This document shows, piece after piece, positions 1 to 64,000 of a stretch of 64,000 nucleotides of DNA (within the stretch, counting starts at the first letter, position 1; each line of letters starts with the position of its first letter). The stretch covers positions 1,178,001-1,242,000 of the forward strand of contig LSRY02000018.1 of assembly GCA_001643675.2 (NCBI GenBank), given 5' to 3'. Under the pieces are notes generated by a model. That model had not been told where the DNA came from and searched no databases. It saw nothing but the letters and a program-made list of their open reading frames with translations. The DNA is from Monocercomonoides exilis PA203 (Eukaryota > Protista > Preaxostyla). The position numbers and the translations under genes were made by a program.

Positions 1-3000
1 AATTGCTCCTTCGCCTTCTCCTTCTCCTCCATCATCATCATCATCATCTCCATCTGAACTTAATAACTCGTCAAGTGGAGAAGATGAAGAATCAGAATCA
101 GAAGAGGAGGAGGAAGAAGAGGAAGAGGAAGAGGAAGAGGATGATGACATTGGAGATACACTTGAAAAATTGTTAAAGCTCAAAGAAGATGAAGAAGATG
201 TTGAAGAAGAAGAAGAGGAGGAGGAAGAAGAAGAGGAAAGAGAAGATTCATCATCAACATCATCTTCCTCATAATCTCTTTCTCTTTCATCTTCATCCTT
301 TTCATCATCATCATCTTCTTCTTCTTCTCCCTCTTCTGAATTCTCTCCAAAAATTCTTCCTTTCAATCTGCTTCTGCGTTCTCCATTTACCTTCTCTTTC
401 TCTTCTTTTTGTTCTTCATTTGTTTCTTTTCTCATATTTTTCTGTGAAGCTGATAAACTCAAAGAAGAAGAAGAAGAAGAAGTTATTTTATTCGTCTTCG
501 TTGAAACCGTTCCAGAATTTCCCTCAAAGTTGGGCGAAGCCAACTGTCCACTCAACATTTCCTGTTCTTTTTCCTTTGGCAGCTCAACAAGAGACACAAG
601 TTTTGTGTTTGTGCTGTTTTGTGGATGATCATTTTGTCTGAAATATACAGAAGATAAATGAGAGGATGATGATGATGGGGAATGCAATGAAAAAGAAGAA
701 GAAGACAAAGAAGCAGAAGAAGCAAAAGAAGAAGAGGAAGAAGAAGAAGCAGAAGAAGCAGAAGCAGAAGAAGAAAGCGTTGAATCTTTCCCTCCATAAG
801 CCGAGCCCACTGCTGACCCCAGCTTCATATTGAGAGCAATTCTGTTCTGTTTGGCAATCGCCATTTTGTACTCCACCAGCTCATTCCACGTCCTCGTGCC
901 TCTTCTCCTTCTGTTGCTCAGCTCGATCCACGCTGAATCAATAGACTCACTCCATTTTCCTGTAAGAACCATCCCCTGTTGTGAGGAAGAAGAAGAAGAA
1001 GAAGAAGAAGAAGAGCCTTCAGAACGACGAATAGAGTCAGAAATGGATGGATTTATGTCATTTCCTGTGATCTCGATGTTGTTTGAATTAAAATTCATTT
1101 TGATTAGTTTTTCTCCTTCTCCATCTTCTTCTTCTTCCACATCTCCTTCTTCTCCTCTCTCCATCCTCTTTCTCCTCCTCCTCTTCTCCTCCTTCCTCCT
1201 CCTCCTCTCCCTCTCTTCCTCTTTCTCTCTCTCCACTCTCCATCTGTGCAGATCACCTCCCATCTCGATCGTCTTCACAATCGCCTTCTGCAGCAGCAAT
1301 GGATTGCCCATCAGCTGCTCCAATGAATCAACAGTAACTGCCCCCAGCAAAACTCTCTCTCCTTTCCTCTGCGAGCGAACAAGCGGAACATATAGCAGCC
1401 CCATTGCTCTTGCCAGCTGCATTTCTCTTCGGATGTCTCTGACAGTGGAGAACGGGACAAGCGCTATTGTGGTTGTCTTCATCAGGTCTTTCACAGTGAG
1501 TGAGGATGTGGCGGTCAAACGGCGAGGGATCGTGAAGTGCATGGGAGGAGGCAGAGGGCTGGCTGTGCGTGGGATGATTGAGCTTATTGCTTCATCTGAC
1601 TGAGAAAGAACTGAATTTGAATTTGAAAATGAAGTTGAATTCGAATTTGAACCAATTTCATTGGAATTTAAATCAGCTGCATTTTGCCCAAGAACCTTCA
1701 GTGTGTGTTCCTTGTGCCTCATCTCGTCTCTAATTCTCTTCTTTTCCTCTTTCTCCAGCTTCTTCCTCTCCTTTTCCAATCTCTTTCTCTCCTTCTCCTC
1801 CTGCTTCTCAATCTTCGCCTCTATCTTCTCTCTCCACTCCTTCTTCACAAACGGAACTTTGTGCGGCAGTTTCGGCGACAGATACGGAATCCCCCTGAAC
1901 TTCATCAGCATCGTGTACATCGAGTCCGACAGCGCCATCGACGTCAGATAAGCAGCCAGCACGCCCAGCACACAGCTCAAAGACACATTTGCCATGCCAC
2001 TCATCTCAATCACAATCAGTGCAGGAGATATGGTCTGTGTGATGCCTGCCAGAAACGCAGCTGCGCCCACTGCGCCGAAGGGAGACACCTCCTGAAAGAT
2101 GGACGGGAGAGAGAGACGCAGAATCTCTCCTATCAAACGCCCGCCCACTGCTCCAACAACAAGGGAGGGCATCACAACACCAGCTGGCACTGCGATCTGG
2201 AGAGAGAAGGGGAGGATGACAAACTTGATGGCAATGATGAGGAGAAGCGTGGTGATCCCGGCAACTCCGCTGGAAGGGATGGTACCTGATTAGAAAAAAA
2301 AAAAAAAAAAAAAAAAGAGGAAATTTGAAATTGAAGAAAAATAATTTAATTAATTAACACAACGTTAATAAGCGAATGTTCTTATTGAAAAATTACTCTT
2401 TCTCTCTCTATTTATTTTTTCTTTTCCCATCAATGAAAATCATATTCAAACAAAATAATCCCTCCCTTCTCATTTACACCATCCACACCTCCTTTTCTCA
2501 CTCCAAATCCTGCCCATCCGTTCAGAAACGAGTCAGGCAAGGGCTCCACCAGCATGTCCATGAGGAGATAGCCAGAGGCAGTGCCAGCTGAAGCAAAGCC
2601 ACCAAAAGGGATGGTCAGAAGAGCATTGGCAAAGGCGACGAAGAAGACGATGATGTATCGCTTGTTGTACATGGCAAGATGATCAGCCACAATTCGGTAG
2701 ATTCTGCTGAAGAAGGTCTGGTTGGAGGGCTCTGTGGAAGAAGAGGATGGCTTCTTTTTGGGGGAGGAAGAAATGGAAGAATGGGTAGAAGGTGCATGAA
2801 GGGATGAAACAACAGGAATAGAAGAAGAAGAAGAAGAAGATGATGATGATGATGATATTAACTGCCCAGGCATTGAAGGCGAAGTGGAGAGGGAAGGAGG
2901 GGAATAAGGCACGATTGAGACAGCAGCAGTTGCTGACTGTGTAGGCTTCAGATAGGCAACAGCAGGCGGATAGGCAGAAGGAGGCAGAGGAAGTGTGGTG

Positions 3001-4553
3001 GGCGACTCGACACGCGTGACGACTGTTTTGCCTTCGTCAGCGACAGACGAATAGACAACACTGTCACTTATGAGACGGGGCTTTGACCTTCGCTTTTGTT
3101 CTTCTTGGCTCTCCAAGTGATGGAGGGATGTGGGAGAAGAAGAAGATGATGATGAAGAAGATGAAGAAGATGATGAAAATGATTGAGAACAATCACTCAC
3201 CACAAAAACATTCCTTTTTTTGCTTGCATTCGCACTGCCTTTGGCATCTCCTTTTCTCATCATCGCCTCTTCCTCTGGAATGTCCTCATTGTCCACAATC
3301 TCAAACTCCCTCTCGTTCGCATCCATCGAAAACCTCACCTCCATTCTGGCCCCCGAAAACGCAGCAGCGACCTGCGTGGGGAAGTCGAGTGATGTGCCTT
3401 CTTTGTTCTTCTTGTTCGTCTGCTCAAAGCGGCGGAACATGTGTGCCGTGCGCTTTGTCAGCTGGATCAGGCACACAGACAGCACCCCCATCACCACGCC
3501 CACACACAGAAACGCCAGCAGCTCCAGCAGCGACGGCGACGACGGGTTGGTGGGCTCCTGGCCGAGCGGGGAATAGTCGAACTGCTTGAAGATGGTGAAG
3601 ATAAGCCCTGCAAACCCTGAGGCGAAGAACGTGGAGCCGTAGTTCTTTGTCAGGAACAGGTCGGACGTAACCTCAATGGAGAAGAGCACCCCGCCGATCG
3701 GCGCGTAGCACGTTGCAGCCATCCCAACAGCCACAGCAAAGGACAGCCTATTCCGCTTCAGCGACTCTGTCTCTAGGAAGGAGTTGAAGCAAGGCAGATA
3801 CTTCATCAGAAGATATCCAATGATAAATGAAACAGAAGTCATGGGCCCCACACGACCAACGTAAAGCCCTGCGCCCAGCGCCATCATACATCCGAATAAT
3901 TTCGACATTGCTGTTCGAAACGTCAAATACTGAGGAAAATCAACGCCATTCAATATCGCTTTGATTTCAGGAATCCCCGACCCAGAACCAGCTCTGGGAG
4001 ACAAAGTTGCAGTTGTTATCGATGAAAGGATTCCAAGCACTAAACTATAAGCAAGATGTATCGGGATTTTCCATCCAAAATTGTCAAATAAGTTGTAAGT
4101 GTACTGTTTAAGTTGTCGAAAAGGAACATTCGTCACCCAATCCTGAAAGAAAGAAAGTGTTGTTGCAATAATTGACATAAGTACAATGTAAGCAGCAACT
4201 TGAAGAAATGAGTATCTTCCAAAGCATGAAACACAGCAAGAGCAACATTGGTTTTTAACTGCTTTTTTTCTTGATCTTGCAAATTCTTTTTGTGTTGTTT
4301 GAGAAATAAAAGGAGAAATAGGCATTTTCATATTAAGATTTTGCTTGAGTTTTACGTATTCTTCTGCAAATCGAAAGTATGCCCTGCTATCCTGATCATC
4401 TCGAATACGATGCTTTTCGAGTACTTTTCTTCGATGAGAAAATGTAGCAAAATCCTCTGGAAGAAATGATGATAGAATCGGTATGTCCAAGCACATGGCA
4501 CCAACAACAGCATCGTTCGATTGCTTCGCAGCTTCAACACTCCTAAATAACAA
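1..4553 (-). CDS. CLC-family chloride channel with CBS-like cytoplasmic region; multi-exon, 3' end runs off the window
   Basis: Exon 4553-~2490 has GSGIPEIKAILNG, GRVGP and APIGGVLFSIEVT. After a poly-T-containing intron (~2490-2286 on the minus strand) the frame reads VPAGVVMPSLVVGAVGGRLIG, GAVGAAAFLAG and SMYTMLMKFRGIPYL, then a CBS-like segment (~1560-1340) and Ser/acidic tracts open to base 1. The true start is probably in a small upstream exon. Confidence 0.93.
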
Positions 4554-4914
4554 ATTTTTAAAATAATATTTGAAAAATATGATATTGGAAAGCGATTATA
4601 AAATGTTAAACACATACATATAATATCTTTGCGCTCCAGCAAATATTAATTGAAGAACTTTTTTAGAATTTTCAAAATTGATATGGTTATGGTTATGATC
4701 GATAAATATTTCTGGTATGTTAGAAAAATGTTTGTCATAAAATATCCGAAAAATGTGCAAAGTCGGATTTTAATTAGTACCCAGTAAACATGTGTTACAG
4801 ATTGAAAATTTTTGCCGTGTCCGTCAGTAATTAAAAATCCACGTCAGTGTTGGTATTTAAAAATAATAAATTTATTTTCTCTGATTTTTGGACTTTTCGT
4901 AATATATGTCTAAA

Positions 4915-5140
4915 TTTTTTTGAAAAGTTCCTTTAGTTTAATTTTCAAATAAAATAAAAATTTCATATTTCGATCATATTTCTGTTCACTCTTACGAAAC
5001 TTCACTAAAATGGAAGAATAAACATTATTAATATTTAGCTTTCATGACATTGAAATTTGGAAAGTTGGAACAGAAATGTGATCGAAATATGAAATTTATA
5101 TCTTATTAGAAAATAAAACAAAAGGAACTTTTCAAAAAAA
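4915..5140. repeat. Foldback/MITE-like element with ~73-bp imperfect inverted arms
   Basis: 4915-4987 (tttttttgaaaagttccttt...tttcatatttcgatcatatttctgttc) is the approximate reverse complement of 5068-5140 (gaacagaaatgtgatcgaaatatgaaa...aaaggaacttttcaaaaaaa). Confidence 0.8.
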
Positions 5141-5715
5141 TAATATTATTATTACAAGGTTGTATGCTAAATTTTTCTGAAAATTAATTCTTCAAAAGAA
5201 AGATCTGAATATTTAAAGTTTTATTTTTTTTGATCAATGTTTTGCTCGCTTTTCCAGGAGTTTTTGAAACCGAATGTTTTGCTTGTTTGTATTGTTTTTA
5301 AACCTTTCTTTTTAACATTTTTGGTTATTTTATAACTTGAGAAACTCCTTTTTTTTAATAGTTTTCACACATCACCTGTTTTTTGAAAAACTGAAATTTA
5401 TAAGAAATATGTTGTTATTTTTTGAATTAATCATGCGTGCATGATTAACAATTAAGAATTGTAAATATTCGTGGGGAAAATAATTTATACAATATATTTT
5501 TCTCAGTAAATTAAAATTTTGAAATTGTGTTTTCGCGTTTTTCTTTTTATGCACATTATATGGGTCATTCTTTTTGAAAAGTTGCAAATTTTAAATACTA
5601 GGATATTAAAAAATTGTTCCTTATTTGGGTATTTTTTTTTGAAAAGTCACAAAATATTAATTGATCTGAAAATCAGATCACAAATGATCAGAAAATGTTG
5701 ATCATTCCGTTACCA
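5138..5715. repeat. Long inverted repeat, left arm (~578 bp)
   Basis: Reverse complement of 17310-17887 with about 2 visible mismatches; mirrored spurious ORFs 5372..5587(-) and 17438..17653(+) are identical. Confidence 0.95.
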
Positions 5716-6299
5716 TTATATATTGCTGAATGTTATTCTATTGAGTTTTGTCACCCTATCCCCAAATATTGCGATTTAATAAAATAGATTTCAAATACCC
5801 AATTTACTATTGTTACACTTTTATTATTTAAATGTTTTTTTCTTGTTTTTTGAAGTCACAGAAAAATTTATTTATATTTCTATGTTTTCATTTCAACTGT
5901 TTAAATCTATGTTTTAATTTTTCGAATGGAGACTTCATTTTAAATATGTTCATTTGTTGAAAAACAGATAGATTTTAACTTGCTTTTATTTGAGAAATTT
6001 GAAAAGAAATTATTAAACAGGAAAATTTCATCGAAACAATCCTTGTTGTTATTAAAAGAAATACAAAAGGTTGTTAATATTGAACAGTTTTTAATGTTAT
6101 AACAAATAAATAAAAAACAACATATTATTTCTGATATCAAATGTCCTTTTATAAAAATTCAAAACAAAAATGGTATATCAAATCTTGAATCAAATCATGA
6201 ATCATATCTTTAATAGATGCCAATTGCTCATTTGCTTTTTTGCTCATCTATATCTTCAAATTTCAACTCAACTTTTGAAAAAACCTTGTTTCATCCTTT

Positions 6300-7529
6300 T
6301 CCCATGGATCGAGAACTGTATGCTTTTGTTGCTGGTTGACCATTCAGAAAAAAATGAAAATGTTGTGTTTGTATCACAGGTGGAGCTGCCTGATGACATG
6401 ATGGGAAATGTCTCATCAAACTTCTTGTAGCGTTGGAAGCGAAGCAGCCGTCTCTTCGCCCAGCGCCTTCGTCTTCTTCGTCTTCTTCAACTGGAGCAGC
6501 GCGCAGATCAACTTCGCCATTCCGGAAGCGAAGAAGCGAAGAGAAGAAGGCGACAGGAGATGTTAACTTATCAGCATTTTCATCTTCATATTCATATTCA
6601 TCATCAGCACCTGCGATTGACCCTTCGGATGCCTTGGCAGAGGCAGAGTCAAACACGTCAGCGGGAGCGATGGACGACATTGAGAGGAGGCTGCGGATTG
6701 TGGTGCCAGAGGCAGCTGGGGTGTATGGGCGGCACATGCCGCTGTCGCTGCAGCTGCTGCTGTCGTAACGGGCGCTGCCGACGCTGCGGGGATATGTTGT
6801 GGCGCGGCTGGCTGTGCTGTATAAGTGTGTTGTGTGTGCGTGCTTTGTGGCACCTTTGGAGATGCTTTCGATTCCTCCGGTATACCCGCTTTTATCGCTT
6901 GCAGCGTTGGTTGGAACGAAGTTGGGGAGCAAGATGATATTTGTGGCAGCAGATGTGAATGCGTTCATGTCGATGTACGATCTGTTTGACCCGTCGTGGC
7001 AGGAATCGTTATCTTTTCAGCTGAAATATTTGGTGGTGAAACTGGACGATTTAGTGACGGGGAGATGTGCAGCAATGTTTGAAAAGGGGAAGAGCTGAAG
7101 AACAAGTAGGAAGACCTGCAGAGGACAAAGGCGAATGCTGTGTAGACGCTTTGCAAGACGGGCAGGAAGTTCGAGGCGCAGGTGGCGGAGCTGGCTGGGG
7201 AGAAGGAGGGGCTGGGGCGGTAGATCTGGGAGCTGAAGGAGCAGCACGAGGAGGCGAAGCAGGAGATGAAGAAGCGGTATTCGGAGTTCGTCATGCTGCT
7301 GCAGAAGATCCTGGACAAAGAGCGGATATCGAAGCCTTCGAGCGTACAGGTGGAGCAGCTGCAGGAGAAGGACAAGATCATCCGGATGCGGGAGAGGAAG
7401 ATTCTGCAGATGAGCGAGAAGCACATCGCAGAGGTGAAGGAGCTGCAGGAGCATTTGGTTGCGACGAAGGAGAAGGTCGAATTTATTGATGAAGGGATTG
7501 AGAACGTAAAGAGGCAACAGAAGCAGTAG
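6300..7529 (+). pseudogene. Decayed member of an unknown host gene family (copy A), followed by a coiled-coil-like fragment
   Basis: SSSAPAI...DDIERRLRIVVPEAA..YGRHM segment is homologous to 20760-22100; in-frame stops and frameshifts present. Confidence 0.6.
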
Positions 7530-9676
7530 AGTCGGGTGGTAAATGTGGATGGCAAGCGGAAAATGATGTATTGGTGGTAACGCTTGCTACGCCTTCATCA
7601 TTGGCCTCAGCTGAAAGAGTGATGATTCCGTTTTCTTCTTTGTTGATTCTGCCTTCTGGGTTTCGTAAAAACTCAAATGAGAAGCTTGCAGTAAGCATCG
7701 GGGATTGCCGCGTTGCAAAGCTATTACCAAACTTGAACAGGAAGGTGGTTGCAGTGAAAATGGGGAACGCGGTGAGTGTTGTGGGAGAAGCAAACAGCGG
7801 TGTGTGTGTGTGTGTGTGTGTGGTGGTGGTGGGGGGGGAAATGAGGTGGAAGTTAAGGAACGAGACCTGGAATCAGAGAAAGATATGAAAAGAATGGTGC
7901 TGTCGAAAGTGCAGGAAAAGACGATACACATGCAGAAGGCACTGTTCAACAGATGAATGAGAGCTGCGGACGGAGCTTGTGTAATAGAAGTTGGAGCAGA
8001 AGAAAAAGAAGGAGTTGTACGAAGAGACGATGGAGCATCAGATGAGAACGGTTTCTTGGTCACTTAGGCAAGTTGATCACGACACGGCGCAAGAGCTTTG
8101 GGTACTGATCACTTTGCAGTTGTCTGTGCAGATGAAGCGTTTGTTGAATCCGCTGAAAATAGGGCTGAAGTCGTCGCTTGTGTTGACGCTTACGTTGATT
8201 CTAGGGATATTCGGAGACAAGATCGCAACAGACTTGGAAGATGGAATCGCTGTGTTTGTGAGAGTGGTGGTTCCGAGGCAGTAGTTTGGGGATTATGTAT
8301 TCATGTGTCTGAGGGTTAGGCACGTAGAGCAGAAGAAGAGCGAGGCCGCACAATTAAAGATGATCAAAGTCGTGGAGCTGTTACAAAAGGACTTTGCAGA
8401 TGTGTTGTTGCTAGGGAAGCTTGTGCGGGAGGAGAGCAAAGGAGACAAGTTGTGGTTTTCATGACAACTGCAAAGTGCTATTTGATAGTTTTCAGTTGAA
8501 TCCACTTGCAGAAGAGAGCTAGATCTTCCTAATGACTTTGGACAGGATGTTTCGGAAGAAAATCAATACAGTGGTTAAAGAGGCTTCGGAGTAGAAAATC
8601 GAGATGTTATTTTGGGGGAGTTTGAGGGATTTTTTTCGGAGAAGGGAGAGGCAGACTCGTCTGTGTTTCTGAGGTCTTTGAAGAACTTCAACCAAGCGGA
8701 AGCAATGAAGTTGAAAAAAGGACGCGATTATGGCGCTGCACGATGCAATACGTAGCTGCGATCCATTGACTTTTTCATCATCATCATTTCACGAAGCTTG
8801 GTGAGGGATCACTTATTCGAACAGGAGTCTCTTTTGTGAGAGAGCATTCCGCAGATGCAGCACGCGCTGTTGTTGCGGATCTTTCGGGATGTGTACATGC
8901 TGTCTTGGTGCTGTTTGCCATTATATGTGTCGATGCTGGAGGCGTGATATCGCAATTACTTCTTCACGCTGTTACTGAAGCAACAATATAAATTTAATTC
9001 CTCCGAAATTTGAGCATATCTGTATCAATCTGAGAAAAGTACGGTAAAGAAGGCAGTTAGCCTGCATTCTGCTCTGTTGAAGATGGCTCTTAATGGCCAG
9101 GCGCTGGTGATTTCGAGACATCAACAGTGGCAAGGGCAGGGGCGGGGGTGGAGGTGGTTCAGAAACGGCAGATGGAGTCAACGCAGTGGGCTATGTGGAA
9201 GACAGAAGGGCAGCTGGCACTGTTGTAGATGGATGGGTTGGTTGTGGAGTTGGTGGAACTGCAGATGAAAAGAACGAGGTGGAAAAGGCGATCAGCTTTG
9301 TGTTGCCGCTGTGTGATGGCAGCATGAAGAGCTGTGTCACAAGGCTATGGAACGGCAGAGGGAGATCGGAAGAGTCAATGCATTGTCAAGAATCATCATC
9401 TTTCTCTTCCTTCTTTTCCTTCCTCTTCCTCTTCCTCTGCTTCCTCTGCTTCCTCTGCTTCCTCTTTCTTCTTGTCGCATTCATTTCCTTTCAAAAGCTT
9501 TTGAAAGAAACAAATATACAGTCACATTGAAAATGCAACATTTGTTTTTTGTCATATTTCTGAGCAAAACGCGCGAAAAGAAGTTGAAGAAGTCGAAATG
9601 AAAAAGAAGGAGGGTGTAAACCTATAATAGAAGAGGCTGTTTTCGTATTCATTGAGGAGTTGTTAATTGAGGAGAT

Positions 9677-10737
9677 CTAAATAGAAATTGTTCCTGAATT
9701 CGAACCATGAATCGCAATGATGCAACCTTCAGACAGCTTCACGCCATCAGCATCAATTCCATTCAGCACAACACTTCCACATTTTCCAATCTCAAATATA
9801 TCTGTTGTCGATTTGATTTGTTTCAGTTTCACATTTGTAATATAAATCTCATCTCCTTTAAGGAAAAATGAAGGCTTCTTGAAGGAAAGGAGTGACATTG
9901 AGCATTGTCAACATGAAAATTTCCACTTTCAATGCTCAATAATGATGAATTGAGAACATCAGGTTGATTGTTACTTGATTCACAGTAAAAAGATACTCGG
10001 CAAATGAAAGAGAAAGTTGTCCATTTGTTTCAAAAATAATGGAACTGCCTGAATAAGAAAACAACTTACATATGAGAAATTATACACTCTCAATCTGGAC
10101 TTTCTGTGAGGTTGTGATAAAGATCCCTTCATCTTTAGAAATTGTTGAATTCAGATATACAAAAGCGGCTGAAGGAGATGCTAGCGAGTGCATGCTGACA
10201 TTATGTGCACTGCATTCCCCAACAATAACTGTCTCCTTTGAGATCAACAGTTGTGAGCACAGATATAGAATAATGTGTTGCTCTGCAATGCTCAATGAGT
10301 GGCATGATGTGTCCAACTCTCCACATTGCTTGCTATCTTCGTAAATGTCTGCAACTGAAGATATCAATATCGTTTCGCTCATGTATTTTACGACCCTCAG
10401 CAGAAGATCCTCTTCCCCCACAAATAAACCTGTTGAACATCCCCACATTGTCAGCTCCTTTACAAATGGTGCTCTGAAATCTGCAGCAAATTTTCCAAGC
10501 TAAAAAAATAGAAATTTAACATTTTAATAGAATAATATAGCATTTAAATGAAAGATAGATAAAAACCGTTTGATTTGTGTGTTTAACATCTTTATCAAAC
10601 TTGTGGGAGGATTCTTTGCATTAATTGAAATTCCAGCCGCATTCTGTGCAATGAAAAATTATTATCAAATAAAAATTTGATTCATTAACGAATCTCAATT
10701 TTTAACTGGAAAAAGAATCCATACAAACTATGAACAT
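9677..10737 (-). pseudogene. Truncated, degenerate paralogue of the giant surface-receptor family
   Basis: ETILISSVADIYEDSKQCGELDTSCHSL matches the family D..CG....(P)C.(S/T) module start; ATG (MFI...) at 10737; fragmented frames. Confidence 0.6.
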
Positions 10738-10849
10738 TTTATATATCAGCAGTTACAGAATAGTTTAAGCAAATAAAACAATAATTCATAGCAAAATTGA
10801 AATTTAAATTTTGATAAGAAAACGGAAACATAATTTATTGTTTAAATAG

Positions 10850-10937
10850 TTTTTTGAAAAGAAGAATTTCACAATTATCAAACAAACTTTTCCATGAAAG
10901 TTTGTTTGATAATTGTGAAATTCTTCTTTTCAAAAAA
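10850..10937. repeat. Perfect hairpin: 41-bp arms, 6-nt loop
   Basis: ttttttgaaaagaagaatttcacaattatcaaacaaacttt-tccatg-aaagtttgtttgataattgtgaaattcttcttttcaaaaaa; imperfect extension to ~10834/10952. Confidence 0.95.
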
Positions 10938-10986
10938 TTATTAAACAATAAAGAAATTTGAATATTATTTTTGATCAAAGCAAAAA

Positions 10987-13900
10987 ATGTTTATAGAGCT
11001 TTTACTATGCTTATTTTTATTTTATAAAAAACATGTTCAATAGCACTATTGAGAAGCACAATACTGCACAATTTTTTTGGTTGTGAAATGAACTGTCAGA
11101 GTTTATTTCAACATATACAAGAATAATTCTTATTATCATATTACAAGTGAAATTGCGTATATTTTTACAAAACGAACATACCAGAAAATGCAAAATTTCT
11201 GAATTTTGTTCCCATAGTGAAGTGACAGCAGTTATTTAAGGAGTGATAGTGTTTTTGGATCAAGAAACAGTATAATACAGCCAGGGAGAAAAAACCTTCT
11301 TGATACGGGAGAACTTTTATTTTTGTGGTATAAGCGGGAAACACACACCCACAAGAATCTGAGAGTATTATTGCCGCTTCTACACATGGTGCATCAATCA
11401 ATATTCGTTATTGTTTATTTGACTGAATAAGCGCAATTGAAAATGAAGAGCTCATTCATGGAGGAGATTTCAATTTATCAAATTTGGAAAAAAACTAATA
11501 TTGATTTCATCAAATTTCAGCAAGTGTTGCGCAAATCGTGGAGAAGCGATTTACCGCGTTGATCATATGAAAAATGAACAATACAAAGATCTTGCTTTTG
11601 AAAATTGCTCAATTTCACATTCCTATGGAATGGTGTGTTTCTTACGTCTGAAATATCTTCGGTCATCAGGAACCTTCATTTTTTCAAACACTCGTTTTGT
11701 GAAAAATTGGGATGGAAATTCTTCTGGTTACATATAATTTAATTTCGCTTTGCCGAGTATTAACCTTTCAGCACTTTTGATCACAGAAAATATGATTATC
11801 TTGAACACAGTTAATGGAATATTTACAAATTCAACAATTTCAGGAGGAGCAGGAATAAACTTCAGTGGACTTTCGGAACAAGCTGTTCAGACTCAATTGA
11901 TAAGATATTATTTTTTCCATCAAAATGACGCGAAGAACGGAAATGGTGAACTGTTCAGTGCATATGGGAATAGAGGAAACTCCGAGATTGTGATTGATGG
12001 GTGCAAGTTATGTTCATCATGCGAAAACGGAAACGAGCTGAAGGGCGGATCTTTGTTTATCCAGAAACAGGGGAATATGAACGTTGCTGTGAACAACACC
12101 AGATTCAGCAACTGAAATGTACCAAGCGGTGAAGAATTAAATAGAGGAAGAGGATTAGGAGGAGGGATATATCTGCATATTTCAGATAATAATGGGATTT
12201 ATTCTCTGAAAAACCTGACATTCTTTGAGTGCAAAGCGTGGAAAGGAAACAACATATTTGTGGATGCCAACAACTTGACTGAAGCAGTTCGAGCGGATAA
12301 CTTCCAAATAGCTTGGAGGGAGATGAACAAAACGGATTTGATGGGGTATGAGCGAATCTCCTGCAATCGAGAATGTGCGATTCCTTTGGCTGCATTTCTA
12401 ACTTCATTTTCAGGAAGCGGATATGTTGGAGGCGAGACAGATGGAAGGTACGATCACTCAGGAAGCGAATTTCCATTTGCGTCTTGCCACACGATCAGCA
12501 AAGTTGTTGAATTGAGATTTGGATCAGCGCAAGAACATGGTGTTGCCGTTGTTCTTCCATCGTTCCAGCTCAACAGCTGCTCAAAGCTTGCTTCATGTTC
12601 TGTTTCTATTTTATCGACAACAAAAAATACTTCTGTTTTTGTTTGCAGCAACGGGAGCGGGGAAGGGGATGGTTTGATTGAGACAGAAGCAGATGTGTCG
12701 ATTTCGAATATTACGTTTTCCTTGCCTCCAAGCTTCGTTGAAACGCCTCGTTTGTTTCTGATTCTGTGCCAGCAATCAACTTTGAGCATTGCTAATTGCT
12801 CAACAACAAGGCAAATAGAAAGCGAGGCAATTCAATTCAGCATTCTTTGTGCAACAGGAGGCGAAGTGCATTTAACTGCATTTGAGTTGAAAAGAATTGA
12901 TTGTGGGGAAGTTGCTGCAGTTGAGCTGAGAGGACAAGGAACATCATTATCTGTTGCAGGATGCACTATTGAAGGGATTGAGAGCCAGACTTCACATGGG
13001 CTTATTCACTTGAGTGATGGATCTTCAACCGACATCAAGAAGCTAACAGTCAATGGCTCATCACTGGAAAGTGGCAGTGTCATTTCTTTTGGGGAAGGAA
13101 GCGGAATGAAAATACATTCAAGTGAATTGTCGAATGTTACTCGTAACAATGGGAATGGCCCAGTCTTTTCAGGCGTTATTGGACAGGGAAAGCGAGTGGA
13201 GATCAGTGGCTGTGTGTTTTCGAAAGACATGTGCCAAGGCGAGATTCCATTTGGAGGGATGGGTGCATTGAATGTGTCGGATGGAGGAGAGCTGATATTC
13301 ACTCAGAACAGAGTGGAGAGCTGCACAGCGCTGGGAGCTAGGGGGTTTGGAGGAGGGCTGCATCTGAAATTCGATGCGAATGTTCAGTATTCGATGAAGT
13401 CAAACACTTTCACAGGAAATCTTGCCTCAAAGGGAAGTGATCTGTTTCTGCTTTGCGGGAATCCAGAAACGCTGATCAAAGAAGACCTGTGGTATGGCAC
13501 AATCGACGAGTTAAACACGCCTGAGCCAAATTTCTGGGTTATGGACTCCGTTGAAAGCACAGAAATTGACTATTCAATCAAGAAATATCTGTTTTCTGGA
13601 ACAGGAGATATCATTTTTGTTGAGGCAGGAAAAAGCACGTTGCCGAACTGTGGAAGCGATGCAAATCCATGCGATCGATTGGAGGTTGGGATGAGCAACC
13701 TGAAAGAGAACCAGACGACTGTGCAGATCAACAACTACAACTGGGTTTCTGGAGAGATGAGAAGAGATGGGAAGTGGCTGACCATCCGCGGAGTTGCTGA
13801 CAAATACGAGCTGAGAGTTGAAAGCAACGGTTTCTTCAATGCGGTCGATGGTTTAACGCCAACAGTGCTTCTTCTCAACAGACTTGTTTTCAAACTACCA

Positions 13901-14420
13901 ATCTCACCGGTAGAAGGCAACACTGGGGTTATTCAGATGAATGGCGGACGAGTGACAATCCTGAATTGTGAGTTTGGAGGGAGCGACGGTTCTGTAGAAG
14001 CTGGAAAGCTTTGGATAGTTGTTGGAGAAAGAGGAGAGGCACAGCTTGAGAGCGTATCATTTTCTTATCTGACTTTTCCATCGAGCTTCGGAATAGCTCG
14101 GTTGGAGAGAGGAGAGATGTCTATCAACAATCTGAATGCATCTCATGTTACATCTGAAAGAAATGTTTTGCACGAGAAAATTAAATGCGAAAGCTTTGGA
14201 ATCAATGTTGAAAATATTTCTGATTGCTTTCGTTGGATTTGTTTTGTATGTTGTTTGGTGCAGAAAAGTCAAGAATGAAGCAGATAATTTGAGGGAGTTA
14301 GTGAATGACTGAGTGAGAAAAGATCCGAAAGCATTTTAGATGGTGACGATGGAGATGCCGCTGGAGGAGCAATGGATTTGAGCTGAAAGAGAAGCTGACA
14401 AAAAGAACGTTTTGAAGATA
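10987..14420 (+). pseudogene. Internally deleted paralogue of the giant surface-receptor family
   Basis: 672-aa open stretch 12260-14278 with FVEAGKSTLPNCGSDANPC and FGGGLHL...N.A.KG.DLF motifs; 5' part broken by stops. 14250-14420 reads WCRKVKNEADNLRELVND*VRKDPKAF*MVTMEMPLEEQW, homologous to the juxtamembrane region at 37390-37555. Confidence 0.8.
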
Positions 14421-14504
14421 TGTCACAAAGATTTTGAATATTCAAAATGTTTGGAGACAAGCATTATCTTCACACTTCTCTTTCAATTCAAAGTTCAGAT
14501 TTAT

Positions 14505-16778
14505 TTAAAAGTTAGCATCATCATTGTCACTTATAATCGTTCCACTTATCTCTTCTACATAGCCTTCTTCATCAATGAGAACAATAGCTTCCTTCCTTCT
14601 TTCTTCGTCTTCAACATCCCATTGGCAAACATTTTGAGAATAAGTGCGTCTTGGTTTATTATCAAAATTATCTGTTTCTTCGGCTGTTTCTTCGGCTGTT
14701 TCTTCGGCTGTTTCTTCGGCTGTTTCTTCGGCTGTTCCTTCGGCTGTTCCTTCGGCTGTTCCTTCTTCGCATGGAAGCAATTCTGATATTGAATGATTGT
14801 CTTTTTCCTCTTCCCATCTTCCCAAAATAAGTGAAAGTGTTTGCTTTCCCATTGGAGAAGAGAGGCAAGAGTATATCTTGCTTGTTGCTTGTTTCTTCGC
14901 TCTTTCGAAAGAAACAGCAACCCTCACTTCACTCCATCTTGTATTTTCTTCTTCGTTGAATGGAGCAGCGAAAATCCTTCCTTCTTCGCTGCTCCATAAA
15001 AGATTTTTCTTCAACTCTTTCACCCTCAGCTTCGGTGAGACTCTCACCTGAAGCCGAGGGGTGTATGGGAGGAAGTGCCTATTGATTGAGGCACTTCCTA
15101 TCTCATCTGTTGATGAGTTAAATCTTTTTTTGAAAAAAGAGATTAGCTCATCAACAGATGAGATGTCCTCTCGAGAGTTCTGTGCTTCTCTCGAGAGGAC
15201 ACCAAACTCTCCATCAACCTCGCTTTTTCCGTGTACTTCTGCAAAGAAGGAAAGCGAGGTTGATGAGAATGTTTTGAAGATTTTTGATGAAGGATAAAGA
15301 AGAAAATGCAGAAAAGAGCCATTCCGAAAATGGGGACCGCAGTCGGTCCACACTTTGAGCGATCTGTTTGTACGTGAAGAGTGAAGAAAGAGTTCAAGTG
15401 CATTTTCAAGGCAGTCGATAGAATATCGACTGTCCTTGGAAAGCACTTCTGAAAAAAAGTGGAAACAAGATTTATAATGAATGTTGTGTTGTGATTGATG
15501 AATTACAACACCCAGGTGAGAAACTTCTTTCTTTTCATAAAAATCTCTGCTCACCTGGGATTGTTTTATTGGGATGCACCAGTTTTGTTTGTAATCGAGA
15601 ATAACAATTGTTTGTCCGAATGAAAGTTCTTCAATACATTTATGATAATAATTTCTCTGTTTGTTCTGGATTATTTGATGAATTTCTAATAATCTTTTTT
15701 CTTCCCTTTCCTTCAACGTTAAATGTCTGATTCTTTGAATCTTCGTTAATATTTCTCTTCGAGCACACAAATTACACACATCAGTTCTTCTTTTTGATTT
15801 TCGTATATTTTTTGAAAGTGTATAAAAGTGTGAATAGCTAAGTTTAACATCAATTTCCTTCACCATTTGCTTCCAAAGCGAATATTTGGATCCATTAATT
15901 ATACGTATTTCATTCTCAAACCATTTTTCATCTTCGTTTTTCAAAGTTTGATCAATTATATCGTTTGAAGATTCTTTCAAAAATGAGGACATCATCTTCT
16001 TTTTCATTTTAGAATTTTTTGTTTCGATTTTTGATGAATGCAATGTTTTCTCGATAGAGTTTTCATTTGTTTCATTCATATGAATATTATTCAAAATATT
16101 TGTATCATCGGATGAATTTCCGTTATTTGTTTCAGTCAGTACATAAAAGAAAGAAGTTTGGATAATTGGATCACATGTGCAGCTGGAATTTGCAGCGCTG
16201 CTTGAAGAGGCGGAAGACATGGCGCGAGAGGCGGCAGCTGGGCATGCAGTGGGAGATGAGCAGCTGGAACTTGCAGCGCTGCTTGAAGAGGCGGAAGACA
16301 TGGCGCGAGAGGCGGCAGCTGGGCATGTAGTGGACGATGAAAGTCGACACTTCAATGAAAAATTTTTATATTGATTTCTTTTTTTATTTAGACTTATTAA
16401 AGTTTTTGATATGTCAAATTGAACATTTGATAACTGTTTATTGTTTATAATTGTAATGTAATCTTTATGTACTTGTGAGAAATTTGTTTTTGATTTGTAT
16501 TGATTTGATTCAAGTTCTTCTTTGGAATTCAATGAAATATTTCGTTTGTTTTCTCCAATGGAGTTCTTTTTAATATTAAGAGAATGATTATCATATTCCA
16601 TCAAGTTTGGAGATGGAATATTTGGTATTTCTTTTTCTTTCTTTGTATTCAGAAACACCATATCATCTTCAGATAATTCTTCAATAATAGAATTTCGTTT
16701 TTTCCTTTTCTTTATGCAACTTTCTGTGGTGTGTTTTCGAAGCCACCATTCACAAAACGAAAAATTGAAATGAGTCAT
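14505..16778 (-). CDS. Sola-like (probably Sola2-type) DDD transposase
   Basis: TDVCNLC...H zinc-finger-like motif followed by VILDYKQN, WTDCGPHFRN and FFAEVHGKSEVDGEFG (three Asp-centred motifs); 757-aa uninterrupted ORF. Family assignment is from motif recall, not a search. Confidence 0.75.
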   Translation of the reverse strand: MTHFNFSFCEWWLRKHTTESCIKKRKKRNSIIEELSEDDMVFLNTKKEKEIPNIPSPNLMEYDNHSLNIKKNSIGENKRNISLNSKEELESNQYKSKTNFSQVHKDYITIINNKQLSNVQFDISKTLISLNKKRNQYKNFSLKCRLSSSTTCPAAASRAMSSASSSSAASSSCSSPTACPAAASRAMSSASSSSAANSSCTCDPIIQTSFFYVLTETNNGNSSDDTNILNNIHMNETNENSIEKTLHSSKIETKNSKMKKKMMSSFLKESSNDIIDQTLKNEDEKWFENEIRIINGSKYSLWKQMVKEIDVKLSYSHFYTLSKNIRKSKRRTDVCNLCARREILTKIQRIRHLTLKEREEKRLLEIHQIIQNKQRNYYHKCIEELSFGQTIVILDYKQNWCIPIKQSQVSRDFYEKKEVSHLGVVIHQSQHNIHYKSCFHFFSEVLSKDSRYSIDCLENALELFLHSSRTNRSLKVWTDCGPHFRNGSFLHFLLYPSSKIFKTFSSTSLSFFAEVHGKSEVDGEFGVLSREAQNSREDISSVDELISFFKKRFNSSTDEIGSASINRHFLPYTPRLQVRVSPKLRVKELKKNLLWSSEEGRIFAAPFNEEENTRWSEVRVAVSFERAKKQATSKIYSCLSSPMGKQTLSLILGRWEEEKDNHSISELLPCEEGTAEGTAEGTAEETAEETAEETAEETAEETDNFDNKPRRTYSQNVCQWDVEDEERRKEAIVLIDEEGYVEEISGTIISDNDDANF
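14672..14765. repeat. 12-bp tandem repeat (ctgtt[t/c]cttcgg) x~8, encoding (E/G)TAE repeats in the transposase tail
   Basis: Directly visible. Confidence 0.95.
16179..16340. repeat. 81-bp GC-rich tandem duplication inside the transposase ORF
   Basis: gcagctggaa(t/c)ttgcagcgctgcttgaagaggcggaagacatggcgcgagaggcggcagctgggcatg starts at 16179 and again at 16260. Confidence 0.95.
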
Positions 16779-16802
16779 TGCTTCAAAAAATATTAAAAAA
16801 GG

Positions 16803-17284
16803 TTAAATTAAGAATATATATAAACGTTTTCGAGCAGTTGGCGTATAGGGCTTTGATGAACGAATCACTCCATAATCATTACGTTTCAACATTCTTTTGG
16901 TATGAACAATGTTGTTCTTTGTGCAACTCCACCCCGCTTGAAACAGCTCTTGCTCCTTCACAACATTCAAAAATGTTTGCAAGAGCAAAACTTTGTCTTT
17001 TTTATTTAGTAAATCGTATAAAATTCCACAATGAAACAGAACTTTGGTATATTTTTCTTTTGCAAATAAAAACAAACTTTTTTTATAATTAAGAAAAACA
17101 ATGATAATACAATACCATTCAAACACTCAATGAATGATTGCTTAATTTTCTTTCCATTATTAGAATGGTTTAAGTAATATAATATTAGTTGATTCTCTGT
17201 GTTATTTGAACACTGGTTCAAATATTTTTTCAGTTCTCGACAAATTTGAGATTTTCTGCTTTGAGAATAAGTATCAAATTGCAT
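16803..17284 (-). CDS. Probable upstream exons (or frameshifted N-terminus) of the transposase
   Basis: Overlapping same-strand ORFs 17006..17284 (ATG, MQFDTYSQSRKSQICRELKKYL) and 16803..17126 lie directly upstream of the main ORF and abut the inverted repeat. Confidence 0.45.
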
Positions 17285-17309
17285 TTGTTTGATAATAAAT
17301 ATTTTATTT

Positions 17310-17887
17310 TGGTAACGGAATGATCAATATTTTCTGATCATTTTTGATCTGATTTTCAGATCAATTAATATTTTGTGACTTTTCAAAAAAAAATACCCAA
17401 ATAAGGAACAATTTTTTAATATCCTAGTATTTAAAATTTGCAACTTTTCAAAAAGAATGACCCATATAATGTGCATAAAAAGAAAAACGCGAAAACACAA
17501 TTTCAAAATTTTAATTTACTGAGAAAAATATATTGTATAAATTATTTTCCCCACGAATATTTACAATTCTTAATTGTTAATCATGCACGCATGATTAATT
17601 CAAAAAATAACAACATATTTCTTATAAATTTCAGTTTTTCAAAAAACAGGTGATGTGTGAAAACTATTAAAAAAAAGGAGTTTCTCAAGTTATAAAATAA
17701 CCAAAAATGTTAAAAAGAAAGGTTTAAAAACAATACAAACAAGCAAAACATTCGGTTTCAAAAACTCCTGGAAAAGCGAGCAAAACATTGATCAAAAAAA
17801 ATAAAACTTTAAATATTCAGATCTTTCTTTTGAAGAATTAATTTTCAGAAAAATTTAGCATACAACCTTGTAATAATAATATTATTT
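17310..17887. repeat. Long inverted repeat, right arm (~578 bp)
   Basis: Starts tggtaacggaatgatc and ends tacaaccttgtaataataatattattt; reverse complement of 5138-5715. Confidence 0.95.
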
Positions 17888-18039
17888 GTTTTAAAGTTAC
17901 TTTTATCAAACACAAGCTTCTATTTGAAGCAATATGAGATAAAAATTTTAGGATCAAATAAAAAACTGGGTACCTATTAAAATCTTTTTATAGGGTCATC
18001 TTTTTATTAGCACGTTTTTCTTTATTGGCACCAAAATTT

Positions 18040-19330
18040 TTAGAAATGAAAAAAAGTTAAAAAAAAAAATACAAAACTCGAATCAATAACTCTTCTCACT
18101 TTTCTTTTTTCATTTTCACGGTATAGGGGGTCAAATTCATCACTTGTTTTATCGTCATCATTCTTAATTTTTCTGAATTTCCTTTTCACTTTTTTCTCCA
18201 AAGGCAATTCTTCTTCTTCAATTTCCTTTTCATTTTCAACATTTTCTTCAGTTTCCTTTTCTTTTTCTTCAATTTCTTCAATTTTCATCTTGCGCTTTTC
18301 AATAAATTCATCCCATTCATCAAGAAGCTTTTCTTTTGTAATTTCTTTTCCGAAGAAGTCGAAACAATGTGAATGAGATGGAATGAAGTATTGAGAAGAC
18401 TGAGGAAGCTTCATAAGAACCGATCCAGATCCATTGCTGAGGATACCGAAGAAGATGATGGCTTTTTTGATAATCGATGGAGTGAATACAGTGTGAAGAG
18501 TTTGCGGTAACACATCTGCAACAGCTGTTCTTTTTGAAGATGAGGAGGTGGATGATAAGGAACTGTTATTGTTTGAAACCATTGACTCCAACACAACAAA
18601 GACACATCCTTCCATTGGCTGTGATATTTGTATTGCGTGGGAAACGAAGGTGATGACGTCAATTTCCGCTTCTTTGAACTGTCTCCATATAGTTGGATCT
18701 GCCAGCGATGAGTGTGAATCCAGGAGAAGAAGGCGACGATGTAATTCATTTAGTATTCGCTTTCTTCTGTTAATGATAGCTGGCAGCAGAACTGTTAAGG
18801 CGAATTTTTTTGAATGCTGTTTTGTCCATCCAACCGTTTTGTTTTTGGCTAAATGTCAAACGAAGGTATTGATAGTGTTAAACTTTCCTTTGGGAAAGCT
18901 TCACTTAAGAACAGCAAAAAAGACATAAGTGAAAAGTCATTTTCAGAGATTCCAATTGTGAGATTTGCATTCCTTTTTTGTTCTGCAGTTTTTTATGAAC
19001 AAAGATTGCTCATCAGTTAAATGAACAACAACACCTATTTATGAAGTTTAAATCCCACGAAAAGATTTTTCAAAGGTGAACATTTATTCTTTATGGTTTT
19101 TTTTTCATGGCACAGTTCTAAAAAAGCTGCATATCAAATGTTCTTTAATTTCAGGCAAGATGTTTCATGTTAATTATGAACAACACCCATTTACAACGAA
19201 AACTTGAATTCTAAATAGCGTTTTTTGAAATCGATAGCTGTATACAAAATTACTGGTTTTTTCTTCTTCTTCTGTCATTCTTTTTCATCTATTCGATAGT
19301 CATTTATATTTTCCATCAAAAAATATATTT
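18040..19330 (-). pseudogene. Degenerate pogo/Tigger-type (DDE_1, Tc1/mariner superfamily) transposase
   Basis: Manual translation upstream of the 191-aa ORF gives QNGWMDKTAFKK/FALTVLLP...RLLLLDSHSS...IDVITFVSHAIQISQPMEGCVF, the DDE_1 pattern (GWM, LLLD.H.S, H...QP.D..VF). Frameshift at the A-run ~18808; further eroded motifs upstream; 5' limit uncertain. Confidence 0.8.
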
Positions 19331-20759
19331 AAACACAACACAAATATCAATCACAAATCTGATCGCACGCTTCACATCACATGAGGCTTGCCGCAGTTCT
19401 TGATTAGGTTGTGATTTCATCGATAAATAGCTATTCTTTTTCTCCAATAATCATTGGTTAGCGTACAACTTTTGCTATAAGTCTGCTTGCATTGATATCA
19501 TTTACAGCGTGTTACAAAATTTTCTTGTTAGACTTTTCATATTTCAATCCGTCGACTGGTCTGACAACATTATCATTCACAATTCATGCGATCTTTTCCG
19601 ATTTTGACCTATATTTCCTGTAACGTAATGAAGACATTGCTTTATTCAGAGGTTTCTGCTCGGCTTCAGCTTTTTTTTTCCACCAGAATTTTTATCCATA
19701 CACATTATTTTGACAAACATGATTGCATATAACTTTTTTAATTTTCATCGATAATTTCTATTGATTACAAATCAATTTCAAGTGAGAAAGATAGATATAG
19801 ATATTATTCCACAATTTTATTTCAGAAGAAAGCTCATTGGAAAACGAAGCTTCTTTCATTTGCCAAATGATATAGTTGAAACAATAATTGATATTTCAAT
19901 GTCATAATCATTTTTTCATGAACATCAAGTGGAGGAAAATATGAATTTTCAAGCTTTTTTTGCACAAAGCACAAAAAATTGTTTCACTCAGAACTTTACT
20001 AAACTCTTTAAGATTTCAAAACAAAAAGGATTATCAAATCTGGATGCTAATATCATTGATATCACATCATAATGCATTGTTTCTTCATACGTATTTTTAT
20101 AAATGAACCCATTTTTTGATATTTTTTGATCAATAAAAGTCGATAAAAAGTTAAATTTGGGGAAAATATGGACTTTCAAGCTTGTTATGCACGACCTGTG
20201 GAAAAAATTTTATTGCATATTTGCGCAGAGTTCATAAATATGAACAAATTAATCCACATTTTTCTGGCGGCTCGTTCTTCGTTCAATTTATATTGAACAT
20301 TTATAAATTTTGATCATTTCCAACAAAAGATCGAAAATTTTATTTTTTTCAAAATACGATGAAAAATAATAAATCCACTCTTGGAAACTTATTTTTGCTT
20401 TTCATTATCACTAAAAATATTTTCAAAAGTTTTGAAATTATGAAAAAGTTCCAAAATGAATAATTAGTGGGACATGATCTATCAAAATATTTCGCACAAT
20501 TTCCTGTGCTCAAATAATGAAGCAAAGAAATGTGAAATGAGAAAAAATGAAAGTTTATTTATCAATTATCACCAGAATGGGTGGAAAGCAACAATCACAA
20601 CATTTTCTGTTTAGATGATTGATCTTTTCATTTTTCTGTCATTAAATTCATGTAGTGTTGGCGCCATACGGTAATTCCTTGATTACATACATAACCTCTT
20701 CACATTTCAACATTTATCCTGAAAAACCACTGTTCCTTTTGCACTTTCTCCGATTTAGG

Positions 20760-22970
20760 AAAGCATTTTTGGTTGGTCGACCTATCTGATCCGAATATGG
20801 ATATCGTGTTAACGCTTCCGATGGAGCTTTTGTTTTATATAAAGGCTTATCTTAATAAGAAGTCTTGCCGAAAGGACATCTCATCAATCGTCTCTTCTTT
20901 TGGAATCTTCAAATTCTTCATCTACTTCATCATCAGCCCCTGCGATTAGCCTATTTGAGATATTTATCGCAGCATCAAACGCATCTGCAGCAGCGGTGGA
21001 TGATATCGAGAGGCGACTGCGGATTGTGGTTCCAGAGGCGGCTTTGGTGTAAAGTCTAACCCGGATATAATCACATCGGTTTTTGCACAACTTTTTGTGA
21101 CTATATCCGATTGTGATTATACACGATGATGCTTTACACTGAAAAAAATAAAAATTAATTAATAAATCAATTAATTTTGGGTCAAATTTTTAATTTTTGA
21201 AAATTCTTCAAAAAAACGCATTTTACACTTGCGAAATGAATTTTTTTCATAAATAGACATTATTTTAACTTTTTTGAGTACATTTATAAAAAAGCGAAAA
21301 ATTGATATTTTTGATCAAAAAATCGATTGGGACAAAATTTTTTGTTTTATGTATTTTGTTCCACATAATTCTTTCAAAGATTTTTTTCGATTTTTTATAT
21401 TTTAATATTTAATATTGCACAATAATGTCAGAATAATAATCATTCGTTTGCAGAAAAAGCTTGGAACAAATCATTGAATTTTTCATAAAAGAAAAAATTC
21501 TGTCCCGATTTTTCATCGAAAAATGAACCCATTATAATAAAAAATGTGATTATATATTTTCATCCCTGCGATTATATGCGATGGAAATTGAATGAAAAAC
21601 AAGCAAAAAACATCGGTGCATCGAAAAATGTGATAATATACGAATGTGATTATATTCGACGTGATTATATCCGATTTAGACTGTATGTGCGGCACATGCT
21701 GCTGTAGCTGCAGCTGCTGTCTACGCAGACGCTGCGTGGATATGTTGTGGCTCGGAGGGGGGTGCTGTAGGGGGGTGTTGTGTGTTTATACGATGTGGCG
21801 CTTTCAGCGATGCTTTCGGTTCAGCTAGTGGCGCAGCTTCTGTAGCTTGCAACGTCTGTGGGAACGAAGTCGGGGAGAAAGTGGATCTCTGAGTAAATAT
21901 TTGTGAATGCGATTGCGGAGATTACGATCTGTTTGACCCGTCGCTGCAGACATGGTGATCGCCACAGTTGAAAAATTTGGTGATGATTCTGGATGACAAA
22001 GAGATGGGGCGATGTGCAGCAGTGTGTGAAGTGGTGGAGATTGCAAAGAAGGGGATGGAGGAGGTGGGGCTGAGGATGGAGGATGTGGTTCTGTTGCCTG
22101 AGGAAATTGTGCAGGCGGTGCTGGAGGAGCGGGAAGAGGAAGAGGAAGGAGGAGTAAATAAAGTGAAAAACGGGTATCCGACAGCGCACAGAGAGTTTGT
22201 GGAGAGAATCAAAGAGAACCAGGGGAAGCTGGAAGAAGCGATGGCACCACTGGTTGTGGAGGCGGTTGGGCTGAGTCTGCTGAGGTTTGTGAAGGTGGCG
22301 GCAGAGGCTAAAGCTGAGACTGAGACTGAGGCTGAGGATGAGGCTTATGCAAACAAGCAGCATTTAGTTGAACCAAAAGTGTGCAGTTCTTCTCCATCTG
22401 ATGGTATCCAACAGGAGATATCAAGAGCAGAAGAAGAAGCAGCAGTTGTGTCTTTTGGCATAACTTCGGATGAAAGTGCAGATGAATTGGTGAAAGATGA
22501 GGAATTTGCGCAGTTGTCGAAGAATGGTTTGACTGCAAATTAGGAGCAAGGGATAAAGGGTAGTTCGATTAATTTGGTAATGAAAGAGATAGAGAAAGAG
22601 ATCGAGGAAGAGGAAGAGGAAGAAGAACAGATTTTTGATGAGGAATCTCCACATTTGAAGTTTTTGAAGCTGATTGACGAGAGTGCATATGAGAGCTGGC
22701 AGGACTATCTGGTGGCAATGACGGTTACGGAGGTGCCGGTGGAGCTATGTGCAGAGTGTGAGCGTATTGAAAAGAAGCCGGTTATGGAAGGGATGATATA
22801 GCTGGACGGGAAGATAAGCATCACGTTTATTGGGGAGAGGCTGTTTGGGAGAGATGGAAGAGAGAAGAGAAGGGCATGGAAATATGAGTTTGGCATTGGG
22901 TGGTGAATTGTTGTATTTGGAAACCAGAACCAGGTAATTTGAGATGAAAAAAAAACGAGAAGACAGAAAA
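20760..22970 (+). pseudogene. Decayed member of an unknown host gene family (copy B), interrupted by a MITE
   Basis: Homologous to 6300-7100 on both sides of the 21052-21683 insertion; several stops; acidic ORFs 21968..22543 and 22574..22801. Confidence 0.65.
21052..21683. mobile_element. 632-bp pogo/Tc1-type MITE with TA target-site duplication
   Basis: TA|aagtctaacccggatataatcacatcg ... cgacgtgattatatccgatttagactg|TA. The paralogue at ~6720 shows the empty site gtgTAtg; several sub-terminal tgtgattatat repeats. Confidence 0.92.
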
Positions 22971-25064
22971 AAATGTGAGAATGAGATGAATAGATTTGCG
23001 GAAAAGCTGATTGTGGCGACAAGGAAAATTGTACATTTGCAGAGAGAAAGCATTGATGGATTTGACGAATGTGAATAATGACAAGAATTTCATTAATGTT
23101 TAAGTTATTTCTTATTTGAAAGAGAATAACAATTGTTCAAACTGCGCTTTTGAAAATAGCTCACATTTGTTCTTTTTTCATTAATTCATTATAAATATTT
23201 CTAAAAGAAAATAATTTTTTCTCTTCTTCATATAGATAATAAACATTTGATTTTCATCTTATTCTCCTGAAGACAACAATCATAATAATGATTGCTTTCA
23301 TCTCTGAACTTGACAATATTGCTCTGACAAGATATGATTTATGCGAATTGGGATGTGAAGAAGTGAAAAAGAATATAAATTACTTTTTTTGTTTATTTTC
23401 TTTGTCAACAGCAGTCAAAATAGCATTTGAGGAAAAGATCTTAATTGAGTACAGGCCAGACAGAAGTGCAGAAAATGACTGAGATGCAATCAGAGAATTA
23501 ATATGTTGAAGAGAATTGGAGAGAAGAAGAGGAGGAGGAGGAGGAATTAGATGATGATGATTTTGTTGATTATTATAACATAGAAGAAGAAAAAGATGTT
23601 TGCCACAAAATGAATTAATATGAGCGATATGAACTCAACAAATGCTGTTGAATGGAGAAGGCGAAGAAAAAGACTCATTGTTCAAATTTGCTATCGAGCT
23701 CATCTCCTTTGAAAGTTTTTATGAATTCCAAGAATGACAATGAAAAAAGTTAATTCTAATGACTTCACAGAAAACTAGTAAAAAGTGGCAGAGTTGGAAT
23801 TCGGGGCGATAACAAATAAGATTCATTTCGCTTTGAGAGAAAACACACATTCCAGTGTATCCAATCGAAGAAAAAATGAAAAAAATGAATTTTCCTGAAT
23901 GTTGAAATTTTTAAAAATATTTCAAACTCACTCCTTGTTGAAACACTACAATTTGAAGGCTATTCAAACTACAAATTCTCAAATTCGAAGACGACGTTCT
24001 TTTCATCAGCCAAATTATAAAAAATCTCATCAATGAAGAGATCGAAGGAAAGGAGAAGAAAATGTGTTGTCTTCAAAAAAGCTGCTTTAAATGTGTTGTC
24101 CCTGGGAACGACGCTCAACATCAAAAATGCTGCTTGTTGGAATGAATAAATGATTGAAAAACATATAAAAATAATTCGTTTCGCAATGATTTTAAAAATT
24201 CCTTAAAAGAACACACCCTCCATCTCTTTCGCAAATGCAGAGGATTGTCCAATCACCGATGCTTTCAATCTCCTTTTCCATTGTTTCCCAGTGCTCCTTT
24301 CTCCGTCATCCTTTATTCCCACATAAATATCCTGCTTTCGATATAATCATCCACATTTTTTTCAGATAAAAAATTATTCTTCAAATTTTCTTTCCAAGTG
24401 TTGTCTAATTGTTGGCATTCTTCTTTTCATTCTCATGAAAATGCTGTTTAATCGAATTTGCATTTCATCCACTGTACCAATTGAAAACAAAAAATTGCAT
24501 CCACATGTGCTGATTGTTTCTTGGCATCCACCTTTCTTTTGATATTCTGTTCAGAAAAGCAAAAGAATAACCTTTTGATAACTTTCTCATTCGAAAATTC
24601 CAATTTGAAATTATTAATATTTTCATATTTTCATTTCTCTTTTCAAAAACAAGAGTTTAACAAATTTATTCACAAAAAAAAAGCAAACACATTCATACAT
24701 TAAACATGAATTTTTACTTCTTTTTGCTGATGAATTGACCATATGGAACTGATCATCATTGGTGATTTAGTAATTATATGAGTGTGTTTTTTTATATCTT
24801 TTTCTATTTCACTATAATATCTTTATTCTTCGAGAATCTTAATTGATTCGAAGAATTCACCAAAATATCATAAGTGCTATCAAATTGAAATTTTATATTT
24901 TTCAAAAACTCTTAATAACAATTGTGAAACAATATCTTCCTTTTATTAATTTAACAATCTATTGTTAATTGACATTCTTTAAGAAATGTCGTTATTGATA
25001 TTAGCATAGTTAAATGTTAAGTTTTTTCAGAATCTTTGTTTTGCATAATTTTTCACAAATATTT

Positions 25065-25319
25065 TGGTGATAATTTTTGAAATCATAACTTTTTTCGGGG
25101 TGTTTATTTTTCAATGGTTTTAATTGTTTGGTTAGAAGGGTTTCGCGAATATGGTTCATCCATCTTGATTGTTTCAAAAAACCGATTTTTTATATGAAAG
25201 TGAGAAATAAACACTACCAATTGTGCGATAACTTATAGGTATTTTATCAAAAATATTCTTCACTAAATAAAGAACCGAATTTTTTCAATGAAAGAATATG
25301 ATTTCAAAAATAATCACCC
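25065..25319. mobile_element. ~255-bp MITE-like element (family M, copy 1)
   Basis: tggtgataatttttgaaatcata ... tatgatttcaaaaataatcacc inverted ends; interior resembles 39876-39925. Confidence 0.65.
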
Positions 25320-25478
25320 ATTTGTTTAAAAATATTCTGGAACCTAAAGAAAAAAATATTTGCTGTTTTAAACTCAAAAGCATCAACTAAATAAGTTCTG
25401 AAAACTCATTTATTGTGCTTTGAAGTAATTATTTTTAGTTGCAAATATTTTCCCTAAAAACGCTTGAAGTGCCATATT

Positions 25479-25499
25479 CCCCCCCCCCCCCCCCCCCCC
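25479..25499. repeat. C21 homopolymer
   Basis: Directly visible in very AT-rich context between two MITE-like copies. Confidence 0.9.
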
Positions 25500-25530
25500 A
25501 TATGTTTTCAATGAAAAAGATAGAAGTTTC

Positions 25531-25795
25531 ATATGGGTGAAAAATTATTGTTATCAAATTTTTTTTCATGAGTTGATTTATCAGAGATTGTATGTTTATG
25601 AAAGAAATGTTTTATTCAAGAGAGAACAAGCATGATAGTTGTTTTTGAAACTAAAATGTTTCACCCTAATTAAAGATGAAGATGTATTCAATAAGCCTTT
25701 TCACTTTTCAATGTTCATTTGTGAATATTCAAGAAAAAATTTTCTACAGAGTATTTTGTTTGAAAAAACATAATTTCAAAAATTGTCACCCATAT
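25531..25795. mobile_element. ~265-bp MITE-like element (family M, copy 2)
   Basis: atatgggtga ... tcacccatat inverted ends; interior aaagatgaagatgtattcaataagccttttcacttttcaat matches 39988-40028. Confidence 0.7.
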
Positions 25796-26092
25796 TATCA
25801 CCAAAGTGACAAGAAATTTCAATTCAATTTTTTTTTTATATTTGTGTTTTGTGGGTTCTTGAACATTAATAAAAAAGAATATTCAATTTTCATTAAAATG
25901 CATCGAAATTTCATAACCAAAAAACATATCATTGGAGAAACACATATTTTTTTCTTAAAAAAAAGATTTCTTTAGCTTGGAACCTAATTAAGACGCATCA
26001 GTTTTTATACCCTTTGTTTATGATGAGAAAATACAAAAAATTACGGTTTAATAGGAAAGATCAAAGATAACTCTAAAATACTTAGTCAAATA

Positions 26093-29000
26093 ATGCTTCA
26101 TAAGCTTTATATTTTACTTTTTTGCATTGTAATCTCAGTGGAGCATAAGAGTTCTAAGATAGAAAATCAATTAGAAACATATTTTGTGACAAGTGAGCCT
26201 CAAAACTACACAATCATACTAAAAAATAAGATCAATGAGCATTGCCAAGTGAGGACATGTGCTCATCTGGTGAATTCATCCCTTGTTCTTTCCCGGTCGT
26301 GTTTGTTGAAAGGGAGTATAGGAGTGGTGGAAACTGTGGATGTTCTGTCTGAAATGAAGATATCTGACTGTGAGCTGGAAGCAGAGGGTGTGATGGGAAG
26401 TTCGTTTTTTGTGAGTGTTGCTGGTGTTGTGGAAATGAACAATATTTCAGTTGGATCAGGGAAGCAGGGAATGTGTGTGAATTCGCTTTTTTCGAACAGG
26501 CAGATTGGCAGAAAAGATGGGGCAAGTGGCTCAGTTCTTTTGAAATCCTCGAATTTTTTGTCACTCTCCGTTTCAGAGGGGCCGTTCATGGATGCCTATG
26601 GAACAAACAGCATCTGGATGTGTGAGACAGTGTTCAGCAACATTTCTGTGGAAAGGAAAGTGGGAGGACACAGAAATGTTGGAAGGGATGGCTGCCAAAC
26701 AACAATGGTTGGCTGCTGTTTCGTTTCGATGGAAGATGTGTTTTATGGGGGCATCGTCAACCCAGGCTGTTGTACTATGTCTCATTTGAACTCGATCAAC
26801 AACACATACACAAACATCAACAGAGTCAAGAATGCGAATCAAACATATTCCGATGTTGAAGGGCATCAGTCTTTGAATTGCTCGGGATCCTTTGAAGATG
26901 ACACTTTCATCAATTGCTCAGCAACATCTGGTGGCGCAATTTCAATTTCAGGGTTAGAATCTGCTCTCACAGCCACAAGATGTCAATTCCAAAAGTGTTC
27001 AGCAAGGAACAATGGAGGGGCTATCAGTGGGGAAAGAATGCTTTCAACGAGAGTGAATTCGAGTGTTTTCAACAACATTTCAGGGGGGGAAAATACTTCA
27101 ATTGGATATGGAGGATGTTTGCATTTTCTTGAGGTTTTAGATGGATCCTTGATTGAGAATTCTGTATTCAACAATATCTATCAATGCACCTCCGGTGGGT
27201 CGATTTATTTCAGAGCATTAAGCAGTTATCAATATTCAAATACACCGGATTCCATTTCAAATTGTACCTTTGCGAACAGCACAGTTAGAAATGGAACTGA
27301 TGGTTGTGTTGGATATGAGCAAACAAAATCAAACTTCACAGTTACAGAATATTATTGTCAGAATTCAAGTTGCCAGCATGATGCGGGATCTCTTTTTTTT
27401 GCGGTATTTCCAGGAAAGGATTATTCCAATTCAAGAGTATCATTTTGTTTTTTCCACAACAATTCATGTGGAGCGAATTTCAATGGAAATGATGTGTATG
27501 TGCAAGATGGATCAGGATTGTTTTTGGGAGACAAATTCGTTGAATGCTTTTCCACCACTTTGTCCAAAAGATTGCATCACACTCTGAAAGGGACACAGAA
27601 TGAATGGATTCCGTTGTTTGACACCCGATTTGTGGATGTGGTCTCTGGAGATGATGAAGAGTGGACATGTGGGATGAGAGCAGACCAGCCATGCAAAACA
27701 GTGAAAGGTGCGCTGGACCACTCGGGAGAGGAGCACTCGTGGGTTGTGAAAGTGGGGAGCGAAATCACATATGAATCGGGAATGGAGATTGGGGGAAAGT
27801 GGTTGGGATTGAATCGACAGAACACAGCAGAGAAGCGAGAAATGCGATGATGTGGAATGGAGAGGGGGGAAGGCTGTTTGGGATTGGGGCAGGAAGGCTG
27901 AAGATAAGGTGGATGAATGTGAGTGTGAAGATGGCAGGGTGGGTGAGTGTGTCAGTGTTTGTGATGAGTGGAGACGGGGAGCTGAGAGTGGACGAGAGTG
28001 TTGTGGGGTGTGTTTGCGATGGGGAGGATTGTGGGATGGAAAGAGCAGTGTTTGTGCTTGGGGGTGGAGAGACACGGATTGTGAGCTCGTTGATTGTGGG
28101 GATGAGATTCAGGATGGGAGGGAGTGTTTTTGGGATGAGTGGAAGGGCGAGGGTTGTGATGGAGGGATCGGAGGTGAGCGGGGTTGTGAAGACAGAAGGG
28201 AACGGAAGCGTGGTAGAGAGGGTTGTTGGGGAGGGAGAGGTGTTTGAGTTTGACAACTGCACAGTGCGGGGGTGTGAGTGCAGGGAGGGAGATGGGGGAG
28301 GAATATATGTGTGTGTGAAGAAGGGAGGGAAGGTGGGGTGGGAAACAGCACATCGACAGAAAACACTGTGGAGTTTGTGGGGTGCCAGGCAGGGAGTGGG
28401 GGTGGTGAAAGGGGAGGGAGGGGAGGGAGAGGAGGAGGGGTGTATTTGCGGGTGGAGGATGAGGATGTGGATCTGTGTGTGAAGAATGTGGGATTTGTCG
28501 AGAACAGAGGGGAGGAAGGGAAGGATTTGTTTGTGGAATCGGGGGATCTGAAAGGGTGTGTGAATGTGAAGAGATTTGTGCATGTGAAGGAATGGAGCAA
28601 TGGGAGTGTGGAGAGTTGTGTGGGGGTTGATGAGAAGTGGCCGGATGTGATGATTCCGCTGGTGTTCTATGTGATGGAGAGGGAGGAGAGGGTGGTGGTG
28701 GGGAGCGGAGGGCATGATGTGTCAGCGTGTGGATTCATGGAGTATCCGTGTCGGAGCGTGTGGTATTCGATGGAGCAGCAGGGTGGAGGGAGGAAGGAGG
28801 TGGTGGTGGTTGGGGAGTACCGGATGGAGGAGAATGTTTTGTTTGGTGGAGGACAGGAGTATGTGTTGAATGGAGGAGGAAGGGAAGGAGAAAAGGGCAG
28901 AAGTGGTGGTTGTGGGGAGCACGTCAGGAGCAGCTGGGGTTGTGACGATCGGAGGGGTTGGGAGGATGGAGGAGCTGGGGCTGGTGCTGGAGGCAGAGCT

Positions 29001-32000
29001 GGCAGAAGAAGGGATGAGTGTGGCCAGTGTGAGCGGAGATGGTGGGGAGGTGGAGATGGCGAAATGCACAGTGCGAGGGGATGGGTGCGAAAATGGAGTG
29101 GGGTTCAGTTTTGTGAGGGCGAGTGGGGGAAAAGTGACGCTGAGCGAGTTGGAAGTGTTTGTTGTTGCAGGATATGAGGAGTCGAGATCGTTTGTGGAGG
29201 TGAGTGGAGGAGGATGCATTGTCAGCGTGAGGAATTCGAGTGTGGAAGGAGGAGGAGGTGGAGCGGGAAAGAGGAGCCGGTTTCTGAAAAGTGAGGGAGC
29301 AGGGAGTGTTGAGCTGTGGAACAGCACATTGAGAGGGATTGTTGTGGGAGGGGGAGATGGGGGGATTGTGTCAGGGGTTGTGGGGCTTGGGCAGAAAATA
29401 AGTATTGATGGGGGAACATTGAATGGGGTGTGCATGGAGGGGAATGGCGGGGGAGTGGAGGTGGTTGTGTCGGATGGCGGAACAGTGGAAGTTGGGAGGC
29501 GGCTGAGCACGGAGTTTTCATTGTGCAGTGCGGGGATGAGAAATGAGGGAGGGGGAGTTGGAGGGGGAGTTGGAGTGGGAAGAGGAGGGTTTGGAGGGGG
29601 GATGATGGTGAAGATGGAGGAAGGGAGCAGAGAGATATATGTGAAGACAGTGAAGTTCAGCGGGTGCAGTGCAGGAAAGGCGGGGAGAGACATATTCATG
29701 GAGGCAGAAAAGCTGTCGGAGGTGGTGGACAGCGAAAGGATGGGATGGATCACGAATGTGTCAGACCGGGCAGGGGCGATGGGGTATGAGAATGGATGTG
29801 AGCACGGGATCCCGCTTGTGCTGTATCTGCAGCCAGAGCCGTCGGTGATTGCAGTCGGGGGAGCAGAGAGCTGGGATTTTGAGCGATGTGGATACGAAGG
29901 AGCTGGGTGCAGAACACTGGACTATGCGATGGAGAAGCGGGGAAGCATCCTGGGGCTTCGGAGCACGATTGAGATGAGTGTGAGTCTGGAGCGGGAGCAT
30001 GTGATTGGGGAAGGGACTGTTGTTGTGGAAGGGAAAGGGGCAGGGTGTGTGGTGGATGTGGGGGGAAGCGGGGAAAAGAAGCAGGATGAGCTGGTGGTGA
30101 ACAAGGCGACGACCACAATTGGGAATGTGGGGATTCAGGTGCCTTGTGGGTTGAACGGGAGAAGAAGTTTTGTGAAGAGCATTGGAGGGGCGCTGACGAT
30201 GAGGAGTGTGGTTGTTGTTGCGAAGGAGGGGAGCATGGTGGGGTTCAGGATTGTTGAGGCGACAGGAGGGAGTGTGATTCTGTCTCAGGTGGAGATGAGC
30301 GGGATCTGTTTCGGCGAGTGTCCGTTCTGTGAAGCGAGGGATGAAGGATGGGTGACAGTGTCATCGTGCACAGTGAGTGGGTGCAGCACCACATGTGGAG
30401 GAGGGCTTGTGCATGTGGAGGGAGGAGGGTCGATGAGCGTGCAAGGATCGGAGCTGACAGGGGTGGGAAGAGTGGGTGGTGGGAGGGCAGTGTGTGGGAA
30501 GGGAGGAAAGAGTGTGGAGATCTTGAACTCGAACATGAGTCTGTGGAAGGTGGGAGACGGGGATGGCGGGGCAGCGTATGTGGAGGTTGGGGAAGGGAGT
30601 GTGTTTGTGTGGAAGGGGAATGTTGTGAGAGACAGCATATCGGAAGGGGGGTGTGGAGGGGGATTGAAGATTGGAGTTGAGGGAAGCGGGAAGGTGAGGG
30701 TTGGGCAGAGCGGGGTGGTGACAAAGTTTGTGGGATGCAGGGCATTGAAGAAGGAAAACAGAGGAGGATGTGGAGGAGGGGTGGCGATGGAGTTTATTGG
30801 GGAAGGTGAAGTGGGAAGAGACTATTTGGTGGAAGGTTTGACATTCGAAGACAACATGGCAGAAAGAGGGGCAAAGATGTTTGTGGAAGCAGAGGAGCTG
30901 TGGAGGGTTGTGACAGCGGAGAGTGTGAAAGTGGGAGGGGTGGAGGCAGCAGGGACAAGCAATGAGCATGTTGGATTCGACAAAGGGGAGGAGCTGGATG
31001 TTCCGCTTTGGGTGTGTGTGAGTGAATGGGAAGAGCCGGGGTATGTGGGGGAAGAAGGGGTGGACTACAGGGTGTGTGGGTTTGAGAGGTATCCGTGCGG
31101 GTCAGTTGGGTTTGCGATCGGGGCGCGGTTTGGGGTGGGGAAGGTGCACATCCGACTTGTGGAGTCATACGTGATAAGGGCAGAGATAGTGGCAGAAAGG
31201 CAGGAGGTGGATATTGAAGGGGCAGTTGAAGGGGCAGGTGTTGGAGTGGCGAGGGATGTGGAAGGGGTGGAGAGTGTGTGTTTGGAACGAGAGGAGGGGT
31301 GGGGCGATTTTGCGGGATGAAAATGGGAGTGCCGAGCTCGTTTGCACCAGCTCGGAGAAGCTTGTTTTGCTGCAGCGGAGGGGAGCTGTGTGTGGAGAAG
31401 TGGGAGATGGAAGCAGAGGGAGGGGCTGCGACATATTGTGTGGCAGAGTGCACAGCAGGGCTGATGACGCTGCGGAATGTGACAGTGAAGGATGTGAACA
31501 TTTTGACAGAGACTGGTGTTGTTGTGGTTGTTGTGAAGGGCGATGGAGCAAAAGGGGTGATTGACTTGCTGGTGTTGGAGAACATAACGGGAGGAGGGAG
31601 GGAGGATTGGTGGAGCTTGGGGGAGGGGCAACAGCGAAGTGGGGCAACTCAACAGTTGGGTCATGTGTGTTTGGGGAGCATGGGGCAGTGAGATTTGAGA
31701 GAGGGGTGAGCATGGAAATGGGGAACAACACGTTTGAAGGGGTGGCTCGAGAGAGTGGGAAAGGAGGGGTGATGGAAGGGGTCGTTGGGGGTTGGAGAAG
31801 GTGGTTGTGAAGGATTGTCGGCTGATTGAAGTGGAGTGCCGGGAAGGGAGCGGAAAGGGAGGAGGGGGATACGTGGAGGTTGAGGAAGGAGGAGAGTTTT
31901 GTTTGATTCGAACAGGGTTTGGGGGAACAAGGTGAACAGTGGGGATGGGCAGGGGGCGGGATGTATCTGGTGCTGGGATCGAGGAATGTGAAATACAGTG

Positions 32001-35000
32001 TGAAGATGGTGGAGTTTGGGGAGAACGAGGCGTATGAGGGGAAGAACGCGTATGTTGTGTGTGCGGATGCACGAGCACTGGTGAACGAGAAGTGGTGGAG
32101 TGGGTCGGCGAGGGAGTCGGATGGAGAAGAGAAGCAGCTGTGGGTGTATGATGAGGCGAGCGGGCGGAGCCTGTCGATGCTGCCGTATCTGTTTCCGGCA
32201 GACGAAGCGATTGTGTTTGTGAATGGAGGGAGGGGAGCAACACAAAGGATTGCGGGGAGGAGGTGCGGCCGTGCTTGGATGTGGTGTATGGGGTGAAGCA
32301 AATGGGGGAAGGGCAAAGGATAGTGCAGATTGTGGGGAATGGAAGGGTGGATGGGGCGGCGAAGGGAAAGGGAGGATGGCTGACGATTCAGGGAAGAAGG
32401 AGACAAGGGCTTTGGTGGCGGTTGGAAGGGAGGGGCATTTGGAGTTGACAGGAGAGGCAGGGATGGTGGGGCTGATGCTGAGCAGACTGAGGTTTTGCCT
32501 TCCATGCACATCGACACATGGGGAGGTGATAGAGGTGAGGGCCGGGGAGTGTTCGATTGTGAACTGCTCATTTGAGGCAGGAGAGGAAGGAGCAGGAGCA
32601 GGAGGAGGAGCAGAGACAACAGGAATGGGGATGTGGATAGGAAGGGGAAGTGGGGGTCATTGGAGATGAGCGGAATCAGGATAGAGGATGTCAGGTTTGG
32701 AGCAGGATGTGGGGTGTTTGATGTGGAAGGAGGAGAAGTGAGTGTTGAAGGGCATTTATTGGCGGGGTGGATGGAGAGGGCAGTTCGGTGATTGTGTGTG
32801 AGAAGTGTGAGAGAGTGAATGTGAGTGGGGTAGAGATGGGAAACTGCAGTTGTGGAGAGGCGGTTGTTGTGCTGAGGGGAGTGAAGAGAGGGTGGATTGG
32901 GAATGGGAGCATGGTGGATGGGTGTGTGTCATCAAAGGGAAAGGGGGGCTGGCTGAGGTGGGAGGCAAGCGAGGAGGAGGAGGAGGAGGAGGAGGAGAAA
33001 GAGAATGAAAAAGAAGAAGAAGAAGGAGAGGTGATGATCGAAGGAATAGAGGTGAAGGGGTGTGTGGCAGAGGGGGAGGAAGGGAAAGGAGGAGGAATAT
33101 GGATGAGGCTGAATGGGAGGAAGGAGGGGGAGTTGTTGTTGAGGGATGTTGTGTTTGGGAGGAACAGAGCGAGAGAGGGGAGGGATTTGTATGTGGAATG
33201 TGAGTCACTGAACAGGACAGTGAAGGCAGAGTGGATAGTGAATGTTGTGTGTGGAGAAGGAGAAGGGGAAGGAGAAGTGGAGATGAGAGGGAGAGACAGG
33301 GAGCACTTTTTTGGAGAAGCAGTGGACTTGATGATGTTTGTTCTGCAATATGTGAGCAGGAGTGTTTGTGTGGGGAGGAAGGGGTTTGACATGGTTGGGT
33401 GCGGGAGCACAGCGTACCCCTGTGCAACATTCTGGAGAGGATTCATGAACACAGAGGCGAGCAGCGAGAAGAAGGAAATGATTATTGACGGGGAGTGCGA
33501 GGTGAGGAGGAGCTATGACTTGTCGCGGTTTGTGATCCGATCGGCAGGCGGAGCGAGTGGAGAAGAGAAGATGGGAACACTGAAATTTGGAGGGGGCTTG
33601 GATGAAGAGGCAGGAGGAGGAGGAGAAGGAGTTGTTCGGAACATGGAAGGATTGAAGGTTGAGAAGATAAAGTTTTTGGTGGGGGCGCAGCTGCCTGGGA
33701 GCAAAGGGTGTGTGATCTATTCGTACTCGTATGTGGGAGGGGTGGAGCTGTCAGAGAGCATTGTTGAGGAGGAAATGGGGGTGTGGCTGGGGTTCAGCTT
33801 TGTGGTTGTGGAATGTGGGGAGTTGACAGTGAGAGGGTGCGTGGTGAAAGGGATTTGGACGTTGGCTCCTGTGTTGAAGGTGTCAGTGGCAGGGAGCGGA
33901 TTGATTGAAAACACGCAGTTTGAGGATGTGAGTATTGGAGACAGCAGTGTTGTGGAAGTGGTTGGGACAGGGAGCAAGGGAGGTGGGAGATGGAACGGGG
34001 AGAACAGGATGGCTGTGAATGGATGCTCGTTTGTGGGGCTGAAGTCGGAGGTTGGAGGAGAAGGGGTGGTGCTGAGAGGAAGTGTGTTTGGAGAAGTGGT
34101 TGTGAATGGGTGCAAGGTGGAGGATGTGTTTGCCGGAGGGTCGTTGAGGGAGGCGGGATAGGGATATGTGTGAAAGGGGAAGGGAGAATGGAGGTGAATG
34201 GAACGAGTGTGAAGAAGTGTATGTGCGAGAGGAGGAGTGGGAAAGGAGGAGGATGTATTTGATGTGCACGGAAGCGCTGAGGGAATTGCCATTTGGAGTG
34301 AAGAACATGATATTTGGAGGGAATGAGGCATGGATGGGGAGGAACATGTTTGTGGTGGCAGCAGACCTGAATGGAAGTGTGAATGAAGAGAGTCTGAATG
34401 TGTTGTTGGAAGGAATGGGATGGGACGAGAAATCGTTTTGTGGGGAAGATGAGATGGTGGGGGTTGTGGACCTGCTGATGTTTGTGATGAGTTATGAGAG
34501 CAGCACAGTGCATGTGTCGACAAGGGGGCTGGATGTGAGGCGGTGTGGAAGCGAGAAGGAGCCGTGCAAGACATTTTATGGAGGGTTCATGCACATTGGA
34601 GGAGAAGGAGAAGAGGATGATGGGGAGAAGAAGGTTGTGGTGGAGGATGCGAGTGTGATGAGGGAAGGATACGACTTGTCGGGTTTTGGAATTGAGGGGG
34701 TGATGGTGAGGTTGAGACAGGGAAGAAAGCGATTCTGTTGATGGAGAACGGAGGGGCAGGAGGAGAGAGCGAGGCATGGATGGAAAACCGGGGAAGGCTG
34801 GGGATAAGGGAGATTGGAATTGAGGTGGGGAAAGGGTTTGAGAGCAGAAAGGGGGCGATTATTGTGAATGAAGGGGAAAGCTGGAGCTGGGGAAATGTGA
34901 GTTTGTGTCGGAGAGCAGTGCGAACATGCCGGGGAGGTATTCATTTGTGGTGTGCATGGGAGGAGAGATGGAGGCAGAAGAGGTGAGAGTGAAGGATGTG

Positions 35001-38000
35001 TTTTATGAGAGAAGTGTGTTTGTGATTCGGGGAGTGAGGGAGTGCAAAGTGGAGAAGATGCATGGATCGTCTGTGAGCCTGTGGGGAGGGGCAGTGTTTG
35101 AGATTGATTGCGAGGAAGGGGCAGAATGTTCGGGGAGAGGTCGGGAGTGGTTGTGAATGGGAGCACATTGGAAGGGATCAAGCGGAATGGGGAAGGGGCG
35201 AGTGTGATGGAGTGCGGGACGTCGAGGTGTGTGGATGTGGAGATAGTGGGGTGTGTGTTTGAGGTGTGTGTGTCGTCGGAGAGCGAGAAAGGGGGGATGA
35301 TGATGATGTGTGTGGAGGAAGGAGGGAGGATTGGGGTGAGGAAGTCGGAGGTGCGGCAGTGCAGCTGCTCGACGAGGAATGGGAAAGGAGGAGGGATGTA
35401 TGTGAGGAGCACAGTTGAAGGAGACGTGGAGATGATGTTTTCGGGGATCGAGTTTGAATCGAACACGGCGCATGTGGGGCGAGACATGTTCATCGAGTGC
35501 CACGACATCGGATCGCAGATAAATGAGACGCAGTTCAAGCTGGTGCTGAGCAGCGAGGTGTACAACCAAATCAACGCGATCTACGGGATGGATGAATGCG
35601 AGCATGCGCTTGAGCCGGTGAACCTGCTGGAGTTCATTATGACGTACCAGGCAGACACGATATTTGTGTCAGGCAGCGGGGCAGGAGCTGGGCTGGACAC
35701 AAAGAAGTGTGGGAGCCGGGCACTTCCGTGTGCTTCGATCGGGTATGGGCTGGGCCACATGACGAAGATATATGAGAGCAAGCTAGTTGTGGATGGGGAA
35801 AGCGAGATTGAAAGCGAAATTGAGCTGGCAGAAGTGGGAGTGCAGTCGAAGTGGAAAGAGCAAGCAGAGGTGCATGTGAGGTCTGGGATGAAGCAGACGA
35901 AGGATTGTGTGGTGGAGAGTGTGGGAGAGGTGGAGCTTGAGCAGCTGGTGTTTGTCTTTTCTGGTTCGTTTGTGTCTTCGCACAAAATGTTCATGGAGGT
36001 GGCATCAGGAACAGCTGAGCTGAGGAGCATTGGTGTGAGCAGCGAAGGCGAGGCAGGTGTTGGGAGAGTTCCATTTGTGCTGTTTAGCATCGGAAGCGGG
36101 GAGCACGGCGGAGAGAGTGGGATGAAGATGTGGGGATGCTCGATTGGAGGGATCAGCTGCGAACACGCGTTGATTGAAATTGGGAAGTGTGGCTCGCTGA
36201 TGGCAACAGAAGTGGTGCTGAAGGATATTGAGTGCGCAAAGTCGCTTGTTCAGATTGGGGCTTTGAGCGGGAATGTGTCTGTGAAAGAGGTGGAAGTGAA
36301 AAGAGCAAAGTTGGTGGAGGGTGCAGTGATAAGCCATGTGTGGACTGGAGGAAATGAGAATGAAGACTCAGAAGTCTCATCCATTTGCGGGATATCGCTG
36401 AGCCGCTTCGAGAACATCAGCAGAGAGACAAGCTCTCCATCGGTGATTTGTTGGGAGAGCGGTGCATCAGAGGGCTGGAATTGGTGAACTGCACGTGCAC
36501 TGGATGCACATCGGAGGCAGAGAGGAAAGGATGTTGGCATCTGTGGAGCAAATCATGTGGTGATGGGTGCATGCTTGTTTGCACTGGAAGACACACAAAG
36601 GATGGAGAAAGGGGTGGAATGGGATGGAGGTGTGTGCGAGTGGAGTGGATCGTTGGTGGATTGCACAGACTCATTGGTGATGATGAGAGACACAACGATT
36701 GCGAATGCGTCGTGTGGAGGGCTGTCGATGTGTGGGGAAGCGTGACGATTGTGAAAGGAGAATTCATCAACAACAACCCATCAATGGCAAAGTACCCTTC
36801 GATGCGGCGGAATGTGCTGTGTAGTGGAAATGGGATGGTGGATGTTCAGAGCCTGAAGGGAGGGGATGGGATGCAGCCGAGCACATCGCTGTGGATTATG
36901 GATGGTGGATGCGAGCTGATGGGGATTCCAGCAGAACGGGCATCGGCACTGTTCATCCCTCGGTTGGAGACAGTGAATATGGAAGAGAGCGGAAAAGAAA
37001 TGAAGCTGATTCTGGGCGGGATGCTGCTTCTCCCGTGCAATCTGAGCGTGCGTGTTGTTTCTGCTGTTGGGAGCACAGAATCTCTGGAAACATATGAACT
37101 GGAAGAGGAAGCAATTGTTTCAGAGACGGAAGCACATTATTGGATTGAGAAAGCAATGATCTGCTCTGCACCAGCCGAAGCAGAAGTTTCTGTGTGCATT
37201 CTGTTTGAAACGGTGATTCCGGTTCGTCGACTGCAAGGCATGTTCTGAAGAACCGAACAGAGACAAAAGCAAATGGAGATAAAAACTTGTTGAAAGTGGA
37301 AAAGAAGAAAACACTTTTTGGCCAATTATTGTAATTGCACTTGTTGTCATATTGTTGATTGTTCTGATTGTTTCGATTATTCTTGCTGTTCGATGGAGAA
37401 AGGCAAGGAATGAAGCGAAAGATTTGAGAGAGATAGTGAATGATAACATCAGAAAAGATCCGAAGGCGTTTGAGATGATAACGATGGAGATGTCTCCCGA
37501 GGAGCAGTGGAGGAGAGCAGAAAGAGAGGCAGAGAAGAAGAATGAAGAGAGGATAAAGAAGAGGGTGTATGATTCAAATATGGAACATTCAGAGTCATCA
37601 GAACATCTTCTATCTGAGAGTGGCTCAACTGAATACATATTGGGGAGAGACTCAGACAAAATCCCAGAATGGGCATTGGAGAAAGAAGAAGAAGAAGAGA
37701 TAAGAAAGCGAACACCTTCTCCATCTATCTCATCCACTTCAACTACTTCAACAACTGATTCAGATTCAACATTTGTTCGAATGGAGGATATGTGTCCAAC
37801 AACCTCTTCAATGTCGAATCTGGTAGATGCAATGGCCTGTTCATCACCACATGAGAAACTGATTGTGGATCTGAGGGATTCGCTATTTTTGTTGCTTCAT
37901 GGAAGAAATGAGAAAAAGAAATGGCGATCGGAAGTCTTCAGGAGAGGGAGCAAACAGCTTCCCAGATCCTGTTCTGGGTAGCTAGCCTTGCTCTCCACTC

Positions 38001-38687
38001 CTTTGATGAAATGGAAAACAAGCTTCAGTCATTGTCCAGTCTGAGTCCTCACATTGTACTCTTCTCTGAGCACATGGTGATCTGCATTGTGATGCACTCT
38101 GATTTCATTTCATCTGATGATTCTGATTCATCATCCATCTCATCATCAACAGTTGTCACTTCAGCAAGTGATGATGATGATGACAGTGACTCCCTTCCAC
38201 CATCAGCATTTGAGGATGAGGATGATTACAAGAAAGAGTGCTTGAGGTGGATGGCACCAGAATTGCTGATGAACAGGAAGATGGGGGCAACGAAGAAGTC
38301 TGTTGTGTTCTCGATAGGGATGATGCTGTGGGGTGCCTGACGCTGGAGATCCCGTTTGGGGAGTATCCAGCAGAGGTGGCGGGACAGAAGATAGCGAATG
38401 GGGAGAGGCCAGATGTTGCGAGGGCAGGCTCGCCAGATGGTGTGAAAGCAATCATCGCTTGTCTGTCAATGGGCCGGTACGCCAGGCCAACACTCACAGA
38501 CTTGAAGCGGGCATTCATCAGTCATTTTCCGGCTGGCTGTGCTGTTCTGACAGTGTCTGATGCAATTGGGCTGGAGGAAACAACAGACAGAGGCAAAAGA
38601 GAAAGTGGAAGTGCACAAAGTGGAAGTGCACAAAGTGGAAGTGCACAAAGTGGAAGTCTTGTGAGTGGGTACAGCACATTTGAATGA
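26093..38687 (+). CDS. Giant (~4,200 aa) single-pass receptor-like protein, copy 1: signal peptide, 8 Cys-capped beta-helix-like modules, TM, kinase-like C-lobe; many 1-bp homopolymer frameshifts as assembled
   Basis: Tiled ORFs from 26093 to 38687 are colinear with the opposite arm; GGAI and GGG.Y motifs; TM WPIIVIALVVILLIVLIVSIILAVRWRK; LRWMAPELL...VFSIGMMLWE...PF...RP. Confidence 0.85.
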
Positions 38688-39875
38688 GGAGAGAAGACCA
38701 GGGATGGAGGGAATGGAGATAAACGGGAAGAAGAGAAGCAAAGGAATCTCCCAATCAGTTGAAGGAAATGAGACTAGATTTGATGAAATGATTATGTGCT
38801 TCGGGAAGGGAAGATGCAAGAGGGATATGAATATTTCGAAAAAAAGAAAAGAAATAAGATGAAGATGCCGTGCAGGATCTGTCTGCATTAATGGATAGCA
38901 GAGTTTTTTTGAAGGGTGTTGCTGTTCGTGAATGGGCAGGCAGATGACTGTTTACACTTTTTGTTTGATGGCAACTGTGCTGTCGGTGAATCACTTCATC
39001 CACTTCAAACAACAATCATAATATCCATGTATTCAATAACTGAAATCTTTTTTCTTTTTTGTTTTCCCCAAGAAACGAATGAGAAAGGAAAAAATTCAGA
39101 AATATTCGTTTTCATAATGATTGCGCATCAAACATATCAGCCAAAAATATTTGGATATGTTTTTGAAGGGTCAAAGATTCATTGGGATCAATATTTTTTG
39201 AAAATAAAATCATCAAAATTGCTGTTGTTATTGTTGTTGTTGAATTTTTATCACAACCTTGAAAACTCATAATATTTTTAAAATAACAAATCACTTCTTT
39301 TAATTATTAAAAAAATTAAACATAGAATAAAAGAATAATATCAAAATCGATCAAATGGAAGTTGGATTATATATTCTTTCAAATTCTTTGTTCATTTGTT
39401 AAAAATCGTTGGTTGTTTGAACTTTCCAAAATAAAGTCCTCAATAACATTTCATTTTTGAAATATAAATAACATATGGCTGTTCCTCTTTGTAATCACGC
39501 TTTCGTTCGATATCGGATTAAATAATTTTCCTCAGTGGGAAAACGAAAATTAAATTGCTTTTGAATGAACAATTGAAATAAAATGAATTTATTTGTTTTT
39601 CTTTCTTTTTTTTTTCATTCTATTTTTCCCCTCATAATTGTAAGGCTTTGAATTTTACATAAAATAGGAGATAATCGCATAGAACAATCACAATTTTTTA
39701 AGACAATATTTATATGTGGTTGTGTTCGATAATTCTTTTCAAAGAAAAAATTTTATATTTTATATGTGTTATTCTTTTTGAAAAGTTGCAAATGTTTAAT
39801 TTTCGAATGAAATAAAAATCTCACATCCAATCCAAACCAAATATAATCACCCAGTTGATTATTTAGAAATCATAT
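26161..39875. repeat. Giant palindrome, left arm (~13.7 kb)
   Basis: Reverse complement of 40083-53829 throughout, including the non-coding 3' region. Confidence 0.97.
38602..38657. repeat. 15-bp tandem repeat (aaagtggaagtgcac) encoding SGSAQ; mirrored at ~41312-41367
   Basis: Directly visible. Confidence 0.9.
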
Positions 39876-40107
39876 CGTTTTTTGAGGTGTTGATTTTTCA
39901 AAGATTGTTTGTCATTGTATGAAGATTTTGTATTTTAATGAGAAAATTCATCAAAACCATTTCAAATACAAATGGTTTTTTTGAATCAAAGATAAAAATG
40001 CATTCAATAAGCCTATTCACTTTTCAATTTTTTCTATTGATATTCAAAAAATATTTATGCACCGAAATTATTGTGTGTAAAAATATGATTTCAAAATAAT
40101 CAACTGG
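39851..40107. mobile_element. MITE-like element (family M, copy 3) at the palindrome axis
   Basis: ccagttgattatttagaaatcatat ... atatgatttcaaaataatcaactgg; interior homologous to the copies at 25065 and 25531; similar length. Confidence 0.7.
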
Positions 40108-43100
40108 GTGATTATATTTGGTTTGGATTGGATGTGAGATTTTTATTTCATTCGAAAATTAAACATTTGCAACTTTTCAAAAAGAATAACACATATAAAA
40201 TATAAAATTTTTTCTTTGAAAAGAATTATCGAACACAACCACATATAAATATTGTCTTAAAAAATTGTGATTGTTCTATGCGATTATCTCCTATTTTATG
40301 TAAAATTCAAAGCCTTACAATTATGAGGGGAAAAATAGAATGAAAAAAAAAAGAAAGAAAAACAAATAAATTCATTTTATTTCAATTGTTCATTCAAAAG
40401 CAATTTAATTTTCGTTTTCCCACTGAGGAAAATTATTTAATCCGATATCGAACGAAAGCGTGATTACAAAGAGGAACAGCCATATGTTATTTATATTTCA
40501 AAAATGAAATGTTATTGAGGACTTTATTTTGGAAAGTTCAAACAACCAACGATTTTTAACAAATGAACAAAGAATTTGAAAGAATATATAATCCAACTTC
40601 CATTTGATCGATTTTGATATTATTCTTTTATTCTATGTTTAATTTTTTTTAATAATTAAAAGAAGTGATTTGTTATTTTAAAAATATTATGAGTTTTCAA
40701 GGTTGTGATAAAAATTCAACAACAACAATAACAACAGCAATTTTGATGATTTTATTTTCAAAAAAATATTGATCCCAATGAATCTTTGACCCTTCAAAAA
40801 ACATATCCAAATATTTTTTGGCTGATATGTTTGATGCGCAATCATTATGAAAACGAATATTTCTGAATTTTTTTCCTTTCTCATTCGTTTCTTGGGGAAA
40901 ACAAAAAAAGAAAAAAAGATTTCAGTTATTGAATACATGGATATTATGATTGTTGTTTGAAGTGGATGAAGTGATTCACCGACAGCACAGTTGCCATCAA
41001 ACAAAAAGTGTAAACAGTCATCTGCCTGCCCATTCACGAACAGCAACACCCTTCAAAAAAACTCTGCTATCCATTAATGCAGACAGATCCTGCACGGCAT
41101 CTTCATCTTATTTCTTTTCTTTTTTTTTTCGAAATATTCATATCCCTCTTGCATCTTCCCCTTCCCGAAGCACATAATCATTTCATCAAATCTAGTCTCA
41201 TTTCCTTCAACTGATTGGGAGATTCCTTTGCTTCTCTTCTTCCCGTTTATCTCCATTCCCTCCATCCCTGGTCTTCTCTCCTCATTCAAATGTGCTGTAC
41301 CCACTCACAAGACTTCCACTTTGTGCACTTCCACTTTGTGCACTTCCACTTTGTGCACTTCCACTTTCTCTTTTGCCTCTGTCTGTTGTTTCCTCCAGCC
41401 CAATTGCATCAGACACTGTCAGAACAGCACAGCCAGCCGGAAAATGACTGATGAATGCCCGCTTCAAGTCTGTGAGTGTTGGCCTGGCGTACCGGCCCAT
41501 TGACAGACAAGCGATGATTGCTTTCACACCATCTGGCGAGCCTGCCCTCGCAACATCTGGCCTCTCCCCATTCGCTATCTTCTGTCCCGCCACCTCTGCT
41601 GGATACTCCCCAAACGGGATCTCCAGCGTCAGGCACTCCCACAGCATCATCCCTATCGAGAACACAACAGACTTCTTCGTTGCCCCCATCTTCCTGTTCA
41701 TCAGCAATTCTGGTGCCATCCACCTCAAGCACTCTTTCTTGTAATCATCCTCATCCTCAAATGCTGATGGTGGAAGGGAGTCACTGTCATCATCATCATC
41801 ACTTGCTGAAGTGACAACTGTTGATGATGAGATGGATGATGAATCAGAATCATCAGATGAAATGAAATCAGAGTGCATCACAATGCAGATCACCATGTGC
41901 TCAGAGAAGAGTACAATGTGAGGACTCAGACTGGACAATGACTGAAGCTTGTTTTCCATTTCATCAAAGGAGTGGAGAGCAAGGCTAGCTACCCAGAACA
42001 GGATCTGGGAAGCTGTTTGCTCCCTCTCCTGAAGACTTCCGATCGCCATTTCTTTTTTCTCATTTCTTCCATGAAGCAACAAAAATAGCGAATCCCTCAG
42101 ATCCACAATCAGTTTCTCATGTGGTGATGAACAGGCCATTGCATCTACCAGATTCGACATTGAAGAGGTTGTTGGACACATATCCTCCATTCGAACAAAT
42201 GTTGAATCTGAATCAGTTGTTGAAGTAGTTGAAGTGGATGAGATAGATGGAGAAGGTGTTCGCTTTCTTATCTCTTCTTCTTCTTCTTTCTCCAATGCCC
42301 ATTCTGGGATTTTGTCTGAGTCTCTCCCCAATATGTATTCAGTTGAGCCACTCTCAGATAGAAGATGTTCTGATGACTCTGAATGTTCCATATTTGAATC
42401 ATACACCCTCTTCTTTATCCTCTCTTCATTCTTCTTCTCTGCCTCTCTTTCTGCTCTCCTCCACTGCTCCTCGGGAGACATCTCCATCGTTATCATCTCA
42501 AACGCCTTCGGATCTTTTCTGATGTTATCATTCACTATCTCTCTCAAATCTTTCGCTTCATTCCTTGCCTTTCTCCATCGAACAGCAAGAATAATCGAAA
42601 CAATCAGAACAATCAACAATATGACAACAAGTGCAATTACAATAATTGGCCAAAAAGTGTTTTCTTCTTTTCCACTTTCAACAAGTTTTTTATCTCCATT
42701 TGCTTTTGTCTCTGTTCGGTTCTTCAGAACATGCCTTGCAGTCGACGAACCGGAATCACCGTTTCCAAACAGAATGCACACAGAAACTTCTGCTTCGGCT
42801 GGTGCAGAGCAGATCATTGCTTTCTCAATCCAATAATGTGCTTCCGTCTCTGAAACAATTGCTTCCTCTTCCAGTTCATATGTTTCCAGAGATTCTGTGC
42901 TCCCAACAGCAGAAACAACACGCACGCTCAGATTGCACGGGAGAAGCAGCATCCCGCCCAGAATCAGCTTCATTTCTTTTCCGCTCTCTTCCATATTCAC
43001 TGTCTCCAACCGAGGGATGAACAGTGCCGATGCCCGTTCTGCTGGAATCCCCATCAGCTCGCATCCACCATCCATAATCCACAGCGATGTGCTCGGCTGC

Positions 43101-46100
43101 ATCCCATCCCCTCCCTTCAGGCTCTGAACATCCACCATCCCATTTCCACTACACAGCACATTCCGCCGCATCGAAGGGTACTTTGCCATTGATGGGTTGT
43201 TGTTGATGAATTCTCCTTTCACAATCGTCACGCTTCCCCCACACATCGACAGCCCTCCACACGACGCATTCGCAATCGTTGTGTCTCTCATCATCACCAA
43301 TGAGTCTGTGCAATCCACCAACGATCCACTCCACTCGCACACACCTCCATCCCATTCCACCCCTTTCTCCATCCTTTGTGTGTCTTCCAGTGCAAACAAG
43401 CATGCACCCATCACCACATGATTTGCTCCACAGATGCCAACATCCTTTCCTCTCTCTGCCTCCGATGTGCATCCAGTGCACGTGCAGTTCACCAATTCCA
43501 GCCCCTCTGATGCACCGCTCTCCCAACAAATCACCGATGGAGAGCTTGTCTCTCTGCTGATGTTCTCGAAGCGGCTCAGCGATATCCCGCAAATGGATGA
43601 GACTTCTGAGTCTTCATTCTCATTTCCTCCAGTCCACACATGGCTTATCACTGCACCCTCCACCAACTTTGCTCTTTTCACTTCCACCTCTTTCACAGAC
43701 ACATTCCCGCTCAAAGCCCCAATCTGAACAAGCGACTTTGCGCACTCAATATCCTTCAGCACCACTTCTGTTGCCATCAGCGAGCCACACTTCCCAATTT
43801 CAATCAACGCGTGTTCGCAGCTGATCCCTCCAATCGAGCATCCCCACATCTTCATCCCACTCTCTCCGCCGTGCTCCCCGCTTCCGATGCTAAACAGCAC
43901 AAATGGAACTCTCCCAACACCTGCCTCGCCTTCGCTGCTCACACCAATGCTCCTCAGCTCAGCTGTTCCTGATGCCACCTCCATGAACATTTTGTGCGAA
44001 GACACAAACGAACCAGAAAAGACAAACACCAGCTGCTCAAGCTCCACCTCTCCCACACTCTCCACCACACAATCCTTCGTCTGCTTCATCCCAGACCTCA
44101 CATGCACCTCTGCTTGCTCTTTCCACTTCGACTGCACTCCCACTTCTGCCAGCTCAATTTCGCTTTCAATCTCGCTTTCCCCATCCACAACTAGCTTGCT
44201 CTCATATATCTTCGTCATGTGGCCCAGCCCATACCCGATCGAAGCACACGGAAGTGCCCGGCTCCCACACTTCTTTGTGTCCAGCCCAGCTCCTGCCCCG
44301 CTGCCTGACACAAATATCGTGTCTGCCTGGTACGTCATAATGAACTCCAGCAGGTTCACCGGCTCAAGCGCATGCTCGCATTCATCCATCCCGTAGATCG
44401 CGTTGATTTGGTTGTACACCTCGCTGCTCAGCACCAGCTTGAACTGCGTCTCATTTATCTGCGATCCGATGTCGTGGCACTCGATGAACATGTCTCGCCC
44501 CACATGCGCCGTGTTCGATTCAAACTCGATCCCCGAAAACATCATCTCCACGTCTCCTTCAACTGTGCTCCTCACATACATCCCTCCTCCTTTCCCATTC
44601 CTCGTCGAGCAGCTGCACTGCCGCACCTCCGACTTCCTCACCCCAATCCTCCCTCCTTCCTCCACACACATCATCATCATCCCCCCTTTCTCGCTCTCCG
44701 ACGACACACACACCTCAAACACACACCCCACTATCTCCACATCCACACACCTCGACGTCCCGCACTCCATCACACTCGCCCCTTCCCCATTCCGCTTGAT
44801 CCCTTCCAATGTGCTCCCATTCACAACCACTCCCGACCTCTCCCCCGAACATTCTGCCCCTTCCTCGCAATCAATCTCAAACACTGCCCCTCCCCACAGG
44901 CTCACAGACGATCCATGCATCTTCTCCACTTTGCACTCCCTCACTCCCCGAATCACAAACACACTTCTCTCGCAAAACACATCCTTCACTCTCACCTCTT
45001 CTGCCTCCATCTCTCCTCCCATGCACACCACAAATGAATACCTCCCCGGCATGTTCGCACTGCTCTCCGACACAAACTCACATTTCCCCAGCTCCAGCTT
45101 TCCCCCTTCATTCACAATAATCGCCCCCTTTCTGCTCTCAAACCCTTTCCCCACCTCAATTCCAATCTCCCTTATCCCCAGCCTTCCCCGGTTTTCCATC
45201 CATGCCTCGCTCTCTCCTCCTGCCCCTCCGTTCTCCATCAACAGAATCGCTTTCTTCCCTGTCTCAACCTCACCATCACCCCCCTCAATTCCAAAACCCG
45301 ACAAGTCGTATCCTTCCCTCATCACACTCGCATCCTCCACCACAACCTTCTTCTCCCCATCATCCTCTTCTCCTTCTCCTCCAATGTGCATGAACCCTCC
45401 ATAAAATGTCTTGCACGGCTCCTTCTCGCTTCCACACCGCCTCACATCCAGCCCCCTTGTCGACACATGCACTGTGCTGCTCTCATAACTCATCACAAAC
45501 ATCAGCAGGTCCACAACCCCCACCATCTCATCTTCCCCACAAAACGATTTCTCGTCCCATCCCATTCCTTCCAACAACACATTCAGACTCTCTTCATTCA
45601 CACTTCCATTCAGGTCTGCTGCCACCACAAACATGTTCCTCCCCATCCATGCCTCATTCCCTCCAAATATCATGTTCTTCACTCCAAATGGCAATTCCCT
45701 CAGCGCTTCCGTGCACATCAAATACATCCCTCCTCCTTTCCCACTCCTCCTCTCGCACATACACTTCTTCACACTCGTTCCATTCACCTCCATTCTCCCT
45801 TCCCCTTTCACACATATCCCTATCCCGCCTCCCCTCAACGACCCTCCGGCAAACACATCCTCCACCTTGCACCCATTCACAACCACTTCTCCAAACACAC
45901 TTCCTCTCAGCACCACCCCTTCTCCTCCAACCTCCGACTTCAGCCCCACAAACGAGCATCCATTCACAGCCATCCTGTTCTCCCCGTTCCATCTCCCACC
46001 TCCCTTGCTCCCTGTCCCAACCACTTCCACAACACTGCTGTCTCCAATACTCACATCCTCAAACTGCGTGTTTTCAATCAATCCGCTCCCTGCCACTGAC

Positions 46101-49100
46101 ACCTTCAACACAGGAGCCAACGTCCAAATCCCTTTCACCACGCACCCTCTCACTGTCAACTCCCCACATTCCACAACCACAAAGCTGAACCCCAGCCACA
46201 CCCCCATTTCCTCCTCAACAATGCTCTCTGACAGCTCCACCCCTCCCACATACGAGTACGAATAGATCACACACCCTTTGCTCCCAGGCAGCTGCGCCCC
46301 CACCAAAAACTTTATCTTCTCAACCTTCAATCCTTCCATGTTCCGAACAACTCCTTCTCCTCCTCCTCCTGCCTCTTCATCCAAGCCCCTCCAAATTTCA
46401 GTGTTCCCATCTTCTCTTCTCCACTCGCTCCGCCTGCCGATCGGATCACAAACCGCGACAAGTCATAGCTCCTCCTCACCTCGCACTCCCCGTCAATAAT
46501 CATTTCCTTCTTCTCGCTGCTCGCCTCTGTGTTCATGAATCCTCTCCAGAATGTTGCACAGGGGTACGCTGTGCTCCCGCACCCAACCATGTCAAACCCC
46601 TTCCTCCCCACACAAACACTCCTGCTCACATATTGCAGAACAAACATCATCAAGTCCACTGCTTCTCCAAAAAAGTGCTCCCTGTCTCTCCCTCTCATCT
46701 CCACTTCTCCTTCCCCTTCTCCTTCTCCACACACAACATTCACTATCCACTCTGCCTTCACTGTCCTGTTCAGTGACTCACATTCCACATACAAATCCCT
46801 CCCCTCTCTCGCTCTGTTCCTCCCAAACACAACATCCCTCAACAACAACTCCCCCTCCTTCCTCCCATTCAGCCTCATCCATATTCCTCCTCCTTTCCCT
46901 TCCTCCCCCTCTGCCACACACCCCTTCACCTCTATTCCTTCGATCATCACCTCTCCTTCTTCTTCTTCTTTTTCATTCTCTTTCTCCTCCTCCTCCTCCT
47001 CCTCCTCCTCGCTTGCCTCCCACCTCAGCCAGCCCCCCTTTCCCTTTGATGACACACACCCATCCACCATGCTCCCATTCCCAATCCACCCTCTCTTCAC
47101 TCCCCTCAGCACAACAACCGCCTCTCCACAACTGCAGTTTCCCATCTCTACCCCACTCACATTCACTCTCTCACACTTCTCACACACAATCACCGAACTG
47201 CCCTCTCCATCCACCCCGCCAATAAATGCCCCTTCAACACTCACTTCTCCTCCTTCCACATCAAACACCCCACATCCTGCTCCAAACCTGACATCCTCTA
47301 TCCTGATTCCGCTCATCTCCAATGACCCCCCACTTCCCCTTCCTATCCACATCCCCATTCCTGTTGTCTCTGCTCCTCCTCCTGCTCCTGCTCCTTCCTC
47401 TCCTGCCTCAAATGAGCAGTTCACAATCGAACACTCCCCGGCCCTCACCTCTATCACCTCCCCATGTGTCGATGTGCATGGAAGGCAAAACCTCAGTCTG
47501 CTCAGCATCAGCCCCACCATCCCTGCCTCTCCTGTCAACTCCAAATGCCCCTCCCTTCCAACCGCCACCAAAGCCCTTGTCTCCTTCTTCCCCTGAATCG
47601 TCAGCCATCCTCCCTTTCCCTTCGCCGCCCCATCCACCCTTCCATTCCCCACAATCTGCACTATCCTTTGCCCTTCCCCCATTTGCTTCACCCCATACAC
47701 CACATCCAAGCACGGCCGCACCTCCTCCCCGCAATCCTTTGTGTTGCTCCCCTCCCCTCCATTCACAAACACAATCGCTTCGTCTGCCGGAAACAGATAC
47801 GGCAGCATCGACAGGCTCCGCCCGCTCGCCTCATCATACACCCACAGCTGCTTCTCTTCTCCATCCGACTCCCTCGCCGACCCACTCCACCACTTCTCGT
47901 TCACCAGTGCTCGTGCATCCGCACACACAACATACGCGTTCTTCCCCTCATACGCCTCGTTCTCCCCAAACTCCACCATCTTCACACTGTATTTCACATT
48001 CCTCGATCCCAGCACCAGATACATCCCGCCCCCCTGCCCATCCCCACTGTTCACCTTGTTCCCCCAAACCCTGTTCGAATCAAACAAAAACTCTCCTCCT
48101 TCCTCAACCTCCACGTATCCCCCTCCTCCCTTTCCGCTCCCTTCCCGGCACTCCACTTCAATCAGCCGACAATCCTTCACAACCACCTTCTCCAACCCCC
48201 CAACGACCCCTTCCATCACCCCTCCTTTCCCACTCTCTCGAGCCACCCCTTCAAACGTGTTGTTCCCCATTTCCATGCTCACCCCTCTCTCAAATCTCAC
48301 TGCCCCATGCTCCCCAAACACACATGACCCAACTGTTGAGTTGCCCCACTTCGCTGTTGCCCCTCCCCCAAGCTCCACCAATCCTCCCCTCCCTCCTCCC
48401 GTTATGTTCTCCAACACCAGCAAGTCAATCACCCCTTTTGCTCCATCGCCCTTCACAACAACCACAACAACACCAGTCTCTGTCAAAATGTTCACATCCT
48501 TCACCGTCACATTCCGCAGCGTCATCAGCCCTGCTGTGCACTCTGCCACACAATATGTCGCAGCCCCTCCCTCTGCTTCCATCTCCCACTTCTCCACACA
48601 CAGCTCCCCTCCGCTGCAGCAAAACAAGCTTCTCCGAGCTGGTGCAAACGAGCTCGGCACTCCCATTTTCATCCCGCAAAATCGCCCCACCCCTCCTCTC
48701 GTTCCAAACACACACTCTCCACCCCCTTCCACATCCCTCGCCACTCCAACACCCGCCCCTTCAACTGCCCCTTCAATATCCACCTCCTGCCTTTCTGCCA
48801 CTATCTCTGCCCTTATCATGTATGACTCCACAAGTCGGATGTGCACCTTCCCCACCCCAAACCGCGCCCCGATCGCAAACCCAACTGACCCGCACGGATA
48901 CCTCTCAAACCCACACACCCTGTAGTCCACCCCTTCTTCCCCCACATACCCCGGCTCTTCCCATTCACTCACACACACCCAAAGCGGAACATCCAGCTCC
49001 TCCCCTTTGTCGAATCCAACATGCTCATTGCTTGTCCCTGCTGCCTCCACCCCTCCCACTTTCACACTCTCCGCTGTCACAACCCTCCACAGCTCCTCTG

Positions 49101-52100
49101 CTTCCACAAACATCTTTGCCCCTCTTTCTGCCATGTTGTCTTCGAATGTCAAACCTTCCACCAAATAGTCTCTTCCCACTTCACCTTCCCCAATAAACTC
49201 CATCGCCACCCCTCCTCCACATCCTCCTCTGTTTTCCTTCTTCAATGCCCTGCATCCCACAAACTTTGTCACCACCCCGCTCTGCCCAACCCTCACCTTC
49301 CCGCTTCCCTCAACTCCAATCTTCAATCCCCCTCCACACCCCCCCTTCCGATATGCTGTCTCTCACAACATTCCCCTTCCACACAAACACACTCCCTTCC
49401 CCAACCTCCACATACGCTGCCCCGCCATCCCCGTCTCCCACCTTCCACAGACTCATGTTCGAGTTCAAGATCTCCACACTCTTTCCTCCCTTCCCACACA
49501 CTGCCCTCCCACCACCCACTCTTCCCACCCCTGTCAGCTCCGATCCTTGCACGCTCATCGACCCTCCTCCCTCCACATGCACAAGCCCTCCTCCACATGT
49601 GGTGCTGCACCCACTCACTGTGCACGATGACACTGTCACCCATCCTTCATCCCTCGCTTCACAGAACGGACACTCGCCGAAACAGATCCCGCTCATCTCC
49701 ACCTGAGACAGAATCACACTCCCTCCTGTCGCCTCAACAATCCTGAACCCCACCATGCTCCCCTCCTTCGCAACAACAACCACACTCCTCATCGTCAGCG
49801 CCCCTCCAATGCTCTTCACAAAACTTCTTCTCCCGTTCAACCCACAAGGCACCTGAATCCCCACATTCCCAATTGTGGTCGTCGCCTTGTTCACCACCAG
49901 CTCATCCTGCTTCTTTTCCCCGCTTCCCCCACATCCACCACACACCCTGCCCCTTTCCCTTCCACAACAACAGTCCCTTCCCCAATCACATGCTCCCGCT
50001 CCAGACTCACACTCATCTCAATCGTGCTCCGAAGCCCCAGGATGCTTCCCCGCTTCTCCATCGCATAGTCCAGTGTTCTGCACCCAGCTCCTTCGTATCC
50101 ACATCGCTCAAAATCCCAGCTCTCTGCTCCCCCGACTGCAATCACCGACGGCTCTGGCTGCAGATACAGCACAAGCGGGATCCCGTGCTCACATCCATTC
50201 TCATACCCCATCGCCCCTGCCCGGTCTGACACATTCGTGATCCATCCCATCCTTTCGCTGTCCACCACCTCCGACAGCTTTTCTGCCTCCATGAATATGT
50301 CTCTCCCCGCCTTTCCTGCACTGCACCCGCTGAACTTCACTGTCTTCACATATATCTCTCTGCTCCCTTCCTCCATCTTCACCATCATCCCCCCTCCAAA
50401 CCCTCCTCTTCCCACTCCAACTCCCCCTCCAACTCCCCCTCCCTCATTTCTCATCCCCGCACTGCACAATGAAAACTCCGTGCTCAGCCGCCTCCCAACT
50501 TCCACTGTTCCGCCATCCGACACAACCACCTCCACTCCCCCGCCATTCCCCTCCATGCACACCCCATTCAATGTTCCCCCATCAATACTTATTTTCTGCC
50601 CAAGCCCCACAACCCCTGACACAATCCCCCCATCTCCCCCCTCCCACAACAATCCTCTCAATGTGCTGTTCCACAGCTCAACACTCCCTGCTCCCTCACT
50701 TTTCAGAAACCGGCTCCTCTTTCCCGCTCCACCTCCTCCTCCTTCCACACTCGAATTCCTCACGCTGACAATGCATCCTCCTCCACTCACCTCCACAAAC
50801 GATCTCGACTCCTCATATCCTGCAACAACAAACACTTCCAACTCGCTCAGCGTCACTTTTCCCCCACTCGCCCTCACAAAACTGAACCCCACTCCATTTT
50901 CGCACCCATCCCCTCGCACTGTGCATTTCGCCATCTCCACCTCCCCACCATCTCCGCTCACACTGGCCACACTCATCCCTTCTTCTGCCAGCTCTGCCTC
51001 CAGCACCAGCCCCAGCTCCTCCATCCTCCCAACCCCTCCGATCGTCACAACCCCAGCTGCTCCTGACGTGCTCCCCACAACCACCACTTCTGCCCTTTCT
51101 CCTTCCCTTCCTCCTCCATTCAACACATACTCCTGTCCTCCACCAAACAAAACATTCTCCTCCATCCGGTACTCCCCAACCACCACCACCTCCTTCCTCC
51201 CTCCACCCTGCTGCTCCATCGAATACCACACGCTCCGACACGGATACTCCATGAATCCACACGCTGACACATCATGCCCTCCGCTCCCCACCACCACCCT
51301 CTCCTCCCTCTCCATCACATAGAACACCAGCGGAATCATCACATCCGGCCACTTCTCATCAACCCCCACACAACTCTCCACACTCCCATTGCTCCATTCC
51401 TTCACATGCACAAATCTCTTCACATTCACACACCCTTTCAGATCCCCCGATTCCACAAACAAATCCTTCCCTTCCTCCCCTCTGTTCTCGACAAATCCCA
51501 CATTCTTCACACACAGATCCACATCCTCATCCTCCACCCGCAAATACACCCCTCCTCCTCTCCCTCCCCTCCCTCCCCTTTCACCACCCCCACTCCCTGC
51601 CTGGCACCCCACAAACTCCACAGTGTTTTCTGTCGATGTGCTGTTTCCCACCCCCACCTTCCCTCCCTTCTTCACACACACATATATTCCTCCCCCATCT
51701 CCCTCCCTGCACTCACACCCCCGCACTGTGCAGTTGTCAAACTCAAACACCTCTCCCTCCCCAACAACCCTCTCTACCACGCTTCCGTTCCCTTCTGTCT
51801 TCACAACCCCGCTCACCTCCGATCCCTCCATCACAACCCTCGCCCTTCCACTCATCCCAAAAACACTCCCTCCCATCCTGAATCTCATCCCCACAATCAA
51901 CGAGCTCACAATCCGTGTCTCTCCACCCCCAAGCACAAACACTGCTCTTTCCATCCCACAATCCTCCCCATCGCAAACACACCCCACAACACTCTCGTCC
52001 ACTCTCAGCTCCCCGTCTCCACTCATCACAAACACTGACACACTCACCCACCCTGCCATCTTCACACTCACATTCATCCACCTTATCTTCAGCCTTCCTG

Positions 52101-53829
52101 CCCCAATCCCAAACAGCCTTCCCCCCTCTCCATTCCACATCATCGCATTTCTCGCTTCTCTGCTGTGTTCTGTCGATTCAATCCCAACCACTTTCCCCCC
52201 AATCTCCATTCCCGATTCATATGTGATTTCGCTCCCCACTTTCACAACCCACGAGTGCTCCTCTCCCGAGTGGTCCAGCGCACCTTTCACTGTTTTGCAT
52301 GGCTGGTCTGCTCTCATCCCACATGTCCACTCTTCATCATCTCCAGAGACCACATCCACAAATCGGGTGTCAAACAACGGAATCCATTCATTCTGTGTCC
52401 CTTTCAGAGTGTGATGCAATCTTTTGGACAAAGTGGTGGAAAAGCATTCAACGAATTTGTCTCCCAAAAACAATCCTGATCCATCTTGCACATACACATC
52501 ATTTCCATTGAAATTCGCTCCACATGAATTGTTGTGGAAAAAACAAAATGATACTCTTGAATTGGAATAATCCTTTCCTGGAAATACCGCAAAAAAAAGA
52601 GATCCCGCATCATGCTGGCAACTTGAATTCTGACAATAATATTCTGTAACTGTGAAGTTTGATTTTGTTTGCTCATATCCAACACAACCATCAGTTCCAT
52701 TTCTAACTGTGCTGTTCGCAAAGGTACAATTTGAAATGGAATCCGGTGTATTTGAATATTGATAACTGCTTAATGCTCTGAAATAAATCGACCCACCGGA
52801 GGTGCATTGATAGATATTGTTGAATACAGAATTCTCAATCAAGGATCCATCTAAAACCTCAAGAAAATGCAAACATCCTCCATATCCAATTGAAGTATTT
52901 TCCCCCCTGAAATGTTGTTGAAAACACTCGAATTCACTCTCGTTGAAAGCATTCTTTCCCCACTGATAGCCCCTCCATTGTTCCTTGCTGAACACTTTTG
53001 GAATTGACATCTTGTGGCTGTGAGAGCAGATTCTAACCCTGAAATTGAAATTGCGCCACCAGATGTTGCTGAGCAATTGATGAAAGTGTCATCTTCAAAG
53101 GATCCCGAGCAATTCAAAGACTGATGCCCTTCAACATCGGAATATGTTTGATTCGCATTCTTGACTCTGTTGATGTTTGTGTATGTGTTGTTGATCGAGT
53201 TCAAATGAGACATAGTACAACAGCCTGGGTTGACGATGCCCCCATAAAACACATCTTCCATCGAAACGAAACAGCAGCCAACCATTGTTGTTTGGCAGCC
53301 ATCCCTTCCAACATTTCTGTGTCCTCCCACTTTCCTTTCCACAGAAATGTTGCTGAACACTGTCTCACACATCCAGATGCTGTTTGTTCCATAGGCATCC
53401 ATGAACGGCCCCTCTGAAACGGAGAGTGACAAAAAATTCGAGGATTTCAAAAGAACTGAGCCACTTGCCCCATCTTTTCTGCCAATCTGCCTGTTCGAAA
53501 AAAGCGAATTCACACACATTCCCTGCTTCCCTGATCCAACTGAAATATTGTTCATTTCCACAACACCAGCAACACTCACAAAAAACGAACTTCCCATCAC
53601 ACCCTCTGCTTCCAGCTCACAGTCAGATATCTTCATTTCAGACAGAACATCCACAGTTTCCACCACTCCTATACTCCCTTTCAACAAACACGACCGGGAA
53701 AGAACAAGGGATGAATTCACCAGATGAGCGCATGTCCTCACTTGGCAATGCTCATTGATCTTATTTTTTGGTGTGATTGTGTAGTTTTGAGGCTCACTTG
53801 TCACAAAATGTCTTTCTATTTGATTTTCT
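40083..53829. repeat. Giant palindrome, right arm (~13.7 kb)
   Basis: Reverse complement of 26161-39875. Confidence 0.97.
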
Positions 53830-53903
53830 TCTTTTATGTTCTTTAACCCTGACGCAAAAACATCAACACAGCAGAAAAGTTGGAGAAGAAAAAACAACAC
53901 CAT
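41282..53903 (-). CDS. Giant (~4,200 aa) single-pass receptor-like protein, copy 2 (few frameshifts)
   Basis: ORFs 52851..53903, 49891..53076, 49310..49945, 46327..49326 and 41282..46384 join at single-base G-run indels; own signal peptide MVLFFLLQLFCCVDVFA. Confidence 0.9.
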
Positions 53904-54197
53904 TCACTCACTTTTTGACGAGAGTTGGAAAGAAATTAGAAGAAAGAAACGAATAAAAACAATTTATAAAAGATCTCACAAATTATTAAATGAATTAGCA
54001 CAACCATTTTTGATAATTGATGAGATTGTTCAAAGTTTTAATCTTGTTATTTTGCATAAAAATATAAGAATATGCAAAAAAAAATTTACCAAAGAAATAG
54101 TTTTAAAACATGTTTCATATTTATTGCAAAGCATTTGAATTTTAAAATATTTGTTAAGATTGACAAGTAGAAATAAAATGAAAATTGTTTGTCTTTG

Positions 54198-57138
54198 ATG
54201 AAAAAAAATGAAGAATCTTTTCTGAATTTTTCTGCAAGAACGAAGAAAGTGATGAAAAGTTGTATTTTTGAGAGAAAAGACCCAAACTTATTTATTGTCA
54301 ATGGAATGGATGGAAAAACTGGCTTCGTTTGCATAGATGCTCACAAAAACGTATGCGCACATAGATGTTTTCCAATTTAAAATCTATTTGCAATATTTGT
54401 ATTTTTTTTCAAAATAAAACTGAAGCTGCCTCAAGAGGAAAGGAAGATTCATTCGTTGTTTACTTTGACTCAAGGGGCTTCATTCAGTGATGATAATTCC
54501 GTGCATTTTTCTGGCAGCAGCCATTTTCCAACTGCATCGCGGAATCAATCACAATCAGTTCGAAAACGTTTGATTATTTGTTTTGAGGCAAAAACTGCTT
54601 ATTCTTCGCTTCTAGATTCCAATAATGCCATGAAATGTGGGCCATCAGGTTCCAACGTGTCCTCGTCTCCCTTTTTATACAGCATGGAAACACTCACACA
54701 GGTTGGGCATCACGAGCAGAATTCTGGTTTGTTTTTCGTTTGAGATGTTTGCTTTGAATATTTGATGAAAAGACGTTCTTTTTTGATTGCAACAATAAGG
54801 CGCATCAGCAGACTTTCTTGCATCGCATGTTCGTCATCCGTCTTCTGTTCCCATTTGCGACGCTTCTTTCAAGGCGCAAGCAGAAAGCAAAGTTGGAAAT
54901 GAAGGAGAAAGGCTCTTATCAGTGGGAAATCTTCGTTCGGATGAAGCATTGTTGAGTGAAAAGGTTGAAGGGGCTGATGAAAAGCGTGAGTGCTTTTTCC
55001 AGCAAAGGGTGGATTTGGGGGGTCAATTGCGTTTTGAAGCATCTGCAAGGAAAGAAATATGTGAGGCCGGATTTATTCCTTCGCTGAACAAAATGGAGGA
55101 ATTTGAGGTGCTGGACGAAATAAGGGCAGCACTTTTGAGAAAGAAGAGTGCTTTGAAAGAGGAAAGCGGGGAAAGCAGACTGACAAGGAAAAGTGATATT
55201 GGCAAGCGATTGAACAAGCAGACTGAAAGAGAGACAGAAATCATAGATTTCTCAGCAGGCAGCGACGCGAATGGGCACAAATCAGGCCTTTTGGCAGAGA
55301 CAGTCACTGTGCAGAATGAACCCTCACAAGTCGCATTGACACAAGCACCAATAGATGCAGAGGATGAATGTGTGTCTTCTTCATCAGAGGCTGAGGCATG
55401 TGAAAGGATAGCCAGCTGGCAGCCGAGCGAAGTCCGGAATCAAATGCTGTGTGGAGACATCGATGCAGCAGTCGGAGGGAGGCGGCAGTCACGGGCAGAG
55501 CATGCGAGTCGGATGGCGCTGGTTGCGAAGTGGAAAGAGGAAGACAAGCTGTGGATGCGACTGGAGAAGTGGCAAGGTGTTTCAGAGTGTGTGGCGAAGG
55601 GACAGACAGACTCTGGCGCTGATGCTGATGCTGTTGTTGTGCAGAAGGAAAAAGGAAATTTCGGATCGGGGTTGTTGGAAGATGACGGGCAGAAATTGGA
55701 CTGTGCGCATGGTGCAGAATTGGGGAATGAAGGCTTCTTCGGATTGAAAAGAAGAAGAAGGGCGCGTTTGACAAAAAGACAGATCAGAGAGGCGAAGGAG
55801 CACTGGAAGCTGTTTGGGGAGTGGATCAGAAAGGGGTGGATGTTTGATGGGGCAGAGGCAGCTGAATGGGACAAGGCAGAGGCAAAGATCGGAAGAGCTG
55901 TTCAAGGCTGTGGGAAGGAGACTGATGAAAGGGCGGAAGCTGCGATGACAGCAGAAGAAGCAAAGAGGCTTTTGGATGAGGAAGGCACAGAAGGAGTGAT
56001 GGGTAGTGGAGCGCAAAGAGACTTTCGGAGTATGCTGGCGAAGGAGGAAAGGGAGGAAAGAAGGCAAGAAATGGAAAAGAGCATGACGACTTTGGAAAGG
56101 TTCTGGCTGAGGCAAAGCAGGAAAAGGGAGAGAAAGAAAGGAAAAGCGAAAGAGGTTTGCAATGAGTATGATGAAAGGAATTCCCCAAACACTGAAAACG
56201 AGCAGAATGATTTGCTGTCATTGAATCAAAAGAACATCGCAATCAGAGCCTGTCCTTCACTTTTTCCCGTTTCTTCTTCTTCTTCCTCTTCCTCTTCTTC
56301 GTCTGCAGTGACTTCATCATTGCTGTTGCCAAGCTCAACAACAAAAACAGAGGATAGCCAAGTCAATCCACTTTTTTGTTGTTCTGGTTCTTCTGGGATA
56401 TGCTCATCAGATGATTCTTTTTTTGAAGAAGCCACAAATTGCGAGCAGAGCAGCAAAAGGCAGAGCTTCGAGGAGAGCAGTTGCGACATGCCTTCCAAGC
56501 GAACGAAATGTCAAGTGTGTTTGTGCTCTTGGTTGGGCAATGAGAAAGATGCAGATGTTGCTGTGATGCATCGCCCGCTGCAAGCACCAGAGAATGCAGC
56601 TGGCTTGGCGACTTCGGTTGTTTTGTCGATGGCGCTCTCTGCATCGCTTGATCGTTCTGCTCGCCATTCCGCCAAGAGTTTTCCGTCTTTGATGGCAGCC
56701 AATGTACATTTTCATCCATCTCATTGTGATCCTGCTCGGCTCCCGAAGAGCAGCAAAACAGCAGCATCCAGCTGTCATTGTTCTTTTTCTGATCCTTTTG
56801 AGTTGTGTTTCTGTCTTGAAGATGCGCCTGTCAGATTGCCAACACAGCCATTGAACAACAATCAGTTGCCATGTGGCTCTTCAGACACATGTTTCTCGGT
56901 CAATCCTCAAATGCCTGTGTGTGTTGCTGACTCGGACGAGACACTCCCGCGGTTCACAGACACAGTCAATGGAGCTCGCAAAATCAAGCGAATGCAGAAG
57001 CGCGGGTTTGATCCAGAGTTGTTTGTGAGACAGAAGAAGCGAATGTTTGAGGAGGTCAGATCTTCAAGTGCAATCGTTCTCCCTTTTCGGCTGTTTTATG
57101 CTTCGGTATTTCAAAATGTTATTTGTATCATACCTTAA
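54198..57138 (+). CDS. Hypothetical protein, probably multi-exon; charged central region
   Basis: 738-aa ORF whose frame is open from ~54800; candidate upstream exons 54198-54350 (gtatg donor) and ~54420-54727; no recognised domain. Confidence 0.6.
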
Positions 57139-57400
57139 AGATAATCAAAAATTCATTTTATTGTTTGTATTTATTAATATAATTTTTAATTATCAGATTG
57201 TTTTAATGGTTTTGTTAAATTTGACACAAAAATTAAGTTTAATAATTAAAAATGGTCAATAGCCATTATAATTTTATAAATTTTTTTATTCATTTATTTA
57301 ACTTTTTGTTGCTTACATATAAAAGGTTAATCAATAATATTGGTTGTGTTTTTTCATTAGCATTAATTTATTTATTTATATAATTTATTAATTGAAAGAG

Positions 57401-60400
57401 ATGGAACCACCGTTTTTGGAGCACATATTTTGTGCTGAATTCGATTTAGGAACAGGATGTGAGTTACGTTTTTTTTATCCAGAGCAATTGCCCACAAAAT
57501 CAGAGTGTGTATCATTTATTTATTTTCATAAAGTGAATGTTGCAATGCATGAAAATTTTAGAAAAATTGCTGATTTAATGTTACCAGATCAGGTGTGTTG
57601 TTGAATTTGCAACATCGTTTCATTCTTTTCGTTTCTTATGTTAATAAACGCATTGAATGTGTGATGAAATGTCCTTCAGGGTTTGTCTTTTTGTTTGTAT
57701 TAATTCTTAAACTGCTTTTTGTAAGTTCATACAAGAGAAGCTGATTTTACAACATTTATTTTGAGACACATTTATCCAAATTCTTCGCAAAGAGTTGTTT
57801 CAGAGAAATGGATTTTGCCTCGGACTCAGCAAAAAAAGCCTAAACTATTTCAGCCAACTTTAACCACTGTGAATGTCAAACCAAATACTTCATTTGTTAG
57901 CGTCCCAACAAAGACTTCGTTACCTGTCTTAGAAATGCGTTGTTGCATTTTTCAATATTCTACAGAAACGTTAAAGTGGGAAGTACTGGGAAACAGAGAT
58001 ATCACGTTGGAGCAGGTTGATGATGAATCAACTCGTTCAATCTGTGCAACATTTCAACACAAAGTTGTTCTTAGCGATGTTGTAACTATTTATGCTACAG
58101 ATGAGCCTCAGTCTTCACCTTCAGCTTCATCGTCAACAGACTCGGCTGAGAAGGGGGATGTGTCCGGAACTGAAAGATCATCAACCTCTGTTGGAACTTC
58201 AACTCAGACAGCCAACAAGATTCTTAACATCAAAAAGAATCCGTTTCAGCTGACCAGCCAGCAGCAAAACACACGCCCGCCTTCAGTTGAGCTAACTTTA
58301 CCATCTTCTTCCTCCTCTTCTACTTTCTCTTCTTCTTCTTCCTCCTCCTCCTCCTCCTCTGCCTCTCGCCTGCTTCTATCATTCCCTGCCCATCCAGCGC
58401 TTGCCCTCAAAGAAGAGTCTTCTCTTGTTGTGTCGCTCTTCACCCACACAAACATTAAGTTGGCTTTCACTTTTGCTGCTTCTGCTGATGCACAGACATT
58501 CCACAAGCATATGAGCTCATTGGCATCTTCTCATTCTCAATCGGCAGGCTCTTCTTGTTCTTCTGCTTCTTCTGCTTCTTCTTCCTCTTCCTCTTCTTCC
58601 TCTTCCTCTTCTTCCTCTTCAACATCTTCTTCTCCTTCCTCTCCTTCTTCCTCTCTTCCTTCATCTTCTTCTTCTGCTGCCGTTTCATCGCCCAGTTCTT
58701 CCTCTTCTCTTGTTGCATCGCCATTTGGAAGGCGCCCTTCGCTCACTCAATCGCCTTTCAGCAGATCGCCTTCTGTGTCTGCTCAGCGTCCTCCAAACTC
58801 TTCAGTACCTTCTTCTTCTTCTTCTTCCGCATCTTCATCTTCTCCTCCTTCAAATACTTCCTCTCCTTCTTCTTCCTCCTCCTCCTCCTCTTCCTCTTCA
58901 TCCACCTCACCTTCCTCTTCCTCTTCTTCTCCCATCTCTCCCTCTCAGTCCTCTTCCATCCCCACAATCTCCTTCAAACGCTCAGCATCTGTGTCTGCAC
59001 AGCCAACAAGTGTTCATTTGAGGACGCCTTCGTTTCTCTCTCCTTTATCTTCTTCATCTTCCACCTCTTCTTCTTCTTCTTCTTCTTCTTCAAATACTTT
59101 CTCTTCCTCCTCTTCCTCTTCCTCTCTTCATAGCAGCAGCAATAGCAATAGCAATAACACTTACAGCAATTCATATGATGAAGCTGAGGGCACTCTTGTT
59201 CCTGGGCATCCTCTCTTTTGTGTGTCTGCAATTGTCAGAAGAACAGGAAAGCAATACAAAAGGTGTGTGTTTGTGTGAATAAAATATATATAAATATATA
59301 TTGATGATTGATGATTGGGGGGATGGAAAGAATTTATGAATAAAAAATTGTTAGGAAATAATAGATTTAAATTCTATAAAGTATCTTTGTTGAAAACTAC
59401 AAATAAAAAATGGATATCTCTTTAATGTTATAATTTTTACAATAAAATTCTGAATCTCATTTTTTTTTTAAATCAATATATGTGTGTGTGTCTCTTTCTT
59501 TCAGAGGAGCCACAGTGAAAGCGCTGTGTTTTGCCTCAGGTGACCCAGCCATCACAAGTCTATCTGACTTTCTGATGCGCCTTCTTTCACAGCACTTCGA
59601 ATCAATCAACCAGCCATTCATTCACTCCATCTATTCTTCATTGAACGAGGCTATGCGACTCAACTTCCCAACACTCTATGCATCGCCTCCAACTGCTGGT
59701 GGAAGTTATCCTTCTTCTTCGTCTTCTTCGTCTTCTTCTTCTTTATCGTCTTTTTCTTCTTCTACTTCCACTACTTCTTCTCTCTCCTTCCCATCATTAT
59801 CATCATCCTCTTCTTCCTCTTCTTCCTCTTCCTCTTCCAACACCCTCTCCTCATCCAGCCTCCTCTCCACCATTGAGAAGCGCTGTATTAGAGCTACAGA
59901 TTCAACACTCAAAAGACACTTCACAGACACCAAAACAATCGAATTCACAGTCAATGCCCCGATCCCTCCGTCTGCCCAACCTCCTCCTCCGCCTCCTCCT
60001 TCTCTCGCTTCTTCATCCACTTCTTCTCCATTCAATCCAACAATTATCTCTAAACCTCCTGATATTTCATCATCAACATCATCTTCCTCCTCCTCTTCTT
60101 CACAGCCCCCCACAGTCAAACTCCCCCTGTCCATCAAAATCTCCCAGCTTCTTCTCCCCGGCGAGCTTCTTTCTTCCTCCTCTGCTGGCATGTCTGCGGG
60201 CTCTGCTCTTGTCAGTCTCGTCAACACTTTCCATGAGAAGACTATGCAAATCTACAACGCCATCCTCATGGGGCTGCGGGTGATGGTGTATGCCTCCTTA
60301 ACCACTGACTCCTTTGCTGTGTCTTCCTTCGTGCTCTCTTTGACTCAGATGTTCTCACCAGCCATTCCTCCGTCTGCTTTGCTTGCTTCTCGTGTCTTCC

Positions 60401-62276
60401 CTTACACCAACTACGGCAATCTCTCCTTCTTCTCTTTCCCTTCTTTCCTGGCTGGCGTGACCCATCCGCTGTTTCTCGAGAGGAGAGAGAAGTATGATGT
60501 GACAATTGATCTGACAAAGAACGAGGTAAGGTGGAATGTGAGGGATGAAGGAGAGGCATCGCAATGGATGCCGGCACAGACATTTGACACGGCTGAGCTG
60601 TTGGACTACGATGACAGCGCACCAGGAACACCAAACACACCTCCAATTTCTTCTTCTTCTTCTTCTTCTGTTCCTTCTGCTCCTTTTGCTTCCACCCCAA
60701 CAGGAAGAATGAGCAATGGAGGGAGTGCTGCTGCTGATGTTGCTTCTTCTCCTCTTCCTTCTTCTGCTCCTTCTTCCACTTCTTCCACTTCTTCTTCTCT
60801 TCCTTCTTCTCCATTCACTCGCACTAAGCCGCAAGCCCCACCTCCTCCGCCTTCATCCAACTTAACATCATCTTTCCCACAGCCAGTACGCTCTCCTTCT
60901 CCTGTGCTTATTTCTGCTCCTTCATCGTCTCCATTATCTTCTTCTTCCTCCTCCTCCTCCTCTGCTACATCCACTTTTCCTTCCCCATCTCCTTCTCCTT
61001 CTCCCGCTGCCTCCCCTTCTGCTTCGCGTGGTGCATATTTCGATCCGTTGTCTGTTTTGCTGTCTCTTTCCAAGCAACAGTCAGTGTTTGCTGACTTCTC
61101 ATCTTCGATGTCTTCTTTCAAGTCTTCTGTCTCTTCAGCCATCAATGGCGCAAACAGTAGTAGTGGCAGTGGCAGTGGCAATAGCAGCAACAGCAGCACT
61201 TCTTCTACTCCTCCTGCTTCGTCGTCTCCGCCACCTCATCATTCGCCTTCGTCTTCGATCTCCACTTCTTCTCCTTCTGGTTATTCTCCTTCCTCCTCCT
61301 CCTCTTCTTCTTCTTCTTCTTCTTCCAATCAGAAAGCTCGCCAATCGAAGAAGAAGCTGTCGTTCCCGTGGGATTCGATGGATGCGCACTTCATTTCTGC
61401 CGTGCAGTCAGGCATTGAGCAGAGGAAAGGGGAGGAGTGGGTGAAGTGGATGTTCAACAACTACACAAAGGAGATTGTTTCGCTGGCGTTTGAAGAAGAA
61501 ATGGACGAGGACGAAAGAGGAAGTGAAGGAGAGAGAGAAGCGAGTGAGCAGAGGAATGTAGTTGGATCACACAGAACAGCCACACCGCCATTGGCCCCAC
61601 CGCCTTCACCTGCATCACCTGGATTTGGAATGGGAATGGGATCAGGGGTGAGTGGAGGGAAAGAAGGGAAGGAAGGAAAAGAAGGAAAAGAAGTGCAGAA
61701 GATAGAAAAGCTGGAGAGGAAGATTCGGAGGCAGGAGAAAGAGCATATGGAGAAGAAGGAGATCAACCGGGTGCGGCTGGAGCTGTTTCGAAGAACGACG
61801 ACTGGGAAGATGATGCGAGCAGAGCTGGCAGAGAGGAAGAGCAGGACAACAATACAAGATTGCGATGCTGAGGCGATTGTGGATCTGCTGAAGGTTTGTG
61901 AAAGAGAAGAAAACTTGGAAGGACTTTTGTGTTGATTGAGACTTTTTATTTCATTTTTTTTTTATAATTTTTTTTTCTTTTAATAATTGTTTTGTTTTAA
62001 TTTTATTTTATTTTTTATTTCATTGGACGAATGAATGAATGAATGAATTTTCAATGATTTGTTTATTCTTATCTTGTTCTTGTTTGTTTTTATCATGAAA
62101 ACCGAAAAAATTGTTTATTATGCTCATTGCGAATATATGTGAACATTTCTTGATGAATACAAATTTTGTTTAAATAGACGCATCATCACATCTCTCCGTC
62201 AGACACGTACACTTTATTGAAGCAGCTCAACAAATCTGTTACTTCTGAAGTGCAAATCATGGAAGTTTGAATAAGT

Positions 62277-62333
<57 letters not shown>

Positions 62334-62602
62334 ACTATTGTTCACAATTTTATAATTGTTCGATTAATATCAATGAATTATATATGCGTTTTATATGTCA
62401 ATTCAACTAACGCACATAGTTGTTATCCTATCTTCCGTCAGCTGAGGGCGGAATAAACATTCTTGGCGTGTTTCTGATGCACAGCAGTCCCCATGTGAAG
62501 GAAGAGATTAAAAGCTTACTGAATAAAATCCGTCATTCGCAGCACGGGCTAATTGCGTTGGGGGCTTTGAATAAATTCCTGTCATTGGAATTGTCTTATT
62601 AG
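57401..62602 (+). CDS. Afi1/MesA-like DENN-related protein (Afi1 + SPA domains) with long poly-Ser insertions; multi-exon
   Basis: HIFCAEFDLGTG...YP, IADLMLPDQ..H.READFTTFIL, KR|GATVKAL, IYNAILMGLRV, RVFPYTN, FLAGVTHPLF, YDVTIDL and C-terminal LSYLPSAEGG; AT-rich introns between the exons. Confidence 0.8.
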
Positions 62603-63313
62603 AGATAAAAAATTACATGGCTATTTTGAAACAAAATTAATTGTAAATATAAGAAATGATGTATTTTTTTTAATTATTTTATTTATAATGTTATTAAATT
62701 GAATCTTCAACAAAAATCTTCTTTTTTGACATTTTCATCAACGTAATTTTTTATTTAATAGAACTTACCCAAACAATTCGAGCAGTTTTTAATCTGTTCA
62801 TTTTTTATGAAAATTAAAGAAAATAATTATACTCATAATTATTTTTTGTAAGAAGAATTTTTTGTTTTTGTTTTTGTTTTTCATATAGCGAACATTTATT
62901 GATTGAGAGAAATGGTAAACGCAACAAGTTCTCTATTCTTGTGACAAACAAAATTTTTCTTTAAAAATTGCGAAAAATTAGAAAAAAAACATTCTCCTTT
63001 TAAAAAATCAAAATAAATTTTTAAAATAAAACAATAATAAATAAATCTGTTCTGCATAACAAAAACAATAATGAAATGTTTTCTTTGAAGAAGTTATAAA
63101 AAAATAAAATGCAATCATCTCAAAAGCAATCACCAATAAAAAATCAACATCAACAAAAATAGCAGAAAGTATAATCTTTAAAAGCGCAATTCAAAATAAA
63201 AAGAAAACTAACATAAATATGTTTGTCAATATTAAAGCACACAGTCAAATTTAACATTTGACAAATAAAAAACGGCTCATTAAAATCTCAAAAACAAAGC
63301 ATGTTTGCGAGTC

Positions 63314-64000
63314 TCAAACATATCCGTCTTCTTTCATAATTGCTCTTGGTTCCACTTCCATTTCCACAGCCACTGAAGAACTGAAAGCTTGATTGGTGAA
63401 CTTATCATTTCCTGCTCCACTTGTACCAACTGTCATGACTTGTTTCATTTGCAGCTTCTCCATTTCAATTGCTGCCTCGCGACTTAATTTCTCGTTTTCT
63501 TCCTTTTTCTTTCTTTCTTCTTCCTCTTTGTCAATTTTTTCTTCAATCTTTCTTTCTTTTCTTGTCAAAAACCATCTCCACTCCTTTTTCCTTCTCCAGT
63601 CTTTTATTCTCCGCTCCACACACGGACGCATGACTCCTTTCAATTCGTCCGAAAATTCATCATCCGACAAGGATCTCATTACACCCAATGAAAATAAGCA
63701 TGCCAAAAAGCATGAACAAATTAATATAATCACATAGCAGGCAATTAGAGATGCTCCAGTTGCAATCAATGCGATTCTTGCATTCCTCGTGGTGGATTTC
63801 CCCTTTATGGATAATCCAACAATTAAAATTGTAATTCCAGCAACAAGCAGAAACATCGCAAATAGTCCCAAATTTGAATCTGTGAGACAAAATCTTTCGT
63901 TGCAAGCAACTCTTTTCTTCTCTTTTTCCCAAATTCGTTTAAATTCAGCTATCACAGCTTTTTGATCTTCATCAAGGCATCTGTCATTTAGAAAAGTGTT
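63314..64000 (-). CDS. Hypothetical membrane protein (2 TM helices, charged tail); 5' end beyond the window
   Basis: Hydrophobic segments LGLFAMFLLVAGITILIVGLSI and IALIATGASLIACYVIILICSCFLACLFSL; frame open to the window edge. Confidence 0.7.
   Translation of the reverse strand, partial: NTFLNDRCLDEDQKAVIAEFKRIWEKEKKRVACNERFCLTDSNLGLFAMFLLVAGITILIVGLSIKGKSTTRNARIALIATGASLIACYVIILICSCFLACLFSLGVMRSLSDDEFSDELKGVMRPCVERRIKDWRRKKEWRWFLTRKERKIEEKIDKEEEERKKKEENEKLSREAAIEMEKLQMKQVMTVGTSGAGNDKFTNQAFSSSVAVEMEVEPRAIMKEDGYV

Follow-up and report, generated by a model that had tools for sequence, protein, structure and literature searches.

A probable Sola2-type transposon with host gene pieces, and a longer inverted repeat around it, in Monocercomonoides exilis

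The DNA analysed here, referred to as the window, is a 64-kb stretch of Monocercomonoides exilis PA203 (contig LSRY02000018.1, positions 1,178,001 to 1,242,000). Between 5138 and 17887 of the window, two long inverted arms enclose a transposase gene and a patchwork of decayed coding sequence. The features at this locus, together with one related element farther along the window, are as follows.

4908..5141, no strand: MITE-like palindrome; left end with the family motif after ATAT, right end lacking a recognisable terminus and overlapping the outer edge of the left arm
5138..5557, no strand: outer left arm, a perfect inverted copy of 17468-17887; likely copied flank
5558..5561, no strand: left ATAT, likely target-site duplication (TSD)
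5562..5715, plus strand: likely true 3' terminal inverted repeat (TIR), 154 bp, with the terminal motif at 5562, a second motif at 5627, then TGATC-rich repeats
5716..14504, no strand: cargo, 8,789 bp between the arm and the stop codon; AT-rich DNA mixed with decayed pieces of host genes
6583..7083, plus strand: decayed fragment of the DDIERRLRIVVPEA host family, 72-73% identical to 20915-21051 and 21682-22030 outside the element
7098..7530, plus strand: decayed coiled-coil-like coding fragment with only sub-threshold Pfam matches
8060..9130, plus strand: decayed coding fragment, 9 stops in 357 codons, no Pfam match
10014..10493, minus strand: decayed receptor-ectodomain fragment in opposite orientation (tblastn of P0018, 25% identity, E 4e-6)
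11663..14438, plus strand: receptor-kinase pseudogene piece, an ectodomain (72-88% to host paralogues) fused to a membrane-proximal region
14505..17284, minus strand: Sola2-type transposase gene, predicted 3 exons and 891 aa; CxxC at 15776-15767, predicted catalytic D at 15596, 15344 and 15215
16175..16340, no strand: two tandem copies of a GC-rich 81-bp unit that keep the reading frame within the transposase's variable linker; the unit is high-copy genome-wide
17310..17463, minus strand: likely true 5' TIR, 154 bp, placed by the end motif, loose contig ends and comparison with the metagenomic relative L004
17464..17467, no strand: right ATAT, likely TSD; other loci diverge just past it
17468..17887, no strand: right flank, likely template for the left outer arm
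39766..40192, no strand: 427-bp MITE bearing the same end motif and bordered by ATAT at either end; it sits exactly in the middle of the palindrome 26156-53833

The transposase ORF (14505-16802, minus strand) spans 765 codons from stop to stop, including 757 from the first Met onward. Removal of two short GT-AG introns (17115-17057 and 16825-16781) extends it to an open 891-aa gene model; the ATG of this model, at 17284, lies 26 bp from the right arm's inner edge, on the interior side, as the initial annotation had proposed. Both upstream exons align with relatives, and the predicted model retains all three predicted catalytic residues. Of 4132 candidates in a word-indexed search with residues 280-640, 1 was a match; the full HMMER search, a check of the kind that the initial annotation had called for, returned 685 relatives at E<=0.001, and the Pfam search of the ORF gave no match. 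In a 120-row alignment D203 and D246 were invariant and D119 was at least 90% conserved. The predicted core model (pLDDT 89.5) best matched the cores of Metnase, Mos1, IstA and integrases, with Z of 10-11 and rmsd of ~3 Å over 140-185 residues; an earlier core model from a 6-row alignment was discarded (pLDDT 39). Mutator and foldback elements have long TIRs and TSDs of 9-12 bp; a Mutator-type identity was rejected on the lack of a MULE Pfam match and on the Sola2-like motifs. By-eye comparison with the Sola2 alignment in file S10 of PMC3627910 matched RTDxCxxC, DYKQN, QVSRDFY, WTDCGPHFRN and HGKSEVD to the DFa-2 and PPa-1 rows, and according to PMC5751038 Sola lacked a Pfam domain. By its predicted DDD triad and RNase H fold and the motifs it has in common with amoebozoan Sola2, the transposase is of Sola2 type, which narrows the original assignment to Sola.

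Each arm (5138-5715 and 17310-17887) is the reverse complement of the other apart from 2 mismatches in 578 bp, confirming the near-identity first noted. The mismatches lie only at 5681/17344 and 5697/17328, both within 5562..5715, and the outer 420 bp (5138-5557 against 17468-17887) are matched without any. At its outer join the left arm shows ~20 bp of imperfect homology (5120-5141). Assembly artefact as the origin of the arms was ruled out by a short-read 31-mer branch at 17887/17888: a single-copy X3 contig of the right flank begins at 17858, where this branch places its start, and a second copy of the outer arm end is thus present in the short-read contigs. A 12-bp palindromic TSD at the outer edge was judged unlikely. 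In the right flank, a weak 19-bp inverted pair (17471-17489 and 18013-18031, E 0.14) may be the trace of an older element.

Both arms contain the family end motif, AWWT followed by G-N13-GAAAA, at internal positions (5562 and 17463) with ATAT on the outer side, and a motif scan found none at the outer arm edge. The G directly after the TSD is present at 5562/17463 and in L004 and absent at the 578-bp edge. The strict motif occurs 7 times in the 64-kb window, always at element ends or within the arms, against a mean of 0.015 in 200 shuffles, the pattern having been derived from these sites. ATAT stands on both sides of 5562-17463, inside the arms; since ATAT is its own reverse complement, this is no independent proof of a TSD. 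Loose ends of short-read contigs cluster behind 17467 (6 X3 contigs and 5 X4 contigs), with a further 4 X3 contigs ending behind 17403; none fall at 17874-17888 in the best 12 of 69 rows, though rows with 1-2 contigs are among them. Some contigs leaving at 17467 have only a 32-bp tip in common (loose ends before 17436) and therefore represent MITE-like relatives rather than full copies. An X4 contig covering 17794-17945 passes the outer arm edge unbranched at a depth of 2.7, against 7-19 on the transposase.

Of 22 metagenomic loci examined, only L004 (40% identity) extended to an element end. There the end motif is found 153 and 101 bp upstream of the homologous ATG; in the present element it stands 179 and 114 bp from the ATG, compared with 603 bp for the outer arm edge. 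The two L004 motifs stand in tandem, 52 bp apart, which suggests that a double motif is part of the end design. No TIR pair attributable to the transposase was found among the 22 loci, L011 having three inverted pairs, and a looser end pattern also matched 5 other metagenomic loci, away from ends. Aligned to L004 upstream DNA, the outer 420 bp scored 49 against 35.8 for shuffles (P 0.04), with unrelated AT-rich stretches reaching up to 48 in 14 controls.

Given the end motif inside the arms, the other loci that leave exactly there, and the double motif of L004, the element is likely 11.9 kb long with 154-bp TIRs. The 578-bp arms do form an inverted repeat, though probably not the terminal one of the element, and their outer 420 bp are likely an inverted copy of the element's right flank. 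The initial annotation had taken the 578-bp arms as the TIRs, probably wrongly, as the family terminus lies 424 bp inside them; the termini nearer the ORF that it had said would count against it were found in part, at 5562/17463. It had also read the near-identity of the arms as recent movement of old DNA. With the terminus inside the arms, their identity would date the inverted duplication, not the insertion.

X3 contigs of the flank have depths of 100 and 101, and transposase contigs 333-438 with 1-2 differences per 250-380 bp, suggesting ~4 near-identical transposase copies insofar as contig depth, only a rough proxy, reflects copy number. The cargo, first estimated at ~8.7 kb of decayed host DNA from at least two families, measured 8,789 bp and holds the DDIERRLRIVVPEA fragment (no Pfam match), receptor-kinase pieces and at least two further fragments. 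These host gene fragments lie between the TIRs, with intact relatives at other places in the genome, and their nearest host paralogues are those of Monocercomonoides exilis. The piece at 11663..14438 carries a deletion of ~1,400 codons and has no kinase domain. Five of six longer relatives show 82-91% identity, two of them having a recorded kinase domain, and no single parent gene was identified among the host relatives compared.

The part of the cargo adjoining the transposase shows signs of being common to other loci and of travelling with the family. P0003, on another contig, begins at the same internal Met as the 11663..14438 piece and has the same abnormal tail, which is absent in all alignable host paralogues (0/8); outside its gap P0003 shows 93% identity, against ~99% for most transposase contigs. 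An X3 contig of depth 346, spanning 14330-14484 as judged from end distances, leads out of the receptor piece in the direction of the transposase stop, and an X2 contig at 14168-14447 has a depth of 9 against 4 in the flank. The distal cargo looks single-copy and private, with X1 depths of 34 (6750-7040) and 27 (9493-9709) against 34-36 in the flank, an X3 depth of 75 at 6769-7046, and nearest relatives only 92-95% alike; all 8.8 kb therefore need not have moved as one unit. For the earlier proposal that the element could disperse receptor-gene pieces, the signs lie in the proximal cargo. In RNA run X5, contigs with 0-1 differences fell on cargo at 7913-9306 and 9943-10422 (depth 6-12) and none over most of the transposase; these contigs show neither transcription nor its absence.

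The same end motif recurs in MITEs of the window. Many contigs have loose ends at 4903-4907, beside the MITE-like palindrome at 4908..5141, and a MITE at 25535-25791 is bordered by ATAT with unrelated flanks. The palindrome at 26156-53833, centred on the 427-bp MITE, has 13.6-kb arms that contain whole receptor-kinase genes; it could be an assembly artefact.

The explanation we favour, with somewhat better than even confidence, is an autonomous Sola2-type cut-and-paste transposon of 11.9 kb (5562-17463, 154-bp TIRs, ATAT TSD) that encloses 8.8 kb of host pieces and whose 420-bp outer arms were later copied from the right flank by repair. The true TIR could be shorter still, namely the inner 89 bp (5627-5715 and 17310-17398), with insertion 65 bp from another member's end and 489 bp of flank copied. 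These 89 bp hold both mismatches (P 0.023 for a uniform distribution), the loose ends of four X3 contigs lie behind 17403, and one contig joins a 5562-type tip straight to 5657 (27 letters on the short side). The flanks would then be ATTT and AAAT, however, which form no direct repeat, and the tandem motifs of L004 suggest that the second motif belongs to the end design; we consider this placement unlikely. Long TIRs exist in some Sola2 elements, and the full 578 bp would serve as such if the whole 12.75 kb had moved as a unit, possibly with a palindromic TSD of 4-12 bp hidden in the outer edge. That is improbable in our judgement: although the arms are near-perfect, the 12-bp palindrome at 5139-5150 permits formal TSDs of 4, 6, 8, 10 or 12 bp, and the outer part is weakly similar to L004 upstream DNA, the outer edge has neither end motif nor terminal G, shows no loose-end cluster among the rows listed and is crossed at low depth, and the Sola2 ends described in file S11 of PMC3627910 start with G after AWWT.

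It is also quite unlikely that the element has no genuine left end, the whole 578 bp having been copied inverted into junk DNA 11.6 kb away during break repair and most of the cargo being intervening DNA. The seemingly single-copy distal cargo, the presence of the same decayed families outside the element (20915-22030), and the DDE_1-like fragment and other repeats flanking the locus would fit such an event, but two mismatches in the TIR part and zero in the flank part would not, and the cargo adjoining the transposase is common to several copies, which must therefore end somewhere past it. If a foldback element, a perfect palindrome of 844 bp, had already been in place and the transposon had inserted at its central ATAT, with nothing copied later, the symmetric flanks and the palindromic TSD would be explained in one step, and small palindromes are common here (4914-5141, 10834-10952). 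Such a palindrome (2 x 420 bp) would have to be perfect, have no spacer and lack element-like termini at its outer ends, and this reading has no natural extension to the 13.6-kb case with its whole genes; we regard it as very improbable.

For an 11.9-kb element with 154-bp TIRs, we suggest that, as in other Sola2, the G-N13-GAAAA ends are the binding sites of the transposase and AWWT is its insertion target. The 3' part of the element would be variable: the family may have acquired the deleted receptor-kinase piece beside the transposase stop, now in several copies, and the present copy would additionally hold further, more private pieces. A break at the left end, plausibly a transposase cut, would allow the left TIR to anneal to its right counterpart and start outward synthesis that copied 420 bp of the right flank, and the new strand would rejoin the left side through the ~20 bp of imperfect homology within the neighbouring MITE. 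The same route would account for the MITE-centred 13.6-kb palindrome. We infer this repair mechanism from structure alone.

About 35% of the Monocercomonoides exilis assembly is unclassified repeat overlapping tyrosine-kinase genes, its largest family, according to passages of PMC8767320 and PMC6759080. We put forward as a tentative possibility that in this oxymonad Sola2-type ends seed inverted duplications of adjoining DNA (0.42 kb here, 13.6 kb of receptor-kinase genes around the MITE) while the family ferries receptor-gene pieces in its 3' half, together forming a transposon-driven engine that expands the genome's largest gene family. An apparently active Sola2 family with receptor pieces, and with ends at the centres of inverted duplications, would offer a concrete, countable mechanism for tyrosine-kinase expansion. 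The end motif makes a class of the unclassified repeats classifiable. The locus also cautions that, where a long perfect inverted repeat surrounds a transposase, TIR length can be overestimated fourfold and the insertion wrongly dated.

Cargo-carrying Sola elements, thought by the initial annotation to be undescribed in such protists, are in fact known: PMC3627910 describes Sola2 elements of Dictyostelium fasciculatum and Polysphondylium pallidum in which Fanzor passengers lie 3' of the transposase. The elements described there (DFa-1/2/3 and PPa-1/4/5) resemble ours in the CxxC after an RTD-like motif, D[FY]K[EQ]N and HGKS..D, in transposase length (888 aa against a predicted 891 aa), in an AWWT 4-bp TSD followed by G, and in a 5' transposase with a variable passenger region 3'. 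They differ in TIRs of 12-21 bp, against a likely 154 bp with a doubled end motif here, and in carrying a Fanzor1 gene rather than a decayed host-gene patchwork with an inverted flank duplicate. Pack-TYPE or Pack-TIR elements (Pack-MULE, Pack-CACTA) likewise hold host gene fragments of several families between TIRs, but sections of PMC12187468 define them as non-autonomous; with its intact transposase our element is autonomous and so, contrary to the first proposal, not Pack-type in the strict sense. Those sections name MULE, CACTA, hAT, Harbinger and Mariner, and not Sola. Sola1-1_Ec32 (21.5 kb) and other giant Ectocarpus DNA transposons, as portrayed in parts of PMC12477816, are comparable in belonging to the Sola superfamily, exceeding 10 kb and having extra content fixed among copies; Sola1-1_Ec32 is of the Sola1 subgroup, and what is carried in addition is either a transcribed ParB/methyltransferase gene or nested TEs rather than decayed receptor pieces.

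Our searches of open-access papers gave no earlier account of Sola transposons in oxymonads, of Pack-TIR elements of Sola type, or of inverted duplication of flanks at transposon ends. The closest parallel to the proposed repair is in yeast, where, according to PMC10164571, inverted repeats up to 30 kb apart fold back and anneal within single-stranded DNA, which primes copying of the flank in inverted form. There Alu repeats give rise to a dicentric chromosome, whereas here transposon TIRs would have yielded a short copy and local rejoining. What is new at this locus, compared with the cargo-carrying Sola2 already known from protists, is the host-derived cargo and the possible seeding of inverted duplications by the TIRs.

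The two arms that the initial annotation took as terminal inverted repeats (TIRs) do match in inverted orientation over 578 bp with two mismatches (left-arm positions 5681 and 5697), but the Sola2-type end motif is found inside them rather than at their outer edges.

2430-4595, minus strand: gene for a voltage-gated chloride channel (CLC) on the left side of the element, at single-copy contig depth
4908-5141: MITE-like palindrome (MITE: miniature inverted-repeat transposable element)
5138-5715 and 17310-17887: left and right 578-bp arms
5562-17463: element as taken here, 11,902 bp, 154-bp TIRs, ATAT
5716-14504: cargo, between left arm and transposase stop
14505-16802, minus strand: open transposase ORF
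18040-18855, minus strand: fragment close to the right side of the element, with a weak, sub-threshold DDE_1 match (E 0.0013); probably a separate transposon unrelated to this one
25319, minus strand: further end of the type seen in the MITE at 25535-25791
25535-25791: MITE, 257 bp
26156-53833: palindrome, arms of about 13.7 kb
39766-40192: MITE, 427 bp
59446-61935, plus strand: ORF with an SPA / Avl9-DENN-like domain

An assembly artefact was ruled out for the arms, as the single-copy right-flank contig of short-read run X3 begins at 17858, where the 31-mer branch at 17887/17888 must place it. In known Sola2 ends the AWWT target duplication is immediately followed by a G (PMC3627910, section 11 and file S11), and no such end was found at the outer edge of the arms. 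Seven sites in the window carry the motif AWWT, G, 13 bases, GAAAA (4908, 5562, 5627, 17398, 17463, 39766 and 40192), against a shuffled mean of 0.015 for a pattern derived from those same sites. Contigs of other loci diverge just behind 17467 (six in X3, five in a second run, X4) and just behind 17403 (four in X3), the outer sides of the two right-arm motifs, and part of them share only the 32-bp tip; none of the best 12 of 69 rows diverges at the 578-bp edge. The element end was reached in one of 22 metagenomic loci, L004, whose transposase relative is 40% identical. There the motif lies 153 and 101 bp upstream of the homologous ATG, compared with 179 and 114 bp here; with the pattern loosened, a single hit in this upstream stretch has a probability of 0.009. 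Contig divergence and L004 spacing are two independent checks that agree with the motif-defined ends. The element is taken as 5562-17463, with 5627-17398 as the main alternative. Within L004, no 3' TIR was found in the approximately 880 bp after the transposase (3230-4112), where the DNA appears host-like, so that a long 3' region is possible in this relative as well. A second locus, L011, holds three adjacent inverted-repeat pairs (127-2160, 2430-7460 and 7369-10099), the last enclosing a distant transposase relative.

The transposase frame is intact, as initially annotated. Begun at the ATG at 17284, and with two short GT-AG introns removed, it extends to a predicted open gene model of 891 aa, whose second exon aligns to the database relative P0029 and to L004 and whose first exon shows a weak alignment with the beginning of the L004 frame (L004 scores 69 and 38). 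A Pfam search with the transposase gave no match, and a full search with a cut-off of E ≤ 0.001 returned 685 relatives; among the top ten looked up, two further M. exilis proteins appear (39% and 45% identity). Five residues (D203, F208, H240, K242 and D246) do not vary in a 120-row alignment, where D119 is conserved to at least 90%. The core structure model (pLDDT 89.5) finds its best matches in IstA (Foldseek E 2e-5) and in Metnase, Mos1 and integrase cores, the latter with Z of 10-11 and an rmsd of about 3 Å. The frame also contains a tandem 81-bp GC-rich unit (16175-16340), very high-copy in X3, whose opposite strand also reads as a plausible peptide, and a C-terminal 12-bp tandem repeat (14674-14765), 72 bp of which are missing from one X3 contig. 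Small near-perfect palindromes at 15100-15164 in the core and at 10834-10952 in the cargo both bear the TTTTGAAAA motif. In another relative, P0028, the variable linker is interrupted by a long insertion (residues about 270-450) that resembles an OTU-type protease in its motifs, though not called by Pfam. By-eye comparison, rather than a Repbase profile, shows motifs agreeing with the amoebozoan Sola2 transposases DFa-2 and PPa-1 (PMC3627910, file S10), which narrows the earlier Sola-like label to a putative Sola2 type. The element functions in the manner of a Sola2 transposon and, as far as it could be tested, is one.

Contig depth in X3, a rough proxy for copy number, is 100-101 in the flanks and 333-438 across transposase contigs (1-2 differences per 250-380 bp), with one stretch at 762, which suggests about four close copies plus some that are more divergent. 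The cargo, as had been noted, consists of decayed host fragments: at least five pieces in both orientations, whose closest host paralogues are M. exilis proteins. A receptor-kinase ectodomain makes up the largest piece; it is 82-91% identical to five of six longer host proteins, and a deletion of some 1,400 codons has fused it to the membrane-proximal region. P0003, a protein on another contig, begins at the same internal Met, carries the same abnormal tail and is identical at 555 of 598 positions outside one gap; the tail is missing in all eight anchorable paralogues (of 13). An X3 contig of depth 346 (inferred span 14330-14484) leads from the receptor piece towards the transposase stop and shares a 30-bp overlap with a transposase contig of depth 186. 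Because of this link and the P0003 tail, cargo adjoining the transposase is probably a trait of the transposon family. Distal cargo contigs (6737-7082 and 9493-9709) are of single-copy depth, and the closest relatives there are 95% (9930-10670) and 92% (11133-11379) alike. This contrast agrees with the layout described for the DFa and PPa Sola2 elements, in which the 5' half is conserved and the 3' half variable; it also agrees with the left end being only a copy.

The outer 420 bp of the arms are identical left and right and lack the end motif. Their right edge is spanned by an unbranched X4 contig of depth 2.7, compared with 7-19 for the transposase contigs of X4, and on the left they cut into the right end of the 4908-5141 palindrome, joining with about 20 bp of imperfect homology to the right flank. 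A slight similarity to L004 upstream DNA (score 49 against 35.8 in shuffles, P 0.04; unrelated AT-rich controls up to 48) counts against their lying outside the element. Repair synthesis would be their simplest origin: a break at the left end may have let the left TIR pair with the right TIR and prime copying outward into the right flank, the copied strand then rejoining the left side through a short stretch of homology. In yeast, inverted repeats that lie far apart are shown to fold back on each other (PMC10164571), and by analogy this could have been the route here.

A second case is the MITE at 39766-40192, which carries the same end motif and is bounded by ATAT left and right. It is the exact centre of palindrome 26156-53833, whose arms are 99.6% alike and carry receptor-kinase genes. 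The long receptor-kinase ORFs of the right arm are intact, and those of the left arm are frameshifted; the left arm is short of 37 bases, mostly in homopolymers, and the right arm of six. Multi-copy parts of the published long-read assembly of M. exilis remain under-polished (PMC8767320), and the palindrome is possibly a fold-back read artefact rather than a real duplication. Six of 13 arm substitutions fall within the outermost 105 bp; there the left arm runs on into a different predicted N-terminus, and this outer edge has the appearance of a junction with a paralogue. A third MITE (25535-25791), with GGGTGA ends, is also bounded by ATAT left and right. Its flanks are unrelated, which shows that inverted flanks are no general rule; its interior is about 70% like the palindrome spacer.

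In content the element resembles Pack-type elements, as had been proposed, but these are non-autonomous (PMC12187468) and it is not. Cargo-carrying Sola elements, of which the initial annotation was not aware in such protists, are already described: passengers are known in amoebozoans (PMC3627910) and brown algae (PMC12477816), so cargo by itself is not new. What is new is a hint, from two cases, one possibly artefactual, that Sola2 ends here seed inverted duplications, and the presence of host receptor cargo in an oxymonad Sola2.

Follow-up and report, generated by a model that had tools for sequence, protein, structure and literature searches.

Short inverted repeats are known to seed large palindromes, as in the rDNA of Tetrahymena. 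MITEs of the Stowaway or Tc1-mariner type are short, non-coding elements that carry TIRs, are flanked by TA and are dispersed in the genome. Repeat-primed fold-back is itself already known: among human fold-back inverted duplications, 3 of 21 junctions lie in inverted Alu or LINE pairs (PMC3907307), relics of SIDER elements make up 68% of the Leishmania amplification repeats (PMC4028189), and in yeast the mismatches of imperfect repeats are corrected during fold-back, which is resolved by recombination in delta or PAU repeats (PMC10622511). Template switching has likewise been found to expand inverted repeats in yeast (PMC13100816).

The window analysed here is a stretch of 64,000 nucleotides from Monocercomonoides exilis PA203 (contig LSRY02000018.1, positions 1,178,001 to 1,242,000). 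Self-alignment of the window delimits two palindrome arms around a small central element, c:

26156-39875, + strand: left palindrome arm
40083-53833, - strand: right palindrome arm
39854-40104, no strand assigned: central MITE-like element c, ~251 bp, whose interior (39876-40082) is the palindrome spacer
39854-39875, + strand: left TIR remnant of c, 22 bp, with the family terminus and TA missing and the A at 39865 unhomogenised
40083-40104, - strand: right TIR remnant of c, with the same damaged terminus as the left

In the assembled sequence the ~13.7-kb arms are 99.59% identical, with 13 mismatches and 39 gap openings, and are separated by a spacer of 207 nt; the innermost mismatch is a single A/T at 39865/40093. 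As in a fold-back inverted duplication, the single-copy spacer is edged by inverted homology that runs into the arms. The triplication typical of ODIRA was not found, the window holding two copies and one central junction, with both outer flanks unique. GC skew is extreme and mirrored at 28000-36000 and 44000-52000 (about +0.61 to +0.69), the coding strand of the ectodomain being G-rich.

Contigs from several sequencing runs were compared with the assembly; the DNA runs all come from one sample, possibly the window's own source, and run X5 is RNA from a second study. Bases absent from the left arm account for 33 of the 39 arm gaps (27083-39308), mostly in G runs, and P0125, the public gene model of the left arm, jumps over those gap sites. 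Since the contigs restore these bases, showing the right-arm state in 10 of the 12 rows listed (29 more are unlisted), the left-arm frameshifts are largely assembly errors. The contigs also carry substitutions where both assembled arms agree, the runs differing in allele (at least 17 sites in 29759-32963). M. exilis is reported to be monoploid, with ~0.04 SNPs per kb (PMC6759080), and these allele sets would therefore be paralogue differences, which implies that the assembly over-homogenised the arms; by contig evidence the arms differ by ~0.2-0.5% along most of their length.

At the centre, an X4 arm contig starts exactly at 40094 with a depth of 114.4, and the contig joining arm to spacer start (39876/40083, on opposite strands) has a depth of 54.9 and a shorter side of 40 letters, 10 of them ambiguous. 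A contig fork of this kind, in which depth halves at the TIR mismatch, is expected if two arms meet one spacer. The left junction stands directly in a contig row and the right one is read from the fork together with the assembly (42 pieces are unlisted). Farther out, inner-arm contigs in X4 have depths of 254-395 versus ~100 at most other loci listed. At 97% likeness no contig lies over 40010-40057 in X4 or over most of 39914-40150 in X1-X3, which carries no weight because the records are filtered. Chimeric reads seeded by hairpins are a known phenomenon, and fold-back chimeras at the hairpin of c could have joined a gene to a paralogue elsewhere; assembled arms that are more alike than the contigs allow, gaps that are mostly left-arm losses and an imperfect consensus would fit such an assembly or library artefact. 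Two allele sets in an organism reported as monoploid (PMC6759080), the raised inner-arm depth and a fork placed exactly at the TIR mismatch nevertheless make it highly improbable, and the question whether the palindrome is real can largely be answered with yes.

The spacer had been described from the sequence as the interior of a dispersed TIR element rather than unique DNA, which is borne out by two further copies in the window:

25064-25320, + strand: family copy a, TIRs matched at 22 of 25 positions, TT on both flanks
25534-25792, + strand: family copy b, flanked by TA at either end, its TIRs degenerate (17 of 26 columns match)

The comparison with shuffled sequences that had been proposed as a check was run, and both c-a and c-b came out above all 500 dinucleotide shuffles: c shares 65.9% global identity with b (local score 173, reached by 0 of 500) and 62.3% with a (local score 115, 0 of 500), the identity of shuffled sequences being 52-54%. 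With the TIRs removed, b-c still scores 140 (0 of 500 shuffles) and a-c a modest 55 (0 of 500 shuffles, with other AT-rich windows reaching 55-67 in a 484-window scan), and the a-b similarity is not significant, its score being reached by 43 of 500 shuffles. The ~251-bp element is thereby confirmed, with a proper span of 39854-40104 in place of the start at 39851 given earlier, since 39851-39853 are the end of a neighbouring element, Y.

Beyond these copies, a 19-nt terminal motif has 9 matches in the window where 0.09 are expected (3 mirror pairs leave 6 independent matches). In run X4, contigs continue into unrelated DNA ahead of 25066 (20 contigs) and past 25321 (17 contigs; flank agreement 0.48), and the consensus of these loose ends places TA beside both termini, as around b, where copy a itself has TT; TA being palindromic, TSD and TIR are indistinguishable without an empty site. 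The summed depth over the bin of copy a is 27,334 in X4 versus ~100 for most single loci listed, a sum that is not a copy number and whose ratio in X1 is ~sevenfold lower; we offer hundreds to low thousands of copies as a reading of contig depth. All three copies are short and non-coding (251-259 bp, with no overlapping ORF of at least 120 aa), and copy a has a fold z of -3.9. No Rfam match was found in 24800-41000, a Pfam scan of 32 window ORFs gave no transposase family, and the metagenome contigs scanned contained no match to the 24-nt TIR.

Judged by these sequence features, the family is abundant, TIR-bounded, dispersed and MITE-like, mostly with TA at its flanks. It resembles Stowaway-type MITEs in its length of ~250 bp, non-coding character, ~24-bp TIRs, TA at several termini and dispersal, but the copies here, just 59-66% alike, are distant relatives of one another; a Tc1/mariner affinity is a possible lead. 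Element c is a decayed MITE-like element, probably a transposon relic and likely immobile. Having diverged by 34-38% from a and b, with arms that differ by ~0.2-0.5%, it is older than the last homogenisation of the arms. The hairpin element at 4905-5150, which is 82% self-complementary along 229 bp and shares the terminal motif, appears to be a long-TIR relative of the family.

The immediate surroundings of c add a second element to the centre of the palindrome:

39765-39853, + strand: TIR-like element Y, 89 bp, preceded by TA and fused head-to-head with c
40105-40193, - strand: mirror copy of Y in the right arm

The first 66 bp of Y are 80% like the hairpin element at 4905, its right end resembles the family TIR, and c begins directly after it, at 39854; 16 contigs with unlike flanks start at 39762, before Y, in run X4 (flank agreement 0.45-0.48 over these and the loose ends of a).

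The junction between arm and spacer falls inside the TIR of c. The TIRs match at 21 of 22 positions in the remnant (fold z -4.3), and c is without the family's first bases and without the flanking TA at both ends alike. Both ends instead carry an identical damaged, non-family terminus fused to the right end of Y, the terminus TGGGT being present in 6 of the 10 other ends tabulated, and further inside the TIR the left and right ends retain their own family-type sequence. Because damage that occurred one time now stands on both sides, copying or crossover entered the TIR, and the switch would lie between the shared variant and the unconverted 39865, at ~39856-39864. The continuity of the TIRs with the arms noted in the preliminary description is thus upheld, including the one A/T mismatch, with 22 bp of TIR remaining where ~25 bp had been given. 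It is very probable that the TIR of c formed the palindrome junction, a claim common to three of the readings weighed below, namely fold-back into a sister gene, deletion between TIRs and de novo origin of gene B.

The shared damaged terminus also argues against the possibility that c simply inserted at the tip of a perfect palindrome that was already there. Because TA is palindromic, an insertion into a tip of that sequence would seem symmetric, and the family is abundant, but a terminus and TA lost identically at both ends are unlike a fresh insertion, so that later damage and conversion into the TIR would be required as well as a palindrome as old as c, which makes this course very unlikely. 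By our own arithmetic, which takes ~10.5 kb of AT-rich DNA with two further family copies, the chance of the axis landing anywhere in a family copy is ~5% and that of centring within one base ~0.0006. It had been allowed at the outset that the family might be so abundant that a central copy is expected by chance; abundant it is, and exact centring still does not follow from it.

In 14 kb of left arm and spacer, the TIR pair of c is the strongest short-range inverted repeat (score 19), and one other reaches 13 or more (score 13). The score of c is partly a product of the palindrome event; copy a, which was unaffected by it, has an equal TIR score. TIR elements or the TIR-like motif account for 4 of the 5 best non-simple inverted repeats among 62 listed for the de-duplicated window, and if a junction needs inverted homology, TIR elements are predicted to be where it will form.

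A second inverted duplication, 5120-5715 / 17310-17904 (596 bp, 99%, 11.6 kb apart), enters the right end of the 4905-5150 hairpin element at its outer edge and has its inner edge ~90 bp past a TIR-like start at 5626; it is possibly another repeat-anchored copy event. A reading of its two copies as the ends of a 12.8-kb self-synthesising element was rejected, no supporting Pfam family being found in the enclosed ORFs scanned. Near-perfect short palindromes at 10834-10952 (46-bp stem, 6-nt loop, TIR-like T-run motif) and 15100-15164 (22-bp stem, 21-nt loop) may reflect self-templated hairpin correction. Direct repeats at 6583-7083 / 20915-22030, ~73% alike and without a Pfam match, are probably older paralogous genes, and Pfam identifies a CLC chloride channel ORF at 2430-4595 and an SPA/Avl9-type ORF at 59446-61935.

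Each arm holds most of a long receptor-like gene:

26093-38687, + strand: receptor-like gene A, ~4,200 codons, with signal peptide, long ectodomain, one TM helix and partial TKL kinase match
41282-53903, - strand: receptor-like gene B, in convergent orientation to A; its signal peptide differs from that of A, and 53834-53903 falls beyond the end of the arm

The arm ORFs match the kinase profile PF07714 in part (profile positions 161-257 of 258 only). A protein search gave 498 matches, and all 120 listed are M. exilis proteins, 67-83% identical along the C-terminal region; the N-terminal regions of the fetched family members are mostly 22-39% identical. The organism has 332 predicted tyrosine kinases, 320 of them TKL (PMC6759080). 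Protein searches for separate A and B products returned only P0125, the left-arm model with gaps across the frameshifts. A fragment at 14249-14407, which resembles the part of the arm genes next to the kinase (76%) and adjoins a 720-codon ORF (12116-14278), is probably part of another family member.

The outer edge of the palindrome is sharp at 26156/53833, without significant similarity beyond it, and immediately past the arm A and B each have a separate signal peptide in frame (ATG 26093 in A, ATG 53903 in B). The signal-peptide DNA of A and B shows no significant similarity (39-80 of 200 shuffles reach the scores), and its likeness stays at shuffle level when the upstream 300 bp are included (30-84 of 200); with 1,000 bp compared, 3 of 200 shuffles reach the local score and 147 of 200 the global one. 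An X1 contig that carries 195 additional letters at the 5' end has 19 differences from the left arm in 705 positions, and an X5 RNA contig covering 26161-26865 has 19 other letters like the X1 contig as well as 78 extra letters, which would fit the 75-nt 5' piece of B by length only. By bin arithmetic no contig is evident for gene A's own 5' end in X1, X3 and X5, which again carries no weight given the filtered records. In 26217-26829, the 16 contig alleles listed fall in 13 codons and alter the amino acid in 10 of them, hinting at ectodomain tip diversification between A and B that is hidden by the assembly; this is a warning that near-identical arms in this assembly conceal real amino-acid differences between the two genes.

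The gene pair shows at least three layers, namely unalignable 5' ends, an outer stratum at ~97% and ~12 kb at roughly 99.5-99.8%, and has accordingly been reworked on more than one occasion. A smooth identity gradient toward the axis was dropped, as the inner 1.2 kb has 2 candidate substitutions, each in one run, and is not clearly below the 0.2-0.5% of the arm middle, which is itself patchy.

Our preferred reading, to which we assign a probability of roughly 0.45, is that the TIRs primed a fold-back or template switch, by which one flank was copied outward, ending within an inverted sister gene that already existed. The event would start with a break or a stalled fork next to c, one TIR of c would pair with the other over ~20 bp with a 207-nt loop, and the non-matching end would be trimmed; synthesis would then run through the terminus, Y, the 3' intergenic DNA of 1.1 kb and the body of the gene, until homology let the strand rejoin within the sister gene. 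A gene pair already present would in this way have been overwritten and welded, without a new gene being made, and no transposase activity would be needed. That the sister gene was there beforehand we infer solely from two features, the 97% stratum and the signal peptide in frame.

The preliminary description had proposed that the TIRs primed the palindrome and thereby created the receptor gene duplicate. Its first half retains the support of the junction inside the TIR and of the shared damaged terminus; the creation of the duplicate is weakened by the different signal peptides, by the older ~97% stratum and by the equally good fit of a deletion between TIRs. If gene B did arise de novo by TIR-primed fold-back, the outer end would have been repaired onto unrelated DNA or onto a distant family member, and this repair partner would have given B its signal peptide. 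The sharp outer edge with nothing significantly similar beyond and an element c older than the arms are in keeping with such an origin, and possible 5'-end donors number in the hundreds (498 matches; 332 predicted tyrosine kinases, PMC6759080). It requires, however, an in-frame join right behind the signal peptide among N-terminal regions that are mostly 22-39% identical, and a separate account of the 97% outer stratum, and we hold it to be improbable.

A deletion between TIRs would imply an older, longer palindrome with a copy of c in each arm, in which the right TIR of one c and the left TIR of the mirror c are direct repeats. A deletion between these repeats would leave the interior of c as a stabilising spacer, and the TIR would set the spacer without starting the duplication. 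This secondary trimming yields the exact structure observed, shared damaged terminus included; it has been described for Lactobacillus inverted repeats (PMC5345009) and for SUL1 junctions in yeast (PMC4689423), a like origin has been suggested for inverted CNVs at human SINEs and LINEs (PMC10766186), and the layering (unalignable, ~97%, above 99.5%) speaks for a pair that is older and was reworked repeatedly. On the other hand, an extra, unseen ancestral state is needed, of which no remnant of a second c or former centre is present, and secondary junctions are just 3 of 92 in yeast (PMC10766186), so that we rate it as rather unlikely, while noting that priming and trimming lead to the same final structure and that one locus is at hand. 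The further suggestion that the TIR keeps homogenising the arms finds no support, a 22-bp TIR being superfluous for arms that already share 13 kb of homology; for later conversion between the arms, nothing beyond the arms is likely to be needed.

Canonical NHEJ is reportedly absent from metamonads (10.1101/2021.03.14.435266). In an oxymonad without this pathway, hundreds to thousands of dead MITEs might act as preferred fold-back primers, with long palindromes routinely centred on single MITEs, a generalisation that we consider improbable. If true, it would amount to a transposase-free expansion and re-homogenisation of a huge receptor-like kinase family, and it would connect the unclassified repeats of the oxymonad genome (35%, within 46% repeats; PMC8767320) with its largest gene family. 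As a single case, the locus illustrates a known repair outcome.

In the full-text literature searched, which included few subscription papers, no report was found of a large palindrome with the interior of one MITE as its spacer, nor of a single element that supplies both halves in this way. Spacer deletion in Lactobacillus and human CNVs (PMC5345009, PMC10766186) shares the principle that inverted repeats turn direct within a palindrome and bound its spacer, and in the accessible portions of those reports it is not described for two TIRs of one MITE. The yeast fold-back and ODIRA/TID events are similar in that a short interrupted repeat stays at the centre, mismatches are corrected to one repeat and the outer end is resolved in repeats or a gene family (PMC10622511, PMC4689423); the yeast seeds, by contrast, are chance short repeats with short spacers, and ODIRA leads to triplications, whereas no third copy is present in the window. 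Like the Leishmania inverted amplicons, the palindrome is found in a protist and extinct mobile elements serve as passive inverted repeats (PMC4028189), but the Leishmania repeat pairs measure at least 200 bp and the amplicons are extrachromosomal and drug-selected (PMC4028189), as opposed to a ~22-bp TIR pair in a chromosome. With the human fold-backs the palindrome shares arms split by a single-copy spacer that inverted homology borders (PMC3907307). Those arise between two separate retroelements, with spacers of 0.8-70 kb and a terminal deletion (PMC3907307), while here one DNA-element relic is both halves, the spacer is 207 nt, and the structure is interstitial and fixed. Taken together, relics of mobile elements are known as passive inverted repeats that work in pairs, whereas at this locus a single element gives both halves, and any intact MITE would accordingly offer, ready for use, a site of fold-back or trimming whose spacer is fixed.
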